The notes below the pieces were generated by a model that was given only the letters and a program-made list of their open reading frames with translations, did not search any database and was not told the DNA's origin. Below are positions 1 through 64,000 of a DNA stretch of 64,000 nt, in pieces (the stretch's first letter is position 1; each line of letters opens with the position of its first letter). Source of the stretch: Gammaproteobacteria bacterium (GTDB taxonomy: Bacteria > Pseudomonadota > Gammaproteobacteria > BMS3Bbin11); assembly GCA_013150915.1 (NCBI GenBank), contig JAADJE010000031.1, positions 11,139 to 75,138 on the forward strand. The letters are read 5' to 3'. Made by a program: the position numbers and the translations under genes.

Positions 1-113
1 AACGCGGCAATCTCTTGATGTAAGATCAGGATCCAAGTTCTCCACAATGATGTTTTGTTAACTGTGGCCTGAAGCTATTGAATATGAAGATTAGGACCAA
101 TTAAGGAATTGAA

Positions 114-590
114 ATGGAAAGTTTGCCATTAACCAGTAAGGGCGCAGAACGTTTGCGTGAAGAGCTTAAACATTTAAAGCAAGTTGCCCGCCCAAAAGTG
201 ATAGATGCTATTGCTGAAGCGCGCGCCCATGGTGATTTATCCGAAAATGCCGAATATCACGCTGCGCGTGAGGAACAGGGTTTCATAGAGGGCCGAATCA
301 AGGAGCTTGATAGTTCTCTAGGTCAGGCCCAGATTATAGATCCTACGACTCTGGATGCAGGTGGGCGTGTTGTTTTCAGTGCAACAGTGCAGTTGCTTAA
401 TATCGCTACAGGAGATGAAGTGACTTATCAGATTGTCGGCAATCTGGAATCAGATATTGAAAAATTGAAAATCTCTGTCAGTTCCCCTATTGCTCGTGCA
501 CTAATCGGCAAGGAAGAAGGCGATGAAGTTGCCGTGCAGACCCCAGGTGGCATAACTACGTATGAGATTTTATGTGTCAAATATATCTAA
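114..590 (+). CDS. greA: transcription elongation factor GreA
   Basis: 158-aa ORF with the typical GreA N-terminal coiled-coil and C-terminal FKBP-like region (…[21 protein letters not shown]…); conserved neighbourhood with yhbY/rlmE/ftsH. Confidence 0.9.
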
Positions 591-1056
591 TGGCAGAATT
601 ACGTTTAGAGCACTCCTCAACATTCAGCGTATCGTTCTGACACTCTGGATAGGGGGCCTGTGGACGGTAGGTTATTTAGTCGTCCCGGTGCTTTTCCATC
701 ACCTGCAAAATCCACTACTGGCAGGTCGGGTCGCAGGTGAGCTGTTTACCTTGATGAGTTGGTTTGGACTGGCTTCTGTACTGGTTCTTACAACTATTTA
801 TTCTTTTCTCGATCGTGCAAAATGGCGTTTCTTGGTTCTTTTTTTGGTTGCTGTTATTATTGCCATCAATCTATTTTACCTGATACCTGAAACTACCGGT
901 TTGAGGGATATGGCTGCTGATGTGTTAGAAAAAGGGACGAGGAACCACAATCGTTTCGCCATGTTGCATGGCATTGCTAGTGGACTTTATCTGCTGGTTA
1001 GCCTGTTAGGTTTATTGCTGGTGATTCGACAGCCCGAGAAGAGCTTACTTCCGTAG
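562..1056 (+). CDS. hypothetical small integral membrane protein (4 predicted TM helices)
   Basis: 164-aa ORF with strongly hydrophobic segments; start uncertain because it overlaps the greA 3' end; no recognisable family. Confidence 0.4.
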
Positions 1057-1083
1057 ATTATGAATTTATTTACACAAAGAATT

Positions 1084-1377
1084 TCACGCTGGAAGTTTAA
1101 TTTTATTTTTTTTACTTGGACGAAATATTACCGCAACCTTTCCAATCTGCTGGACCAGCTCAGCAGAGGTGGATGAGCAAATATCCTGAATAAGCTTTTT
1201 ACGCAAATCTCGGTTATCCGTGGCAATCCTTATTTTCAATAGCTCATGATACTTGAGTGTCGATTCAAGCTCAGACATAACCGCATCAGTAAGCCCGGAA
1301 GCACCGATACTGACTGCTGCAGATAATGGATGCGCCAGGCCACGTAGATAGGATGTTTGCAGACGGTTGAGAGACAT
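1084..1377 (-). CDS. yhbY: ribosome assembly RNA-binding protein YhbY (CRM domain)
   Basis: 97 aa, collinear match to E. coli YhbY (…LRGLAHPL…ELLKIRIATDNRD…IGKVAVIFRPSK…). Confidence 0.85.
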   Translation of the reverse strand: MSLNRLQTSYLRGLAHPLSAAVSIGASGLTDAVMSELESTLKYHELLKIRIATDNRDLRKKLIQDICSSTSAELVQQIGKVAVIFRPSKKNKIKLPA

Positions 1378-1498
1378 TTAATCAAACTCTGGGCATCGTA
1401 GCCCGAAAGAAAAGGCGTAATTGTACAATGAATAAGGCGAATATTCTCCTCGATAATAGTAGAGGTATAGGAGTCAAAGCTAGATGGGTTCATAAGGC

Positions 1499-2131
1499 AT
1501 GAGTTCTGGCAAAAAACATCGTTTTGGCCGTAACTGGATGAATGAGCACGTAAATGACAGTTATGTCAAAAAGGCTAAAAAGGCCGGTTATCGCGCCAGG
1601 TCTGCATATAAGCTGGAAGAAATAGATAAAAGGGACAGGCTTTTACGCCCCGGGATGAATGTGGTTGATCTGGGCGCAGCCCCCGGGAGTTGGTGTCAAT
1701 ATGCTCGTTCCCGGCTGGGGGAAAAGGACTGCCTGCTTGCTGTAGATTTACTCCCGATAGACGCTATAGAGGGTGTGGCGTTTCTACGGGGTGATTTTAC
1801 AGAAGAAAAGATTCGCTTAAAGCTTGGCGAGATGATGGATGGTAGGGGTGTTGACCTTGTGTTATCTGACATGGCCCCCAATATAAGTGGTATAGGCCTT
1901 TCTGATCAAGCCAGATCTATCGGTTTGGCGGAAGAGGTGCTGGACTGGAGTCGCTCGGTACTGGTGCACGACGGCACCCTGCTGATGAAGGTGTTTCAGG
2001 GCGGAGGCTTTGATCACCTTCGACAGGAGTTGTTGACTGTATTTCGTTCGGTTGTGTCACGGAAACCGGGCGCATCGCGTTCCCGCAGCTCGGAAGTCTT
2101 TTTGCTCGCTCGTGGCTTTAAGGGCGAATAA
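1499..2131 (+). CDS. rlmE: 23S rRNA (uridine2552-2'-O)-methyltransferase RlmE/FtsJ
   Basis: 210 aa; SAM-binding motif VVDLGAAPGSW; conserved position immediately upstream of ftsH. Confidence 0.9.
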   Translation: MSSGKKHRFGRNWMNEHVNDSYVKKAKKAGYRARSAYKLEEIDKRDRLLRPGMNVVDLGAAPGSWCQYARSRLGEKDCLLAVDLLPIDAIEGVAFLRGDFTEEKIRLKLGEMMDGRGVDLVLSDMAPNISGIGLSDQARSIGLAEEVLDWSRSVLVHDGTLLMKVFQGGGFDHLRQELLTVFRSVVSRKPGASRSRSSEVFLLARGFKGE

Positions 2132-2239
2132 AAGGCGAGAGGATCACCTATTATTTCCAGCTTTTCATTGTATCACGGTATCTGGCAGGGCAGAATGTAC
2201 ACATTGCTATCTTACTCATATAACTATTGAGGCACTAGT

Positions 2240-4150
2240 TTGAACAATATCTCTAAAAATCTCGTCATGTGGCTGGTTATTGCGATCGTGCTGATGACCA
2301 TATTCAACAATTTTGCACCACGTCAGCAGGCGCAGACGACAAAGCTGGATTACTCTTCATTCGTAGCCGATGTGAGACAGGGCCAGATAAGTAAAGTGAC
2401 CATATCTGGCCGAAATATTACAGGCACTCGTCAGGATGGGTCATCTTTCAAGACCTATTCACCGGATGATCCGGATTTGATCAATGACTTGCTCAAGAAT
2501 GGTGTTGTTGTTGATGCAAAAGAACCCGAGAAACCCTCATTGCTGATGAGTATTTTTATCAGCTGGTTCCCGTTGTTGCTGTTGATTGGTGTCTGGATAT
2601 TCTTCATGCGGCAGATGCAGGGTGGGGGAGGTCGCGGTGCCATGAGTTTTGGTAAGAGCAAGGCGCGTATGCTGTCCGATGACAAGAACAAGGTAACCTT
2701 CGAGGATGTCGCAGGCGTTGAAGAGGCCAAGGAAGAGGTTGCCGAACTGGTAGAATTTCTGCGTGACCCGTCACGGTTTCAGAAGCTGGGTGGAAAAATT
2801 CCTCAGGGTGTGTTGATGACAGGGGCACCTGGTACCGGTAAAACTCTACTGGCCAGAGCGATTGCCGGTGAGGCCAAGGTGCCGTTCTTCACCATTTCAG
2901 GTTCAGATTTTGTAGAAATGTTTGTCGGTGTTGGTGCTTCGCGTGTGCGTGATATGTTTGAACAGGGAAAGAAGCACGCTCCCTGTATTATCTTTATCGA
3001 TGAAATAGATGCGGTAGGTCGCCACCGTGGTGCCGGCCTTGGCGGTGGTCACGATGAACGTGAACAAACATTGAACCAGTTGCTGGTGGAAATGGATGGT
3101 TTTGAAGGTAATGAAGGCGTTATCGTTATTGCTGCCACAAACCGTCCTGACGTGCTTGATCCTGCGCTGCTCCGGCCCGGTCGTTTTGATCGCCAGGTTT
3201 ATGTGCCGTTGCCGGATATCCGTGGTAGAGAACAAATACTTAAAGTCCACATGCGCAAGGTACCCATTGATGATGATGTAGATGCCGGTATTATTGCGCG
3301 TGGTACACCGGGTTTTTCTGGCGCTGATCTGGCCAACCTGATCAATGAGGCCGCCCTGTTTGCAGCCAGAGGCAATCTACGAACCGTTAAAATGGAACAG
3401 TTTGAACTGGCCAAAGACAAGATTATTATGGGTGTTGAACGACGTTCCATTATCATGCCGGAAGAAGAACGGCGAAATACGGCCTATCATGAAGCCGGGC
3501 ACACAATTGTTGCCAAGGTGCTACCCGGTACAGATCCCGTACACAAAGTGACTATCATACCCCGCGGTAGGGCACTGGGCGTCACAATGCAACTACCGGT
3601 GGAAGATCGATACAGCCACACCCGCAGCTATCTGCTGTCCAATATCGCTGTGCTGATGGGTGGTCGTATCGGTGAAGAGATCTTTATGAAACAGATGACC
3701 ACTGGCGCATCGAACGATTTTGAACGAGCCACCGATATGGCCAGAAATATGGTCGTACGCTGGGGCATGAGTGACCTGATGGGGACCCGTGTTTATGGCG
3801 AAAATGAAAGCGAAATTTTCCTCGGTAGAGACGTAACGACGCATAAAAACCTGAGCAATTCGACGGCAGAGTTGGTCGATAAGGAGATCCGTCGAATTGT
3901 TGACGAACAATATGCACGTGCTCGGCAGGTTGTCGAAGAAAATAAAGATAAAATGGAAATCATGGCCAAGGCTTTACTTGAATGGGAAACGCTTGATTCC
4001 GATCAGATTGATGACATCATGGCCGGCAAGGATCCACAGCCACCGGCTGAGATTCCTGAGAATAAATCAGGCAAAGGTGATCCCTCCAGTGACAAGAGTG
4101 ATAAAAAGGGTCCTGAACCAAAAATGGATGAACCGGCAGGTGAACACTGA
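2240..4150 (+). CDS. ftsH: ATP-dependent zinc metalloprotease FtsH
   Basis: 636 aa; N-terminal TM anchor, AAA+ Walker A GAPGTGKT, second region of homology, zinc motif HEAGH; predicted TTG start at 2240 (in-frame ATG at 2267 is the alternative). Confidence 0.92.
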
Positions 4151-4229
4151 ACCATTTGTCATGGCGAGGAACGCAGTGATGCAGTCTTCTGAATGAATTA
4201 TTTTCATTTGGGGAGGTTGCCGCGCTTCG

Positions 4230-5132
4230 ATGCTCGTGACTGAGGAGTTGAAGAAATACCCGAAGGGTACAATGACGGGCTCCCCTAATTTAAAAACAAA
4301 AGATCGTTCTCCACTCCTGCAAACGGGGCGGGCAGCCATCATGGGCATACTCAATGTGACCCCCGATTCTTTTTCAGACGGGGGTCTTTTTCTTGGTGTT
4401 GATGAGGCAGTTGATCATGCAGCCAGAATGATTGATGAAGGTGCTGATATCATCGATATCGGGGGTGAATCAACACGACCGGGGGCAACTCCAGTCAATG
4501 TTGATGAAGAAATGCGGCGTGTTATTCCGATCATAGAGGGACTGGTAAGACGCTTTGATGTGGCCATTTCTATTGATACATCAAAGGCCATGGTGATGGA
4601 TGCAGCGGTGAATGCCGGTGCAACCATGATCAATGACGTGCACGCTCTAACGGAGAAAGATGCACTCAGTATTGCTGCAGAGCTAAACGTGCCAGTTTGC
4701 CTGATGCATATGCAGGGCCAACCAGGAACCATGCAACTTAACCCTGTTTATGAAGATGTGACGGCGAGCATCAGGGAATATCTGTCACAACGTGTAACTG
4801 CCTGCATAGAGGCTGGCCTGGATATCAAGAACTTGATACTCGATCCGGGATTTGGTTTTGGCAAGTCGCAGAAGCAAAATTTTACTCTATTAAATGAACT
4901 GCAGTCCGTCAGGAGCCATGGTCTGCCAATTCTGGCAGGTCTGTCTCGCAAGAGTGTGATTGGGCAGGCTTTGGGTTTGGCAGTTGATGATAGAGTCTCT
5001 GCCAGTATTGCACTGGCCTTGCTGGCGGTGCGTAATGGTGCCAATATTGTCAGGGTTCACGATGTGAAGGCAACAACGGAGGCTATACGTATAATGGAGG
5101 TAGTGGAAAAAGTGGGAAAAGAAAGTTCATGA
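4230..5132 (+). CDS. folP: dihydropteroate synthase
   Basis: Pterin-binding motif MGILNVTPDSFSDGG and DIGGESTRPG; start could be the internal ATG at 4341. Confidence 0.85.
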   Translation: MLVTEELKKYPKGTMTGSPNLKTKDRSPLLQTGRAAIMGILNVTPDSFSDGGLFLGVDEAVDHAARMIDEGADIIDIGGESTRPGATPVNVDEEMRRVIPIIEGLVRRFDVAISIDTSKAMVMDAAVNAGATMINDVHALTEKDALSIAAELNVPVCLMHMQGQPGTMQLNPVYEDVTASIREYLSQRVTACIEAGLDIKNLILDPGFGFGKSQKQNFTLLNELQSVRSHGLPILAGLSRKSVIGQALGLAVDDRVSASIALALLAVRNGANIVRVHDVKATTEAIRIMEVVEKVGKESS

Positions 5133-6472
5133 AATATTTTGGTACAGATGGCATCCGTGGCCGCATGGGGGAGGAGCCGATTACGCCCTCCACAGTGATG
5201 AAATTAGGTTGGGCACTGGGCAAGGTGCTGGGTAGCAATGGGGATACCCGTGGCAAGATAATCATAGGTAAAGATACTCGTGTTTCAGGCTACCTGCTTG
5301 AATCTGCAATGGAGGCTGGCCTCATATCCGCCGGTGTTGATGTCAGCCTTCTGGGGCCAATGCCGACACCGGGTATTGCCTATCTGGCGCGTACAGCGCG
5401 TGCACAGGCCGGGGTGGTAATCAGCGCTTCGCACAACCCTTATTCTGACAACGGCATCAAATTCTTCTCTACAGCGGGGGAGAAATTACCTGATGAGGCT
5501 GAACAGGCGATAGAACAGATGATGCAGCAGCCTTTCAAGACTGTTGATTCCCGCGACCTGGGTAAGGCCAGCCGATACCCTGATGCTGCTGGGCGTTATA
5601 TAGAATATTGCAAGGCGACAATTGGCAATCAAGTTAGCCTGGAAGGGCTGAATATTGTACTGGATTGTGCAAACGGTGCCAGTTATCACATTGCACCCAG
5701 TGTCTTATCAGAATTGGGGGCCCGATTACACGTGATCGGTGATGAGCCCGATGGTTTCAATATTAATGAAGGATACGGCGCTACGGATACCGCTGCATTA
5801 CGTTCTGAAGTTGTAAAGCAAGGTGCTGATCTGGGTATTGCACTGGATGGTGACGGTGATCGCCTGATCATGGTCGATCATCGTGGAGAGGTCATTAATG
5901 GTGACAAGTTGATTCTCATTATGGCACTGGCTCGATCTCAGCGTGGTGAACTGCAGGGTGGCATTGTTGGCACGGTGATGAGTAATCTTGGAATGGAACA
6001 GGCGTTGCGTGCAAATAAGATTGATTTTCTTAGGGCCGCCGTTGGTGACCGTTATGTGCTGGAAACGATGAAGAAAAATGGCTGGCAATTAGGGGGTGAA
6101 GCCTCCGGGCATATAATTTGCCTGGATAAATCAACCACAGGCGATGGTATTGTTGCGGCCCTGGAGGTGTTGCAAGTTATGCATGATAGCGGCAATACAC
6201 TGGCTGAACTTGCTGGAGAGATGGAAACTTGTCCACAAATGATGATTAATGTTGAGATTTCGTGTGATTTTAATCTAAACGATAACTCCCTTATCAGGAA
6301 TGCAGTGACCGCGACGGAAAAAGAACTTGGTGACCGCGGGCGCGTTGTACTCAGGCCATCTGGAACAGAAGCTTTGATCAGGGTAATGATTGAAGGCGTC
6401 GATGCCTCACAGGTAAAAAGCCATTGCGAGTCACTGGCTGAAGTCGTTCGCCAGGCAGCGGCTGCGAACTAA
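5129..6472 (+). CDS. glmM: phosphoglucosamine mutase
   Basis: 447 aa; N-terminal MKYFGTDGIRG, active-site SASHNP, GDGDR Mg-binding loop; ATGA overlap with folP. Confidence 0.92.
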   Translation: MKYFGTDGIRGRMGEEPITPSTVMKLGWALGKVLGSNGDTRGKIIIGKDTRVSGYLLESAMEAGLISAGVDVSLLGPMPTPGIAYLARTARAQAGVVISASHNPYSDNGIKFFSTAGEKLPDEAEQAIEQMMQQPFKTVDSRDLGKASRYPDAAGRYIEYCKATIGNQVSLEGLNIVLDCANGASYHIAPSVLSELGARLHVIGDEPDGFNINEGYGATDTAALRSEVVKQGADLGIALDGDGDRLIMVDHRGEVINGDKLILIMALARSQRGELQGGIVGTVMSNLGMEQALRANKIDFLRAAVGDRYVLETMKKNGWQLGGEASGHIICLDKSTTGDGIVAALEVLQVMHDSGNTLAELAGEMETCPQMMINVEISCDFNLNDNSLIRNAVTATEKELGDRGRVVLRPSGTEALIRVMIEGVDASQVKSHCESLAEVVRQAAAAN

Positions 6473-6551
6473 CTAACGTACATTGATTTTCAGGCGCTTC
6501 ACGCGTACCATTGCGCCCCCATCATATATGGTAAAAATACAGGAGTATTGA

Positions 6552-7307
6552 ATGCGTCGTCCCCTGGTTGCTGGAAACTGGAAGATGAATGGTGACTCAA
6601 AGAGCACTGTAAATTTGGTCAATGGTATTGCAAATGGTCGAGCTGAGGTTATCAATGCGGAAGTGCTTATTTGCCCACCTTATATATTAATCCCACGTGC
6701 AGCCGATACCTTAAACGGACGTGATGATGTTTTCCTTGGTGCCCAGGATCTGGATATAAATGAAAGCGGTGCATTTACTGGCCAGATATCTGCTTCCATG
6801 TTAGTAGATGCCGGCTGTAAGTATGTATTAGTTGGCCACTCAGAGCGTCGTGCACTCTATGGTGAAAGCGACCAGGACGTAGCAGCCAAGTTCGATGCCG
6901 CACAAAAGGGTGCTCTTATCCCCGTGTTATGTGTGGGCGAAACTCTGGCTGAAAGAGAGTCCGGTGACACTGAAACTGTTGTAGCTCGCCAGTTGCAGGC
7001 GATTATTGATCTCGTCGGTGCTGAAAAACTGGCAGATTCTGTCATCGCCTATGAACCTGTTTGGGCAATTGGTACCGGTGTTACAGCGTCACCGGAGCAG
7101 GCACAGGATGTCCACAAGTTTATACGCGATATGCTTGCAGTTCTGAGTACAGATTTAGCAGAAAATATGCAGATTCTTTACGGCGGGAGTATGAATCCTG
7201 GAAATGCCAGTGCACTCATCGGTATGCAAGATATCGATGGTGGTCTAATTGGTGGAGCATCTCTTCAGGCAGAGAGCTTTCTTGCAATATGTAAATCTGC
7301 TAATTAA
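6552..7307 (+). CDS. tpiA: triosephosphate isomerase
   Basis: 251 aa; NWKMNG start, catalytic VGHSERR and AYEPVWAIGTG motifs. Confidence 0.92.
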   Translation: MRRPLVAGNWKMNGDSKSTVNLVNGIANGRAEVINAEVLICPPYILIPRAADTLNGRDDVFLGAQDLDINESGAFTGQISASMLVDAGCKYVLVGHSERRALYGESDQDVAAKFDAAQKGALIPVLCVGETLAERESGDTETVVARQLQAIIDLVGAEKLADSVIAYEPVWAIGTGVTASPEQAQDVHKFIRDMLAVLSTDLAENMQILYGGSMNPGNASALIGMQDIDGGLIGGASLQAESFLAICKSAN

Positions 7308-7353
7308 TTATCCATATTGAACAATCAATATGTAATCGAATAAATCAATCATC

Positions 7354-7806
7354 ATGGTTAATATACTGATAGCAATACACGTACTGGTCGCCATAGCCAT
7401 CGTCGGACTGGTGCTGGTACAGCACGGTAAGGGTGCCGATGCAGGTGCTGCATTTGGCGGTGGAGGTGGGGGGGCTTCTGGATCTCTTTTTGGTAGTCAG
7501 GGTTCGGCGAATTTTCTTTCACGCACAACGGCGGTACTTGCTACGGTTTTCTTTTTGACGAGTCTGTCACTTACCTACCTTTACAGCAAGTCAGCAAAGC
7601 TGACCAGCGTAACAGACAGTGTTATTCAGGAGGTTGAGAAGACTCCACCTGTAAAGACAGAAACCATGCCGTCTATACCTGCCGGCGATGTTAATGGGTT
7701 AATAAAGAATGTCCCTGTATTACCAGCCACAGACACGGGTTCACCGACTGCTGATATTCCAGCAATCCCTGATTTACCCGAGGTGCCTGGTAAAAATAAG
7801 GAATAG
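7354..7806 (+). CDS. secG: preprotein translocase subunit SecG (with long Pro/Thr-rich C-terminal extension)
   Basis: N-terminal 75 aa match SecG (two TM helices flanking a Gly-rich loop GGGGGGASGSLFG); ~70 extra low-complexity residues at the C-terminus. Confidence 0.85.
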   Translation: MVNILIAIHVLVAIAIVGLVLVQHGKGADAGAAFGGGGGGASGSLFGSQGSANFLSRTTAVLATVFFLTSLSLTYLYSKSAKLTSVTDSVIQEVEKTPPVKTETMPSIPAGDVNGLIKNVPVLPATDTGSPTADIPAIPDLPEVPGKNKE

Positions 7807-7812
7807 AACATT

Positions 7813-7897
7813 GCCGAAGTGGTGAAATTGGTAGACACGCCGTCTTGAGGGGGCGGTGACGCAAGTCATGCCGGTTCGAGTCCGGCCTTCGGCACCA
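7813..7897 (+). tRNA. tRNA-Leu (anticodon GAG), type II tRNA with long variable arm, CCA encoded
   Basis: Near-identical architecture to E. coli leuU: GCCGAAG acceptor, D-arm GTGAAATTGGTAGAC, anticodon stem CCGTC/GGCGG with loop TTGAGGG, long variable arm, T-arm GGTTCGAGTCC, terminal CACCA. Confidence 0.85.
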
Positions 7898-7918
7898 TAA
7901 TTATTAAATAGGGGTGCC

Positions 7919-7950
7919 CTTCAGTCATAAGGCGGACTGAAATTTCTTTT
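7919..7950 (+). terminator. putative intrinsic terminator after secG-tRNA-Leu
   Basis: Inverted repeat CTTCAGTC…GACTGAA followed by TTTCTTTT. Confidence 0.4.
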
Positions 7951-8034
7951 CCTGCAATAAATAATACTTGTGCTGACTTTCCGAGGGATATTGTAAGTTA
8001 TTGAATTATAACAATTAATTAGTCTTGCTCTGGC

Positions 8035-8063
8035 TTGACACACGGGGCAAGCCGTCCTAGACT
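8035..8063 (+). promoter_or_regulatory. candidate sigma70 promoter of the nuo operon
   Basis: TTGACA - 17 nt - TAGACT about 70 nt upstream of nuoA, preceded by an AT-rich UP-like stretch. Confidence 0.4.
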
Positions 8064-8131
8064 GTGCGATTCGCTTTTTTGTCACGCGAAGGGGGGAGCG
8101 ACATGCCAAGAGCTACGGTCAATATTATAAA

Positions 8132-8512
8132 ATGACAATGCTTGAAAACTATATACCGATTCTGGTGTTCATTGCCGTGGGCTTTATGTTCGGTGCAATG
8201 CTTATCATGTTTGGCAAGATTTTTAGCAAGTTACTGAAAGTCGATCGTCCTGGTCCCGCCAAACTGTCACCTTTTGAATGCGGCTTTGATGAATTTGAAG
8301 ACGCACGCATGAAATTTGACGTACGCTACTATCTGGTAGCCATACTGTTTATTATTTTTGACCTTGAAATAGCCTTTCTTTTTCCCTGGGCGATCGTTTT
8401 ACAGGAAGAGTCCGTCGGCATGTTCGGCTTTGTCTCAATGATGATTTTCCTTGGAATACTGGTCATTGGTTTCATATATGAATGGACAAAAGGAGCGCTG
8501 GAATGGGAGTGA
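8132..8512 (+). CDS. nuoA: NADH-quinone oxidoreductase subunit A
   Basis: 126 aa, 3 TM helices, conserved FECGF and [14 protein letters not shown] motifs. Confidence 0.9.
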
Positions 8513-9012
8513 ATAACAGCGTTGATGAGAAAGGCATCATTGAACAGGGTGTTGCTGAAAGCGGCTGGGCCACAACCACGGCAGACAGCCTGATTAATTG
8601 GGCACGCACTGGATCGATGTGGCCAGTAACCTTTGGTCTTGCCTGTTGTGCTGTCGAGATGATGCAGGCAGGTGCTGCGCGCTATGACCTTGACCGATTC
8701 GGTATTATGTTCCGACCCAGTCCCAGGCAGTCTGATGTTATGATTGTCGCGGGTACTCTTACCAACAAGATGGCTGCCCCATTACGCAAGGTCTACGATC
8801 AGATGGCAGAGCCACGCTGGGTTATCTCCATGGGGTCCTGTGCCAATGGCGGAGGCTACTACCATTATTCCTATTCTGTTGTACGCGGTTGCGATCGAAT
8901 CGTGCCTGTTGATGTCTATGTGCCAGGTTGTCCGCCGACAGCTGAAGCATTGTTATACGGCATACTGCAGTTACAGAAGAAGATACGAACCAACACCATT
9001 GCTCGTACCTGA
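8503..9012 (+). CDS. nuoB: NADH-quinone oxidoreductase subunit B
   Basis: N2 cluster ligands CCAVEMM…GSCANGGG…CPP; start assigned to ATG 8503 with AAGGAG RBS (the six-frame ORF begins earlier at 8482). Confidence 0.9.
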
Positions 9013-9015
9013 CAG

Positions 9016-9621
9016 ATGAACAACATCGAAAGACTACAGGCGCTGCAAACGCGCATTACGGAAGTTGCGGGTAGTGCTATACAGTCTACTGAAATCGAAT
9101 TCGGTGAATTGACAATCGACCTGACTGACGATTCTCTGCATGATGTCTGTAGGAAATTACTCAGTGGTGAAAACTTCGCCTTTGATACCTTGATCGATGT
9201 TTGTGCGGTTGATTATCTTCATTATCGACAGGAGGCCGGCGAAAAATGGGATAAACCTAGATTTGCCGTGGTTTATCATCTACTTTCTACCTCTCGCAAC
9301 CAGCGTTTGCGGGTTCGCGTTTTCGTTGAAGAATCCTCGCCTGTGGTCGATTCAGTTATTGATATTTGGAGTTCTGCCAACTGGTTTGAACGTGAGGCCT
9401 TCGACCTTTTCGGTATCCTTTTCAAGGGTCACCCAGATCTGCGGCGAATTCTTACAGACTATGGGTTTGTCGGGCATCCATTTCGTAAAGATTTCCCACT
9501 GTCCGGTCATGTTGAAATGTGTTACGACGAAGAAAAAGGTCGGGTAATCTATCAGCCTGTTTCCATTGAACCTCGAGTTCTTGTCCCCAGGGTAATTCGG
9601 GAGGAGGGTTACGGTGCCTGA
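9016..9621 (+). CDS. nuoC: NADH-quinone oxidoreductase subunit C
   Basis: 201 aa 30-kDa subunit (…[12 protein letters not shown]…); not fused to nuoD. Confidence 0.9.
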
Positions 9622-10867
9622 AATACGCAATTACACAATGAACTTTGGTCCGCAGCATCCAGCGGCACATGGCGTGTTGAGACTGGTGCTTGAACTGGAT
9701 GGTGAAGTGATACAACGTGCCGATCCACATATTGGCCTACTACATCGTGCTACTGAAAAACTTGCTGAGAGTAAACCCTATAATCAAAGTATTGGCTATA
9801 TGGACAGGCTCGATTATGTCTCCATGATGTCGAATGAGCATGCCTATGTGCTGGCAATAGAAAAAATGCTCGGCGTAGAAGTCCCTTTACGCGCGCAGTA
9901 TATCCGGGTCATGTTTGATGAAATTACGCGCATTTTGAATCATCTACTATGGTTGGGTACACATGGTCTGGATATTGGCGCAATGACCATGTTTCTCTAT
10001 TGTTTCAGAGAACGTGAAGACCTGATGGATATTTACGAGGCGGTATCCGGTGCACGTTTACACGCGACCTATTATCGTCCTGGCGGTGTCTACCGGGATT
10101 TGCCGGATCGTATGTCGCAGTACGAGCCATCTAAATGGCATGACCAGAAAGCCGTCGACCGCATGAATGAGAACCGCCAGGGTTCCCTGCTTGATTTCAT
10201 CTGGGATTTCACCGAACGTTTCCCTGCTCACGTCGATGAGTACGAAACATTATTAACGGATAACCGTATCTGGAAACAGCGCACCGTTGATATTGGTATT
10301 GTTTCTCCTGAACGGGCAAGAAATCTCGGCTTTACCGGGCCTATGCTACGTGCTTCAGGTATTGAGTGGGATCTACGTAAAAAACAGCCTTATGAAGTGT
10401 ATGACCGCCTGGATTTTGATATTCCTGTGGGCACTCATGGCGACAACTATGACCGTTACTTGGTGCGTATAGAAGAGTTTCGTCAATCTAATCGTATAAT
10501 TCGTCAGTGTGTTGAGTGGCTACGCAATAATCACGGTGCGGTGATGGTGGAAGACCATAAGATTGTTCCACCTAAGCGTGAATCCATGAAGCACGATATG
10601 GAAGCCCTGATCCATCACTTTAAATTATTTACTGAGGGTTTTTGTGTGCCACAGGGCCAGGCCTATGCTGCCGTTGAACACCCTAAGGGTGAATTCGGTA
10701 TCTATCTTGTATCAGATGGCGCCAACAAGCCTTATCGACTCAAGATTCGTGCCCCGGGTTTTGCGCACCTCTCTGCAATGGATGAAATGTCTAACGGACA
10801 CATGCTGGCTGATGTGGTGGCTATTATTGGTACGCTGGATATTGTTTTCGGAGAAATTGATCGATGA
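9614..10867 (+). CDS. nuoD: NADH-quinone oxidoreductase subunit D
   Basis: 417 aa 49-kDa subunit; …[10 protein letters not shown]…, …[15 protein letters not shown]… motifs. Confidence 0.92.
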
Positions 10868-11355
10868 CTGCCCAGACTTTGTCTCCCGTCGCAATAAGCC
10901 AGATCGAAAAGGAACTTGAGAAGTATCCTGCTGATCGCAGACAGTCTGCAGTAATGGCCGCCTTACGTATTGTTCAGGAAGAGTTCCGATGGATTAGCAA
11001 CGATGTTATGCAGGAGGTTGCTGACTTGCTTGGTATTCCGGCTATCCATGTCTATGAAGTGGCTACGTTTTATTCCATGTATGAGCACAAGGATGTCGGT
11101 CTATACAAGATATGTGTCTGTACCAATATTTCCTGTCAGTTACGGGGGGCGAAAGAGATACTTGACTATCTACGGAAAAAAACAGGTATCGGGCCAGGTG
11201 AAACGACTGCGGATGGGCGCATTAGCATCAAGGAAGTGGAATGTCTGGGGGCCTGCGGCGGTGCGCCAATGATGCAGGTCAATAAGGAATATCATGAAAA
11301 TCTGACACCCGACAGTATCGACAATATACTTGATGGGCTGGATAGGCATGATTGA
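10864..11355 (+). CDS. nuoE: NADH-quinone oxidoreductase subunit E
   Basis: 163 aa 24-kDa subunit; thioredoxin-like [2Fe-2S] motifs CxxxxC…CLGACxxAP. Confidence 0.9.
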
Positions 11356-12637
11356 TAAAAACAAACTGAATCTTGTCTGTTTTCGTACCCGGAATAAGGA
11401 TGAGCCATGGAGTCTGAAAACCTATCTCGAAGTAGGGGGCTATTCAGCTCTGAAAAAGATTTTAAAAGAAAAAATACCTGCTGAGGAGATTATAGAAGAG
11501 GTCAAAGCATCCGGTTTGCGTGGCCGTGGTGGTGCTGGTTTTCCAACCGGTCTTAAGTGGAGTTTTATGCCCCGCACGGCAGCGGGACAGAAATATATCG
11601 TCTGCAATTCAGATGAAGGGGAGCCGGGTACGTTCAAAGACCGCGATATCCTGCGTTATAACCCACATCAGTTGATTGAGGGCATAATTATTGCGGGATA
11701 TAGCATCGGCGCATCGGTAGGCTACAACTACATACGCGGTGAATTCTGGGAGCCCTATGAACGTTTCGACGCTGCATTGACGGAAGCGAGAGAAGCGGGC
11801 CTGCTCGGCAAAAATATTCGGGGTTCTGGTTTTGATTTTGAGCTGCATATACATCTTGGTGCAGGGGCCTATATTTGCGGTGAAGAAACGGCATTGCTGG
11901 AATCACTTGAAGGGAAAAAAGGCCAACCGCGATTTAAGCCGCCATTTCCTGCTGGTTACGGTCTCTATGGTAGACCGACAACGATAAACAATACGGAAAC
12001 CCTGGCTTCAATACCGGTGATACTGGAAAAGGGCGGTAGCTGGTTTGCGAACCTGGGTAAACCCAATAACGGCGGTACCAAGCTTTTTTCACTCTCCGGT
12101 CATGTCACTAAACCGGGCAACTATGAAGTACCGATGGGTACCCCGTTCAAAGATCTGCTTGCCTTAGCCGGTGGTGTACGCGATGGCAGGACATTGAAGG
12201 CCGTGATTCCGGGGGGATCCTCGGTTCCGGTACTGCCGGGGGATGTCATGATGGAACTGGATATGGATTATGATTCGATTGCCAGTGTTGGCTCCATGCT
12301 GGGAGCAGGGTCGGTGATCGTGATGGACGAAACGACGGATATGGTCGATGTGCTGGAACGTCTTTCCTATTTCTACTATGAAGAATCCTGTGGTCAATGT
12401 ACACCGTGCAGGGAAGGGACGGGTTGGCTGTATCGGGTGATACACCGTATAAATTCAGGTGCTGGGAAAAGTGATGATCTTGATTTGTTGACTGACATGG
12501 CCAATAACATACAGGGCCGCACTATCTGCGCACTGGGGGATGCGGCGGCGATGCCGGTAATAAGCTTCGTCACGCGATTTAGAAGTGAATTTGAAGCAAA
12601 AATTAATATTAATATTAATCGAAAAGCAACGGCCTGA
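11348..12637 (+). CDS. nuoF: NADH-quinone oxidoreductase subunit F
   Basis: FMN/NADH-binding [10 protein letters not shown] and [13 protein letters not shown]3 cluster [10 protein letters not shown]; start taken as the ATG overlapping the nuoE stop (ORF track begins 18 nt earlier). Confidence 0.9.
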
Positions 12638-12661
12638 AGAAATCAGACAGGCACAAAAGAC

Positions 12662-15007
12662 ATGGTATCAATAGAAATTAACGGACAAAAGATAGAAGCA
12701 GAAGCAGGATCGATGTTGATCAGGGCGGCTGATGCAGCGGGTATTTATATCCCGCGATTCTGTTATCACGATAAGTTGTCCATTGCGGCGAACTGCCGTA
12801 TGTGTCTGGTCGAAGTAGAAAATGCACCGAAGCCGCTACCTGCCTGTGCCACACCCATTACGGATGGCATGAAGGTAGAAACACGGTCTGAACTGGCGCG
12901 TGCCGCACAGAAAAGCACCATGGAATTCCTGCTCATTAATCACCCACTGGATTGTCCGATCTGTGATCAGGGTGGTGAGTGCGAGCTACAAGATTTAGCC
13001 GTTGGCTACGGCAAAGATGTCTCACGTTTTTCTGAAGGTAAACGTGTTGTGTTCGATAAGAATTTAGGCTCACTGATTTCCACAGACATGACACGTTGTA
13101 TTCAGTGTACTCGCTGTGTACGTTTTGGCCAGGAAATAGCAGGCATTATGGAACTGGGCATGGTAAACCGTGGTGAACACAGTGAGATTATGACCTTTAT
13201 GGGACAGGCCGTCTGTTCTGAAATGTCGGGTAATGTCATTGATTTATGTCCGGTCGGTGCACTGACCTCCAAACCCTTTCGTTTCAAGGCGCGCAGTTGG
13301 GAAATGCAAGACCATGATGGCATCGCTGTTCACGATACCGTGGGTTCAAATGTCACAGTCCAGACACTACGTGGTGAGGTGTTACGTGTCTTACCGCGGG
13401 AGAATGAAGATATAAACCAGGAATGGTTATCAGATCGTGACCGTTTCAGTTACACCGCATACAAATCAGAGCAGCGTTTGACCACGCCTATGCTGAAGAT
13501 CAACGGTGAATGGAAAGAGGCCGACTGGCAGACAGCACTGGATAATGTCTCCAGTAAGCTGAAGAAGATTGTTGATGAATATGGCGCCGACAGCATTGGT
13601 GCACTGGCCTCGCCGACCGCCACGCTGGAAGAATTTTCCTTGCTGGCGAAATTGATGCGAGGATTGGGTAGCCAGAATATGGACTACCGTCTGCGCCAGC
13701 AGGATTTCAGGGCCGATGGCGCAATGTCTGCACCCTTACTGGGGGACAGTATTGTCAGTCTTGAATGCGCTAAAACTGTGTTACTGATAGGCAGTAATAT
13801 CCGTAAAGAGCAGCCTGTACTGGCAACGCGTCTACGCAAAGCAGCAAGAAAAGGCGCTAGTATTAGCGCTATCAACAGCACAAAATTCGATTTTGCCTTC
13901 CCGTTACAGGTCAATATTAGTGTTTCTCCATCATCCTTAGTGGCCACACTGGCCCGACTTGCTGTCATCGTTGCAGCGAAAAAGAAGGTGCCTACCAGTG
14001 GTACTGTGGAAGATATTGCTGAGTCATGTCCCGCGAATAAAGAATTAGAAGGACTGGCAGACAGCTTGATTGAAGCCGGTAATGACGGACAAATTATTGT
14101 TGGTTCGATGGCACAGATGGATGGCAATTATTCTCTGTTAGTCGCACTGGCTACGATTATCGGAAATATCAGTGAAGTCAAATTCGGGAGGCTGGAAGAG
14201 GGTAACGCGGTAGCGGCCTGGCAGGCATCGTTCCTGCCCTTTGCCGACAGGGGCACAGTCGGTAAGAATGCCACTGAGATGTTAAACCCGGCCCTGAAAG
14301 CCTGTTTGTTATTTAATATCGAACCATCCTTGGATTGCATTGCAGGCAATAGTGCGCTTGATGCCTTACGTGAGACGGGCATGCTCATCCATATCGGCTG
14401 TTATCGCAGTGAGGAAATTGAAGAGCTCGCACATGTCATGCTGCCATTAGCTTCTGTTTTTGAGAGTGATGGAACACACGTCAATTGTGAAGGTAATATG
14501 CAAAGCTGGAAAGCGGCAGTACATCCACAGGGTGAAGCAAGGCCTGGTTGGAAAATACTGCGCGTGCTGGCGAATTATCTTGACCTGGATGGTTTTAACT
14601 ATACATCAAGTGAAACTGTTCGAGACGAAGCTAGCCCCCTTATCAGCACAACAAAAAGAACAGCCAGTATGGATGTCTATGCCCCTGTACTTGTTGAACA
14701 GAATAGGTTGGCGTGTATCTCTCATCTTCCTTTATATCGTATTGATCCCTTTACGCGCCGCTCACAGCCGTTACAACAGACGCTGGACAATCCACCTGCA
14801 GCAGCGGGTATGCACCCGGATACCCTGGCATCTATGGGTATCGATGACGGTATCACGGTAGAACTGGCAAATGGAGGTGGGAAAATTGATATCAGTGTGT
14901 ATGCCAGTACATCAATACCGTTGAACTGCATCTTGCTGCCAACGGCACTGCAGGAAACCGCCGCATTAGGTAATGCAAACTGGTTGGAGGTGAAGTCCCG
15001 TGCCTGA
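12662..15007 (+). CDS. nuoG: NADH-quinone oxidoreductase subunit G
   Basis: 781 aa; N-terminal 2Fe-2S and 4Fe-4S cysteine clusters, molybdopterin-oxidoreductase-like fold. Confidence 0.92.
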
Positions 15008-16058
15008 ATGGATACTCTATTTGCTTGATTTCCTCCCCGATTGGGACTGGTTGCATGTTCTGCTTATCGCACTCATCAAGGTGGTGGCGATCTTCATACC
15101 CCTGGTTGTGGCGGTTGCCTATTTACCCTATGCGGAGCGAAAAATCATTGGCTATATGCAGATCCGTATCGGACCCAATCGGGTAGGCCCCAGGGGATGG
15201 CTGCAACCGATTGCGGATGCACTGAAGCTGATTCTTAAAGAAATCATCGTTCCAACTAAATCCAATAAATATCTGTTCATACTGGCACCGATACTGGCTA
15301 TGGGGCCAGCCATTGCTGTCTGGTCTGTAATTCCCTTTACTGACACATTGGTACTGGCTGACATCAATGCGGGTCTGCTGTTTGTCCTTGCCGTGAGCTC
15401 CATCGGTGTCTATGGCATCATCATTGCCGGTTGGGCATCCAATTCAAAATATGCATTTCTCAGCGCCATGCGTGCCTCTGCTCAGATTGTCTCCTATGAA
15501 CTGGCGATGGGTTTTGCGCTGGTAACGGTACTGATGGCGGCAGGTAGCCTGAACCTGCGTGAAATCGTTCTGGCACAGAGCGGGGGGTTAACAAACTGGT
15601 ATCTCTGGCCACTATTCCCGATGTTCATGGTGTACTTTATTTCAGGCGTTGCCGAAACCAATCGTGCACCTTTTGATGTGGCTGAAGGTGAATCAGAGAT
15701 TGTTGCAGGCTTTCATGTTGAATATTCCGGCATGACCTTTGCTGTTTTCTTCCTGGCGGAATACGCGAACATGATATTGATAGCTACCCTGACATCACTG
15801 ATGTTTCTCGGTGGCTGGATGTCACCATTTGGTGCGGCATCGGATATTATAATTCTTGGTGATGGCATTCATTGGCTGTTGCTGAAAACCAGTTTTTTAT
15901 TGTTCTTCTTCCTCTGGTTCCGGGCGACATTCCCGCGTTATCGCTATGACCAGATTATGCGCCTGGGCTGGAAGGTCTTTCTTCCGCTGACAATTTTCTG
16001 GATTGTTTTTATGGGTGTCATGATGTTTCTTACGCCATGGGGTTACCTGTTTCATTAG
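15000..16058 (+). CDS. nuoH: NADH-quinone oxidoreductase subunit H
   Basis: 352 aa, 8 TM helices; [21 protein letters not shown] motif. Confidence 0.92.
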
Positions 16059-16068
16059 GGGGGGCATA

Positions 16069-16560
16069 ATGATAAAAAAAGCAATTTATACCATTAAGAG
16101 TCTATTCCTGATCGAGTTGATGAAGGGTTTGTCCGTAACGGGCAAACACCTGTTTAAAAGAAAGATCACGGTGCAGTATCCTGAAGAAAAAACACCAATG
16201 TCTTTCCGTTTTCGTGGTTTGCATGCACTGCGCCGCTATCCGAATGGCGAAGAACGCTGTATTGCCTGTAAATTGTGTGAGGCAGTATGTCCGGCCCTGG
16301 CAATAAAGATAGATTCTGAAGTCAGAGAGGATGGCTCACGCCGCACAAAAAGATACGATATTGATTTAACGAAGTGCATATTCTGCGGTTTCTGTGAAGA
16401 GGCCTGCCCTGTAGATGCCATCGTCGAAACGCGTGTGTTTGAATATTTCGGCGAAAAAGCAGGTGATCTTTATTACACCAAGGACATGTTGCTGGCTGTT
16501 GGAGACCGCATGGAAGCAAGTATTGCAAGCGACAGGAAACAGGATGCCGTTTACCGGTAG
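16069..16560 (+). CDS. nuoI: NADH-quinone oxidoreductase subunit I
   Basis: Two ferredoxin-type motifs [12 protein letters not shown] and [12 protein letters not shown]. Confidence 0.92.
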
Positions 16561-16584
16561 CTGTATGAAGGTATATAAAAACCT

Positions 16585-17190
16585 ATGACATTTGAACAAC
16601 TGGTATTTTATTTTCTCGCATCGGTAGCCGTGATAGCGGCTGGCCTGGTGATTACCGTACGTAACCCGGTACGGGCAGCCTTGTTCCTGATTCTGACATT
16701 TTTTACAGTAGCCGTGATCTGGTTATTACTGGAAGCAGAATTTTTAGCCATTGTGCTGGTGCTGGTATATGTCGGCGCAGTAATGGTGTTGTTCCTGTTT
16801 GTGGTGATGATGCTTGATATTGATACTGATCAGCTACGAGAAGGCTTTGCTGAATACTTGCCCATCGGTGCGACAGTGGCAGTCATCATACTGCTGCAAC
16901 TGGTTATCGTTTTCAGTTTCGGCCCTTTTGATCTAGAACAGATGCCGGCTCCAGCCGCAGCGGCTGTTGACTACAGCAACACACACCAGCTGGGCCTGTT
17001 GCTCTACACATACTATGTTTACCCATTTGAACTGGCGGCAGTTTTACTGCTGCTGGCAATGGTTGCAGCTATTGCTTTGAGCCTGAGAGGGCGCCTGTCT
17101 GCAAAACGGCAGAGACCAGATGCCCAGGTGCGTGTCCGTAAAGAAGACCGTTTACGCATAGTGAAAATGAATGCTGAGAAGCAGGACTGA
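16585..17190 (+). CDS. nuoJ: NADH-quinone oxidoreductase subunit J
   Basis: 201 aa membrane protein, conserved NuoJ N-terminal helices. Confidence 0.9.
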
Positions 17191-17245
17191 CCGGGGTTTA
17201 CTCACATGGGTTTACGGACAAAGGATAAATGACCAGGACTTTATA

Positions 17246-17551
17246 ATGATTGCTTTATCAGACTATTTGATACTAGGCGCCATACTGTTCTCGATTAGTG
17301 TGACCGGGATCTATTTGAACAGGAAAAATGTCATCATCCTGCTAATGTCTATCGAGTTGATGCTGCTCTCAGTCAATCTCAACTTTATTGCCTTTTCGTA
17401 TTATTTGAATGATCTGGCAGGACAGGTCTTTGTGTTTTTTATCCTTACCGTAGCGGCAGCAGAATCTGCAATTGGCCTGGCCATAATCATTGTTCTATTT
17501 CGGCGCAGGCATACCATTAACATCGAAGATTTGGACAGTTTAAAGGGATAG
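17246..17551 (+). CDS. nuoK: NADH-quinone oxidoreductase subunit K
   Basis: 101 aa from the internal ATG ([15 protein letters not shown]…); the longer 17171 ORF start would overlap nuoJ and add a non-conserved leader. Confidence 0.88.
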
Positions 17552-17552
17552 C

Positions 17553-19532
17553 ATGATGGATGACATGAAACTCATTTATCTAGCAATCCCATTAGTGTGT
17601 TTGTTTGCTGCACTGATAGCGGGAGTCTTTGGGCGCCAGATTGGCCGTGTTGGGGCACACAGTATCACCGTGGCGGGTGTAGCAGTAGCCTTTGCCCTAT
17701 CGCTCTATGTCTATCTAGATGTGATTGCAGGCAATACATTCAATGGCACTATATATATCTGGGGTGTCAGTGATAACTTTCCCTTTGAAGTGGGCTTTCT
17801 GATTGATAGCCTGACTGCCACCATGATGGTGGTAGTGACCTTTGTTTCACTGATGGTACATATCTACACCATTGGTTATATGCGTGATGATCCGGGCTAT
17901 CAGCGTTTCTTTAGCTATATCTCCTTATTCACTTTTGCAATGCTTATGCTGGTGATGTCGAATAACTTCCTGCAGTTGTTCTTTGGCTGGGAACTGGTCG
18001 GGCTAGTTTCCTATCTATTGATCGGTTTCTGGTATACCCGAGAGACCGCAATTTACGCGAACATGAAGGCGTTTTTGGTCAACCGTATTGGTGACCTTGC
18101 CTTCCTGATTGGTATCGCTGCGATATATGCCACATTTGGTACGCTGGACTACAGTGCCGTTTTTGCCTCAGTACCGGAAGTACTCGGGCAGACCATTGAA
18201 ATTCTGCCAGGCAGTGAATGGAGCATCATTACCTTTATCAGTATCCTGTTGTTCATTGGAGCCATGGGAAAATCAGCCCAGGTTCCATTACATGTCTGGC
18301 TACCTGATTCAATGGAAGGTCCGACACCTATCTCTGCATTAATCCACGCAGCGACTATGGTGACCGCTGGCATATTCATGGTGGCACGTACCTCACCCAT
18401 ATTTGAATTTTCAGAAACTGCATTGAGTGTGGTGATGATCATCGGTGCGATCACAGCATTTTTCATGGCCTTACTTGGTCTGGTACAAAACGACATCAAG
18501 CGTGTTATTGCTTACTCAACATTGTCACAGTTGGGTTATATGACAGTAGGTCTTGGCGCATCGGGCTATGCGGCATCCATTTTCCATCTAGGCACCCATG
18601 CGTTTTTCAAAGCGCTGCTTTTCCTCGCTGCAGGCTCTGTCATAATCGCCATGCACCATGAGCAGGATATGCGCAAAATGGGAGGGCTTAGGAAGTTTCT
18701 GCCCTGGACTTATATCACGGCAGCGATTGGCTCACTGGCACTGGCTGGTATTCCACCCTTTGCTGGATTCTTCTCCAAGGACATGATCATTGAAAGCGTA
18801 CACCAATCAGAGTTATTCGGTTCCGGTATCGCCTATGCAGCCGTACTGAGCAGTGTAGTACTGACCGCCTTTTATTCTTTCCGTTTAATGTTTATGACAT
18901 TCCATGGTCGCCCACGTATGGATCAGCATACGTTGCAGCACCTGAAAGAATCACCAATGGTCATTGTACTGCCCTTACTGCTTTTGGCGATTCCTTCCGT
19001 GATCGCAGGTGCCTTATTTATTAATCCTATGGTTTTTGGTGATTACTTTTCGGGTGCAATTTTTGTTTTACCACAGCATGATGTAATCGGCGCGATTGCG
19101 GAAGACTATCAGGGGAAATCAGACCTGGCAGTTGTGTTCAGCTTTATGTTTCACGGTATTCTTCAGCCGCCATTCTGGCTGGCTATCAGCGGCATATTTC
19201 TTGCGTGGCTGTTTTATATTCGACTACCGGAATTGCCGGGTAAGGCCGTTGCATTAGTCAAGCCTCTGTATAGCCTGTTGATGAATAAATATTACATTGA
19301 CGAATTTAACCAGAAATTCCTCGCTAACGGTACGGTTGGTGTGGGTCGTCTCTTGTCAAAATTCGGCGATACGATATTTATCGATGGCTGGCTTGTGAAC
19401 GGTACTGCAAAAGTGATTGGCTATTTCTCAAGAGCATTAAGGCCACTGCAGTCGGGACTGGTCAATCACTATGCTTTTGCCATGATAATCGGTCTATTGG
19501 TACTGATGACCTGGTTTGTACGAATTAATTAA
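17553..19532 (+). CDS. nuoL: NADH-quinone oxidoreductase subunit L
   Basis: 659 aa antiporter-like subunit with long C-terminal extension (lateral helix). Confidence 0.92.
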   Translation: MMDDMKLIYLAIPLVCLFAALIAGVFGRQIGRVGAHSITVAGVAVAFALSLYVYLDVIAGNTFNGTIYIWGVSDNFPFEVGFLIDSLTATMMVVVTFVSLMVHIYTIGYMRDDPGYQRFFSYISLFTFAMLMLVMSNNFLQLFFGWELVGLVSYLLIGFWYTRETAIYANMKAFLVNRIGDLAFLIGIAAIYATFGTLDYSAVFASVPEVLGQTIEILPGSEWSIITFISILLFIGAMGKSAQVPLHVWLPDSMEGPTPISALIHAATMVTAGIFMVARTSPIFEFSETALSVVMIIGAITAFFMALLGLVQNDIKRVIAYSTLSQLGYMTVGLGASGYAASIFHLGTHAFFKALLFLAAGSVIIAMHHEQDMRKMGGLRKFLPWTYITAAIGSLALAGIPPFAGFFSKDMIIESVHQSELFGSGIAYAAVLSSVVLTAFYSFRLMFMTFHGRPRMDQHTLQHLKESPMVIVLPLLLLAIPSVIAGALFINPMVFGDYFSGAIFVLPQHDVIGAIAEDYQGKSDLAVVFSFMFHGILQPPFWLAISGIFLAWLFYIRLPELPGKAVALVKPLYSLLMNKYYIDEFNQKFLANGTVGVGRLLSKFGDTIFIDGWLVNGTAKVIGYFSRALRPLQSGLVNHYAFAMIIGLLVLMTWFVRIN

Positions 19533-19547
19533 TGAGACCGCCCTTAC

Positions 19548-21029
19548 ATGTTTGAAGTTAATCAATTAAGCCTCGCGATCTGGTTGCCGATAATCGGTGG
19601 TATTGCGGTGTTAACAATAGGTAATGATCAACACGCAGCACGGGTAAGGGTGGTTGCTTTGCTGGTCAGTATTGCAACATTCCTGGTAACACTGCCGCTG
19701 TATATCAGCTTCGACAAAACAGTGGGCGAGATGCAGTTTATCGAACATCTTCGGTGGATACCGGCACTGAATATAAATTATTCTCTGGGGATAGATGGTA
19801 TTGCTCTGTTACTGATCCTGTTAACGGCTTTTATTACCATTATTGTAGTGATATCTGCCTGGCAAGTGATTCAGGAGAAGGTGGCACAATACATGGCAGC
19901 CTTCCTGATTATGGAAGGGCTAATGATAGGTGTGTTTTCAGCCACTGACGCCATTTTATTTTATGTTTTCTGGGAAGCTATGTTGATACCCATGTTCCTG
20001 ATTATTGGTATATGGGGTGGGCCGAACAGGATTTACGCCACGATAAAGTTCTTCCTCTATACCCTGCTTGGTTCATTATTAATGCTGGTGGCGCTAATCT
20101 ATCTTTACGTCAAAAGTGGCAACAGTTTCGCGCTTGCCGATATGTATGCCGTGAAGCTCAACCTAACTGAGCAGATATGGTTGTTTGCCGCATTTTTCAT
20201 GGCCTTTGCCGTCAAAATACCAATGTTCCCAGTGCATACCTGGCTGCCTGATGCGCATGTTGAGGCTCCCGCAGGCGGTTCTGTGGTGCTGGCGGCAATT
20301 ATGTTGAAGATGGGCGCCTACGGCTTTATCCGATTCAATTTACCCATCACTCCAGATGCCAGTCACAGCCTATCAGGTGTCATTATTGCTCTGTCACTAA
20401 TCGCTATAGTCTATATCTCCATGGTTGCACTGGCGCAGACAGACATGAAGAGATTGATTGCCTACTCGTCGATCGCACACATGGGGTTTGTCACGCTGGG
20501 TTTGTTTGTGTTTAACAAGATGGCGGTGGAAGGTGCGATCATCCAGATGATCTCGCACGGTTTTATCTCCGGGGCAATGTTCCTTTGTGTCGGCGTGCTC
20601 TATGATCGTATGCACACACGGAAGATGAGTGACTATGGTGGCGTGGCGAATACGATGCCTAAATTTGCAGCATTTATGATGTTTTTTGCAATGGCCAATG
20701 TTGGCCTGCCGGGGACTTCCGGTTTTGTCGGTGAGTTCCTGGTGATATTGGGTGTCTTCCAGGTTAACGCATGGTACGCAATCATCGCTGGCACGACTTT
20801 GATTCTGGGGGCGGCCTACACTTTGTGGATGTATAAACGGGCCATTTATGGTGCCGTGAGCAATGACATGGTTAAGGCGCTAAAGGATATCAACAGCAGA
20901 GAAGGTTTCTTCCTGCTGATACTTACTCTTAGTGTACTCATCATGGGGCTATGGCCGGCGCCATTCCTGGAAATCATCCATACTTCTGTCGACAAGCTGC
21001 TTACGCTTTCGGCAGTAAGCAAACTGTAA
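19548..21029 (+). CDS. nuoM: NADH-quinone oxidoreductase subunit M
   Basis: 493 aa; HTWLPDAHVEAPAGGS motif. Confidence 0.92.
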   Translation: MFEVNQLSLAIWLPIIGGIAVLTIGNDQHAARVRVVALLVSIATFLVTLPLYISFDKTVGEMQFIEHLRWIPALNINYSLGIDGIALLLILLTAFITIIVVISAWQVIQEKVAQYMAAFLIMEGLMIGVFSATDAILFYVFWEAMLIPMFLIIGIWGGPNRIYATIKFFLYTLLGSLLMLVALIYLYVKSGNSFALADMYAVKLNLTEQIWLFAAFFMAFAVKIPMFPVHTWLPDAHVEAPAGGSVVLAAIMLKMGAYGFIRFNLPITPDASHSLSGVIIALSLIAIVYISMVALAQTDMKRLIAYSSIAHMGFVTLGLFVFNKMAVEGAIIQMISHGFISGAMFLCVGVLYDRMHTRKMSDYGGVANTMPKFAAFMMFFAMANVGLPGTSGFVGEFLVILGVFQVNAWYAIIAGTTLILGAAYTLWMYKRAIYGAVSNDMVKALKDINSREGFFLLILTLSVLIMGLWPAPFLEIIHTSVDKLLTLSAVSKL

Positions 21030-21039
21030 CGGTTAGTCC

Positions 21040-22488
21040 ATGAGCAATATATTCGCAGACATCCAGCTTGCCACTCCCGAAATTTTCGTGTTTTCTATGG
21101 CTTGTGTAATCCTGTTGCTCGACAAAGTCACCCATGAACGTATGCCAAAGGCGAGTTTTTTACTGACACAGCTTACTCTGCTTGTGGGTTTATACCTGGT
21201 TACGATCACCGTTCCGGAAGGAGGCTCGATAAAGGCATTCAATGATATGTTTGTCCTTGATGGTATGGCGGTGCTGAGTAAACAGGTTATTCTTTTCCTG
21301 ACATTCGTCGTGCTCATTTACTCCTATTCGTATATTACTGAACGCAAGATGTATCGCGGTGAGTATTTTGTCCTGATCCTGAATGCAGTGCTCGGAATGA
21401 TGGTAATGACTTCAGCCAGTCATTTCTTAACCATTTATATTGGCCTTGAGTTATTATCATTGTCGCTCTATACACTTGTTGCTATGAACCGTGATTCTGA
21501 TCTAGCAACTGAAGCGGCGATGAAATATTTTGTCCTGGGTGCTCTGGCCTCCGGCCTTTTGCTCTATGGTATGTCGATGATCTACGGTGCAACAGGTAGC
21601 CTCGATATAGAAACCATCAGAAGCGCCATACAGGGAATGGAATCAGATGATACCATGCTGATTCTTGGGCTTGTTTTCATTATAGTGGGAATTGGCTTCA
21701 AGCTTGGTGTCGTACCCTTCCACATGTGGATACCCGATATCTATCAGGGTGCGCCGACTTCGGTTGTTCTGTTCCTGGGGACTGCTCCCAAGGTTGCCGC
21801 ATTTGCCTTTATCATGCGTTTGTTAGTGGATGGTTTTCAGGGTCTTGCTGAAAACTGGTCTGATATGTTGACTATCATTGCCGTGCTCTCTATGGCGACG
21901 GGTAATATACTGGCAATAATTCAGACCAACCTGAAGCGCATGCTGGCTTACTCAACTATTTCTCATATGGGCTACTTCCTGCTGGGTATACTGAGTGCTA
22001 ATCCAAATGGATACAGTGCATCCCTTTTCTATGTCATTGTTTATTCGTTCACCAGTCTGGCGGCATTTGGTCTTATTATTATGATGTCACGAGCTGGGTT
22101 TGAAGCAGAAGAAATTAGTGATTATAAGGGATTGAATAAGCGACACCCGTGGTTTGCGTTTCTGGTAGCCCTGGTTATGTTTTCCATGGCCGGAATACCA
22201 CCGACTGTTGGGTTCTTTGCCAAGTTATCCGTTATTCAGGCTCTAATAGATGTAGAAATGTACTGGCTTGCTGTTGTTGCAATACTGTTTGCAGTTATCG
22301 GCGCCTACTATTACCTGAGAATTATCAAAACTGTGTACTTTGACAAACCAGAAAGAAATGAGCCGATAACGGCCAGGTTTGGCATGCAGTTCGTACTAAG
22401 TGCGAATGTGTTTGCACTGGTGCTCATTATGCCATGGATCGGTGTAATAATGGATGCTGTCAGTAACGCAATCAGTGCCATGGGGTAA
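21040..22488 (+). CDS. nuoN: NADH-quinone oxidoreductase subunit N
   Basis: 482 aa; FHMWIPDIYQGAP motif. Confidence 0.92.
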   Translation: MSNIFADIQLATPEIFVFSMACVILLLDKVTHERMPKASFLLTQLTLLVGLYLVTITVPEGGSIKAFNDMFVLDGMAVLSKQVILFLTFVVLIYSYSYITERKMYRGEYFVLILNAVLGMMVMTSASHFLTIYIGLELLSLSLYTLVAMNRDSDLATEAAMKYFVLGALASGLLLYGMSMIYGATGSLDIETIRSAIQGMESDDTMLILGLVFIIVGIGFKLGVVPFHMWIPDIYQGAPTSVVLFLGTAPKVAAFAFIMRLLVDGFQGLAENWSDMLTIIAVLSMATGNILAIIQTNLKRMLAYSTISHMGYFLLGILSANPNGYSASLFYVIVYSFTSLAAFGLIIMMSRAGFEAEEISDYKGLNKRHPWFAFLVALVMFSMAGIPPTVGFFAKLSVIQALIDVEMYWLAVVAILFAVIGAYYYLRIIKTVYFDKPERNEPITARFGMQFVLSANVFALVLIMPWIGVIMDAVSNAISAMG

Positions 22489-22538
22489 TTGAATCATAAA
22501 GGCACCCTAACGGTGTACAACAGAGGGTTATATTTAGA

Positions 22539-22880
22539 GTGGTTACGAATATCATAAGCAAAGCAAAATATGCATTAGTTATTTCTGTACTATTGTTAGC
22601 TGTCAGCGGCTGCTCCAGTTATGGTGCTGCGAAGATACAATCCATACCTTCAGGTGCTGAAGTCGTGAATCTTGAAGATGATTCATTGTTAGGGACTACC
22701 CCTGTGATGATTCACTGGAAAAATGACCGCGAAGAATCAAAGCTTATCACGGTACGTTTTCATAAAGCCGGATATAACGACAAAGTGACAGCATTCTGGG
22801 TCAATATGCGCCATGGTTCCCGAGCAGATGCTGAAAAAGAACCACAGCCAGTTAAGGTTGAGTTGAAGCCGAAAAAGTAG
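22539..22880 (+). CDS. small lipoprotein with PEGA-like domain
   Basis: GTG start; signal peptide with lipobox LAVSGC; PEGA-like signature IPSGAEVV…LGTTP…KAGY. Confidence 0.55.
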   Translation: MVTNIISKAKYALVISVLLLAVSGCSSYGAAKIQSIPSGAEVVNLEDDSLLGTTPVMIHWKNDREESKLITVRFHKAGYNDKVTAFWVNMRHGSRADAEKEPQPVKVELKPKK

Positions 22881-22891
22881 GACAGTGTGAT

Positions 22892-23254
22892 ATGAAACCA
22901 ACGTTTATTTTCTTTTTACTTTCTATATTACTGCTTTTATCTGCCTGCAGTAGCACGCCTAAAGTAATACCACTAAAGGTCTACTCCGAGCCTGCGGGGG
23001 CTTATGTAATTTATCGCATAAGCCGCACTTCTACAGATGCCCCCTGGGTGTATCTTGGAACCACACCACTGGAATCCGCTTTACAGCTTAATAGTGATAT
23101 GGCTAAGAATTCCAGTAAACTCAGTGTTCGTGTTATGAAAGAAGGGTATTTTGATATCAAGAAGGAATGGGATGCTGAAAAGCTCAAAAAAGAATCTAAA
23201 CAGAGAAAAATGCTATTCTGGAATCCAAGTCTGGTTGAACATCAGGTGAGGTGA
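22892..23254 (+). CDS. small lipoprotein with PEGA-like domain (paralogue of preceding gene)
   Basis: Signal peptide with lipobox LLSAC; PEGA-like signature EPAGAYVI…LGTTP…KEGY. Confidence 0.55.
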   Translation: MKPTFIFFLLSILLLLSACSSTPKVIPLKVYSEPAGAYVIYRISRTSTDAPWVYLGTTPLESALQLNSDMAKNSSKLSVRVMKEGYFDIKKEWDAEKLKKESKQRKMLFWNPSLVEHQVR

Positions 23255-23440
23255 AAGACAGAGGAACGGTAAAAGAGGAAAAGAAAGTCAAAACCTGGTT
23301 GCTTTCACGGTGATATGAATAATTTTTCTGTGGATGCGAAAACACAGTTGAATACAAGATATAGAATAAAGATAGATTCCACATCAAAATGATAAGACCC
23401 CCAGCCGTGTGCCAGCATAATAAATAAATCCCTTCGGATG

Positions 23441-23469
23441 TTGAAAAATAATCCCGTCATGAGTATGAT
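23441..23469 (+). promoter_or_regulatory. candidate sigma70 promoter for tRNA-fMet/rimP-nusA-infB operon
   Basis: TTGAAA - 17 nt - TATGAT ending 13 nt before the tRNA 5' end. Confidence 0.35.
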
Positions 23470-23482
23470 GCCCTCCGTCTGA

Positions 23483-23559
<77 letters not shown>

Positions 23560-23576
23560 AGGATTTATAAAAATAA

Positions 23577-23604
23577 GGCCCCGCAATGCGGGGTCTTGTT
23601 TTTT
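23577..23604 (+). terminator. intrinsic terminator/attenuator between tRNA-fMet and rimP
   Basis: GGCCCCGC-AAT-GCGGGGTC hairpin followed by TTGTTTTTT. Confidence 0.6.
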
Positions 23605-23660
23605 CGGGCTCAGATTGCCGTGTGCCCGATTTGTTTGGACCTAATAGTGGCTAGGGTAGA

Positions 23661-24122
23661 ATGGATAGGCTGAAAAAGAGGTTAAGTGATATGTTTGAGC
23701 CGGTTGTTGAATCAATGGCTTACGAACTTGTTGGTGTTGAGCTGACGGGTAGTGGTAATGGTACGATCCTGCGCATATATATTGACGCAGCGAAGGGAAT
23801 AACGGTAGAGGATTGTCAGGCGGTCAGCTACCAGATCAGCGGTATACTTGAGGTTGAAGATCCCCTGGATAACCGTTACACACTGGAAGTCTCATCACCG
23901 GGGCTGAACAGGCTGCTGGTTAAACCTGAACATTTTAAGCGGTTTGTAGGTGAGTTAGTAAAAATTCGCAGTACTGAAGCTGTTCTTGGAAGAAAAAATT
24001 TCAAGGGTGTACTTGAAGCATTTGATGGAAAGAATCTGTTTGTTGCGGTCGACAATGAGGAATATGAAATACCTCTTGATATCGTCGAAAAAGCAAATCT
24101 GGTACCCGTGTTGGATAGTTAG
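23661..24122 (+). CDS. rimP: ribosome maturation factor RimP
   Basis: 153 aa; collinear with E. coli RimP (…LVGVEL…LRIYID…LEVSSPGL…). Confidence 0.88.
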   Translation: MDRLKKRLSDMFEPVVESMAYELVGVELTGSGNGTILRIYIDAAKGITVEDCQAVSYQISGILEVEDPLDNRYTLEVSSPGLNRLLVKPEHFKRFVGELVKIRSTEAVLGRKNFKGVLEAFDGKNLFVAVDNEEYEIPLDIVEKANLVPVLDS

Positions 24123-24133
24123 CGAGGCTTATT

Positions 24134-25630
24134 ATGCAAAATGAAATTCTCATGATGGCTGATGCCGTCTCACGCGAGAAAGGACTTGAAAAAGAAGTTA
24201 TTTTTCAGGCAATTGAGGCAGCACTGGCAGCAGCAACGTGTAAGCTTAATCCTCTGGATATTGATGCCAGGGTAGAGATTGATAGAAGTACGGGCGAGTA
24301 TCAAAGCTTTCGCGTATGGGAAATTATTGATGATGAGTCAATTGAAGATGGACAGGGGCTTGAGTATCCTGACAAGCAGTTACTGCTAAGTTCAACTAAA
24401 GAAGACTACCCTGAGTTAGTCGCCGGTGATGTGATTGAAGAAAGTATCGAACCAGTAGTATTTGGCAGAATTGCCGCCCAGGCGGCCAAGCAGGTTATTA
24501 TGCAGAAAGTTCGCGAGGCAGAGCGCGAACAAATTGTCAAAGATTTTGAAGGCCGTCAGGGTGAGATGATCACCGGTATTGTAAAAGGTATGGAACGAGG
24601 TGATGTCATCGTCGAAATCAATGGCACCGAAGCACTGTTGCCTAAGCGCAATATGATTCCAAGAGAAGGATTGCGCAAAGGTGATCGAATAAGGGCTGTC
24701 CTGGAAGAAGTTCGTTATGCAAATCGGGGGCCGCAACTTTTACTTAGCCGGATTTCACCGGAATTACTGATAAAACTCTTTGAGCTTGAAGTGCCGGAAG
24801 TTGGTGAGGGTTTGATCAAGATACACGGTGCAGCCAGGGATCCGGGTTCTCGTGCAAAGATAGCCGTACAATCCATGGATGGTCGCATTGATCCTGTCGG
24901 GGCCTGTGTAGGCATGCGGGGATCGCGTGTACAAAGTGTATCGAATGAGATTGCCGGAGAACGCGTAGACATCATTAAATGGTCGCCAGAAGTCCCTGAG
25001 TTTGTCATAAACTCATTGGCCCCGGCAGAAATTCTGTCCATCATGGTTGATGAAGAAAACCATTCCATAGATGTAATCGTTGATGAAACCCAGCTTGCGC
25101 AGGCGATAGGGCGCAGCGGCCAGAATGTTCAGCTGGCTTCAAAGCTCACCGGTTGGGTGCTAAATGTCATGTCCGAAACTGGGGCAGAAGAAAAGGGGCA
25201 GGGTGAAGCACAAAAATTAATTGAGATGTTCTCCACTCAGCTTGATGTGGACGAAGATGTCGCGATGATACTGGTACAGGAGGGCTTTACCTCTGTAATG
25301 GAAGTCGCTTATGTCCCTCGTCAGGAAATGGAGGCAATTGAAGAATTTGACGATGCTTTGATTGACGAGCTCCGTAACCGTGCGGCAGACGCACTACTTA
25401 CTTCAGCCATTGCTGAAGAAGAAGCTTTACAAAATGCCAAACCGAATGCCGACCTGTTGCTACTGGACGGGATGGACGAACACACAGCTAAAGTACTGGC
25501 AAACAACGGCATAGTGTCGCAGGAAGACCTGGCGGAGCTTGCTGTTGATGAGTTGCTCGATATCCAGGAAATGGACGAAGAACGTGCCAAGCAGTTAATC
25601 ATGGCTGCAAGAGCACCCTGGTTTGAGTAA
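24134..25630 (+). CDS. nusA: transcription termination/antitermination factor NusA
   Basis: 498 aa; S1, KH1/KH2 and two C-terminal acidic repeat domains. Confidence 0.93.
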   Translation: MQNEILMMADAVSREKGLEKEVIFQAIEAALAAATCKLNPLDIDARVEIDRSTGEYQSFRVWEIIDDESIEDGQGLEYPDKQLLLSSTKEDYPELVAGDVIEESIEPVVFGRIAAQAAKQVIMQKVREAEREQIVKDFEGRQGEMITGIVKGMERGDVIVEINGTEALLPKRNMIPREGLRKGDRIRAVLEEVRYANRGPQLLLSRISPELLIKLFELEVPEVGEGLIKIHGAARDPGSRAKIAVQSMDGRIDPVGACVGMRGSRVQSVSNEIAGERVDIIKWSPEVPEFVINSLAPAEILSIMVDEENHSIDVIVDETQLAQAIGRSGQNVQLASKLTGWVLNVMSETGAEEKGQGEAQKLIEMFSTQLDVDEDVAMILVQEGFTSVMEVAYVPRQEMEAIEEFDDALIDELRNRAADALLTSAIAEEEALQNAKPNADLLLLDGMDEHTAKVLANNGIVSQEDLAELAVDELLDIQEMDEERAKQLIMAARAPWFE

Positions 25631-25701
25631 TGCAAGTAAGGGCTAATAGGGTAGAATAGGCTGAGTTTTTGCACACCCTGAAAAGGGTAGAGAGATGAGT
25701 T

Positions 25702-28227
25702 ATGTCAGAGACCAATATTAAAAGTTTTGCGCAGAAAATCGGTGTTGAACCGAAGCATCTGTTGAAGCAGTTAACTGCAGCAGGCATCAAGGGCAAAAAA
25801 GTGGGTGATGATCTGACTAATGATGAAAAAATGCTCCTGCTCAAGTACCTGAGCGGCGATGTTGATGCGGGGTTACCAAAATCACGTAATAAGATCACCC
25901 TTAATCGAAGAACCTCCAGTGAAATTCGACAGACATCGCGTACGGGTAGCGCACATGCAGTACAGGTGGTCGTACGCAAAAAACGCACATTTGTTAACAA
26001 GGGAGTCATTGATGAAGTCCAGGCCAAAGAAGAAGAAAAGCTCAGATTAGAGAAAGAAGCAGAAGAAAGAAAACAGGCTGAAATCAATGCAGCTAAAGAA
26101 GCTGAGATGTTAGCTAAAAAGTCTGCAGAGGAAGAGGCTGCCAGGATTAGGGCGGAAGCTGAGACAGAAGAATTACGTAAGGCTGCCGCAGAAAAGACGG
26201 CAAAGGGAGAGGCCAAAAAATCGCCCAAAACTGACAGTACTGAGGGAACTAAAAAAAGCGCTGGCCCTCGACCGGGTAAACAGGCCCCGGCCAAGAAAGA
26301 TAAATCGGCCCATCACAAGGATCATGGTGGTTTTGGTAAGGGACGAGAGCAACTTCATGTTGCCCCCGGTAAAGGTAAACGACGCAAGCCCAAGCGTCGT
26401 GGTAATCAGAAAGTCCAAACAAGTATCACGGATCAGCACGTATTTGAAAAACCGACTGAGCCCGTGATCTACGAGGTAGAGATACCTGAAACCATTACCG
26501 TTGCAGATCTTGCGGCCGCCATGTCTGTTAAGGCAGGTGAAGTAATTAAAGTCCTTATGGGTATGGGTATGATGGTGACCATTAACCAGATGCTTGATGG
26601 TGATACGGCTACCTTGCTTGTTGAAGAAATGGGCCATATTGCAAAAGAGGCTAAGGCGGAAACACCTGAAGATGTTTTCTCACAGATTGATGACGGTGAG
26701 CATGAACTTAAGCCACGTTATCCAATTGTTACCGTCATGGGCCATGTTGATCATGGCAAGACATCTCTGTTGGATTATATTCGTGAAACACGTGTTGCCA
26801 GTGGTGAGGCAGGTGGGATTACCCAGCATATTGGTGCCTATCATGTAGAGACGGGGCATGGTGGTATGACCTTCCTTGATACACCGGGTCATGAGGCGTT
26901 CAGTGCCATGCGTGCACGTGGTGCAGGGGCTACTGATATCGTTATTATCGTTGTTGCCGCCGATGACGGTGTAAAACCACAAACTATTGAAGCGATACAC
27001 CACGCTCGCACTGCGGGTGTTCCAATTGTAATCGCTATCAACAAAATTGATAAGGAAGGTGCAGATACTGAGCGGGTGAAATCAGAGTTGAGTTCTCATG
27101 ATGTCTTTGTCGAGGATTACGGCGGAGATGTTATGTCCGTTGCTGTTTCTGCACATACCGGGGAGGGGGTGGATACATTGCTTGAAAGCGTGTTGCTGAC
27201 ATCAGAGATACTGGAATTACGGGCCCCTGTAACTGGGCCTATGAAGGGAATGGTCGTTGAAGCACGTCTTGATAAGGGTCGTGGCCCAGTGGCTACCGTT
27301 CTTGTTCAGGATGGGACGCTACACAAGGGTGACATTATCATTGCCGGGCAGGAAAGTGGAAAGGTGCGTGCCATGCATAATGATTCTGGCGGAGTAATCA
27401 AGGAGGCAGGGCCATCAATTCCCGTCGAGCTGCTTGGTTTGTCCGGTGTTCCTACAGCAGGTGATGAGGTGCTGGTAGCTGGTGATGAACGACAGGCGCG
27501 CGAGATAGCCATGTACCGAAAAAGTAAGGCTAAAGAATCGAAACTGGCACGTCAACAGGCAAGTAAACTGGAAAATATTTTCCAGAATATGGAAGATTCA
27601 CAAAGTAAAAAGAAGACACTCAATCTGCTGGTGAAAGCAGATGTGCAGGGCTCAGTAGAGGCACTTAGCCAGTCATTAGAGAAAATGTCTTCTGATGAAG
27701 TCAAAGTCACCGTTGTCCATGGCATGGTTGGTGGTATTTCAGAATCAGATGTGAATCTGGCTCTGGCCTCACAGGCAATCATCATCGCCTTTAATGTCCG
27801 TGCTGATATGACTGCCAGAAAACTAATCGAAAATGAAGGTGTTGAGGTTTATTACTATAAGGTGATTTATGATGCAGTTGATCAGGTGAAGGCTGCTATT
27901 GAAGGTATGTTATCACCCGAAGTTAAAGAAGAGATTACCGGTCTGGCAGAAGTGCGGGATGTGTTTATGGTTTCAAAGGTTGGTGCGATTGCAGGTTGTA
28001 TGGTTATTGATGGTTCAATCAAACGCAACAACCCGGTTCGGGTATTGCGGGATAATGTTGTTATCTTCGAGGGTAAACTCGATTCATTACGCCGCTTTAA
28101 AGAGGATGTGAACGAGGTCAAGTCAGGCCTGGAATGCGGCATCGGGGTGAAAAACTACAACGACATTAAGGTCGGTGACCAGATTGAAGTGTTTGAGGTC
28201 ATTGAAACAAAAAGAACACTCGATTAG
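25702..28227 (+). CDS. infB: translation initiation factor IF-2
   Basis: 841 aa; Lys/Glu/Ala-rich N-terminus, GTPase G1 GHVDHGKT, G3 DTPGH, G4 NKID. Confidence 0.93.
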
Positions 28228-28237
28228 CCGTTTCGTA

Positions 28238-28609
28238 ATGCCCAGAGATTTTAGTCGTTCCACCCGAGTATCCGAGCTTATTCAGCGGGAGGTCGCTAAT
28301 GTCGTCCAGCAGAGTATGAATGACCCGCGTGCTGCTGCCGTTACCATCACTCACACCAGGATGACACGGGACATGTCCTCTGCACGAATTTTTTTCATCA
28401 TGCAGGGCGATAAACAGGCCATTAAGGAGACGGAAAAAGTACTCAATAAAGCTTCTGGTTTTATTCGCCACGAGCTAATCAGCCGTATCGAACTCCGTTA
28501 CATCCCGAAATTACATTTTGCATACGACCAATCTATTGAACGTGGTTTGCGTATCGGCAAGTTAATTGATGACGTTATGTACAAAGAACGGGGCAAAAAC
28601 AAAGGGTGA
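28238..28609 (+). CDS. rbfA: ribosome-binding factor A
   Basis: 123 aa from the internal ATG (MPRDFSRSTRVSELIQREV…) just after the infB stop; the longer 28175 ORF start lies inside infB. Confidence 0.85.
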   Translation: MPRDFSRSTRVSELIQREVANVVQQSMNDPRAAAVTITHTRMTRDMSSARIFFIMQGDKQAIKETEKVLNKASGFIRHELISRIELRYIPKLHFAYDQSIERGLRIGKLIDDVMYKERGKNKG

Positions 28610-29517
28610 GCAGATGGTCTCAGTACTCTCTCAACCCGGTGGATGGCATCCTCCTGCTGGACAAAGGGCTGGGGATCTCCTCAAACAGAATCCTGCAGCA
28701 GGTCAAATGTCTGTTCAATGCCAGAAAAGCAGGCCATACAGGAAGTCTTGATCCTCTTGCCACTGGCTTACTTCCACTGTGTTTTGGTGAGGCTACTAAA
28801 CTAAGCCAGTACCTGCTGAATTCTGATAAACGTTATCTGACCACTTTCAAGCTTGGTGAAACAACGACTACTGGCGATGCTGAAGGCAAGCTTATTTCAC
28901 AGAAAGCAGTTAATATCTCCAGTCGGCAGCTTGAGTCAGTACTGAATAAATATAGGGGTATTATTGAGCAGGTGCCGCCTATGTATTCGGCATTGAAGAA
29001 AAATGGCCAGCCTCTGTATAAACTTGCCAGAAAGGGAATAGAAATTAGGCGTAAGCCGCGCTCAGTTGAAATCTTCGATTTATCATTACTGGCATTTGAT
29101 GATGAATTGCTTACGCTGGACGTCCATTGCTCTAAAGGTTTCTATATTCGCAGTCTTGCTTTTGATATTGGTGAGATGCTGGGCTGTGGTGCACATGTGA
29201 TTGGGTTGAGAAGGACAGCTGCCGGTAAATTTGATGTCCGTGATGCAGTAAAACTAGAACAGTTAGAGGAAATGGACAGTCAGCAACGTCTACAACAACT
29301 GATGCCAGTAGATGCCGGTATAGACGATATGCCACGGGTTAGTCTCGCACAGGATGCCTCCGATTATTTTCGACAGGGTCAAACGGTGCGTACAGATGAG
29401 GCCCCGCAGGTCGGTCTGGTGCGTGTGTACAGTGAAGATGTGTGTTTTATCGGTATTGGAGAGGCCTTGGAAGGGAGGCGAATAAAGCCCAAAAGACTGC
29501 TCAGTACAAATAACTGA
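28606..29517 (+). CDS. truB: tRNA pseudouridine(55) synthase TruB
   Basis: 303 aa; catalytic GHTGSLDPLATGLL motif, PUA-like C-terminus; ATGA overlap with rbfA. Confidence 0.9.
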   Translation: MSRWSQYSLNPVDGILLLDKGLGISSNRILQQVKCLFNARKAGHTGSLDPLATGLLPLCFGEATKLSQYLLNSDKRYLTTFKLGETTTTGDAEGKLISQKAVNISSRQLESVLNKYRGIIEQVPPMYSALKKNGQPLYKLARKGIEIRRKPRSVEIFDLSLLAFDDELLTLDVHCSKGFYIRSLAFDIGEMLGCGAHVIGLRRTAAGKFDVRDAVKLEQLEEMDSQQRLQQLMPVDAGIDDMPRVSLAQDASDYFRQGQTVRTDEAPQVGLVRVYSEDVCFIGIGEALEGRRIKPKRLLSTNN

Positions 29518-29684
29518 TCGTAATATTTTTGATAAAATATTAATTAAAACAATAAGTAATATACTAAAGCTAACGTAAATAATTGTTGCATCCAGGAATT
29601 ATGGAAACAAATATTTCTTATCATTATTCGGCATTGCACCCTACGGGTACTGCAGGATGAGTAGTGCCGCCAACCTTACTGTCA

Positions 29685-29716
29685 CGGCCGCCGTAACGCG
29701 GCAATCTCTTTATTTT
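29685..29716 (+). terminator. putative terminator hairpin downstream of truB
   Basis: GCCGC-CGTAAC-GCGGC hairpin followed by AATCTCTTTATTTT; contains a 16-nt sequence repeated at window positions 1-16. Confidence 0.3.
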
Positions 29717-29813
29717 AAACCGGGCATTATGGGATTGTTTCCTCACCACATTTCTCACAACGACGATCTATTTTTTGTCTACCCTATTATTCAACATTTC
29801 AGATATATTAGTA

Positions 29814-29842
29814 TTGAGGAATATACAACACACAGGTAGAAT
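29814..29842 (+). promoter_or_regulatory. candidate rpsO promoter
   Basis: TTGAGG - 17 nt - TAGAAT about 50 nt upstream of rpsO in an AT-rich spacer. Confidence 0.4.
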
Positions 29843-29893
29843 ACGCGGGTTTTATCGACTGTAACCAGTAAGGATTATCCAGAGAGGAAGAAA

Positions 29894-30163
29894 ATGGCCT
29901 TGAATGCAGAAACAAAGGCGCAGATTGTTGAAGAATATCAGACCGGTACAACAGATACCGGTTCGCCAGAAGTACAGGTTGCCCTGATGACCGCACGGAT
30001 CACTGATCTGACCGGCCATTTTAAAGAGCATATCCATGATCATCATTCACGACAGGGTTTGTTGCGTCTGGTAAGCAAGCGTCGTAAATTGCTTGATTAT
30101 CTTAAAAGTCGCGATTCAGAACGCTATCGTAATTTAATTTCACGTCTAGGTCTGCGTAAGTAA
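29894..30163 (+). CDS. rpsO: 30S ribosomal protein S15
   Basis: 89 aa, near-complete match to bacterial S15 (…[16 protein letters not shown]…[15 protein letters not shown]…). Confidence 0.93.
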
Positions 30164-30234
30164 TCGTAAATCAACAGCGGCACAACTCATCGTAATTTAA
30201 GTTAGTCGGACAGTATCCGAGTAGAGGATAAATT

Positions 30235-32330
30235 TTGAAAAAGGTAAGCAAGTCATTTCAGTACGGTGAGCACACCGTCACGTTGGAAACAGGTGAAATT
30301 GCACGTCAGGCCGATGCCGCAATTATTGCGAGCATGGAAGACACAGTTGTTCTGGTCACAGTGGTTGGTGCTAAAAGTGCCCGTCCCGGACAGGATTTCT
30401 TTCCACTTACAGTCGATTACCAGGAAAAAGTCTTTGCAGCCGGTCGTATTCCGGGTGGTTTCTTCCGCCGCGAAGGTCGTCCCTCTGAAAAGGAAATTCT
30501 AATCTGTCGTCTGATTGACCGGCCTATGCGCCCTTTATTCCCAAAGGGGTACGTGAATGAGGTGCAAATCATCTGCACAGTCATTTCAATCAATCCTGAT
30601 ATTGATCCTGATATCATCGCTATGCTTGGTACCTCAGCAGCATTGGCCACTTCAGGGCTGCCGTTCAATGGCCCGGTTGCTTGTGCTCGTGTTGGATACA
30701 TCGACGGTGAATATGTGCTCAATCCCGGCGCTGAGGCACTAAAAGATTCAGACCTTAACCTGGTTGTTGCAGGCACTGAAAGTGCTGTTTTGATGGTTGA
30801 ATCTGAAGCAAAAGTCTTATCAGAAGAAGTTATGCTTGGTTCTGTCATGTATGGTCATGAACAATCAAAAATAGCAATCAAAGCAATCCGTGAACTGGCA
30901 GCAGAAGTAAATACTGATGTACGTGAATTTGTTGCAGCGGAGAAAGATGAGGCACTGGCTGAAAAAGTTTCGGCTATCGGTAAAGTGGGTTTTGAAGAGG
31001 CCTACAGCATAGCTGAAAAGATGTCTCGTCAGGATAAATGCTCATCAGTACGCAGTCTGATCATGGATGAACTGACAAACGAAGAAAGCACATCCGAAGA
31101 TATTGAAAAAATCTCGGGTGCGATAAAGGGACTTGAGAAATCGATCGTCCGCGGCCGTATCCTTGATGGTCAGCCACGTATCGATGGTCGTGGCACACGC
31201 ACTATCCGTCCTATTACAATTCGTACAGGCGTACTGCCACGCACCGATGGTTCAGCCCTGTTTACCCGTGTGAAACCCAGGCACTGGTCGTCACCACACT
31301 CGGTACGGAGCGTGATTCACAGATTATTGATGCGCTGGAAGGGAGTTACCGTGATCCCTTCATGCTGCATTACAATTTCCCGCCCTACTCGGTTGGTGAA
31401 ACGGGCCGAGTAGGTAGCCCCAAGCGTCGAGAAATTGGACACGGTAAATTGGCCAAGCGTGCCGTTGCTGCCGTCATTCCGACTCTGGAAGAATTCCCTT
31501 ATGTGATTCGTGTAGTCTCTGAGATAACAGAAAGTAATGGTTCAAGCTCAATGGCCACTGTCTGCGGAGCATCACTTTCGATGATGGATGCGGGTGTAAA
31601 AACCAAAGCACCTGTTGCGGGTGTTGCCATGGGGTTGATCAAAGATGGCGACAAGTTCGCCGTACTGTCAGACATCCTCGGTGATGAAGATCATCTTGGC
31701 GACATGGATTTCAAAGTAGCCGGTACGACTGAAGGTATAACCGCGCTGCAAATGGACATCAAGATCGAAGGCATCACGCGTGAGATCATGGAAATCGCTC
31801 TGAGTCAGGCTAAAGAAGGCCGTGAGCACATTCTTGGTGAGATGGCTAAAGTTATTGAAGCCCCGCGTGAAGAAATGTCTGATTATGCCCCGCGCATTAT
31901 CACCCTGAAGATACCTACGGACAAGATTCGTGACGTTATTGGTAAAGGGGGTTCAACCATCCGCTCAATCTCTGAAGAGACGGGTGCAACGGTTGATATT
32001 CAGGATGACGGTACGGTTAAGATCGGCTCAATCGATAATGCCGCTGGGCAGGAAGCAAAACGTCGCATCGAACAGATCACGGCCGATGTTGAAGTCGGAA
32101 CAATCTATGAAGGCAAGGTCGCCAAATTGATGGACTTTGGTGCTTTTGTAACTATTCTGCCGGGCAAAGACGGTCTGGTACATATCTCACAGATCTCTCA
32201 CGAGCGTGTAGAGAAAGTTAGCGATAAGTTGTCTGAAGGTGATGTGATCAAGGTAAAGGTGCTTGAGGTAGATCGCCAGGGCCGCATACGCTTGAGTATG
32301 AAGGCCATCAGCGATGAAGATGCGGCCTGA
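30235..32330 (+). CDS. pnp: polynucleotide phosphorylase (PNPase); reading frame interrupted by an apparent 1-nt deletion near 31270 (two ORFs 30235-31413 and 31362-32330)
   Basis: TTG start with GAGGA RBS as in E. coli pnp; N-terminal ORF matches PNPase RNase-PH domain 1 up to …GSALFTR, after which the continuation [44 protein letters not shown]… is in the +1 frame; second ORF carries RNase-PH domain 2, KH and S1 domains. Confidence 0.8.
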
Positions 32331-32360
32331 TTGCTGATCAAAAAGTTGTTTAAGATATTA

Positions 32361-32386
32361 TAAAAAAGGCCGCGAGGTCTTTTTTT
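32361..32386. terminator. bidirectional intrinsic terminator between pnp and dksA
   Basis: AAAAAAGGCC-GCGA-GGTCTTTTTTTT: A-tract/GC stem with GNRA loop/T-tract, symmetric on both strands. Confidence 0.5.
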
Positions 32387-32567
32387 TAGTGAATGCTGTG
32401 GACTCAAACTCAAACAGCCTAATACAACAGAAATGTTACTATTGGGGCACCGTTTTTTCGTTCCCGCAGCAGGCAGGCGGTGTCAACAAAATCGCCATCT
32501 CGCAGTTTTATGCGCTTTCGTGAATAGGGATTGCGAAACAGCCATACCGATGTGAATGGCATGGTGT

Positions 32568-33011
32568 TCAGGCGCGTTGTTTTTCGCGAATTTCATCCAA
32601 TGTCTTACAATCAATACACATGGTGGCCGTTGGGCGTGCTTCCAGGCGTTGAATACCGATCTCTACACCGCAGGAGTCACAATAACCGTAGTCTGAGGTT
32701 TCGATGAAATCTATTGATTCATCAATCTTCTTGATCAATTTGCGCTCACGATCACGGCTACGCAGTTCCAGGGAGATATCTGTCTCCTGGCTGGCGCGAT
32801 CATTTGGGTCAGGGTGATTTTCAGTTTCATCCTGCATTGAGTGTACTGTGCGTGAGACCTCATCCAGCAGTTCCTGCCGCCAGGCGGTCAGAATATTGCG
32901 AAAATGCTCGTGCTGTTTTGGGTTCATATACGCCTCACGTTTCTTTGCAACGTAGGGTTCGATCCCATGAATCAGTCTATCTGTCTGGTCATTTTTTTTG
33001 CTGGCCGGCAT
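32568..33011 (-). CDS. dksA: RNA polymerase-binding transcription factor DksA
   Basis: 147 aa from MPASKKN…; coiled-coil with acidic tip residues and C4 zinc finger CDSCGVEI…CIDC. Confidence 0.88.
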
Positions 33012-33120
33012 GTGGTGTCTCCTGCCATAATCTGTGGAAATTTTAACGACGCGCATCTATAGCAGATTTATACGGTGTGTTGCAACAAGGATTTTCTGAT
33101 AAACGGAAAATTAAATTTAT

Positions 33121-33882
33121 ATGTCACTTAACGCATTGATTTTCGATGTTGATGGGACTTTGGCCGATACCGAGTTGAAAGGCCATCGTGTAGCCTATAA
33201 TAGGGCATTCGAGCAATTAGGAATAGACTGGCACTGGACCGAGGCTACTTATACTGAGTTGCTCGTCGTCAGCGGCGGCAAAGAGCGAATGAAATATTTT
33301 ATTGATAATTATCAACCTGATATTCCCTCTGACATGGTCTTAGAGACCTTAATTGCCAGGATCTACAGTAGCAAGACACAAATATTTAAAGATATGTTAC
33401 TAACGGGCTTGATCCCTCTACGCAGTGGTGTTGAGAGGCTATTCAAAGAGGCATACCAGGCAGGAATCCACTTAGCCATTGCGACAACAACCGCGCTTTC
33501 GAATGTACAATGTTTACTGAGCAGTAACCTGGGTGAAGAATCTCTGGATTGGTTCGACATCATTGCCGCCGGGGATATCGTCGAGAACAAGAAGCCCTCG
33601 GGTGAGATCTACCAGTTGGTGCTGGATAAAATGGGCTGGCAGGCAGATGAATGCGTTGCTTTTGAGGATTCCGAGAATGGCTGCTTGTCTGCCAGGGCTG
33701 CGGCCCTGCCGGTAATCATCACCGTGACTGCCTACACGCGCGATGAGGCGTTTATTGACGCTGACCTTGTGCTTGACCGCCTTGGTGATGAAAATGATCC
33801 AGCAAAGGTAATAAACGACCCCGATGGCTCATTTAAGGGGCAAATGCTGACTGTTGATTACCTGATTGAAAGATACGGTTGA
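33121..33882 (+). CDS. HAD-superfamily hydrolase, CbbY-like phosphatase
   Basis: 253 aa; HAD motif I FDVDGTLADTE, motif IV-like AAGD at 33.57 kb; overall CbbY-like length and layout. Confidence 0.75.
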   Translation: MSLNALIFDVDGTLADTELKGHRVAYNRAFEQLGIDWHWTEATYTELLVVSGGKERMKYFIDNYQPDIPSDMVLETLIARIYSSKTQIFKDMLLTGLIPLRSGVERLFKEAYQAGIHLAIATTTALSNVQCLLSSNLGEESLDWFDIIAAGDIVENKKPSGEIYQLVLDKMGWQADECVAFEDSENGCLSARAAALPVIITVTAYTRDEAFIDADLVLDRLGDENDPAKVINDPDGSFKGQMLTVDYLIERYG

Positions 33883-35049
33883 ATGTCCATCAGGTTGGCT
33901 GCAAGGGCCCAGGCGATAGAGCCCTTCCATGTGATGAGAATCCTGGCACAGGCGCGGGAACTGGAAGCTCAGGGGCGCTCAATCATACATATGGAAATCG
34001 GTGAACCGGATTTTCCGTCCCCTGAACCCGTCATTGCGGCGGGTAGGCAGGCCCTGGATAATAAATTAACCCACTATACGGCTGCAAACGGCTTACCGGA
34101 GCTAAGGCAGGCTATTGCAGATCAGTATGATCTTTGTTCGAATCTGGATGCGGCCAGAATACTGGTCACACCCGGTTCATCCGGTGCCCTGCAACTGGTG
34201 ATGGCAATGCTGCTAAACAGTGGGGACGGCATCATGTTGGCTGATCCAGGCTATCCCTGTAATCGTCATATCGCCAGGCTGTTTACTGCAGAAGTTCAAT
34301 CTATTGCGGTTAACGAATCGACGGATTATCAACTGACGGCTGAACTGGTCGAGAAATACTGGCAGAAAAACACCAAAGTGGTCCTGATAGCCAGTCCTTC
34401 AAACCCGACCGGCACTATGATCTCATACGAACAACTGTCTGACATCTATCATCTGCTACAGGAGAAAGGGGCGGCTCTGGTCGTTGACGAGATTTATCAC
34501 GGGCTGGTGTACGGTGAGAAGCCCGACAGTGCGTTGAATATTGGCGATCAGGTATTTGTTATCAACAGTTTTTCAAAATATTACGGAATGACCGGTTGGC
34601 GAGTCGGCTGGCTGGTGGTGCCCCCGGACGAATTTATCGAAGCAGCAAATCGTCTGGCTCAGAATATGTATCTTGCCGCACCGACCCTATCTCAATATGC
34701 CGCACTGGCAGCCATTGGGCAGGAGGCTAAAGAAGAACTGACCCGACGCCGTGATGTGTTTCATCTGCGCAGAGATGTGCTACTGCCCCTGGTCGAGGCG
34801 GCGGGGTTTACAGTCAGAACAAAACCGACAGGCGCTTTTTACATCTACGCAGACTGCAGCGAAATCGCTGATGATTCGATGGCCTTATGTGAGACACTTT
34901 TGCATCAGGCGGGTGTGGCGATTACTCCTGGAGCTGATTTTGGTTCTTACGAAAGCAACAAGTATGTTCGATTCTCTTATGCGAATGCCATTGAGAATTT
35001 GCAGGAAGGGATGATGCGTATACAGAGATGGATCAATGATAATCAGTAA
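33883..35049 (+). CDS. pyridoxal-phosphate-dependent aminotransferase, class I (aspartate/aromatic aminotransferase family)
   Basis: 388 aa; fold-type I aminotransferase with SFSKYYGMTGWRVG lysine motif; start abuts stop of preceding gene. Confidence 0.8.
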   Translation: MSIRLAARAQAIEPFHVMRILAQARELEAQGRSIIHMEIGEPDFPSPEPVIAAGRQALDNKLTHYTAANGLPELRQAIADQYDLCSNLDAARILVTPGSSGALQLVMAMLLNSGDGIMLADPGYPCNRHIARLFTAEVQSIAVNESTDYQLTAELVEKYWQKNTKVVLIASPSNPTGTMISYEQLSDIYHLLQEKGAALVVDEIYHGLVYGEKPDSALNIGDQVFVINSFSKYYGMTGWRVGWLVVPPDEFIEAANRLAQNMYLAAPTLSQYAALAAIGQEAKEELTRRRDVFHLRRDVLLPLVEAAGFTVRTKPTGAFYIYADCSEIADDSMALCETLLHQAGVAITPGADFGSYESNKYVRFSYANAIENLQEGMMRIQRWINDNQ

Positions 35050-35257
35050 TGAAGCCTAAAAGCAAAACCCTGGCAGCACTCCCCCACATAGACAACTGCT
35101 GTCTCAACGACGTGAGGCATTTTGTTCCGGGCGTCAATGAAAAAGAGGGGGGTGAATCTCCAGGATCCAGGTTCCAAATTTCAAGAAAAAATAAACCCCC
35201 TGTGGCCTCTGTGGTAGTGGGTTTTTGATTTTCTCACCTGGAACTTCTTTTTAGTGT

Positions 35258-35286
35258 TTGACACCCATCGCATGGGTCAGTATTGT
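35258..35286 (+). promoter_or_regulatory. candidate sigma70 promoter upstream of alaA-like gene
   Basis: TTGACA - 17 nt - TATTGT ~50 nt upstream of the 35334 start. Confidence 0.3.
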
Positions 35287-35333
35287 TTGCTGTTTTGTTG
35301 GAACAGGTGGCCCAGCGTTTTAGTTGAGTAGAA

Positions 35334-36512
35334 ATGGAAGAATTTGCACGCATCAAAAGACTCCCTCCATATGTATTTAATATTGTAAATGCCCTCAAGG
35401 CAGAGGCGAGACAACGAGGTGAGGATATTATTGATTTTGGGATGGGAAACCCTGATCAGCCGACGCCGCAGATTATCGTCGAGAAGCTGTGCGAGGCTGC
35501 CCGTCGACCGGATACACATCGCTACTCCCTCTCCAGGGGTATACCTCGTCTACGTAAAGCTATTTGTGATTGGTATCAACGCAGATATAATGTTGACCTG
35601 GATATGGAAAATGAGGCCATTGTCACCATCGGGTCCAAGGAAGGGCTGGCGCATTTAGCACTGGCTACAGTAGAAGCGGGTGACGCGGTACTGGTGCCAA
35701 ATCCCAGTTATCCAATCCATCCTTACGGGTTTGTCATCGCTGGCGCGGATATCCGTCATGTACCGCTGGTTAAAGACGGTGATTTTTTTGCTGAAATAGA
35801 AAAAGCGATTAAAAATTCCTGGCCAAAACCCAAGATGCTGGTAATCAACTTTCCGGGGAATCCTACTACACAATGTGTTGATCTGGATTTTCTTGCCCGC
35901 GTTGTGGGAATAGCCAAAGAGCACAATATCTGGGTGGTGCATGATGTGGCTTATGCGGATATCGTTTTTGATGGTTATAAGGCCCCCTCGATTCTTCAGG
36001 TGCCCGGTGCCAAAGACGTTGCTGTTGAATTCTTCAGCCTGTCAAAGAGTTATAACATGCCGGGATGGCGGGTTGGTTTTATGGTTGGGAATAATGAACT
36101 GGTCTCAGCTCTGGCAAGAATGAAGTCCTATCTCGATTACGGTATGTTTACACCCATACAGGTTGCGGCGATAGTCGCACTGGAGCAGTGTGATGATGAA
36201 GTGAAAAAAATCCGCGATATGTATCAGCATCGCCGGGATGTGCTATGTGAAGGACTGACTGCTGCCGGTTGGCCAGTGGATAAGCCAAAGGCAACCATGT
36301 TTGTCTGGGCAGAGATACCAGATCAGTATAAAGAGATGGGGTCACTGGAGTTCGCTAAAAAACTCCTGCTGGAAGCGAAAGTGGCTGTTTCTCCGGGTGT
36401 TGGCTTTGGTGAATACGGCGATGATCATGTCCGTTTCAGCCTGATAGAAAATGAACAGCGCACCCGTCAAGCCGTTCGTGGGATACGAGAAATGTTGCGA
36501 AAAGGGGCATAA
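35334..36512 (+). CDS. alanine-synthesising transaminase (AlaA/AlaC-like class I aminotransferase)
   Basis: 392 aa; N-terminal …[36 protein letters not shown]… typical of AlaA-type enzymes, [14 protein letters not shown] lysine motif. Confidence 0.8.
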
Positions 36513-36587
36513 TATGATGAGTAGGCAGATCCGCCGGTAGTTATGAAAAATACCTAGAAACAAATCTGGAAATATAGAAGACAATCA

Positions 36588-37904
36588 ATGAAACCTGTAA
36601 ATATTGGCATACTGGGGCTGGGCACTGTCGGTGGTGGAACAGTAAATGTTCTTAATCGTAATGCCGATGAAATTACTCGGCGCGCGGGACGTGAAATACG
36701 GGTCACGATGGCTTCGGTACGCTCACTGGATAAACCACGAATCTGTGATACCAGTTCGATCAAACTGACCACAGACTCATTTGAAATCATTAATCATCCG
36801 GATATCGATGTGGTGGTAGAATTGATCGGTGGTGATACGCTGGCACTGGAGCTGGTTCAAAAAGCCATCACCAATGGCAAGCATGTGGTGACGGCCAATA
36901 AAGCATTAATTGCGGTGCATGGAAACGAGGTTTTTGCTGAAGCGCAGAGGATGGGTGTCACCGTCGCCTTTGAGGCAGCAGTGGCAGGTGGCATACCAAT
37001 CATCAAGGCAGTACGAGAAGGTCTGGCAGGTAATCGCGTGCAATGGTTGGCAGGTATCATCAACGGTACCAGTAATTTTATTCTCACCGAGATGCGTGAC
37101 AAAGGCCGTAGTTTTGAAGATGTACTGGCTGAGGCGCAGAAACTGGGCTACGCAGAAGCTGACCCCACCTTTGATGTGGACGGTATTGATGCCGCACATA
37201 AGCTGACCATACTGGCTTCAATCGCATTTGGTATTCCATTGCAGTTTGACAAAGCCTATATCGAAGGAATCCGATCTCTGACAACACAGGATGTTACCGA
37301 TGCAGCTGATCTGGGTTTCCGACTCAAACTTCTGGGAATAGCAAAACATACAGACAACGGTGTCGAACTTCGCGTTCACCCTACACTGATTCCTGAAAAA
37401 CGCCTGCTCGCAAATGTTGATGGGGTGATGAATGCAATACTGGTGAATGGTGATGCGGTGGGGCCTACGCTGTATTACGGTGCCGGAGCCGGGGCTGACC
37501 CAACGGCATCAGCAGTGGTTGCTGATCTGGTTGACGTTGTACGTGCCCTGACCACTGACCCTGAAAATCGTGTTCCTCACCTGGCCTTTCAGGCTGATGC
37601 GCTGAATGATACGGTAATCCTGCCAATTGAAGAGGTGAGCAGCGCCTGGTTTCTCCGCTTGCAGGCCCAGGATCAGCCCAATGTGTTGGCTAATGTCACT
37701 AAAATACTGGGCGAAAATGCTATAAGCATTGAAGCTATAGTACAGAAAGCACCGCACCAGCAAGGCGCCAATGTACCTATTGTTATTCTAACTCATAGCG
37801 TGTTTGAAAAGGCGATGAATCAGGCGTTAGGCAAGATCAGTAAGTTGCCTGAGATTGAGCCAGATATTACCCGCATTCGAGTAGAGTATCTGGGTTCGGA
37901 TTAG
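36588..37904 (+). CDS. hom: homoserine dehydrogenase
   Basis: 438 aa; NAD-binding GLGTVGG, catalytic domain and C-terminal ACT domain; no thrC follows. Confidence 0.9.
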   Translation: MKPVNIGILGLGTVGGGTVNVLNRNADEITRRAGREIRVTMASVRSLDKPRICDTSSIKLTTDSFEIINHPDIDVVVELIGGDTLALELVQKAITNGKHVVTANKALIAVHGNEVFAEAQRMGVTVAFEAAVAGGIPIIKAVREGLAGNRVQWLAGIINGTSNFILTEMRDKGRSFEDVLAEAQKLGYAEADPTFDVDGIDAAHKLTILASIAFGIPLQFDKAYIEGIRSLTTQDVTDAADLGFRLKLLGIAKHTDNGVELRVHPTLIPEKRLLANVDGVMNAILVNGDAVGPTLYYGAGAGADPTASAVVADLVDVVRALTTDPENRVPHLAFQADALNDTVILPIEEVSSAWFLRLQAQDQPNVLANVTKILGENAISIEAIVQKAPHQQGANVPIVILTHSVFEKAMNQALGKISKLPEIEPDITRIRVEYLGSD

Positions 37905-38202
37905 TTAAGGCAGGAGCGTCGTCTCATCCGGCACCGGTTCCTGGCCAAGGTCAATACCAACAAATGAACAGATCGCCCTGGAACCATATAAGGCTTCTTC
38001 TGCTACAGGGTCGAATAAAGCAAACCAGTGCTGAAGAAAATGAATACGACGCATTCTTTCAAGACCCACTGTCTACCTGCTTGATGACCTGACACAGTTC
38101 TTTTCGGGGAGTGATCTGTTCCCTGTCTTTGAGAAATAGTTCTTTATGTGTTGGTTTGCAGTATTCCTCAAACCCATCGGTATTTTGGGATTGTTGGCGC
38201 AT
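37905..38202 (-). mobile_element. IS5-family transposase pseudogene fragment (N-terminal ~115 codons, internal stop plus frameshift)
   Basis: Minus-strand translation from ATG 38202: MRQQSQNTDGFEEYCKPTHKELFLKDREQITPRKELCQVIKQVDSGS*, then in the +1 frame RMRRIHFLQHWFALFDPVAEEALYGSRAICSFVGIDLGQEPVPDETTLLP*. Collinear with E. coli IS5 InsH residues ~30-115 (…EIFLSRMEQILPW…[24 protein letters not shown]…LPDRTTIMNF…). Truncated directly against the hom stop codon. Confidence 0.7.
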
Positions 38203-38335
38203 GGTTATTTCGCTGTCTGTTGGGATAGCGTATTATCGCATTTAATCGGAATTAATCAGAGATTCCTTAGCTTTATCTCCCGTTTCGCCCTTCTGATACT
38301 TATTTCTCTTTTTTAATTTTCAGGAGGATACAATT

Positions 38336-38611
38336 TTGAAAAAAATTTTTGTCGGTGGTTTACCACCGGATGCCGACGAAACAAGTGTTACGGAACTTTT
38401 CTCGAAATATGGCAAGGTTCGTTCCATTAAGTTGGTGACAGACGTATTTTCTGGTCGCTGTCGTGGTTTTGGTTTTGTTGAAATGGAAGGGCATGAAGCA
38501 CGTGCCGCCATTGAGGCACTTGATGGTCGGATACACAATAACACTCCGCTTAAAGTCTGTTTTGAAGACACCACACGCCGTAAAGGTAAAGGACGTGGAC
38601 GTCGTCGCTAG
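38336..38611 (+). CDS. RNA-binding protein with single RRM domain and Arg/Gly-rich tail
   Basis: TTG start 8 nt after GGAGGA; RNP2 IFVGGL and RNP1 RGFGFVEM motifs; C-terminal RRKGKGRGRRR. Confidence 0.75.
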   Translation: MKKIFVGGLPPDADETSVTELFSKYGKVRSIKLVTDVFSGRCRGFGFVEMEGHEARAAIEALDGRIHNNTPLKVCFEDTTRRKGKGRGRRR

Positions 38612-38976
38612 TATTATTCATTACAACCCACTCGATTTTCATCCGAACCTCTGTCGAACAGAACAACCCTATAAGGCTACTCATTATTTATTGGATACAG
38701 ACAGGCACATCAATGTGTCCGTCCACTGCCCTGTGTGATACGGCCAGTTTTACGTTACCCTTATGTGCAGCGGCTATACCGTCGAGCACGATCACCGTTA
38801 TGTCCGAGCGCTGATTATTACCCCGACCCGCAGGTTTAGTGATTGCGGCAAGGTGTGGAAGTACCTGCTTTGTCGGCAAGTCAGTTTAATGAATGTTTGA
38901 GATTATTTCGTCACTTCATACCTCGAAATGACGAATGATCAGAAGCTCCCTGGGTTTTACAACAACCGTAAACCGA

Positions 38977-39609
38977 TCACTTACTCTCGAGATTTTCTAA
39001 CTGCCTGTCATGGATATTCGATAATAGAGACAACGCGGTGATGGCGCCGACCAATGCTAAAAACATATCCCACTGTGTATCCCAGATGTCGCCTTGTGTG
39101 GACAGAAAGGCATCGGCTTTCCCACCGTACTGTAGAGCGGCCCACCATTCGATCAGTTCGTAGAAGGCACTAATGGCCAGGCTGATCGAGGCAACAATGA
39201 AAAAGAGCATTTTCCCTGGTAACAGGGTTGTTTTTCTGAGTAATATTTCTCGTGCAAGGATGGCTGGCACAAAGCCCTGAGCAAAATGGCCGAGGCGGTC
39301 GTAATGGTTACGCTCTAGATCAAAAGCCTCCTGAAACCAGATCCCGACAGGGACATCGGCGTAGGTATAGTGACCACCAACCATCAGGATTAGCCCGTGA
39401 AAAAATATTAGAAGATACAATAAGCGGGTGAGTGGGAAACTTTGCCAGGTATAGGTCAGTATGGGCAGTGCAATCAGTACTGGTAAAACTTCCATAAACC
39501 AGGTTGTTCGGTCTTTCGGCGCGATATTTGACCAAAGTAAAATGATCAACGTTGCTGTCAGTAACAGGACCAGAAAACGAGCATTGCTATCAGCCTCCTT
39601 CGCCATCAA
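38977..39609 (-). CDS. integral membrane protein, possibly DUF2238/YjdF-like
   Basis: 210 aa, ~6 TM helices; family assignment from memory only. Confidence 0.5.
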   Translation of the reverse strand: MMAKEADSNARFLVLLLTATLIILLWSNIAPKDRTTWFMEVLPVLIALPILTYTWQSFPLTRLLYLLIFFHGLILMVGGHYTYADVPVGIWFQEAFDLERNHYDRLGHFAQGFVPAILAREILLRKTTLLPGKMLFFIVASISLAISAFYELIEWWAALQYGGKADAFLSTQGDIWDTQWDMFLALVGAITALSLLSNIHDRQLENLESK

Positions 39610-39637
39610 CGTAACTTTTGACAGACGGCTGATGTGC

Positions 39638-40120
39638 TTAGTCCCGGAAATTATTGAACTGGAGTGGAACGTCGAAGCTTTGTTCTTTTAACAAAGCTAT
39701 CACGGCCTGTAAATCATCTCGTTTCTTGCCGGTAATACGGATTTTTTCACCCTGTATGGTGGCCTGTACTTTCATTTTTTTATCTTTGACAGTTTTAACG
39801 ATTTTCTTGGCTGTTTTCTGATCCACACCCTCTTTCAGGGTGATGTTCTGTCGGGTATGCCGTCCACGCTGTTCGGGCTCTCCCACATCGAGGCAGGCGA
39901 TGTCAATGCCCCTTTTAACGAGTTTATTATGAAGGATATCCAGCATCTGTTGCAGTTGAAAATCGTTATCTGATTCCAGCAGGATATTTTGCCCATCTAG
40001 GCTAAAACTCGCATTGCCACCACGAAAGTCAAAGCGGGTGTCTATTTCACGGTTGGCCTGGTCAATGGCATTCGATGCTTCGTGTGAATCATATTCAGAA
40101 ACAATGTCGAAAGTAGGCAT
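39638..40120 (-). CDS. yajQ: YajQ-family nucleotide/cyclic-di-GMP-binding protein (UPF0234)
   Basis: 160 aa from MPTFDIVSEYD…; collinear with E. coli YajQ (…FDFRGG…ASFSLDG… tandem ferredoxin-like halves). Confidence 0.85.
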   Translation of the reverse strand: MPTFDIVSEYDSHEASNAIDQANREIDTRFDFRGGNASFSLDGQNILLESDNDFQLQQMLDILHNKLVKRGIDIACLDVGEPEQRGRHTRQNITLKEGVDQKTAKKIVKTVKDKKMKVQATIQGEKIRITGKKRDDLQAVIALLKEQSFDVPLQFNNFRD

Positions 40121-40295
40121 TTTTCCTCCATTCGCAGAGAGTATCATAGGCACGTAGAATCATAGCATTTATCCAGGTGATCTTCCTCATGAAATGTAGG
40201 TGATCTGACGATCTTTATCTTTCCAATATTGAGGCGGTCGAGTATAGTATGGACTCTATTCTGTCCTTGCAGCGGCGATAATAATAATCGTAAAA

Positions 40296-42422
40296 ATGCT
40301 CCACCCATACAGCCCATTTTGCACCCAACCTCGTTATCTTTCATGTCGCTTCATTATTATTTTTAATGAATACGTTAGATTCTTAGCCCCTGTTTTACTC
40401 CTATTGTGGGTTTTTCCACAGGCGGCGAGTGCTGACCACCTGTTGGGACAGTATGATTTACAATGCGATAAGATATTCCCCTGCCCGGACGAGTTGAAGC
40501 CCCGTGTCTCTTTCTGGGTCGATGTGTTTACGAAATACGGAGATGACACCATTGTGTTGCATGATTCACATAATCCGCATCGTGTTTACAAGGTAATCAA
40601 GACAAAAGCCCAATGTTCGCGCCGGCGCGAACCGCGCCTAATAAGAAATGCAAAAAGTAAGTTACGAAAGCAGCTTTTGCAGATTGCTGATAAACGCGCT
40701 AAAGGCGTAAGGGCATTCAGCGGCGAGAAAAAACACCTTGCTGAACTTCTCAAAGATGAGAAACCGTCAGAAATACGTAAGGCCGCAAGACGAATAAGAT
40801 GCCAGGGCGGGGTGGCTGACCAGTTTCATGCAGCTCTCGGGCGACACGATAAATATGGGCCGATGGTCGTTAAAACCCTGAAGCAGGTCGGTCTGCCAAC
40901 AGACATCCAGTACCTCCCTTTTGTTGAGTCCTCCTACCGGCCGACAGCCTATTCCAGGGTTGGGGCGGCTGGCATGTGGCAGATTATGCCACGTACGGCA
41001 CGTATTTTAGGTTTGAGGATTTCTTCCACTGTTGATGAACGACTCGACCCAGTACTCGCCTCTAGTGCGGCGGCGCGTTATTTTCTCAAAAGCAGGAAGA
41101 AGTTGGGTGACAAGGCGCGCAGTATTAAGTCTTCGAAAAAACACAGCCTGTATCCTTATGTTATCACCTCTTACAATTATGGTGCTGCAGGCATGTTACG
41201 GGCCATGGACAAGGTGGGTGTGGATTACATGGACGTACTGAACAAATATAAAGCCCGCGGGTTTCGGATGGCGGTGAAAAATTTTTATTCCAGCTTTCTT
41301 GCCGCACGGCACGTCGCTCAGAACGTGGACAAATATTATCCCAATCACAGGGTAAGACAGCCGCTAGAAATGGATGTGGTAACAATCAAAACACCGGTTT
41401 CAACTGACCGGTTGATGACTACCTTTTCAGTTTCAGAGGGCACACTGAAAAAATATAATCCCTCATTGATGCGCCTGGTGTGGTCGGGTCGGCGGTTTGT
41501 ACCTAAGGGTTACAAGCTCAAGTTACCCAAAGCTAGAGGTGGACGCAGTGAACAGGTGGCGAAATTGAACGCATTGCAGCCGGAGAAACCAAAATATGCA
41601 GAATACTCCTACCGGGTACGACGGGGGGATACGGCTTGTGATATCGCGAGAAAGGAGGCAGTTTCCTGTCGTGAACTTATTCTGCTGAATAACCTGGGTC
41701 GTCGTGCCTTTATACGTGCGGGACAGATTATTATTATCCCCGGTATGCCGACAAAAGTGGCTAAAAAGAAGGCCAGAAAGCCGGCAAAGAAGGCTGTGAG
41801 AAAGCTTAAGAAACAACCGGCTAAAGTTGTGCTTGCAAGAAATAAAATCAGTATAGAGCCAGAGAAACAAACAAAGAAAAGACAGCTGGCTGTGGTTGCA
41901 ATCAGTCCCAACCCACACAAACCAGAACCGGTGATCAAGTCTATCCCCGATATCCCTGAATCAATCTTTGGTGTGGGTGATGACCTGTTAATCCAGCTGT
42001 CCAAGAAAGCCGGTAAAATCCGCTACTCAATTGTCGTTGAACCGGATGAGGCACTGGGTCTTTTTGCCAACTGGATGGGTATAAGATATACCAGTCGTAT
42101 CCGAAAAATGAATAACATAAAAAAATCACGCAAAGTCCGTATAGGCAAGGTAATTTATTTACCGATTAGAAACACCGCACAACGGGAAAAATTTGATCAG
42201 CAACGTCTGGATTATCACCGTGAATTGCAGGATGAATTTAGATTACGCTTTAAGATTGTCGGTGTTGAAACGTACAGGATTCACTTCGGTGATAATGCGT
42301 GGAACATTTCTATCAAGCAACGCGTTCCGCTGTGGCTACTGAAGCGCTACAACCCGAAGTTATTCACTATGCAATCGCGACCGGGGGATGTGATAAACCT
42401 GCCGGTTATAGAGGCGTCGTAA
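40296..42422 (+). CDS. mltD: membrane-bound lytic murein transglycosylase D-like protein (SLT domain plus two LysM domains), with long N-terminal extension and Lys-rich linker
   Basis: SLT catalytic motif LPFVESSYRP…AAGMWQIMPRTAR, family-1 motifs SYNYGAAG; two C-terminal LysM-like segments separated by a KKKARKPAKKAVRKLKK linker; start codon uncertain. Confidence 0.8.
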   Translation: MLHPYSPFCTQPRYLSCRFIIIFNEYVRFLAPVLLLLWVFPQAASADHLLGQYDLQCDKIFPCPDELKPRVSFWVDVFTKYGDDTIVLHDSHNPHRVYKVIKTKAQCSRRREPRLIRNAKSKLRKQLLQIADKRAKGVRAFSGEKKHLAELLKDEKPSEIRKAARRIRCQGGVADQFHAALGRHDKYGPMVVKTLKQVGLPTDIQYLPFVESSYRPTAYSRVGAAGMWQIMPRTARILGLRISSTVDERLDPVLASSAAARYFLKSRKKLGDKARSIKSSKKHSLYPYVITSYNYGAAGMLRAMDKVGVDYMDVLNKYKARGFRMAVKNFYSSFLAARHVAQNVDKYYPNHRVRQPLEMDVVTIKTPVSTDRLMTTFSVSEGTLKKYNPSLMRLVWSGRRFVPKGYKLKLPKARGGRSEQVAKLNALQPEKPKYAEYSYRVRRGDTACDIARKEAVSCRELILLNNLGRRAFIRAGQIIIIPGMPTKVAKKKARKPAKKAVRKLKKQPAKVVLARNKISIEPEKQTKKRQLAVVAISPNPHKPEPVIKSIPDIPESIFGVGDDLLIQLSKKAGKIRYSIVVEPDEALGLFANWMGIRYTSRIRKMNNIKKSRKVRIGKVIYLPIRNTAQREKFDQQRLDYHRELQDEFRLRFKIVGVETYRIHFGDNAWNISIKQRVPLWLLKRYNPKLFTMQSRPGDVINLPVIEAS

Positions 42423-42446
42423 GTCAAAATCATAAAGACCCAGGAC

Positions 42447-42752
42447 CTAAGACTGAATTTTTATTATATCTTCCGCAATAAACTCATCAAGTACGCGGTA
42501 AACATCTTTTGAAATGATATCACGGGCATCGGGGTAGCTTTCCTCAAGTAGATCGATTATTTCCCTGACTGAGAATTCCCCGTTACACAAAGACCATACC
42601 AGAGAGCTGGAGTCATTGAGTTTGATTAGTGTTTTGCCTTCACTGTTTTCCAGATACAGACAGCAGGGCAGACGTCTGATTTTATGGGTATCATCCCGTA
42701 TGGGCAGGCTGTCATCGGGTAGTTGTGGGTGTACGTCGAGGCTCATGATCAA
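42447..42752 (-). CDS. PqqD-family protein (RiPP recognition element-like small chaperone)
   Basis: 101 aa; C-terminal 70 aa fit the PqqD/RRE pattern (…LIKLNDSSSLVWSLCNGEFSVREIIDLLEESYPDARDIISKDVYRVLDEFIAEDII…). Confidence 0.7.
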   Translation of the reverse strand: MIMSLDVHPQLPDDSLPIRDDTHKIRRLPCCLYLENSEGKTLIKLNDSSSLVWSLCNGEFSVREIIDLLEESYPDARDIISKDVYRVLDEFIAEDIIKIQS

Positions 42753-42813
42753 TTTTGGGCTGCAATAAATGAGGTGAGAAAATACACGTATACTTAGTGT
42801 GCTGCAAGTGGAT

Positions 42814-43476
42814 TCAGGGAATGTTTTTGATCAGAAGAAAAACCCGTTCATCAAGTCGACTAAGTCCTTTTGCCTGAAATCGTGGTTCATTGGCCAGGCA
42901 GTCTTCTGCGATTATTGATTCAACGATAAATTGCTGCCCAAATAACTGTTTAACATCAGCTTCACCGACAGAAAAAGGTGGGCCGTTCATTTCCTGTTGT
43001 GGGTAGTCGAGTGTGATTAACAAGGAACGTGCTGTGTCCGGTATCAGGCGCGCCAGCTGCGTCACATAGTCGGGCCGTATGTCCTGCGGCAGAGCAATTA
43101 AGGATGCGCGGTCATACACGGCATCAATATGCGGTAGGTCAGCTGAATGGATGTTGAAGAAGTCTGCGCAGAGGATGTTTATGCTGTCCGATTGATACAT
43201 CAGTCCCCATTCGTATTCACTGATGTCATGTTCTATATTATTTTCGGCAAAGAAGGCATCAACGGCAACTGGGCTGATCTCTATGCCGGTGACCCGAAAA
43301 TTCTGTTCGCATAACCAGATCATGTCGAGGGATTTGCCACAGAGGGGGACGAGAATATGATCGCCCGGCCCTATGCCCAGGAGATCTATAAATCGTGTCA
43401 TGTGGGCATTGTACTCGTGTCGATGGAAGCCGATCTCTCCGGCTTGCCAGCGTTGAAGCCAAAAGTCTGCTTGCAT
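42814..43476 (-). CDS. tpm: thiopurine S-methyltransferase family protein (Tpm)
   Basis: 220 aa; TPMT signature …FWLQRWQAGEIGFH…ILVPLCGKSLDMIWL…GIEISPVAV…FF…. Confidence 0.8.
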   Translation of the reverse strand: MQADFWLQRWQAGEIGFHRHEYNAHMTRFIDLLGIGPGDHILVPLCGKSLDMIWLCEQNFRVTGIEISPVAVDAFFAENNIEHDISEYEWGLMYQSDSINILCADFFNIHSADLPHIDAVYDRASLIALPQDIRPDYVTQLARLIPDTARSLLITLDYPQQEMNGPPFSVGEADVKQLFGQQFIVESIIAEDCLANEPRFQAKGLSRLDERVFLLIKNIP

Positions 43477-43665
43477 AGGGGCGCACTCCAGTGTCGTGTT
43501 TATGGTAACACCAATCTCACAGGGTCTTTAAATCCCACGGTGGTCAATTGAGAAAAATCTGCAGGTTCAAATTTATTCAAACATGATTTTGAGTCCGTTG
43601 ATTTATTGCGGCGCGGATGAATTTGCCCCTACATGTAAACGTCCTTTTCCCTCAGTAGTGGTTAA

Positions 43666-44619
43666 TTATTTCCAGGCATTTCTCATCATGGCGATGCCAT
43701 GTGCGCCATGTGATTGCATTTCTGTAAGGTGATCATCAGTCATACCACCCAGGGCATATACTGGAATCGGGTATTCAGCAATTATTTTACTCATGCCGGT
43801 AATCCCTATGGGCATTGCATCGGGGTGTGATGCCGTTTTTAATATCGGTGACAGTACTACGAAATCCAGTTCGAGTTTAACTGCCTGGTTCAACTCCGCT
43901 AGATTATGACAGGATCCAGCTACAAGCTCAAAATCCGGGCGTTGATCGAGCTTCATTAAGTGGAGACTGGTCAAATGGATACCGGAAAAATATTTTCTTT
44001 GTGCGACAGGTATTGCAGAATTAATCAGGGTGGTCACGCCTGCAGGTTCAGTAACAGACAGTACTCGATCCACCAGTTGTTCCAGTTGACAGGGAGGCAT
44101 GTTTTTCTCACGTATTTGTAACATGCGCAGACCATTTTCAATTGCCTTAGGTAAATACCCCATAAATTTTTCTTCACCGATTTCGCCCGCACAGGATATG
44201 GCGTAGGTGTTGGGCAGCAGTAAGGCACGAATGATCGCTTCATTGGCTGCCAGCAGTGGGGATATTGTTAGTTGTGAAAGGTTCTGCCAGGAAAGTCTCT
44301 GACCCTCTTCACCGTGCTCATGACCTGTCCAGGCCGTGACGATGAAGAAGTGCAGTAACACTGATGCATGCGGATAGCTGTGGGCCAGGGTAACCCAGGG
44401 CCTGGCTTCTGTGATACTAATCGCCAATTCTTCCCTGATTTCCCTGTCCAGTGCCTGACGGGCCGATTCACCCGCTTCGATTTTTCCACCAGGGAATTCC
44501 CATTCTCCCGCACAGGCTTTTCCTGAAGGTCTTTCAGCGAACAGTACCTTGCCATCTCCACGTTTGATAATGGCAACGGCAACATCTTTGCACAATGGAG
44601 TATTCGTTACAGCAGCCAT
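43666..44619 (-). CDS. mutT: Nudix hydrolase (MutT-like 8-oxo-dGTP diphosphatase) fused to a thiamine-phosphate-synthase (ThiE/TenI)-like domain
   Basis: N-terminal Nudix box GEWEFPGGKIEAGESARQALDREIREELAI; C-terminal ~190 aa TIM-barrel ThiE-like (…LQIREKN…, …ALGGM… motifs); same fusion as in pseudomonad MutT. Confidence 0.8.
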   Translation of the reverse strand: MAAVTNTPLCKDVAVAIIKRGDGKVLFAERPSGKACAGEWEFPGGKIEAGESARQALDREIREELAISITEARPWVTLAHSYPHASVLLHFFIVTAWTGHEHGEEGQRLSWQNLSQLTISPLLAANEAIIRALLLPNTYAISCAGEIGEEKFMGYLPKAIENGLRMLQIREKNMPPCQLEQLVDRVLSVTEPAGVTTLINSAIPVAQRKYFSGIHLTSLHLMKLDQRPDFELVAGSCHNLAELNQAVKLELDFVVLSPILKTASHPDAMPIGITGMSKIIAEYPIPVYALGGMTDDHLTEMQSHGAHGIAMMRNAWK

Positions 44620-44972
44620 CGTTTGGCACTGTCAAATTCAAGGAAAAATTTTATGTTCATACCCCGGTTATTGGCAGTTGTTTCGAGGAAATGGATATGC
44701 TCAAGGTACTTTGGGTGACAGATAATGGCGATTCGAAGGCTGGATATATCCAGGGTTTTAAAGAAAGTTGCCAGCTTGTATAGATCAAGCACTTCATCCA
44801 GGACGTACTGGCGATGGGTCTCATCGATCAGGATATTTTTATGCCCCTGTCCTTTACATAATTCAGTTATCTCGCGTGCGTAGCGGCTGACTTCATCCAG
44901 ATCATTACTCTTTCCGTGACTTTTAACAAAGAGATATTTTTTCTTATTTTCAATACTGTATTTAATGCTCAT
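44607..44972 (-). CDS. hypothetical protein (121 aa), possible STAS/SpoIIAA-like fold
   Basis: ORF embedded in an overlapping same-strand gene run; no confident family assignment. Confidence 0.4.
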   Translation of the reverse strand: MSIKYSIENKKKYLFVKSHGKSNDLDEVSRYAREITELCKGQGHKNILIDETHRQYVLDEVLDLYKLATFFKTLDISSLRIAIICHPKYLEHIHFLETTANNRGMNIKFFLEFDSAKRWLL

Positions 44973-45101
44973 TCTCGAGGTTTTTTCCTTGATTTTTGAG
45001 GTTTCTTTGAATTAATCAGAGGATTCCTGGAATATAGATATATTGCAATTCCCGATGTCAATGAATAGAGTCCTTCATATGTATCAGGAGGCATGTCAGG
45101 G

Positions 45102-45887
45102 TTACTGACCGGTATAGCGAAAGGAGCGGAATGACTGTCCCAGGCTAATGTCGGTTCGCAGTGCCAGCAGATTTTTAATCAGGCTTGCTGACTCGCGATG
45201 TTCTGTTAATGACTTGCCGGTACGGCCGCCGATCTCATCTGCTGCAGCGATTATTTCCTCCAGATCTGAATAGGAATCAAGCAGGCGTGCTGCTGTCTTC
45301 GAACCGATACCGGGTACACCCGGCAGAGAATGCGATTTATCACCGACCATTGCCAGATAATCGTTCAACTGGCTAGTTTTAACCGAAAAACGCTGCTGGA
45401 TAGTCTCTGCTGTGATTGCTTCCTGTTTGAAGTGATTATATTGCCTGATACCTGGTCGTAATAATTGTGCCTGCCCCATGTCAGTCGATAATACAGTAAC
45501 TTCTGCACCCTGTGCGGCGGCCTTTATTGCGGCGCTGGAGATGATGTCATCGGCTTCCATCCCAGCAATATTCAATGTGAAAACACCGTTATCCTGAATC
45601 TCCCGTTTAAGCCGGGAAAAAATTTCAACCAGTTCCTCTGGCATAACAGGGCGATCTTTTTTGTAATCAGGGAAGACTTCATGCCGCCATGTCGAGCCGT
45701 CACATTCGAAGGCACATAAGGTATGTGTCGGTGTATGTTGTTTTAGGGCACGGGAAAGAGATTGTAGTGATGATGTGATGGTCTGTTCGATGATCTGGCT
45801 TTGTTTGTCTGGGGGAATGGCCGCATGAATGCGCCGGATAAGGTTCGGGGCATCAATCAGTAAAAAACGGACACCCGTGAGTTGCAT
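45102..45887 (-). CDS. xni: flap endonuclease Xni (ExoIX, 5'-3' exonuclease family)
   Basis: 262 aa from MQLTGVRFLLIDAPNLIRRIHA…; collinear with E. coli Xni including GMEADD metal site and H3TH/GVPGIGSKTA motif. Confidence 0.85.
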   Translation of the reverse strand: MQLTGVRFLLIDAPNLIRRIHAAIPPDKQSQIIEQTITSSLQSLSRALKQHTPTHTLCAFECDGSTWRHEVFPDYKKDRPVMPEELVEIFSRLKREIQDNGVFTLNIAGMEADDIISSAAIKAAAQGAEVTVLSTDMGQAQLLRPGIRQYNHFKQEAITAETIQQRFSVKTSQLNDYLAMVGDKSHSLPGVPGIGSKTAARLLDSYSDLEEIIAAADEIGGRTGKSLTEHRESASLIKNLLALRTDISLGQSFRSFRYTGQ

Positions 45888-45888
45888 C

Positions 45889-47367
45889 TCAGAAGCTGGC
45901 CAACTGCTGTTCAGTCGGTTCAGCACAACAGTACCAGGATTCCGAGTGCGTGGGGATGCTGTTCCCAGAATGATCTTCGGTGACATCCAGAGCATTTCTG
46001 CCAGTAGCTTTTAATGCGATACGACGTATCCCATTAAAAATCTGTAGCCTGCTAAGACCATCATTTTCAGCTTTTTCAGTCCAGTGTCGTATGTTTTCCT
46101 GCAACAGATCCAACTGGGGGTCTTTGTGTACCCAGGTATAACCCAGTGATGCAGGGTTGAAGTCGGTAACGCAGGTTTCTTCTTTTGGTAACTCGAGTAG
46201 ACGGGAGCCGTTGGGTATTAACAGGCGCAAGGAGAGTTGTACAGGATTGACACTCATGATTAATTTCAGTTCTGCGATCCTGTTCAGTAGATTGATATAG
46301 TTATCGATAGTTGTCCAGGGTGTAAAAGGAATGAAGGTCGGTGCCAGTGCGATGTTGTGTTTATTCATCATAGTGACGACCATCTCAAACTCTGCGGCAG
46401 TATGTCCTTTGTCAAGACGCTCAAGGATTCTGTTCTCAACCGATTCCACCGCGGTGGTCACCAGAATGCAGCCGCTGTCTCTCAGGAAGGGGAGAAATTC
46501 TGGATACTTGATAATGTGCTCAATTTTAATGACTGCATCGTAGCTAAGTGCAGGAAATTCCTCATGCATGGCCTCGATAATGCGTCGGGCATGTCGTGGC
46601 CCGTTAAGGAAGTCTGGGTCACCGAATGATATATGCTGTGCACCCTTTGCTACCTGTTGGCGTATATCTTCGAGGACAATATCGGCCGGTACTACATAAA
46701 AATGGCCTCTGTACACAGGGACCACCGGGCAGTGCCGGCAAAGGTGTTTGCAGCCGCGGGTCGTATCGGTAAAGCCCATGATACGTCTGGATCCGTCCGG
46801 TAGCACCAGTTGGGCATACTTTTCCAAAGCAGGTAGTGATTGGCGGTCAGGGACTAAAAATTTAATCCGACTCAGATTGATGACTGTTTCTGTGCGTGCG
46901 GGATGATCATCTTCATCGGTAATGGAGGCCGTGTAGGCTAGCATATCGTCTTCGGATTCACCGCCAAATACTGCATCGACACCCCGGTCTCTCAGGAACT
47001 GTTCATTGACCGGTGCATACCAGCCAAAGACCGCTATTCTTGCTTGTGGTGCCATTTTCTTTATGCGCGGCATGGCCTCGATAGCGATACGTGTGGCGGT
47101 GAGCATGCTCAGGTATAAAAAGACCGTCGTTGCAGGAGCCAGCACCTCAGTTGTTAGCTTTTGTTGCGATAGATCCAGACATTTCACCTCGTAACCCGCC
47201 TGGCTGAACAGCGCGGCAGGTTCTGCCAGAGCAAAAGGTTGTCGGCCGAGGTCGTATGGACTGATCAGTACGATTCTTTGTTTATCAGACAGGTTCTGTG
47301 CTGAATCCTGTTTATCCGTTGTCTCTATCAAACAGGTCGTGCTGCAAGTATTTTTCATGGTTGTCAT
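45889..47367 (-). CDS. B12-binding-domain radical SAM protein with C-terminal CCAEP tail (CUAEP/CCAEP-tail rSAM family)
   Basis: 492 aa; N-terminal cobalamin-binding-like domain, radical SAM CxxxCxxC (TRGCKHLCRHCPV), C-terminus …SESWYCCAEPTEQQLASF. Confidence 0.8.
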   Translation of the reverse strand: MTTMKNTCSTTCLIETTDKQDSAQNLSDKQRIVLISPYDLGRQPFALAEPAALFSQAGYEVKCLDLSQQKLTTEVLAPATTVFLYLSMLTATRIAIEAMPRIKKMAPQARIAVFGWYAPVNEQFLRDRGVDAVFGGESEDDMLAYTASITDEDDHPARTETVINLSRIKFLVPDRQSLPALEKYAQLVLPDGSRRIMGFTDTTRGCKHLCRHCPVVPVYRGHFYVVPADIVLEDIRQQVAKGAQHISFGDPDFLNGPRHARRIIEAMHEEFPALSYDAVIKIEHIIKYPEFLPFLRDSGCILVTTAVESVENRILERLDKGHTAAEFEMVVTMMNKHNIALAPTFIPFTPWTTIDNYINLLNRIAELKLIMSVNPVQLSLRLLIPNGSRLLELPKEETCVTDFNPASLGYTWVHKDPQLDLLQENIRHWTEKAENDGLSRLQIFNGIRRIALKATGRNALDVTEDHSGNSIPTHSESWYCCAEPTEQQLASF

Positions 47368-47384
47368 GGTTTACTGTCTTATCC

Positions 47385-48158
47385 TTAACTACGTATCCCA
47401 ATGCCTTTTTTAAGTAAATAAAGTAAGGCGGCTGTTAGTACGGTAATAAAGCCGAAAATGATAATAAATGCAATGCCAATATTGAGGTCGGATTGACCCA
47501 GCACACCATAACGAAAGGCATTTACCATATACAGGATTGGATTGCTCAGGGAAACCTTCTGCCAGAAAACAGGTAACAGCTTGATGGAATAAAAGACACC
47601 GCCGAGATAGGTAAGCGGAGTGAGTACAAAGGTGGGAACGATTGTAATATCGTCAAAATTCTGTGCGAAAACGGCATTGATCATACCGGCAAGTGAAAAC
47701 AGAATGGCGGTCATCACAATCACAGTAACAGTGATTAGATAATTATCAATAGACAGGCCCGTGAAGAGTAGCGCGATGATCGTTACGATAGCCCCCACTA
47801 TCAGGCCACGTGCCACACCGCCGGTAACAAAACCGGCAAGGATAATAAAATTGGGGACAGGAGCGATCAGTATTTCTTCAATTGATCGCTGGAATTTCAT
47901 GCTGAAGAAGGACGATACAACATTGGCATAGGAACTGGTGATAACCGACATCATTATCAGACCGGGAACGATAAATTCCATATAGCTGAAACCATCCATG
48001 GTACCAATGCGCTTGCCAATAAGATTTCCGAAAATAATGAAGTACAGCGTCATGGTAATTGCGGGTGGCAGGATGGTTTGTGGCCAGATACGCATAAATC
48101 GCGTGATTTCGCGGTTGACGATGGTTTTATAGGCGGTGAAGTGGACGGTGTTGCTCAT
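47385..48158 (-). CDS. yadH: ABC-2 type transporter permease YadH
   Basis: 257 aa; collinear with E. coli YadH over full length (…EITRFMRIWPQTILPPAITMTLYFIIFGNLIG…); no cognate ATPase gene upstream. Confidence 0.9.
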   Translation of the reverse strand: MSNTVHFTAYKTIVNREITRFMRIWPQTILPPAITMTLYFIIFGNLIGKRIGTMDGFSYMEFIVPGLIMMSVITSSYANVVSSFFSMKFQRSIEEILIAPVPNFIILAGFVTGGVARGLIVGAIVTIIALLFTGLSIDNYLITVTVIVMTAILFSLAGMINAVFAQNFDDITIVPTFVLTPLTYLGGVFYSIKLLPVFWQKVSLSNPILYMVNAFRYGVLGQSDLNIGIAFIIIFGFITVLTAALLYLLKKGIGIRS

Positions 48159-48299
48159 ATCATATTCTAACTTATTTGGTAGTTATTAATTTAAGGAAGC
48201 TCTGATCATTCAGCTTTTTTTAAAAATTATCATTTTGATTTTTGTGAAAATACTCAATCCTGTTCAGACGTGACGATTTTTCATCGTTATTCATCAAAT

Positions 48300-48475
48300 T
48301 CCATACCAAAGTACCACGGGTTTCCTTTACGTGTCTTGTCCTTGTTTTTGGCCGAACTCGGTGCATTGATGATCGTTGTATCAACAAGGGTGCCACGGGC
48401 AACCTTCATACCGTTCTCGGCAAGATAGACGTGTTAGAGACGAACTCTATCAAGTACACTTCTGTCGGGGAAAAT
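48300..48475 (-). mobile_element. IS5-family transposase pseudogene fragment (central ~60 codons)
   Basis: Minus-strand translation …[57 protein letters not shown] matches IS5 InsH residues ~120-195 (…[35 protein letters not shown]…KKGNQWHFGMKAHIGVD), truncated at both ends; lies where the yadG ATPase gene would be expected. Confidence 0.65.
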
Positions 48476-48623
48476 AAAGTTTATGTAACTTCGCGCCCCT
48501 GTCCCTATAATTGAGCCCAGCGCTATTGGTATGTGTGGGGGCTTACAGCAGCGTTATACGGCGCCCTTAAGCGGGATTAAAACAGAGATAAACAATGTGA
48601 CAATAAGTAATATTCGTTCCGCG

Positions 48624-49727
48624 ATGAGTACACCACTGGCATCAATATTTGGCAGTGGGTTTCTTGTGGTTGTGCCTATCCTGGCCAGCGCAGTTGGTCC
48701 CTATGCTGTGTTCGCCATGGCAGTGGTTGCGATTGTCGCCTTTCTGGTCGGTGGCATTGTCCGACACAATATACTTTGTGCCGAACCTGTACTGGCAAAG
48801 GGGAACAAGTCATTTACTGTAATCGTTGAAAGGCTCTCAGACCTTGCGCTAGTGGGAGCCTACGTGGTTTCGGTCTGCCTTTATATTCACATCCTTTCTA
48901 CTTTTGTCCTCGCTAATTTCGATCTGGATACTGATCGCAATAAAAGCATACTGACCAGCATAATAATAGGCGTTATCACGATTATCGGCCTGTTTGGAGG
49001 GCTAAAGCCACTTGAAAAACTGGAACGATGGGCACTTTATGTGACTATACTGATTCTTGCAGTATTGCTCATTATGTTCGGTATCTATGATGCCAATCAG
49101 TTTCTGGCACAGCGCCAGTTTACTTTTCCTGAAATACCGGAACGTACCGCATGGGAAATTGCAACTATCGTGGCCGGTACGCTCATTGTTGTACAGGGGT
49201 TTGAAACAACACGTTATCTGGGCAAATACTTTGACTCAGCTACGCGTATTCGTGCTTCTCGTTGGTCTCAATATTTTTCACTCAGTGTTTATGTGTTGTT
49301 TGTTGCCCTAGCATTACCCATTGTCCCGGCACTAAACGGAAATTATGCTGACAACAGTCTGATCAAACTGGCTGCGACGGCTTCATTACTTTTACCAATA
49401 CCTCTGATTGTCGCCGCCAGCATGTCGCAATTTTCCGCCGCAGTTGCGGATACCCTGGCAGCGGCTGCCAACATACAGGAAGCAAGCCATCAACGTGTTG
49501 GTACACGCTGGGGATATTTGTTTGTTGGTGTAAGCGCAATGCTGTTGGCCTGGACCAGTTCAACCTTTGAGATTATTGCGCTGGCATCGCGCGCTTTCGC
49601 ATTTTACTACTTGCTACAGTGCCTGGTGGCATTCTCAGTTTGCCGCAACCATCTTGAACGTGCCCGTTTTGTCTTTATTGCGATTATCCTTAGCTTTGTC
49701 CTTATCTTTGCCGTGCCAGCAGGCTGA
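48624..49727 (+). CDS. hypothetical polytopic membrane protein (~10-11 TM helices)
   Basis: Long hydrophobic ORF; start set at MSTPLASIFGSGF… (ORF track starts 31 codons earlier); no recognised family. Confidence 0.5.
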   Translation: MSTPLASIFGSGFLVVVPILASAVGPYAVFAMAVVAIVAFLVGGIVRHNILCAEPVLAKGNKSFTVIVERLSDLALVGAYVVSVCLYIHILSTFVLANFDLDTDRNKSILTSIIIGVITIIGLFGGLKPLEKLERWALYVTILILAVLLIMFGIYDANQFLAQRQFTFPEIPERTAWEIATIVAGTLIVVQGFETTRYLGKYFDSATRIRASRWSQYFSLSVYVLFVALALPIVPALNGNYADNSLIKLAATASLLLPIPLIVAASMSQFSAAVADTLAAAANIQEASHQRVGTRWGYLFVGVSAMLLAWTSSTFEIIALASRAFAFYYLLQCLVAFSVCRNHLERARFVFIAIILSFVLIFAVPAG

Positions 49728-49863
49728 ATTACAAGCAGGCAATACATTGTGGCATCGGGGCAACGACTTAACAATGTAGACAGGAAACGCAGTGAAAGCT
49801 GAAAAACTTGACCTGTGTGTTACACATATGTTCTACACTTCTGTTTAAGTAAATTATAGGAGA

Positions 49864-50166
49864 GTGGGCATGGTAAATGATCCGGTCTGTGGGATGACAA
49901 TAGAAGTGAGTAATGCGGCGGCGCAGGAAAGGTACCAGGGCACAACCTGGTATTTTTGCTCTGACAGCTGTCACAGTAAATTTCTGGTGGATCCTGCCAG
50001 GTATGCGCAACATGAGACGATGACTGATCCGGTGTGCTACATGGAGGTATCTCTGGATTCGGGTTATCATGCGGAATACGAGGGGAAGACTTATTACTTT
50101 TGCTGTGAGTCTTGTCTCGGTAAGTTCATGAAGGATCCTACGCAATACGGGCGGGCAGATGCATAA
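49864..50166 (+). CDS. tandem YHS-domain (TRASH-like) metal-binding protein
   Basis: Two repeats of DPVCxM…(Y/W)YFCS(D/E)SC(H/L)xKF…DP…Y in 100 aa. Confidence 0.7.
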   Translation: MGMVNDPVCGMTIEVSNAAAQERYQGTTWYFCSDSCHSKFLVDPARYAQHETMTDPVCYMEVSLDSGYHAEYEGKTYYFCCESCLGKFMKDPTQYGRADA

Positions 50167-50288
50167 CGTGGAACTACTGTGACAGGGTTTTCTGTTTCAG
50201 GCCCACAATACCAGCGTGAAATACTGCATCACTGCATTTAATATATTGCTGCCTCTGACGATTCCTGCTAGTTTCCCCCCGTATATGA

Positions 50289-50318
50289 TCGGTATCGGTA
50301 TCGGTTCGGTATGCGTAT
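50289..50318. repeat. short imperfect hexamer microsatellite (CGGTAT)n
   Basis: cggtatcggtatcggttcggtatgcgtatg in the gnd upstream region. Confidence 0.3.
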
Positions 50319-50587
50319 GACTTTGTTACCCGGCATGTGCGGCGTCTGCCGACGGCAGCAGGACTTCCCGGTCTAAAATAATACTCATCATACGGTAAAC
50401 CGGATGTTGGACACACACTCGGATAATGACAAGCCTTGCCGCATGGGTACGTGATACAAATCTGTGAATCAGTTACGATGAAACCTCCTGGCTTGACTGC
50501 CTGGAATTATTGGTAATGATCTGCCCGAATACCAGGGTGGTTAGTTCTAAGACTGTCATTTAGGATACGGAAAAGGGAGAATTGGTG

Positions 50588-51610
50588 ATGCAGCTTGGTA
50601 TGGTCGGTTTGGGACGGATGGGGGCGGCGATGGTTCGCCGCCTAATGCGTGCGGGTCATGAGTGTGTCGTATTCGACCGTAATCCAGAGGCCGTCAGAGA
50701 ACTGGAGGTGGAAGGGGCAAGCGGAGCGGCTGATCTGTCCGATCTCGTGGCCAGAATGGATAAACCCAGTGCCATCTGGATCATGGTGCCTGCAGCCGTG
50801 GTGAACAGTGTCATCAAGGCACTGGGTAAAGAAGTGGCGGCAGGCGATATCCTCATTGATGGCGGAAATTCTTACTATAAAGATGATATTACCCGTGCGG
50901 CACAGCTCAAATCTAGCGGTATTCACTATCTAGATGTCGGCACTAGTGGTGGTGTACTCGGCCTGGAGCGTGGCTACTGCCTGATGATAGGGGGGGAGAC
51001 TGAACCCGTGCAACATCTTACACCGGTATTTTCAGCACTGGCGCCTGGTCTGGGAAAGGTACCGCGTACCCTGGATCATCAGGGTGATCCGACACCGGCC
51101 GAGCAGGGCTACCTGCACTGTGGCACATGTGGTGCGGGACATTTTGTCAAGATGGTTCATAACGGTATCGAATATGCGTTGATGGCTGCTTATGGAGAGG
51201 GTTTCAATATTCTGCAACACGCCAACGTCGGGAAGCACGACACAGATATCGATGCCGAAACTACACCGTTACGTGATCCGCATGCCTTTCGGTATGACAT
51301 TGATATTGGTGCTGTCGCTGAAGTATGGCGGCGTGGCAGCGTTATTTCCTCCTGGTTACTGGACCTTAGTGCGGCTGCATTGCATGATGATCCAAATCTG
51401 GACAATTATCAGGGGCAGGTTTCTGATTCCGGTGAGGGACGCTGGACCAGTATAGCGGCCATTGAATCCGGGGCACCGGCACCGGTACTCAGTACGGCGC
51501 TGTATGAACGCTTTACTTCGCGTGGTGAAAGTGATTTCTCCAACAAGCTGTTGTCTGCCATGCGCTACGGATTTGGTGGTCACCTGGAAAAGAAGAAAGA
51601 ACACTCCTGA
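50588..51610 (+). CDS. gnd: 6-phosphogluconate dehydrogenase (decarboxylating), short Gnd/YqeC-like form
   Basis: N-terminal Rossmann MVGLGRMG; 6PGDH C-terminal helical domain; AAGGGAG RBS ~10 nt before ATG 50588; adjacent to zwf. Confidence 0.8.
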   Translation: MQLGMVGLGRMGAAMVRRLMRAGHECVVFDRNPEAVRELEVEGASGAADLSDLVARMDKPSAIWIMVPAAVVNSVIKALGKEVAAGDILIDGGNSYYKDDITRAAQLKSSGIHYLDVGTSGGVLGLERGYCLMIGGETEPVQHLTPVFSALAPGLGKVPRTLDHQGDPTPAEQGYLHCGTCGAGHFVKMVHNGIEYALMAAYGEGFNILQHANVGKHDTDIDAETTPLRDPHAFRYDIDIGAVAEVWRRGSVISSWLLDLSAAALHDDPNLDNYQGQVSDSGEGRWTSIAAIESGAPAPVLSTALYERFTSRGESDFSNKLLSAMRYGFGGHLEKKKEHS

Positions 51611-51622
51611 GAAAAATGCACT

Positions 51623-53185
51623 GTGCCACATACCAAGATAAAGACTGAAACGCTTCCAGCACCCTCCTGCATTATGGTCATTTTTGGTGCTGCCGGAGAT
51701 CTGGCCAAACGCAAGCTGTTTCCCGCACTTTACTATTTGTCTGCGCTGAACCAGCTGCCGGAACATTTTGCAATATTGGGTGTCAGCCGAGAAGACTTCA
51801 GTACTGAAAGTTACCGTGAGCTGATGAATACTGAAAGTCGCGTACACCTCGACGCTGATTATTCAGAGGATGTCTGGAAACGCCTGATCAAATGCTCTTA
51901 CTACCTGCAGGGTGACTTTCGTGATCCGGCAGCGTACCAGGCGCTGGCAGAGAAACTGTGTAAGCTGGACGATCAACACAAAATACCGGGTAATTACCTC
52001 TTTTATATGGCAACACCACCAGCTTTCTTCGGTGATATCGCCGAGCAAATTGCTGCAGCGGGCCTGACAACCGAGCAAGATGGTCATTGGCGTCGTCTGG
52101 TTATCGAAAAACCATTTGGACGCGATCTACAATCTGCCCGCGATCTTAATCGCAGGTTATTAAACGTATTTGATGAACACCAGTTGTATCGAATTGACCA
52201 TTATCTCGGCAAGGAGACCGTACAGAATTTCCTTGCTTTTCGTTTTGCCAACGGCGTCATCGAACCCATCTGGAATCGCCGTTATATCGATCATGTACAA
52301 ATCACTGTGGCCGAGCCTCTGGGTGTTGAAAACCGCGCAAGTTATTACGAAGGCACTGGTGCACTACGGGATATGGTTCCCAATCATTTACTGGCGGTAC
52401 TTGCGATTATCGCCATGGAACCACCGATATCATTCAATGCCGATGAAATCCGCGATGAACAGGCTAAGGTATTACGTGCTATTCAGCCTCTGACACCAGA
52501 AGAAGTCCTTATCCATACAGTGCGAGGCCAGTACGGATCGGGTGTTATGGGTGATGGAACTCACGTAGCGGCTTATCGTCAGGAAGCGGGTGTTGCAAAG
52601 GATTCACAGACTGAAACATTTGTCGCTCTGAGCCTCATGATAGACAGTTGGCGTTGGGCCGGTGTACCTTTTTATCTGCGTACGGGAAAGCGTTTACCTG
52701 GGCGTTTCACTGAGATTATGATCCAGTACAAGCACGCACCGAATGCTGCTTTTAAACGCTCGATTCTAAAGGAAAAACGTGTAGAACCTAATGTTATGGT
52801 ACTGCGCATACAACCCAGCGAAGGAATCAGCCTGGGGATCAATGCCAAGGTACCCGGCCAGGCATTACAGTTGAGCCCAGTGGAAATGAACTTCAGCTAT
52901 GACGATTATTTTGGTAATGAACCCAGCACGGGGTACGAAACATTGATTTATGACTGCATGCAGGGTGACCCCACATTGTTTAAACGTGCAGACATTATCG
53001 AAATAGCCTGGCAGTTAATGGAGCCAATACTCGATATTTGGAGTGCGCTACCACCGCGTGACTTTCCGAACTACGCCGCCGGGGAATGGGGGCCCTCTGA
53101 GGCTGATGATCTGCTCCAGCGTGATGGCCGCTCATGGCGCATATGTACACCGGGCGGATGTGTCCGTAGAACGAACAACGAATAG
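51623..53185 (+). CDS. zwf: glucose-6-phosphate 1-dehydrogenase
   Basis: 520 aa; NADP-binding GAAGDLAKRK, catalytic RIDHYLGKE motif. Confidence 0.92.
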   Translation: MPHTKIKTETLPAPSCIMVIFGAAGDLAKRKLFPALYYLSALNQLPEHFAILGVSREDFSTESYRELMNTESRVHLDADYSEDVWKRLIKCSYYLQGDFRDPAAYQALAEKLCKLDDQHKIPGNYLFYMATPPAFFGDIAEQIAAAGLTTEQDGHWRRLVIEKPFGRDLQSARDLNRRLLNVFDEHQLYRIDHYLGKETVQNFLAFRFANGVIEPIWNRRYIDHVQITVAEPLGVENRASYYEGTGALRDMVPNHLLAVLAIIAMEPPISFNADEIRDEQAKVLRAIQPLTPEEVLIHTVRGQYGSGVMGDGTHVAAYRQEAGVAKDSQTETFVALSLMIDSWRWAGVPFYLRTGKRLPGRFTEIMIQYKHAPNAAFKRSILKEKRVEPNVMVLRIQPSEGISLGINAKVPGQALQLSPVEMNFSYDDYFGNEPSTGYETLIYDCMQGDPTLFKRADIIEIAWQLMEPILDIWSALPPRDFPNYAAGEWGPSEADDLLQRDGRSWRICTPGGCVRRTNNE

Positions 53186-53235
53186 ACCGATTTTTGGGAC
53201 TCATTGACCCGTAATGGGTCAGAAAACAGACCTCA

Positions 53236-54228
53236 TCATTTTTTACTTAAACGGTAGGCCAGTTGCCGTGCGCCCAGTAGCCCCGCCTGCTGATTCAGAA
53301 TAAGTTTTACAGGAATCTTTTTAAGTAATTTTTGCATGGGACTCTTATTGCTGAAAGCCGTCAAAAATGCGGGTGACTGCATGAACGATACATTTTTTGC
53401 CGCGATCCCACCGCCAATATACAGGCCATCATACGGCAGGGTAGTCAGAGCCAGATTTCCGGCTTGTGAACCATATATTGTTGTAAAAAGAGTCATCGCC
53501 TGGGCCGCCAGAGACTGATTATCTTTTTGAGCGGCACGACTAATAGCTACTGGATTGCTGGTTGTCAATTTGCTGTTTAACTCAGGGTCAACCAGCTCCG
53601 GATGCTGTTGTTCGAGGAAATGATAAATATTAACGATCCCCTGACCTGAAAGAACCTTTTCACAGGAGATGCGCGGGTGTTCTTTGCGCAGGTAGCTGGC
53701 AAGCTTAAATTCAATATCAAGGACAGGGGCGTAATCCGCATGCCCGCCTTCCATCCCGTACACCTCATACCGGTTTTGCTGGTAAACCAGCAGCGCTTCC
53801 CCCAGGCCCGTACCGGCACCAATTATGGCCCTGCGGGTACCGGCCTGTGCCTGTCCTTCCTGCAGAACCAGGATGTCATCCTTGTTGAGTACTTCGATGC
53901 CATAACCAATAGCCTTGAAGTCATTAATAATTTTTACGACAGGAATATCGAATTGTGCTGCCAGCTCGAGGTTATTGATTTGCCAGGGGAGGTTGGTTAC
54001 CTGTACAGATTGTTTCTCATCTTCAGTTGCAACGGGACCCGCGACAGCAAGACAGGCGATTTGGGGTTTGGGCTGCCCCTGGAGAAAAACATCCAGTGCC
54101 TGATCGAAGGATTTATATTCCCCGCTTATCAGGCGTTGCTGGTAGATAATATTTAATTGGTGATTGCCGATGTCACAAAGCTGTAACAGGGTCTTTGTGC
54201 CGCCAATATCGGCCGAGAGAATAACCAA
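53236..54228 (-). CDS. glk: glucokinase
   Basis: 330 aa ROK-less Glk family: ADIGGTKTLLQL phosphate-1 motif, overall collinearity with E. coli Glk. Confidence 0.85.
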   Translation of the reverse strand: MVILSADIGGTKTLLQLCDIGNHQLNIIYQQRLISGEYKSFDQALDVFLQGQPKPQIACLAVAGPVATEDEKQSVQVTNLPWQINNLELAAQFDIPVVKIINDFKAIGYGIEVLNKDDILVLQEGQAQAGTRRAIIGAGTGLGEALLVYQQNRYEVYGMEGGHADYAPVLDIEFKLASYLRKEHPRISCEKVLSGQGIVNIYHFLEQQHPELVDPELNSKLTTSNPVAISRAAQKDNQSLAAQAMTLFTTIYGSQAGNLALTTLPYDGLYIGGGIAAKNVSFMQSPAFLTAFSNKSPMQKLLKKIPVKLILNQQAGLLGARQLAYRLSKK

Positions 54229-54471
54229 AACAGTGTACCTCTTGCTGCACTTTCATCCAGAAACCAGAAAAGCCCCCCGCTAGGGATTATACCCTGTATA
54301 AGGATGTTTTCCTGATACATTTGATGTAAATATCTCGGTCAAAACAGGGTTCTTTCTCTTTCCTGTAGCAAGGATCAGCACATTTCTGGCGTTGTTTTTA
54401 GAAGTAATGCAGCAGTCCTTTAACTTTCCAGGTTGATGAGTTGTTCAGGTAGTCGGTACGGGTACAGGCCT

Positions 54472-56865
54472 TCATTCAGGTTCTACGACTTCGATCCGGT
54501 AACTGCCTCGTGTTTTCCCATCTGCCGTGTTCGCTTCGATGGTGAAATGCAACGATTCGCCGATGCCCAGTGTCTTTACCGGCAAGGTGATCCTGTGCAG
54601 GTCAAAACCCGCAGGTGTTGTTTTCACCTCATTGGTATCCGGTGCGTCGCCGACCAGAAATTGTATAGTGGCAGGTTGTGGCAGGCAGATACACAGGGCC
54701 TCGCCCTGGAAAATCGTATCGATGGGCGCCATGGGTGTCCATACCGCGAGTATCGCCTTCGGGCGTTGGCCATCATAGCGCTCCCATACCGTGTCGAGCC
54801 GGTCCACGGGATAGCCCGCAGCGCGAGAATGCGCCAGTTTGATAAATTCCGCGTGGGCCCATACCAGCGGCATCGCCGATCCTGTCGCCTGGCCGGGGTA
54901 CAGTCGCCGTTCGGGGATGGGTTCGGCATCCCAGACCTGCTCCGGGAGCATGCCGCCGCGTCCTGCCATTGCGGCCATGGCACCCAGATAGGGCAGGGGG
55001 TCGTTGCCGGCCAGCAATTCGTAGTGGCCACGCTCCCCTGTGAGCAGCGGCCAGGGGCGACCGTGGCCGGTGCCATTGAAAGCAGAACCATCACGGTGTT
55101 CGCCATAGCCGTCTCCATTGTAGCGGTACCAGGCCGAACCATTCGGCGTCTCCGCCCTGAGCAGGGCATCGACGACCCGGACGCTGTCCCTGATCAATGG
55201 GTCATCGGCTCGCCGTAACCCGAAACGCACCAGCTGTAGAAAGTCAGTGCTGATCTGTTCCGCTGCGGATAACCCGGGATCCTGCAGCCGATTCTTGATG
55301 GGTAACTGCTGGCTCACCGCTTCCTCATCCATAATCGCTTTTGCTGGTGCAGTTCGAATGTAATAGCCGGCTACCCCGTGCTTTCGTGCCAGCGCGGTAT
55401 CGCGCACAACGGTCCATGATTCGATCCGGCTGTTCCAGAAGTCTGCGATGGCCAATGAAGTTTCCCGGTTCTGGCCCTTCAGGAAATCCGCACCGCTGAC
55501 CAGTGCGGCAATACAGATCGCCAGGGTAAAAGTGTTGACTCCTGCATTTTCCTCCCAGCGATCCTGGTCGGAGGCGGGGCCGTTGTGCGCGATGAAGCTA
55601 AGGGCGCGGGATACCATGTCAGCAACCTCGATACCATCCAGCGATCCACGCGCTGCAAGCTCTGCCGCCAGCAACACCGGGAATGCGGCTTCGTCGAGCT
55701 GGGTCCCCTGCCAGTAAGGTTTTCCACCGAGCCACTGGTTCTGGTACCAGTGGCCGTCTTCGAGCTGGGTGGCAATAAGATAACGCAGGATTTCGCGTGC
55801 CTTGTCATCCGCCCCCAGCATTAATAGCGCACCCGCGCTTTCTACCAGGTCGCGTGGCCAGACCAGGTGGTAGCCACCGCGTTCGTTGCGCGTTTCGCCC
55901 CAGGGGATGCTGAGGCTGGCAATCATGGCACCGGTAAAAATCTGATCCTGATGGGTGCGTAGCACCATCGCCGAGATTTTTAATTCATTGAGCAGGGCTT
56001 CGGGCAGATCCAGGTTGAGTGCGCATCGCAGGTCGCAGTTCGAATGCCAGTCGCGCCAGTCGTTGATCTGTTGTTGCCATGGACTGTCAAAGGATCTCGG
56101 CAGGGCGGACAGAGCCACTGTGGCAGCTGATTCCCTGCTGCTGGCAAAGCCGAGCGCCAGTACCGAGTAGCGGGGCAGACCGCCGGTCAGTGCAACATTA
56201 CCGGGACCGGCCTGCTTGTAGCGCCAGTGCATGGCTCCGTTACGATTGAAGTCCTGCCAGCCGTCGCTACCACCGACATAACCGGCACTGACTTCCTGCC
56301 AGGCATCACGCTGGTTGGTGTCCACGGCCGCCAGCGCCAGGCCGAATGGACCCTGTTTCGCCCACAGCACACGGCGGCCTCGGTAGCGCGCTACCGCGGC
56401 CTGGTTGTCATAACCGGTCCCTCCCAGGCGGGGGGCCAGCAGCACATAGGGCCGCAACGATGCGTCACCTTGCAGCCGGCATTCAATCAGTAGCACATCG
56501 CGCTGTGGATCGGGTGTGATGCGGAGTGTCAGCGTGAAACGTGGGTGCCGGTGGATCAGGGTGTAAGCGGGTATGCCGGGCTCGGGCTGGCTGAGGGTAT
56601 AATCATCCAGACGTTTGACCTCTACCCAGAAGCCGGCACCATCGGCGATGATGAAGCCGAGATCGCGGATCTGCGGCAGGTCGACACGTGGATAGTAGAC
56701 CTCATTGATGATACCTCGGCCGAGTGTAAACCACAGGCGTGACGGCCCCAGCGAACACCCCACGGCATTCTTGCGCCCACCGCTCCAGGTCGGTGGGATA
56801 CCTGGTCTGCCGGGTGCATGGCCGGTAACCTCGTAGGACTCAGAAACGAGTGGCAACTCGCTCAT
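54472..56865 (-). CDS. glycoside hydrolase family 15 protein (glucoamylase/trehalase-type)
   Basis: 797 aa; N-terminal beta-sandwich plus (alpha/alpha)6 catalytic domain with GH15 hallmarks VWPRDLVESAGALL and catalytic DRWEENAG; visibly GC-richer than upstream genes. Confidence 0.85.
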   Translation of the reverse strand: MSELPLVSESYEVTGHAPGRPGIPPTWSGGRKNAVGCSLGPSRLWFTLGRGIINEVYYPRVDLPQIRDLGFIIADGAGFWVEVKRLDDYTLSQPEPGIPAYTLIHRHPRFTLTLRITPDPQRDVLLIECRLQGDASLRPYVLLAPRLGGTGYDNQAAVARYRGRRVLWAKQGPFGLALAAVDTNQRDAWQEVSAGYVGGSDGWQDFNRNGAMHWRYKQAGPGNVALTGGLPRYSVLALGFASSRESAATVALSALPRSFDSPWQQQINDWRDWHSNCDLRCALNLDLPEALLNELKISAMVLRTHQDQIFTGAMIASLSIPWGETRNERGGYHLVWPRDLVESAGALLMLGADDKAREILRYLIATQLEDGHWYQNQWLGGKPYWQGTQLDEAAFPVLLAAELAARGSLDGIEVADMVSRALSFIAHNGPASDQDRWEENAGVNTFTLAICIAALVSGADFLKGQNRETSLAIADFWNSRIESWTVVRDTALARKHGVAGYYIRTAPAKAIMDEEAVSQQLPIKNRLQDPGLSAAEQISTDFLQLVRFGLRRADDPLIRDSVRVVDALLRAETPNGSAWYRYNGDGYGEHRDGSAFNGTGHGRPWPLLTGERGHYELLAGNDPLPYLGAMAAMAGRGGMLPEQVWDAEPIPERRLYPGQATGSAMPLVWAHAEFIKLAHSRAAGYPVDRLDTVWERYDGQRPKAILAVWTPMAPIDTIFQGEALCICLPQPATIQFLVGDAPDTNEVKTTPAGFDLHRITLPVKTLGIGESLHFTIEANTADGKTRGSYRIEVVEPE

Positions 56866-56871
56866 GTTAGT

Positions 56872-58239
56872 TCAGGCTAGCCGGCCGAGTAACACCTGTG
56901 CCGCCAGTCCAATGCCCAGGGTAAAGGTGAAGGTGATCCCCAATACCCACTTTACCAGTGGTATCGGCGCGGAACCTGATGCTGTGATAATGGGTTGCTG
57001 ATACATTGGTACGATTATACGCAGATACACCGCCAGTGACAGCACACTGTTGAGTATGGCTATTACAGCAAGCCAGGTGAAGCCTGCCTCAATCGATGCA
57101 CCGAACAACAGAAACTTGCCGACGAAGCCGGCGAGTGGCGGGATACCGGCCAGTGAAAGAAGAAACACCACCATTGCTACACCTATAGCAATATTTTTAC
57201 GCCCGATGCCAGAGAATACATCAAGCGTTCGACCTGCATGCATAACGACAGCAAAGGCACCCAGATTCATTGCGGCGTAGGCGGCAGAAAAAACAATAAT
57301 GGACGTAAATGCGAGTGGGCTCGCCCCCACCGCGACAATACCGATAAGAAAATAACCCGCCTGGGCAACCGACGAATAGGCGAGTAGTCGCACAATATTG
57401 TCTTGCACCAACGCAGCCAGATAGCCATAGGTCATAGTTATCACAGAGACCACAGCAATGACCAGCGGCCAGCCTGTACTCATGGGTAAATCGCGAACCA
57501 CCTGTGTCAGGGCCAGGATTGCACCAATCTTGGGTACTACCGACAGATAAGCGGCTATCGACACGGGCGCACCCTCGTAGGCATCCGGTGCCCAGAAATG
57601 AAATGGCACCAGTGAGGCCTTGTAACCCAGTCCGACGATGACGGCGATCAGGCCAACGGCGGCGACAACCGGTTTTTCTTCAAGGCGGGATAGATCGCTA
57701 AGCAGTGTCGAACCGGTGCCGCCGAACCAGTAACTGAGACCAAAGATCATGATAGCACCGGTGACTGCGGCGAAGACAAAAAATTTCATGGCGGCTTCGG
57801 TGGCACTATCATTACGCGGATAAGCGACCAGGGCAAAGGAACCGAGGCCTGACAGCAATATGCCCAATACGAGCAGCATGCTGTCACCGGCACCGGCTAG
57901 CACCAGGGAACCCAGGGTCACAAAACAGACCAGACTGTAAACAGTACCTTCCCGGTCACTGCCACCAAGTTCTGTACGTGCCAGCAAGACAGACAGTACG
58001 GTCGCGGGCAACAAGATGAGTTTGGCCCAGACACTCAGCATATCTATGCGGAACGTGCCACCGAATATGCTGGTATCCGCGCCAAGCAGGGGCAGGGTCA
58101 TGCCGGTCGCGAGCAGTAGTCCGGTAACTGTAACTGTCAGTGCAATACGGGGCAGGCGCAGCATCTCAGCCACCAGTGCGACGACACCAGTCAGCAGCAC
58201 GATGATCTCAGGGATAATTAAGGCGAGATCACGCTCCAT
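56872..58239 (-). CDS. complex I-like antiporter-type subunit, NuoN/ND2-like (divergent second copy)
   Basis: 455 aa, ~14 TM; FHFWAPDAYEGAP motif; high GC. Confidence 0.8.
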   Translation of the reverse strand: MERDLALIIPEIIVLLTGVVALVAEMLRLPRIALTVTVTGLLLATGMTLPLLGADTSIFGGTFRIDMLSVWAKLILLPATVLSVLLARTELGGSDREGTVYSLVCFVTLGSLVLAGAGDSMLLVLGILLSGLGSFALVAYPRNDSATEAAMKFFVFAAVTGAIMIFGLSYWFGGTGSTLLSDLSRLEEKPVVAAVGLIAVIVGLGYKASLVPFHFWAPDAYEGAPVSIAAYLSVVPKIGAILALTQVVRDLPMSTGWPLVIAVVSVITMTYGYLAALVQDNIVRLLAYSSVAQAGYFLIGIVAVGASPLAFTSIIVFSAAYAAMNLGAFAVVMHAGRTLDVFSGIGRKNIAIGVAMVVFLLSLAGIPPLAGFVGKFLLFGASIEAGFTWLAVIAILNSVLSLAVYLRIIVPMYQQPIITASGSAPIPLVKWVLGITFTFTLGIGLAAQVLLGRLA

Positions 58240-59708
58240 CAGAATTGCAGTGCCGCGGTGGTCTTGTGAATAACATCAAGCACCCAGGCCGGGACGACGC
58301 CCACCGCGACGATCAGTATCAGCAGTGGGCTCAACGCAAGTACTTCACGCACATTCAGATCGGCCATGTTTGTCCACTTTTCACGAGGTTCGCCGAGAAA
58401 CACCTTGCCAATGGCTCTCAGGTACAGGCCCGCAGTAATGACGATACCAAGGATGGCAATAACGGCCACGGGTTCAACCTGCAGTGTCGCCAGGAAGATC
58501 TGGAACTCGGCCGGAAAGTGAGCCAGTCCAGGCAATCCCAATGAAGCAAACGCGGCGAGTACGAAGGACCAACCGAGTATCGGTATTACATTCAGTAACC
58601 CTCCAAACTGATCCATCTCCCGGGTATTGGCGCGATCCTGCAACATGCCAACCAGTAAGAACAATGCACCGGTGACCAGTCCGTGGCTGACCATTTGCAG
58701 GACCGAGCCGTCCAGTGCGGTAGCACGAATCGCTGGATCGGTTGCCAACGCTGCAATCGCCACCCCGATGATGATATAACCCATGTGATTGACCGAGGTA
58801 TAGGCGACCAGGCGTTTGAGATCGCTCTGTGCCAGTGCGGCGAAGGCACCGTAGAGAGCAGCGACTACGCCGAACACCAGGATGACGATCCCGGCGTCAC
58901 GAAAGGCATCCGGTGTCATCTGAAATGCAAAGCGTACCAGACCATAGGTGCCGAATTTCAGCATCACCCCGGCGAGGATCACGCTGCCCGCAGCCGGTGC
59001 CTGGACATGTGCCGCAGGCAGCCATGTGTGAAACGGGAACACCGGCGTCTTGACCGCAAAAGTAATCAGCATCGCTACCAGTGCAAGCATGGCCGCAGTA
59101 CCATTTAATGGTGGGTTGCTGATCCAGTCGCGCATGTCGAAGGTATGTGGGTCGCTACCAAGATATAAGCCGAGAATGGCAAGCAGTAACGGCAGGCTGC
59201 CGAGAAATGTATAGATAAAAAACATCAGCGCTGCGCGTTGACGATCTTCATGTCCCCATTCAGCAATCATGAAGTACATGGCAACCAGCGACACCTCAAA
59301 GAAAACATAGAATAAAATTGCATCCAGCGCGGTGAAGACGCCAATAGAAGCCGTCTCCAGCAATAGCATCAGCGCGACGAAGGCATGAGATTGTTTGCGG
59401 ACCTTGGCAGAATAAATAAAGGTCACGAAGAACAACAGCGCAGTTAGCAGTACCAGAGGCAAACTAATGCCATCCACGCCAACACGGTAGGCAGCGCCAA
59501 TTGAAGGCATCCAGTCGAGCTGTTCAAGCTGGGCAAAGCCTGTCTCGTTAACACCGCGTGACCACATCCTTACCACACCCATGAGTGTCAGCCCGCTGGT
59601 AACGATGCCGATGGTGTGTACGACCTGTACGGGAGCTTTGCGCAAGGTCATAACAAGCAGCGCTCCAAGGAGCGGCAGGAACAGGGTGATGGACACGATG
59701 GGCAGCAT
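58239..59708 (-). CDS. complex I-like antiporter-type subunit, NuoM/ND4-like (divergent second copy)
   Basis: 489 aa; FHTWLPAAHVQAPAAGS motif. Confidence 0.8.
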   Translation of the reverse strand: MLPIVSITLFLPLLGALLVMTLRKAPVQVVHTIGIVTSGLTLMGVVRMWSRGVNETGFAQLEQLDWMPSIGAAYRVGVDGISLPLVLLTALLFFVTFIYSAKVRKQSHAFVALMLLLETASIGVFTALDAILFYVFFEVSLVAMYFMIAEWGHEDRQRAALMFFIYTFLGSLPLLLAILGLYLGSDPHTFDMRDWISNPPLNGTAAMLALVAMLITFAVKTPVFPFHTWLPAAHVQAPAAGSVILAGVMLKFGTYGLVRFAFQMTPDAFRDAGIVILVFGVVAALYGAFAALAQSDLKRLVAYTSVNHMGYIIIGVAIAALATDPAIRATALDGSVLQMVSHGLVTGALFLLVGMLQDRANTREMDQFGGLLNVIPILGWSFVLAAFASLGLPGLAHFPAEFQIFLATLQVEPVAVIAILGIVITAGLYLRAIGKVFLGEPREKWTNMADLNVREVLALSPLLILIVAVGVVPAWVLDVIHKTTAALQF

Positions 59709-59723
59709 TCAGGAGTCTCCTTA

Positions 59724-61553
59724 TCAATAAACCAGTAAAGCCAGCAACAGGGCGGCGAGGATCAGCGCAGTTCCCACGACAGTGATTGCCATTTCACGGT
59801 GAATCAGGCCGCTCTGCAATGAGCGGGCGCGGCTGCCGAGTTCGACCGTGTTGCGCACCAATGAAAATATCAGCCCGTCGATGCCTTGTTCGTCATTGCG
59901 GCGTACGGCTCGACCGATATCGAGTCCAAATCGACCCACTGCAAATACGCCTGCGTACAGGATGCGTTCCAGCCTTTCACAGCTGCGGGCGATGGCGAAT
60001 GCGGGCCGCACCATCAAGTTATCGAAACCGCCGGCAATGGTAAAACCCTGCTGTACCCAGGGTAACAAAGGGCCAAGTAGTCGCCGCGCCGTGAAGAACC
60101 AGCCAAGTATCAAACCACCCACTGCTGCACCCAGCCCGAAAATTTCGGGGGGAAATCGGGTGGGGGTGTTTTCGGGTAGGCGGGTGTTCAGCAAGGTCTC
60201 GATAGCAGGGAAGGCGACACCCAGGATAACGGCCAGTGTGACCAGTCCGGCCAGTCCCGCACCCATCCAGTATAGCCCCACGATCTTGTGGCTCTTGCGG
60301 TCACCATGCCACAGGATGCGCAGCGCTCGGGCCATGTAGGCGCCGGTCAACAGGGTGCCGGCCAGCGCCAGCGGCGCAAGTAATAGCACGTTGGGTGAGG
60401 CCAGCGAGGCGGCAATAATGGCTTCCTTGGAAAAGTAGCCACTCATAGGAGGGATACCGGCCAGCGCCAGTGCTGCCAGTGCATAACCGAAAAATACGCG
60501 TGGTCTATCACGCCCGGCACCTTGCAGATTTACCAGTACCGTGCTGTTACGGCTGTGCTGAAATATACCAGCACCAAGAAACAGGCCACTCTTTATGGTC
60601 GCGTGAGCGATCAGGTGCAGCAGTGCCGCCAGTGGCACACCGGCGCCCACGGCCACCAGCATCAGGCCGTACTGGCTGGAAGTTGATGCGGCGGTCAGGC
60701 GTTTTAGATCACGCTCGCCCAGCGCAATCAGGCCGGTGACCACGGTGGTGACGCCACCGACGAGGCCAATCACCAGTAGCACCTCAGGCGGCAGCATCGG
60801 CGCCACACGGATCAGCAGGATGGCACCAGCCGCCACCAGAGTGGCCGAGTGCAGCAGCGCCGAGACCGGTGTGGGACCGGCCATGGCGCGCTGTAACCAG
60901 TCGTGTAACGGTGTTTGTGCGGACTTGCCCATCGCCGCGACAAGTAAGAAGAACCCGGCCGCAATAGCCGCATTGCCTCCGGTGTTCAGTGTGGTAGCTA
61001 TATCGCTGCTGCCGGCGCTGGCAATAAGAATGAACACCGCGATATAGAGCCCCAGATCGGCGCTGCGGGTAACCAGGAAGGCGCGGGTGGCGGCTGATGT
61101 GACACCCGGTCGGCGGTACCAGAAGCCGATCAACAGATAACTGCTCAGGCCAATAAGTTCCCATGCCGCGAGCAGCAAAATCCAGTCGCCGGCAAGTACC
61201 AGAGTTTGCATGGCCGAGACGAACAGCAGCATGGTGGCGAAGAAACGTACTTTTTCACTGTCCTTTTTCATGTAGCCGACGGCATAAACCAGCACCAGGC
61301 TGCTGACCCCAGCAACCAGGGTTGAAAGCAATGCAGTCAGCGGCGTCGAGATAAGACGCAGTGGCATATCCGGCAGGCCGGGCAAAATCAACTGATTGCC
61401 CTGGCCATTAAAAGCGTCAGCCAGCAAGTACAGACTGGCGAACATACCAACAGCAGCACCCAACAGCGCCAGCGCTGCGGGGAAACGCCGCAGTAGCAGG
61501 ATCAGCACCATCATGGAGAGAGGCGCAAGAATGGCTGCGGCTATGAGGTTCAT
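59724..61553 (-). CDS. complex I-like antiporter-type subunit, NuoL/ND5-like (divergent second copy)
   Basis: 609 aa; NuoL-like helices plus C-terminal extension; conserved GWEL(I/V)GL…SY…IGFW region. Confidence 0.8.
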   Translation of the reverse strand: MNLIAAAILAPLSMMVLILLLRRFPAALALLGAAVGMFASLYLLADAFNGQGNQLILPGLPDMPLRLISTPLTALLSTLVAGVSSLVLVYAVGYMKKDSEKVRFFATMLLFVSAMQTLVLAGDWILLLAAWELIGLSSYLLIGFWYRRPGVTSAATRAFLVTRSADLGLYIAVFILIASAGSSDIATTLNTGGNAAIAAGFFLLVAAMGKSAQTPLHDWLQRAMAGPTPVSALLHSATLVAAGAILLIRVAPMLPPEVLLVIGLVGGVTTVVTGLIALGERDLKRLTAASTSSQYGLMLVAVGAGVPLAALLHLIAHATIKSGLFLGAGIFQHSRNSTVLVNLQGAGRDRPRVFFGYALAALALAGIPPMSGYFSKEAIIAASLASPNVLLLAPLALAGTLLTGAYMARALRILWHGDRKSHKIVGLYWMGAGLAGLVTLAVILGVAFPAIETLLNTRLPENTPTRFPPEIFGLGAAVGGLILGWFFTARRLLGPLLPWVQQGFTIAGGFDNLMVRPAFAIARSCERLERILYAGVFAVGRFGLDIGRAVRRNDEQGIDGLIFSLVRNTVELGSRARSLQSGLIHREMAITVVGTALILAALLLALLVY

Positions 61554-61861
61554 CCTTTCAACTCTGCCGCTTCTTCCATTTCCACGGAGCCTTTGGCGCG
61601 GAAGCGTGCAATGGCTACGCCGAATCCCACCGCCATCTCTATCGCCATCACGGTCATTATGATCAGTACGAACATTTGACCGGCAGGGTTGTCCGGGTGC
61701 AGGTAGCGCCAGAATGCGACCAGGTTGACCATGGCTCCGGCAAGAATCAGTTCTATCCCCATCATGATCATCACCAGATTGGTCTGCGACAGTGCACCAT
61801 AGATGCCGACACCAAACAGCGCGGCGCCAGTGATTAGTGCGAGAAGAAGTTCAATACTCAT
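61550..61861 (-). CDS. complex I-like subunit NuoK/ND4L-like
   Basis: 103 aa, 3 TM; conserved glutamates in TM2/TM3 (MGIELILAG…AIEMAVG). Confidence 0.75.
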   Translation of the reverse strand: MSIELLLALITGAALFGVGIYGALSQTNLVMIMMGIELILAGAMVNLVAFWRYLHPDNPAGQMFVLIIMTVMAIEMAVGFGVAIARFRAKGSVEMEEAAELKG

Positions 61862-62376
61862 TGTTCACGAGTCCTTTTAACAGGTTGTATGGCCACCGCC
61901 GTAGCAGCAATCATGGCGGTAAGAATGGTGATTCCGGCAGTTTCAAAAATCAGCATTGAACGACCCAGCAGTTCAAGGCCCAGATCTATAGTCTGTTGTG
62001 CAGCATCCGGTGAAACGCTGGCCACAGGTCCCCAGTCGACAAATACGGCTACGGCCACGGCGGCCACGAAGGAAACAATTCCGGCGCCTAAGGAGAGGCG
62101 CTTCTGATGAGTCATGTCCATCTCACCAAGTCCGCCGGGATCCATCATGAACATCACCATAAAAATAGCCATGATGCTCATTTCAGTGGCCATCATCATG
62201 ATTTGTAATACGCCGAGGAACTCCGCCTGCATACTCAGAAACATCGCACCAAGAGCCGTCTGAGAGAAAAGCAGAGCCAGCGCAGAACGTACCATCGAAA
62301 ACGTGCGGAAAACAACGATACCGAACCACACTCCGGCGAGTCCGAAGAAACCAATGAAGAACATTTGAGCAGTCAT
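61858..62376 (-). CDS. complex I-like subunit NuoJ/ND6-like
   Basis: 172 aa; N-terminal helices align with nuoJ of the first operon (…SQTALGAMFLSMQAEFLGVLQIMMMATEMSIMAIFMVMFMM…). Confidence 0.7.
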   Translation of the reverse strand: MTAQMFFIGFFGLAGVWFGIVVFRTFSMVRSALALLFSQTALGAMFLSMQAEFLGVLQIMMMATEMSIMAIFMVMFMMDPGGLGEMDMTHQKRLSLGAGIVSFVAAVAVAVFVDWGPVASVSPDAAQQTIDLGLELLGRSMLIFETAGITILTAMIAATAVAIQPVKRTREQ

Positions 62377-62507
62377 TTTACTGGGTACCTCAGTTGAACG
62401 GTTCGTAGTAGTTCACCAATAAAATGAACCGAGGCACAGCTTTTAACAAAGTTGTTGTGTCCATAATGTCAGGCTCATAAATTAGCGGTCAATTGTGGAA
62501 CCCAGGA

Positions 62508-63404
62508 TCAGGGAAACACCAGTACGAGTACACCAACGAGAAGTATATTCAGCAACGCCAGTGGGATGCCCAGCATCCAGCACCATGCCAGCAGGTCTGC
62601 TTCGCGGATGCGTGGCATATAACGCCCGGCCAGCAACATTATCGTGGTAACTGCCAGTATTTTGATTGTGCTCCATGCCCAGGGCGGTAGTAATGGTCCC
62701 TGCCAGCCACCGAGGTAGAAAATTACAGTGGCGGCCGCCAGGGTGATAATCAGCGCCAGGCGTCCCAGCCGGAATACCGCCAGCCGTACGCCGGCATATT
62801 CAGCTTCTACGCCGCCTGCGAGTTCGCCTTTCGATGTAGTTAAATCGAATGGCGGTAGAAATGCCAGTGCCATGGCCGCGATGAAAAACAGGATAAATCC
62901 CAGTGGTTGATAAATAATGTTCCATACACCTGCCTGGGAGACAACGACCTGTGTCGTCAGTAATGATTCGGCACGCATCACGACGGCGGTGATGGGCATA
63001 ACGATTAGCATTGCGTAGGCGATAAGCTGGCCCAGAAAACGCCAGCCACCGATCATGGCATAGGCACCATCCGGACCCCAGCCCGCCATCAGCAGGGCAA
63101 CCAGGACGTAGACCAGCGCCGCATTGATGAACAATGCGCCAGTAGCCATATCTGTGATGATCAGATCTGGAGTTAGCGGCACGACGGCTGCTGCGAGTAT
63201 TGCAGAGATCAACAGCAGAAACGGGGCGACTTCAAAGAAAATCCGGTCGGGTTTGCGCGGTACAATGGATTCCCGCCCCAGCAGTGCGATGCCGGCAAGT
63301 ACCGGTGCGGTCAGCCGAAATCGTCCGCTCACAGTCCAGTCTTCGAGTACTGCGACCAGATACGCACCAACCGCCAGCAACAGCAGCAAAAGAACGGTTG
63401 TCAT
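62508..63404 (-). CDS. complex I-like subunit NuoH/ND1-like (HycD/EchB-like)
   Basis: 298 aa, 8 TM; FDLTTSKGELAGGVEAEYAG corresponds to NuoH FDxxEGESELVAGxxxEYSG loop. Confidence 0.75.
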   Translation of the reverse strand: MTTVLLLLLLAVGAYLVAVLEDWTVSGRFRLTAPVLAGIALLGRESIVPRKPDRIFFEVAPFLLLISAILAAAVVPLTPDLIITDMATGALFINAALVYVLVALLMAGWGPDGAYAMIGGWRFLGQLIAYAMLIVMPITAVVMRAESLLTTQVVVSQAGVWNIIYQPLGFILFFIAAMALAFLPPFDLTTSKGELAGGVEAEYAGVRLAVFRLGRLALIITLAAATVIFYLGGWQGPLLPPWAWSTIKILAVTTIMLLAGRYMPRIREADLLAWCWMLGIPLALLNILLVGVLVLVFP

Positions 63405-64000
63405 TGCCGCACCTCCCAGGGTGATAGATCCAGGGAACTGACCGCCAGCAGTGCGTCGCCCAGCTCCTGCTGTTCGATCAGTGGGTTGATTAGTGCAAGA
63501 TGGTGCGTCGAAGGTGTGTCCAGTTGTGCCGTAGTAACCTTACCCATCTCCAGTGTTAGTCGAAGTCTGGCCACCCCGCGAGGGGTCTCGACTACCGCTT
63601 CGCCTGTTCCCGATATTTCGCCGATAATGGCCGGTACAGGTAACTCTATGGCGCCAGCCGCTTCGATAAGCGCGAGGCTATGTATTATCTCATCCAGGCG
63701 GACATGCAGGCGAGCGAGGGCATCACCTGTCTTTCGACTGACTGTTTTGAACCCTAGTGTAGTACAGACCTTGTCTGCACTGCGTGCATCGTCGCCGATC
63801 CCAGTAGCGCGTGCCACAGGGCCACGCAGTGTGGCATCCGTTGCTAGCAGGCCAACACCTGCCATTCGTGATTTCAGTAAAGGAGTTCGTTGCAATCGTT
63901 TAGTCAGGGTCAATATGGCTGGTTTTAGCGCCACGATCTGTTCCAGGTCGGCATGCTGGAACTTCAATTGTAGAGAGGCGGTGCGTCGCATTAGCCAGTC
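63401..64000 (-). CDS. complex I 49-kDa/NuoD-like subunit, partial (5' end beyond window edge), lacking hydrogenase Ni-binding cysteines
   Basis: C-terminal 196 aa align with NuoD C-terminus (…VETPRGVARL… ~ [10 protein letters not shown]; …TPSTHHLALINPL… ~ [13 protein letters not shown]); no C-terminal CxxC. Confidence 0.7.
   Translation of the reverse strand, partial: DWLMRRTASLQLKFQHADLEQIVALKPAILTLTKRLQRTPLLKSRMAGVGLLATDATLRGPVARATGIGDDARSADKVCTTLGFKTVSRKTGDALARLHVRLDEIIHSLALIEAAGAIELPVPAIIGEISGTGEAVVETPRGVARLRLTLEMGKVTTAQLDTPSTHHLALINPLIEQQELGDALLAVSSLDLSPWEVRQ

Follow-up and report, generated by a model that had tools for sequence, protein, structure and literature searches.

The window analysed here, a 64,000-nucleotide stretch of a gammaproteobacterial contig, carries two sets of complex I genes. 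The first is a complete canonical 14-gene nuoA-N operon at 8.1-22.5 kb, as originally predicted. The second lies at 56872-64000, where the predicted co-directional run of NuoD-, H-, J-, K-, L-, M- and N-like genes was recovered, all on the minus strand. Six of its genes are intact. They encode a NuoN-like antiporter subunit (56872-58239, 455 aa), a NuoM-like antiporter subunit (58239-59708, 489 aa; TIGR01972 NDH_I_M, 502 bits, above cut-off), a NuoL-like antiporter subunit (59724-61553, 609 aa; Pfam Proton_antipo_N and Proton_antipo_M), a NuoK-like subunit (61550-61861, 103 aa), a NuoJ-like subunit (61858-62376, 172 aa; Pfam Oxidored_q3) and a NuoH-like subunit (62508-63404, 298 aa; Pfam NADHdh, E = 1e-55). 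The seventh, at 63401-64000, is the 3' part of a fusion gene that extends past 64000; the portion in the window comprises the C-terminal 199 codons, the NuoD-like C-terminal half only (Pfam Complex1_49kDa, E = 8e-16). Second-set products are marked with a prime below.

Every open reading frame of the second set, N' and K' included, was assigned by Pfam and NCBIfam to the expected Nuo family. Most scores fell under the equivalog cut-offs, indicating that the set is divergent. Identity to the canonical copy in the window is 23% for D, 29% for H, 27% for J, 40% for K, 36% for L, 38% for M and 32% for N, in keeping with the strong divergence first claimed, and each antiporter subunit paired with its correct counterpart (L-L, M-M, N-N). 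The quoted motifs were located as well: M' has FHTWLP, N' has FHFWAPDAYEGAP and H' has the ExE loop. Among family models, the best matches were to Nuo, not to Mrp or Hyf; NuoL', for example, scored 375 bits against NuoL PRK06590 versus 239 bits against MrpA. The set is horizontally acquired, and it sits in a higher-GC island that is foreign to the host. Pseudogenes could be ruled out, since gene lengths equal those of relatives and dN/dS values of 0-0.21 against two relatives indicate strong purifying selection.

The original prediction also held that nuoI and the N-module genes nuoE, nuoF and nuoG are missing, and both absences were borne out. The place of nuoI in canonical operons is taken by a 131-nt non-coding gap between H' and J' (62377-62507, minus strand) with no open reading frame, and in Thiogranum H' and J' abut with zero gap. 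When all six frames of the window were searched, the ferredoxin-type motif CxxCxxCxxxCP was found only in canonical nuoI (two copies, at about 16.3 kb). We read the whole operon from loci with a 98% identical NuoH and from 18 further loci, 12 of them on plasmids, whose hosts are Alpha-, Beta- and Gammaproteobacteria and Rubrobacter. The order is nuoA'-[NuoB'-HMBD(1-5)-NuoD' fusion]-H'-J'-K'-L'-M'-N', eight genes in all, and this architecture is kept in 16 of 16 tblastn-mapped loci and in five annotated plasmid loci. None of the operons examined in relatives encodes NuoC, E, F, G or I. In the genomes with a 98% identical NuoH', the NuoD-like gene is preceded by a nuoA-like gene and then by unrelated genes (CTI, permease), with no nuoB, C, E, F, G or I upstream. 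NuoH' has more than 1700 homologues, the best 120 of which are 80-100% identical, and the operon is found on plasmids and IS-flanked islands.

In common with complex I (NuoA-N), the set has homologous A, H, J, K, L, M and N subunits in canonical order and a retained NuoD fold; it differs in lacking the N-module, NuoI and NuoC and in having NuoB only as a cysteine-less domain fused to NuoD. The 11-subunit enzymes (NDH-1, Fpo and the 'Nuo11' of anaerobes) likewise do without the N-module subunits NuoE, F and G, relying on a different input. However, they keep NuoB with cluster N2, NuoC, the NuoD quinone site and NuoI with its two 4Fe-4S clusters, all of which are absent or dead in the second set.

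The NuoD-like fragment in the window is identical to the C-terminus of P0122, a protein with a truncated annotated start on an 83,215-bp MAG contig. Full-length relatives have 546-786 aa and consist of a NuoB-like N-domain, one to five HMBD repeats and a NuoD-like domain; as judged from P0122 and close relatives, the HMBD part of the window's own gene would lie beyond the window. Pfam scans of fusion proteins revealed no NuoC or NuoI domains. In an alignment, all four N2 cysteine positions of NuoB' are replaced or deleted. NuoD' has GPFFPGLPGG instead of GPxHPxxHG, with loss of the quinone-binding histidine, and the quinone-binding tyrosine is an invariant proline. As predicted, the NuoD-like C-terminus lacks CxxC, ending GSLDLSPWEVRQ, and the NiFe cysteines are missing. 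In some family members the large subunit is annotated 'NiFe-hydrogenase III large subunit'. In an AlphaFold2 model of the relative P0131 (pTM 0.72), the N-domain is alpha/beta and the C-domain adopts a NuoD fold; Foldseek matched the model to HycE and NuoD with E values of about 1e-13.

A large-subunit homologue without NiFe cysteines, combined with antiporter-like subunits, is also what defines the Ehr umbrella group (PMC6349859, PMC4758237). Ehr complexes are kin to group-4 hydrogenases, and redox coupling to partners such as formate dehydrogenase has been proposed for them. Compared with descriptions of Ehr, the second set stands apart by its complex I-type membrane arm (A, J and K plus three antiporter subunits, ordered as in Nuo), its HMBD repeats and its lack of any Fe-S subunit.

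The original prediction had proposed an energy-converting module, either a proton or sodium pump with a different electron input or one with no redox input at all. The latter part fits best, because N2 cysteines are missing from the NuoB-like part and quinone ligands from the NuoD-like part. Judged from its genes, the second set encodes a complex I derivative reduced to a membrane arm and a stump, with no redox chemistry left. A redox role for copper itself has been speculated for Marinobacter atlanticus from co-expression with cop genes (PMC8233155). In such a copper-redox-driven ion pump, Cu(I) bound at the HMBD or NuoD' sites would be oxidised, electrons would pass to quinone or another acceptor and ions would be pumped outward. 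The HMBD Cys/His/Met sites could in principle be redox-active, and the ancestor of the scaffold was a redox-driven pump. We nevertheless consider this very unlikely, given that the Fe-S ligands, the flavin/NADH module and the quinone-binding His and Tyr are all gone, that the Cu(II)/Cu(I)-to-ubiquinone potential span is too small for proton pumping and that a cell would have no evident gain from making Cu(II) in its cytoplasm. Since the genome has a complete canonical nuoA-N, the second set could instead be an alternative membrane arm that borrows canonical NuoB, C, D, E, F, G and I to form a second NADH dehydrogenase isoform. This is extremely improbable: the docking site would already be taken by the operon's own redox-dead NuoB'/NuoD' stump, H' has lost the loop that makes contact with the peripheral arm, and the operon is also present on plasmids and in a Marinobacter for which Nqr is reported as the main NADH dehydrogenase (PMC8233155).

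The HMBD repeats are a CopA/CusB-type metal-binding domain. In the three fusions scanned, PF19335 matched three to five times per protein (E = 1e-39 to 1e-72), and the repeats match the N-termini of the Cu-ATPases 3rfu and 8ovl. Invariant residues of the fusion include Y-x-C-x-M-H...P-G-x-C-P-K-C-G-M and H318, F323, M324, S325 and M326. Legionella-type CopA, a Cu(I) exporter, bears the same HMBD at its cytoplasmic N-terminus, and P1B-ATPase CopA and the RND pump CusA are encoded in some of the operon's genomic neighbourhoods. In contrast, the membrane parts of CopA and CusA have no sequence or fold relationship to the second set; those exporters use ATP or an RND trimer, whereas the second set would use the proton motive force (pmf) through complex I-type antiporter modules.

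NuoL' and NuoM' have retained their proton-channel residues in full. In NuoL', E144, D178, K229, H254, D303, H334, H338, K342, K399, D400 (D/E) and D563 are conserved in 15 of 15 sequences, and the D563 equivalent lies in the C-terminal region that corresponds to the lateral helix of the E. coli subunit. NuoM' has all channel residues, with E144, K234, K265, H322, H348 and E407 conserved in 15 of 15. NuoK' retains both E-channel glutamates (E37/E75, equivalent to E. coli E36/E72), flanked by conserved methionines, and the NuoA' carboxylates D79/E81 are conserved. NuoN' retains its lysines, but its TM5 glutamate (E. coli E133) is Leu or Val and K295 is Val. In NuoH', the otherwise conserved ER..GPN loop following TM1 is deleted and other residues stand at the positions of E. 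coli E157, E216 and D63, while E220, E228, K274 and R293 are retained. Loss of the NuoN' TM5 glutamate and of several H' E-channel glutamates alters the classical charge relay from the cavity to the antiporters, and coupling in the second set may thus be different, or there may be none at all.

The E-channel subunits differ from those of complex I in their methionines as well. NuoJ' is 10.6% Met across the family, versus 3.3-3.5% in canonical NuoJ, and NuoK' has 9.5% versus 3.2-5.0% in canonical NuoK. In NuoJ', methionines occur at positions 60, 61, 62, 66, 69, 73, 75, 77, 78, 86 and 88, together with E65 and H90, and one replaces E. coli Y59; M62/66/69/73/77 form a stripe on one helix face. 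Sixteen methionines are conserved in the NuoJ' family, 14 of which are not Met in E. coli or in the window's canonical copy. The subfamily forms a small, distinct group, with 323 representatives among 1.84 billion; its distant members are Met-rich too, some with His-rich tails. Only J' and K' are enriched. A' and H' have no elevated Met content overall but do bear family-specific methionines beside E-channel carboxylates (in H', adjoining the lost E157), and L', M' and N' (2.7-3.9% Met) have neither enrichment nor such family-specific methionines. Methionine clusters and relays conduct Cu(I) in known transporters such as CusA and Ctr1. The enrichment could instead serve Ag(I) handling, sensing or oxidant scavenging.

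The closest mechanistic analogue is the Mrp (Mnh/Pha) Na+/H+ antiporter, a redox-free member of the same superfamily in which proton flow through NuoL/M/N-like subunits is coupled to movement of another cation via the small-subunit region. As the original prediction stated, the layout is unlike Mrp: the MrpA-G set (MrpB/E/F/G) has no NuoA, NuoH or NuoD homologues, peripheral stump or metal-binding domains, and the second-set subunits score higher against Nuo than Mrp models. Its proposed substrate, a soft metal, also differs. A metal-regulated antiporter exchanging Na+ or K+ for H+ as Mrp does, with an HMBD arm that only senses cytoplasmic copper and switches transport on (for instance as a way of tuning pH or membrane potential under metal stress), would fit the retention in L', M', K' and A' of channel residues common to Mrp and complex I. 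The repeats lie on a flexible, low-pLDDT linker in the P0131 model, as is typical of regulatory domains, and the N-terminal metal-binding domains of P1B-ATPases are largely regulatory. We regard this reading as unlikely because it leaves unexplained both the concentration of Met around carboxylates in the J', K', A' and H' TM helices and the invariant FMSM segment that NuoD' has in its N-terminus, on the cavity side; thioethers do not coordinate hard cations such as Na+ and K+.

Genes for copA/copB, cusCBA, P1B-ATPases or CsoR accompany the operon in half of the contexts examined. In Thiogranum the locus includes cusRS, MCO copA, copB, cupredoxin and YHS genes. Directly upstream of the operon are cusRS-cupredoxin-copA-copB in two Marinobacter (M. 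vulgaris and M. lipolyticus) and cusCBA with DUF411 on an Alcanivorax-like contig; a P1B-ATPase gene is directly downstream in Mesobacterium. Plasmid contexts include copA, copB, plastocyanin and a CDF transporter (Roseovarius), cusAB, cupredoxin and copB (Sulfitobacter), MerR, MCO, CopD and DUF1775 (Nitratireductor), and a P1B-ATPase, CsoR-type regulators, MCO and DUF305 (Rubrobacter). In about half of the contexts, among them those of the window and its nearest relatives, no copper gene lies within 10 kb, a point against a copper exporter and in favor of the Mrp-like cation exchanger. The fusion protein, the Met-enriched E-channel subunits and this association with copper-resistance genes were all outside the original prediction.

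No named family with this gene order was found; the only trace was a brief reference to a co-regulated 'complex I-like' cassette in M. atlanticus, which interrupts a copper-resistance operon and is co-expressed with cop genes in the transcriptome (PMC8233155). By its description, this nuoADHJKL cassette (Eddie et al. 2021, PMC8233155) appears homologous to the second set and is probably of the same family. Its large subunit is annotated 'NiFe-hydrogenase III large subunit', and it lies among cop genes, as do the operons of M. vulgaris and M. lipolyticus. It differs in being described as seven genes, without nuoM/N and the NuoL C-terminal extension, and the paper does not report domain analysis, Met enrichment or redox-ligand loss (PMC8233155).

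The neighbors also bear on the direction of transport. A pmf-driven copper importer or metallochaperone platform, providing the cytoplasm or membrane cuproenzymes (such as cbb3/aa3 oxidases or N2O reductase) with Cu(I), would share the metal-binding and Met-ladder features with an exporter; some neighbors (CopD, YcnI-like proteins, cupredoxins) are linked to copper acquisition, and many hosts are sulfur oxidisers or denitrifiers with a high copper demand. Import is nonetheless quite unlikely, as the commonest neighbors are efflux and detoxification genes (cusCBA, P1B-ATPases, MCO copA/copB, CsoR), the plasmid and IS-flanked island settings are typical of resistance determinants, and cytoplasmic HMBDs occur on exporters. 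We infer an outward direction from two things only, the analogy with CopA and CusB and the resistance-gene neighbors.

Together, the NuoB'-HMBD-NuoD' fusion, the Met-enriched E-channel subunits and the company of copper genes point to a pmf-consuming metal/proton antiporter rather than the proton or sodium pump first suggested. We tentatively propose a pmf-driven Cu(I)/Ag(I):H+ antiporter on a complex I scaffold, a reading to which we give a little less than even chances. Cytoplasmic Cu(I), and probably also Ag(I), would be captured by the HMBD repeats and His/Met-rich linkers and handed to the invariant H-x4-FMSM...DGLPMDW segment ahead of the NuoD' beta1-beta2 loop, a region that in complex I dips into the quinone cavity. 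The metal would then pass along a thioether ladder through the former Q-cavity and E-channel, putatively including M62/66/69/73/77 of NuoJ' TM3 and the methionines flanking K' E37/E75 and the A' D/E pair, and be released in the periplasm. Inward proton flow via L', M' and N' would drive the cycle, giving Cu(I):H+ antiport akin to the Na+/H+ exchange of Mrp. A periplasmic multicopper oxidase/CopB or CusCBA, often encoded next door, would complete detoxification. Having lost its electron-transfer parts and gained copper-type metal-binding domains and a putatively Met-lined membrane core, this complex I derivative would, on the most probable reading, be a previously uncharacterised kind of copper(I) exporter driven by protons.

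Six complete ORFs and a seventh cut by the window end make up the second complex I-like set, all on the minus strand: NuoN-like (56872-58239), NuoM-like (58239-59708), NuoL-like (59724-61553), NuoK-like (61550-61861), NuoJ-like (61858-62376), NuoH-like (62508-63404) and the 3'-terminal 199 codons of a NuoD-like ORF (63401-64000). Neighboring ORFs overlap by 1-4 nt or lie 15 nt apart, with the exception of a 131-nt gap between NuoH' and NuoJ' (primes denote the second set). All of them match the expected Nuo families in Pfam and NCBIfam, mostly under the equivalog cut-offs. Nuo models also score above Mrp and hydrogenase-4 models (NuoL', 375 bits for NuoL vs 239 for MrpA; NuoM', 502 bits for NDH_I_M vs 202 for HyfB). 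We used the canonical nuoA-N copy (8132-22488) as an internal reference in residue comparisons; identity between the two sets is 23-40%, and L, M and N pair one-to-one with their correct counterparts. The canonical operon is complete, with separate nuoC and nuoD genes and every expected motif. The original prediction described a divergent D-H-J-K-L-M-N set that has no nuoI between its H- and J-like genes and no CxxC at the NuoD-like C-terminus. It was right in all details, because the ORFs, identities, gap and motif scans all agree: the H'-J' gap sequence contains no ORF, the only two CxxCxxCxxxCP ferredoxin motifs in all window frames are both inside the canonical nuoI, and the NuoD-like C-terminus is without CxxC.

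We compared the genes with those of a 98%-identical relative (L003) and of Thiogranum longum (L001), and dN/dS was 0-0.21 for all six. Pseudogenisation, which had been named as a possible objection, is ruled out by the intact ORFs, conserved lengths and dN/dS of at most 0.21. By these sequence measures the second-set genes are functional and are no decaying duplicates. Two database proteins encoded on one 83,215-bp contig of a gammaproteobacterial MAG match exactly: P0001 is identical to the window NuoH', and P0122 ('GXP23_04300') ends in the D-like fragment. GC content is 0.51-0.61 across the second set and the downstream GH15 glucoamylase gene, 0.41-0.52 in canonical nuo and about 0.47 in the window background. 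A GC step at about 54.4 kb separates the glucokinase gene from GH15 and bounds a compositional island at 54472-64000 (GH15 0.61, second nuo-like set 0.51-0.59), which suggests that the second set and GH15 were horizontally acquired. A scan of the region for sigma-70 promoters and terminators gave matches no more frequent than in shuffled sequence.

The part of the operon beyond position 64000 was read from near-identical relatives, namely bacterium BMS3Abin11 and three other assemblies with a 98%-identical NuoH'. There, a 120-aa NuoA-like gene opens the operon and is followed by a 658-753-aa gene with the NuoD-like domain at its end. Farther upstream lie unrelated fatty-acid cis-trans isomerase (CTI), permease and decarboxylase genes. 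When gene orders were mapped by tblastn, high-GC loci included, the eight-gene order A'-fusion-H'-J'-K'-L'-M'-N' proved common to relatives across Pseudomonadota and Actinomycetota. It is kept in Thiogranum, a second gammaproteobacterial MAG, two Marinobacter, Alloalcanivorax, an Alcanivorax-like contig, Sulfuriferula, Pelagibacterium, Mesobacterium, Pontivivens and Paracoccus, and on 12 plasmids of Roseovarius, Sulfitobacter, Paracoccus, Thioclava, Nitratireductor and Rubrobacter (Actinomycetota). Separate nuoB, C, E, F, G or I genes were found at no operon locus. NuoE/F/G homologues are absent from the operon at 21 loci, where the genes upstream of nuoA' are unrelated, and NuoI is not in the operon in any relative. 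In the relatives, the predicted absence of the N-module extends past the point that matches the window edge: upstream of the fusion gene there is only nuoA' and then unrelated genes, so with E/F/G/I not upstream an ordinary second nuo operon is ruled out.

The long second gene encodes a NuoB'-HMBD-NuoD' fusion. A scan of genome contigs with the fusion alignment returned mostly HMBD-only matches in unrelated proteins, leaving about 13 informative loci out of 80. Residues ~10-130 are a NuoB remnant, with weak but consistent NuoB/MbhJ matches over SPRHAxVLLVVG...YAQM.RPR and an alpha/beta domain in the AlphaFold2 prediction. All four N2 cysteines of NuoB (CC, C129, C158) are replaced or deleted in 14 of 14 members when compared with E. 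coli and canonical NuoB. The remnant is followed by one to five copies of the PF19335 heavy-metal-binding domain (HMBD), Y-T-C-P-M-H-P-E-V-x-x-D-x-P-G-S-C-P-K-C-G-M, joined by His/Asp/Met-rich linkers; the best solved matches of this stretch are copper P-type ATPase N-termini (3rfu, 8ovl). An invariant H-x4-F-M-S-M-x-x-x-T-x-D-x-P-x-S-x-D-G-L-x-M-x-W segment then precedes the NuoD-like domain. That domain has a predicted NuoD/HycE fold (Foldseek E ~1e-13, target-normalised TM 0.6-0.67) and has lost ~100 residues. Its beta1-beta2 loop reads GPFFPGLPGG instead of GPxHPxxHG, the quinone-binding Tyr position is an invariant Pro, and there is no Cys at the N- or C-terminal CxxC positions; the C-terminus, GSLDLSPWE, is free of cysteines. 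No NuoC or NuoI domain is hidden in the fusion at Pfam E <= 1. The lost N2 cysteines, the altered NuoD' loop, Tyr and C-terminus, and the lack of NuoC and NuoI together indicate a peripheral stump without a site for Fe-S clusters, flavin, NiFe or a quinone head-group.

The HMBD copy number varies even among near-identical genomes, being three in L003 (8025-10001), five in L008 (407-2668) and four in L009 (407-2527), with further repeat-number loci in L015 and L092. Gene callers often shorten the fusion gene to its 334-aa NuoD' part, or split it; a TTG or GTG start and the repeats are probably the cause. The P0122 annotation is 334 aa and takes as its start an internal Met that lies within the conserved FMSM motif. 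Because the frame upstream of the annotated start in L009 is open across four HMBD repeats, we attribute the short annotation to a start-site miscall.

The membrane arm retains seven subunits, A, H, J, K, L, M and N, in order. In an alignment of 14-15 family members to the E. coli and canonical sequences (E. coli numbering), L' and M' are fully conserved and N' and H' partly altered. NuoL' keeps E144, D178, K229, H254, D303, H334, H338, K342, K399, D400 and D563; NuoM' keeps E144, K234, K265, H322, H348 and E407; NuoK' keeps E36 and E72, and NuoA' keeps D79 and E81, none of these four showing a change. NuoN' keeps K158, K217, K247 and K395, with E133 changed to Leu/Val and K295 to Val. NuoH' retains E220, E228, K274, R293, D213 and E71 and has lost E157, E216 and D63, together with the conserved ER..GPN loop following TM1. 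The altered N' and H' glutamates may change coupling. In NuoJ', Y59 is replaced by Met, and a new conserved Glu lies three residues on.

Methionine enrichment is limited to NuoJ' and NuoK', with family means of 10.6% (canonical 3.3-3.5%) and 9.5% (canonical 3.2-5.0%), respectively; L', M' and N' contain 2.7-3.9%, and their canonical counterparts contain no less. NuoJ' has 16 conserved Met positions, at 14 of which E. coli and the canonical copy carry another residue. On TM3, an 80-degree arc takes in M62, 66, 69, 73 and 77, and the E-channel residue Y59 marks the same face. Further conserved Met sits beside K' E37 and E75, the A' motif FDMEMAYM and the position of the lost H' E157; the Met next to carboxylates in A' and H' is specific to the family. 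Among the conserved positions are J' 60-78, 86, 88, H90 and E65, K' 31, 34, 63, 69, 72 and 76, and H' Met at E. coli-equivalent 158 and 162. In complex I, it is the counterparts of A', H', J' and K' that build the quinone cavity and E-channel. Relatives of NuoJ' are few: a search of 1.84 billion representative proteins returned only 323 at E <= 1e-3. The nearer of these are rich in Met and a few of them end in His-rich tails, and canonical NuoJ stands at the bottom of the list with 1-5% Met. A metal-regulated Na+/K+:H+ antiporter would draw on the fully conserved channel residues of L' and M' and on the HMBD array; with methionine concentrated in J' and K', at the former E-channel, we regard that reading as unlikely.

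Placing the set among known systems, we find that it shares the A, H, J, K, L, M, N membrane-arm order and channel residues with respiratory complex I but is without the NuoE/F/G, N2 NuoB, NuoI and quinone-site His/Tyr of that enzyme. The common arm would suit an alternative membrane arm serving the canonical peripheral arm; given an operon that encodes its own peripheral stump, we hold this to be extremely improbable. The 11-subunit complex I-like enzymes (NDH-1/Fpo/Nuo11) keep an Fe-S Q-module of B, C, D and I, whereas the second set lacks NuoC, NuoI and the NuoB' cysteines. Group 4 [NiFe] hydrogenases (Ech/Hyc/Hyf/Mbh) have NiFe CxxC ligands that NuoD' does not, and are ruled out by the missing cysteines. 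Ehr, with a large-subunit homologue without NiFe ligands and antiporter-like subunits, fits only as a loose umbrella description: the likeness is the lack of NiFe ligands alone, and the small-subunit remnant here has no Cys ligands. Mrp has a seven-gene mrpA-G layout with MrpB/E/F/G, whereas the second set matches Nuo models better and has no extra small genes conserved; these scores and the different subunit set rule out Mrp as the family, and we retain it as a mechanistic analogue. P1B-type Cu-ATPases and RND CusA have an E1-E2 ATPase or ACR_tran core, of which the operon shares only the HMBD; ATPase and RND genes near the operon are separate neighboring genes. Database labels for the proteins are NADH-quinone oxidoreductase subunits, 'heavy metal-binding domain-containing protein' and 'Ni,Fe-hydrogenase III large subunit'. 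The family belongs to the complex I/Mrp superfamily, with a new architecture and a proposed new substrate.

About half of 18 genomic contexts contain copper-homeostasis genes no more than a few kb from the operon, representing at least seven independent lineages in two phyla. Thiogranum has cusRS, multicopper oxidase copA, copB, cupredoxin and YHS genes. In Marinobacter vulgaris and M. lipolyticus, cusRS-cupredoxin-copA-copB is directly upstream; on the Alcanivorax-like contig, cusCBA and DUF411 are directly upstream on the same strand; and Mesobacterium has a P1B-ATPase directly downstream. Among plasmids, that of Roseovarius carries copA, copB, plastocyanin and a CDF transporter; that of Sulfitobacter carries cusAB, copper oxidase, cupredoxin and copB, the operon lying between two ISKra4 copies; that of Nitratireductor carries MerR, multicopper oxidase, DUF1775 and CopD; and that of Rubrobacter carries a P1B-ATPase, two CsoR-type regulators, a four-helix-bundle copper protein, MCO domains and DUF305. 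Neighbors are unrelated in the window and its closest relatives (GH15, glucokinase, G6PD and CTI, with no copper genes near the operon) and in Sulfuriferula, Pelagibacterium, Pontivivens, Paracoccus, Thioclava and two further loci (L011, L012). A copper importer or chaperone platform would also employ the HMBDs; the copper genes beside the operon are most commonly those of resistance, and we consider this reading improbable.

A 'complex I-like nuoADHJKL' cassette lies inside a copper-resistance operon of Marinobacter atlanticus, and the two are expressed together (Eddie et al. 2021, PMC8233155); we liken the cassette to the present family from the published description. Its authors guessed at copper-redox-driven ion pumping, without sequence analysis. 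With the stump stripped of cofactor sites, a pump of that kind appears quite improbable, its appeal being the tie to copper. We found no further description of such a cassette in the literature. Nitrospina NUO-2 and an HMM survey of complex I variants concern different subjects and do not match the family, and the 'HMBD' of an APE1/PCC1 paper is an ATX1-like fold and sheds no light on the family. Overall, the family is tied to copper-resistance genes by position and, once, by expression.

Plasmid operons are bracketed by ISKra4 or IS5 transposase genes (L096, 7641-8999 and 19570-20916; L098, 9220-9989 and 19740-21098) or are followed by a Tn7-like tniQ/tniB/transposase module (L094, 21992-28242), and an identical NuoH' (WP_009827258.1) occurs on a Roseovarius and a Sulfitobacter plasmid. 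The family is mobile, consistent with the operon moving as a cassette. An ECF-sigma-type promoter-like motif, TGTAA[TC]-N15-18-GCGTC, lies a fixed 125-131 nt upstream of nuoA' at six alphaproteobacterial loci (L013, L014 and L015, 9508; L094, 12488; L096, 10573; L098, 10041) and is not present in gamma or beta loci; it has 11 matches in 816 kb (both strands). L015 has a second copy at 7075, inside the 5' end of an ECF-like sigma factor ORF (7013-7777). A divergent DUF6629 membrane-protein gene sits just upstream of nuoA' in a chromosomal MAG (L012, 7421-8107) and on the Roseovarius plasmid (L094, 11673-12359), and may be accessory or co-regulated. The GH15 glucan 1,4-alpha-glucosidase gene comes right after NuoN' in the window and BMS3Abin11-like genomes, and in Thiogranum longum with one flavoprotein gene between (window 53236-56865; L001 18094-20496; L003 16540-19990). 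Glucokinase and G6PD genes lie beyond, and no functional link of these neighbors to the operon is evident. The T. longum operon stands between two flavoprotein genes that are absent at the other loci examined: a Pyr_redox_2 protein upstream (L001 6466-7650), weakly like type III sulfide:quinone reductase, and a glutathione-reductase/MerA-like disulfide reductase downstream (16669-18021).

These data indicate that the family is a complex I derivative without redox cofactor sites, in which two of three antiporter-like modules are intact, and its domain matches predict a cytoplasmic copper-type metal-binding array. We consider it likely that the operon encodes an ion translocator of complex I descent that is redox-inactive and linked to metal. 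More specifically, and with less confidence, we favor a Cu(I)/Ag(I):H+ antiporter that would use the proton motive force to export copper from the cytoplasm, with Mrp as its closest proposed mechanistic analogue. In this antiporter, metal captured by the HMBDs would be passed on by the FMSM segment to what was once the quinone cavity and would cross the membrane along a thioether ladder, the cycle being driven by protons flowing in via L', M' and N'. Conduction of Cu(I) by Met residues has precedents in CusA and Ctr1. We tentatively suggest that the family could represent an unrecognised class of heavy-metal transporter: a cofactor-stripped complex I scaffold with its quinone cavity and E-channel relined by Met for Cu(I)/Ag(I), driven by the proton motive force through three antiporter-like modules, and spreading on plasmids and IS-flanked islands in Pseudomonadota and Actinomycetota.

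The finding corrects the annotation of thousands of entries named NADH-quinone oxidoreductase subunits or Ni,Fe-hydrogenase III large subunit, which metabolic reconstructions count as respiratory complex I. A central open question about complex I is how an event in the quinone cavity reaches proton channels up to 200 Å off. If the export reading is true, the family would be a natural experiment on this coupling, a redox-free complex I in which cation binding replaces redox chemistry while L' and M' stay canonical, and the coupling of cavity charge to a distal proton channel would become approachable with a simple ion. Bacteria would then have a fourth route of copper expulsion besides P1B-ATPases, RND pumps and CopB-type systems, with export powered directly by the proton motive force via the largest known antiporter scaffold, and this exporter would be mobile on plasmids of marine and hydrothermal bacteria.
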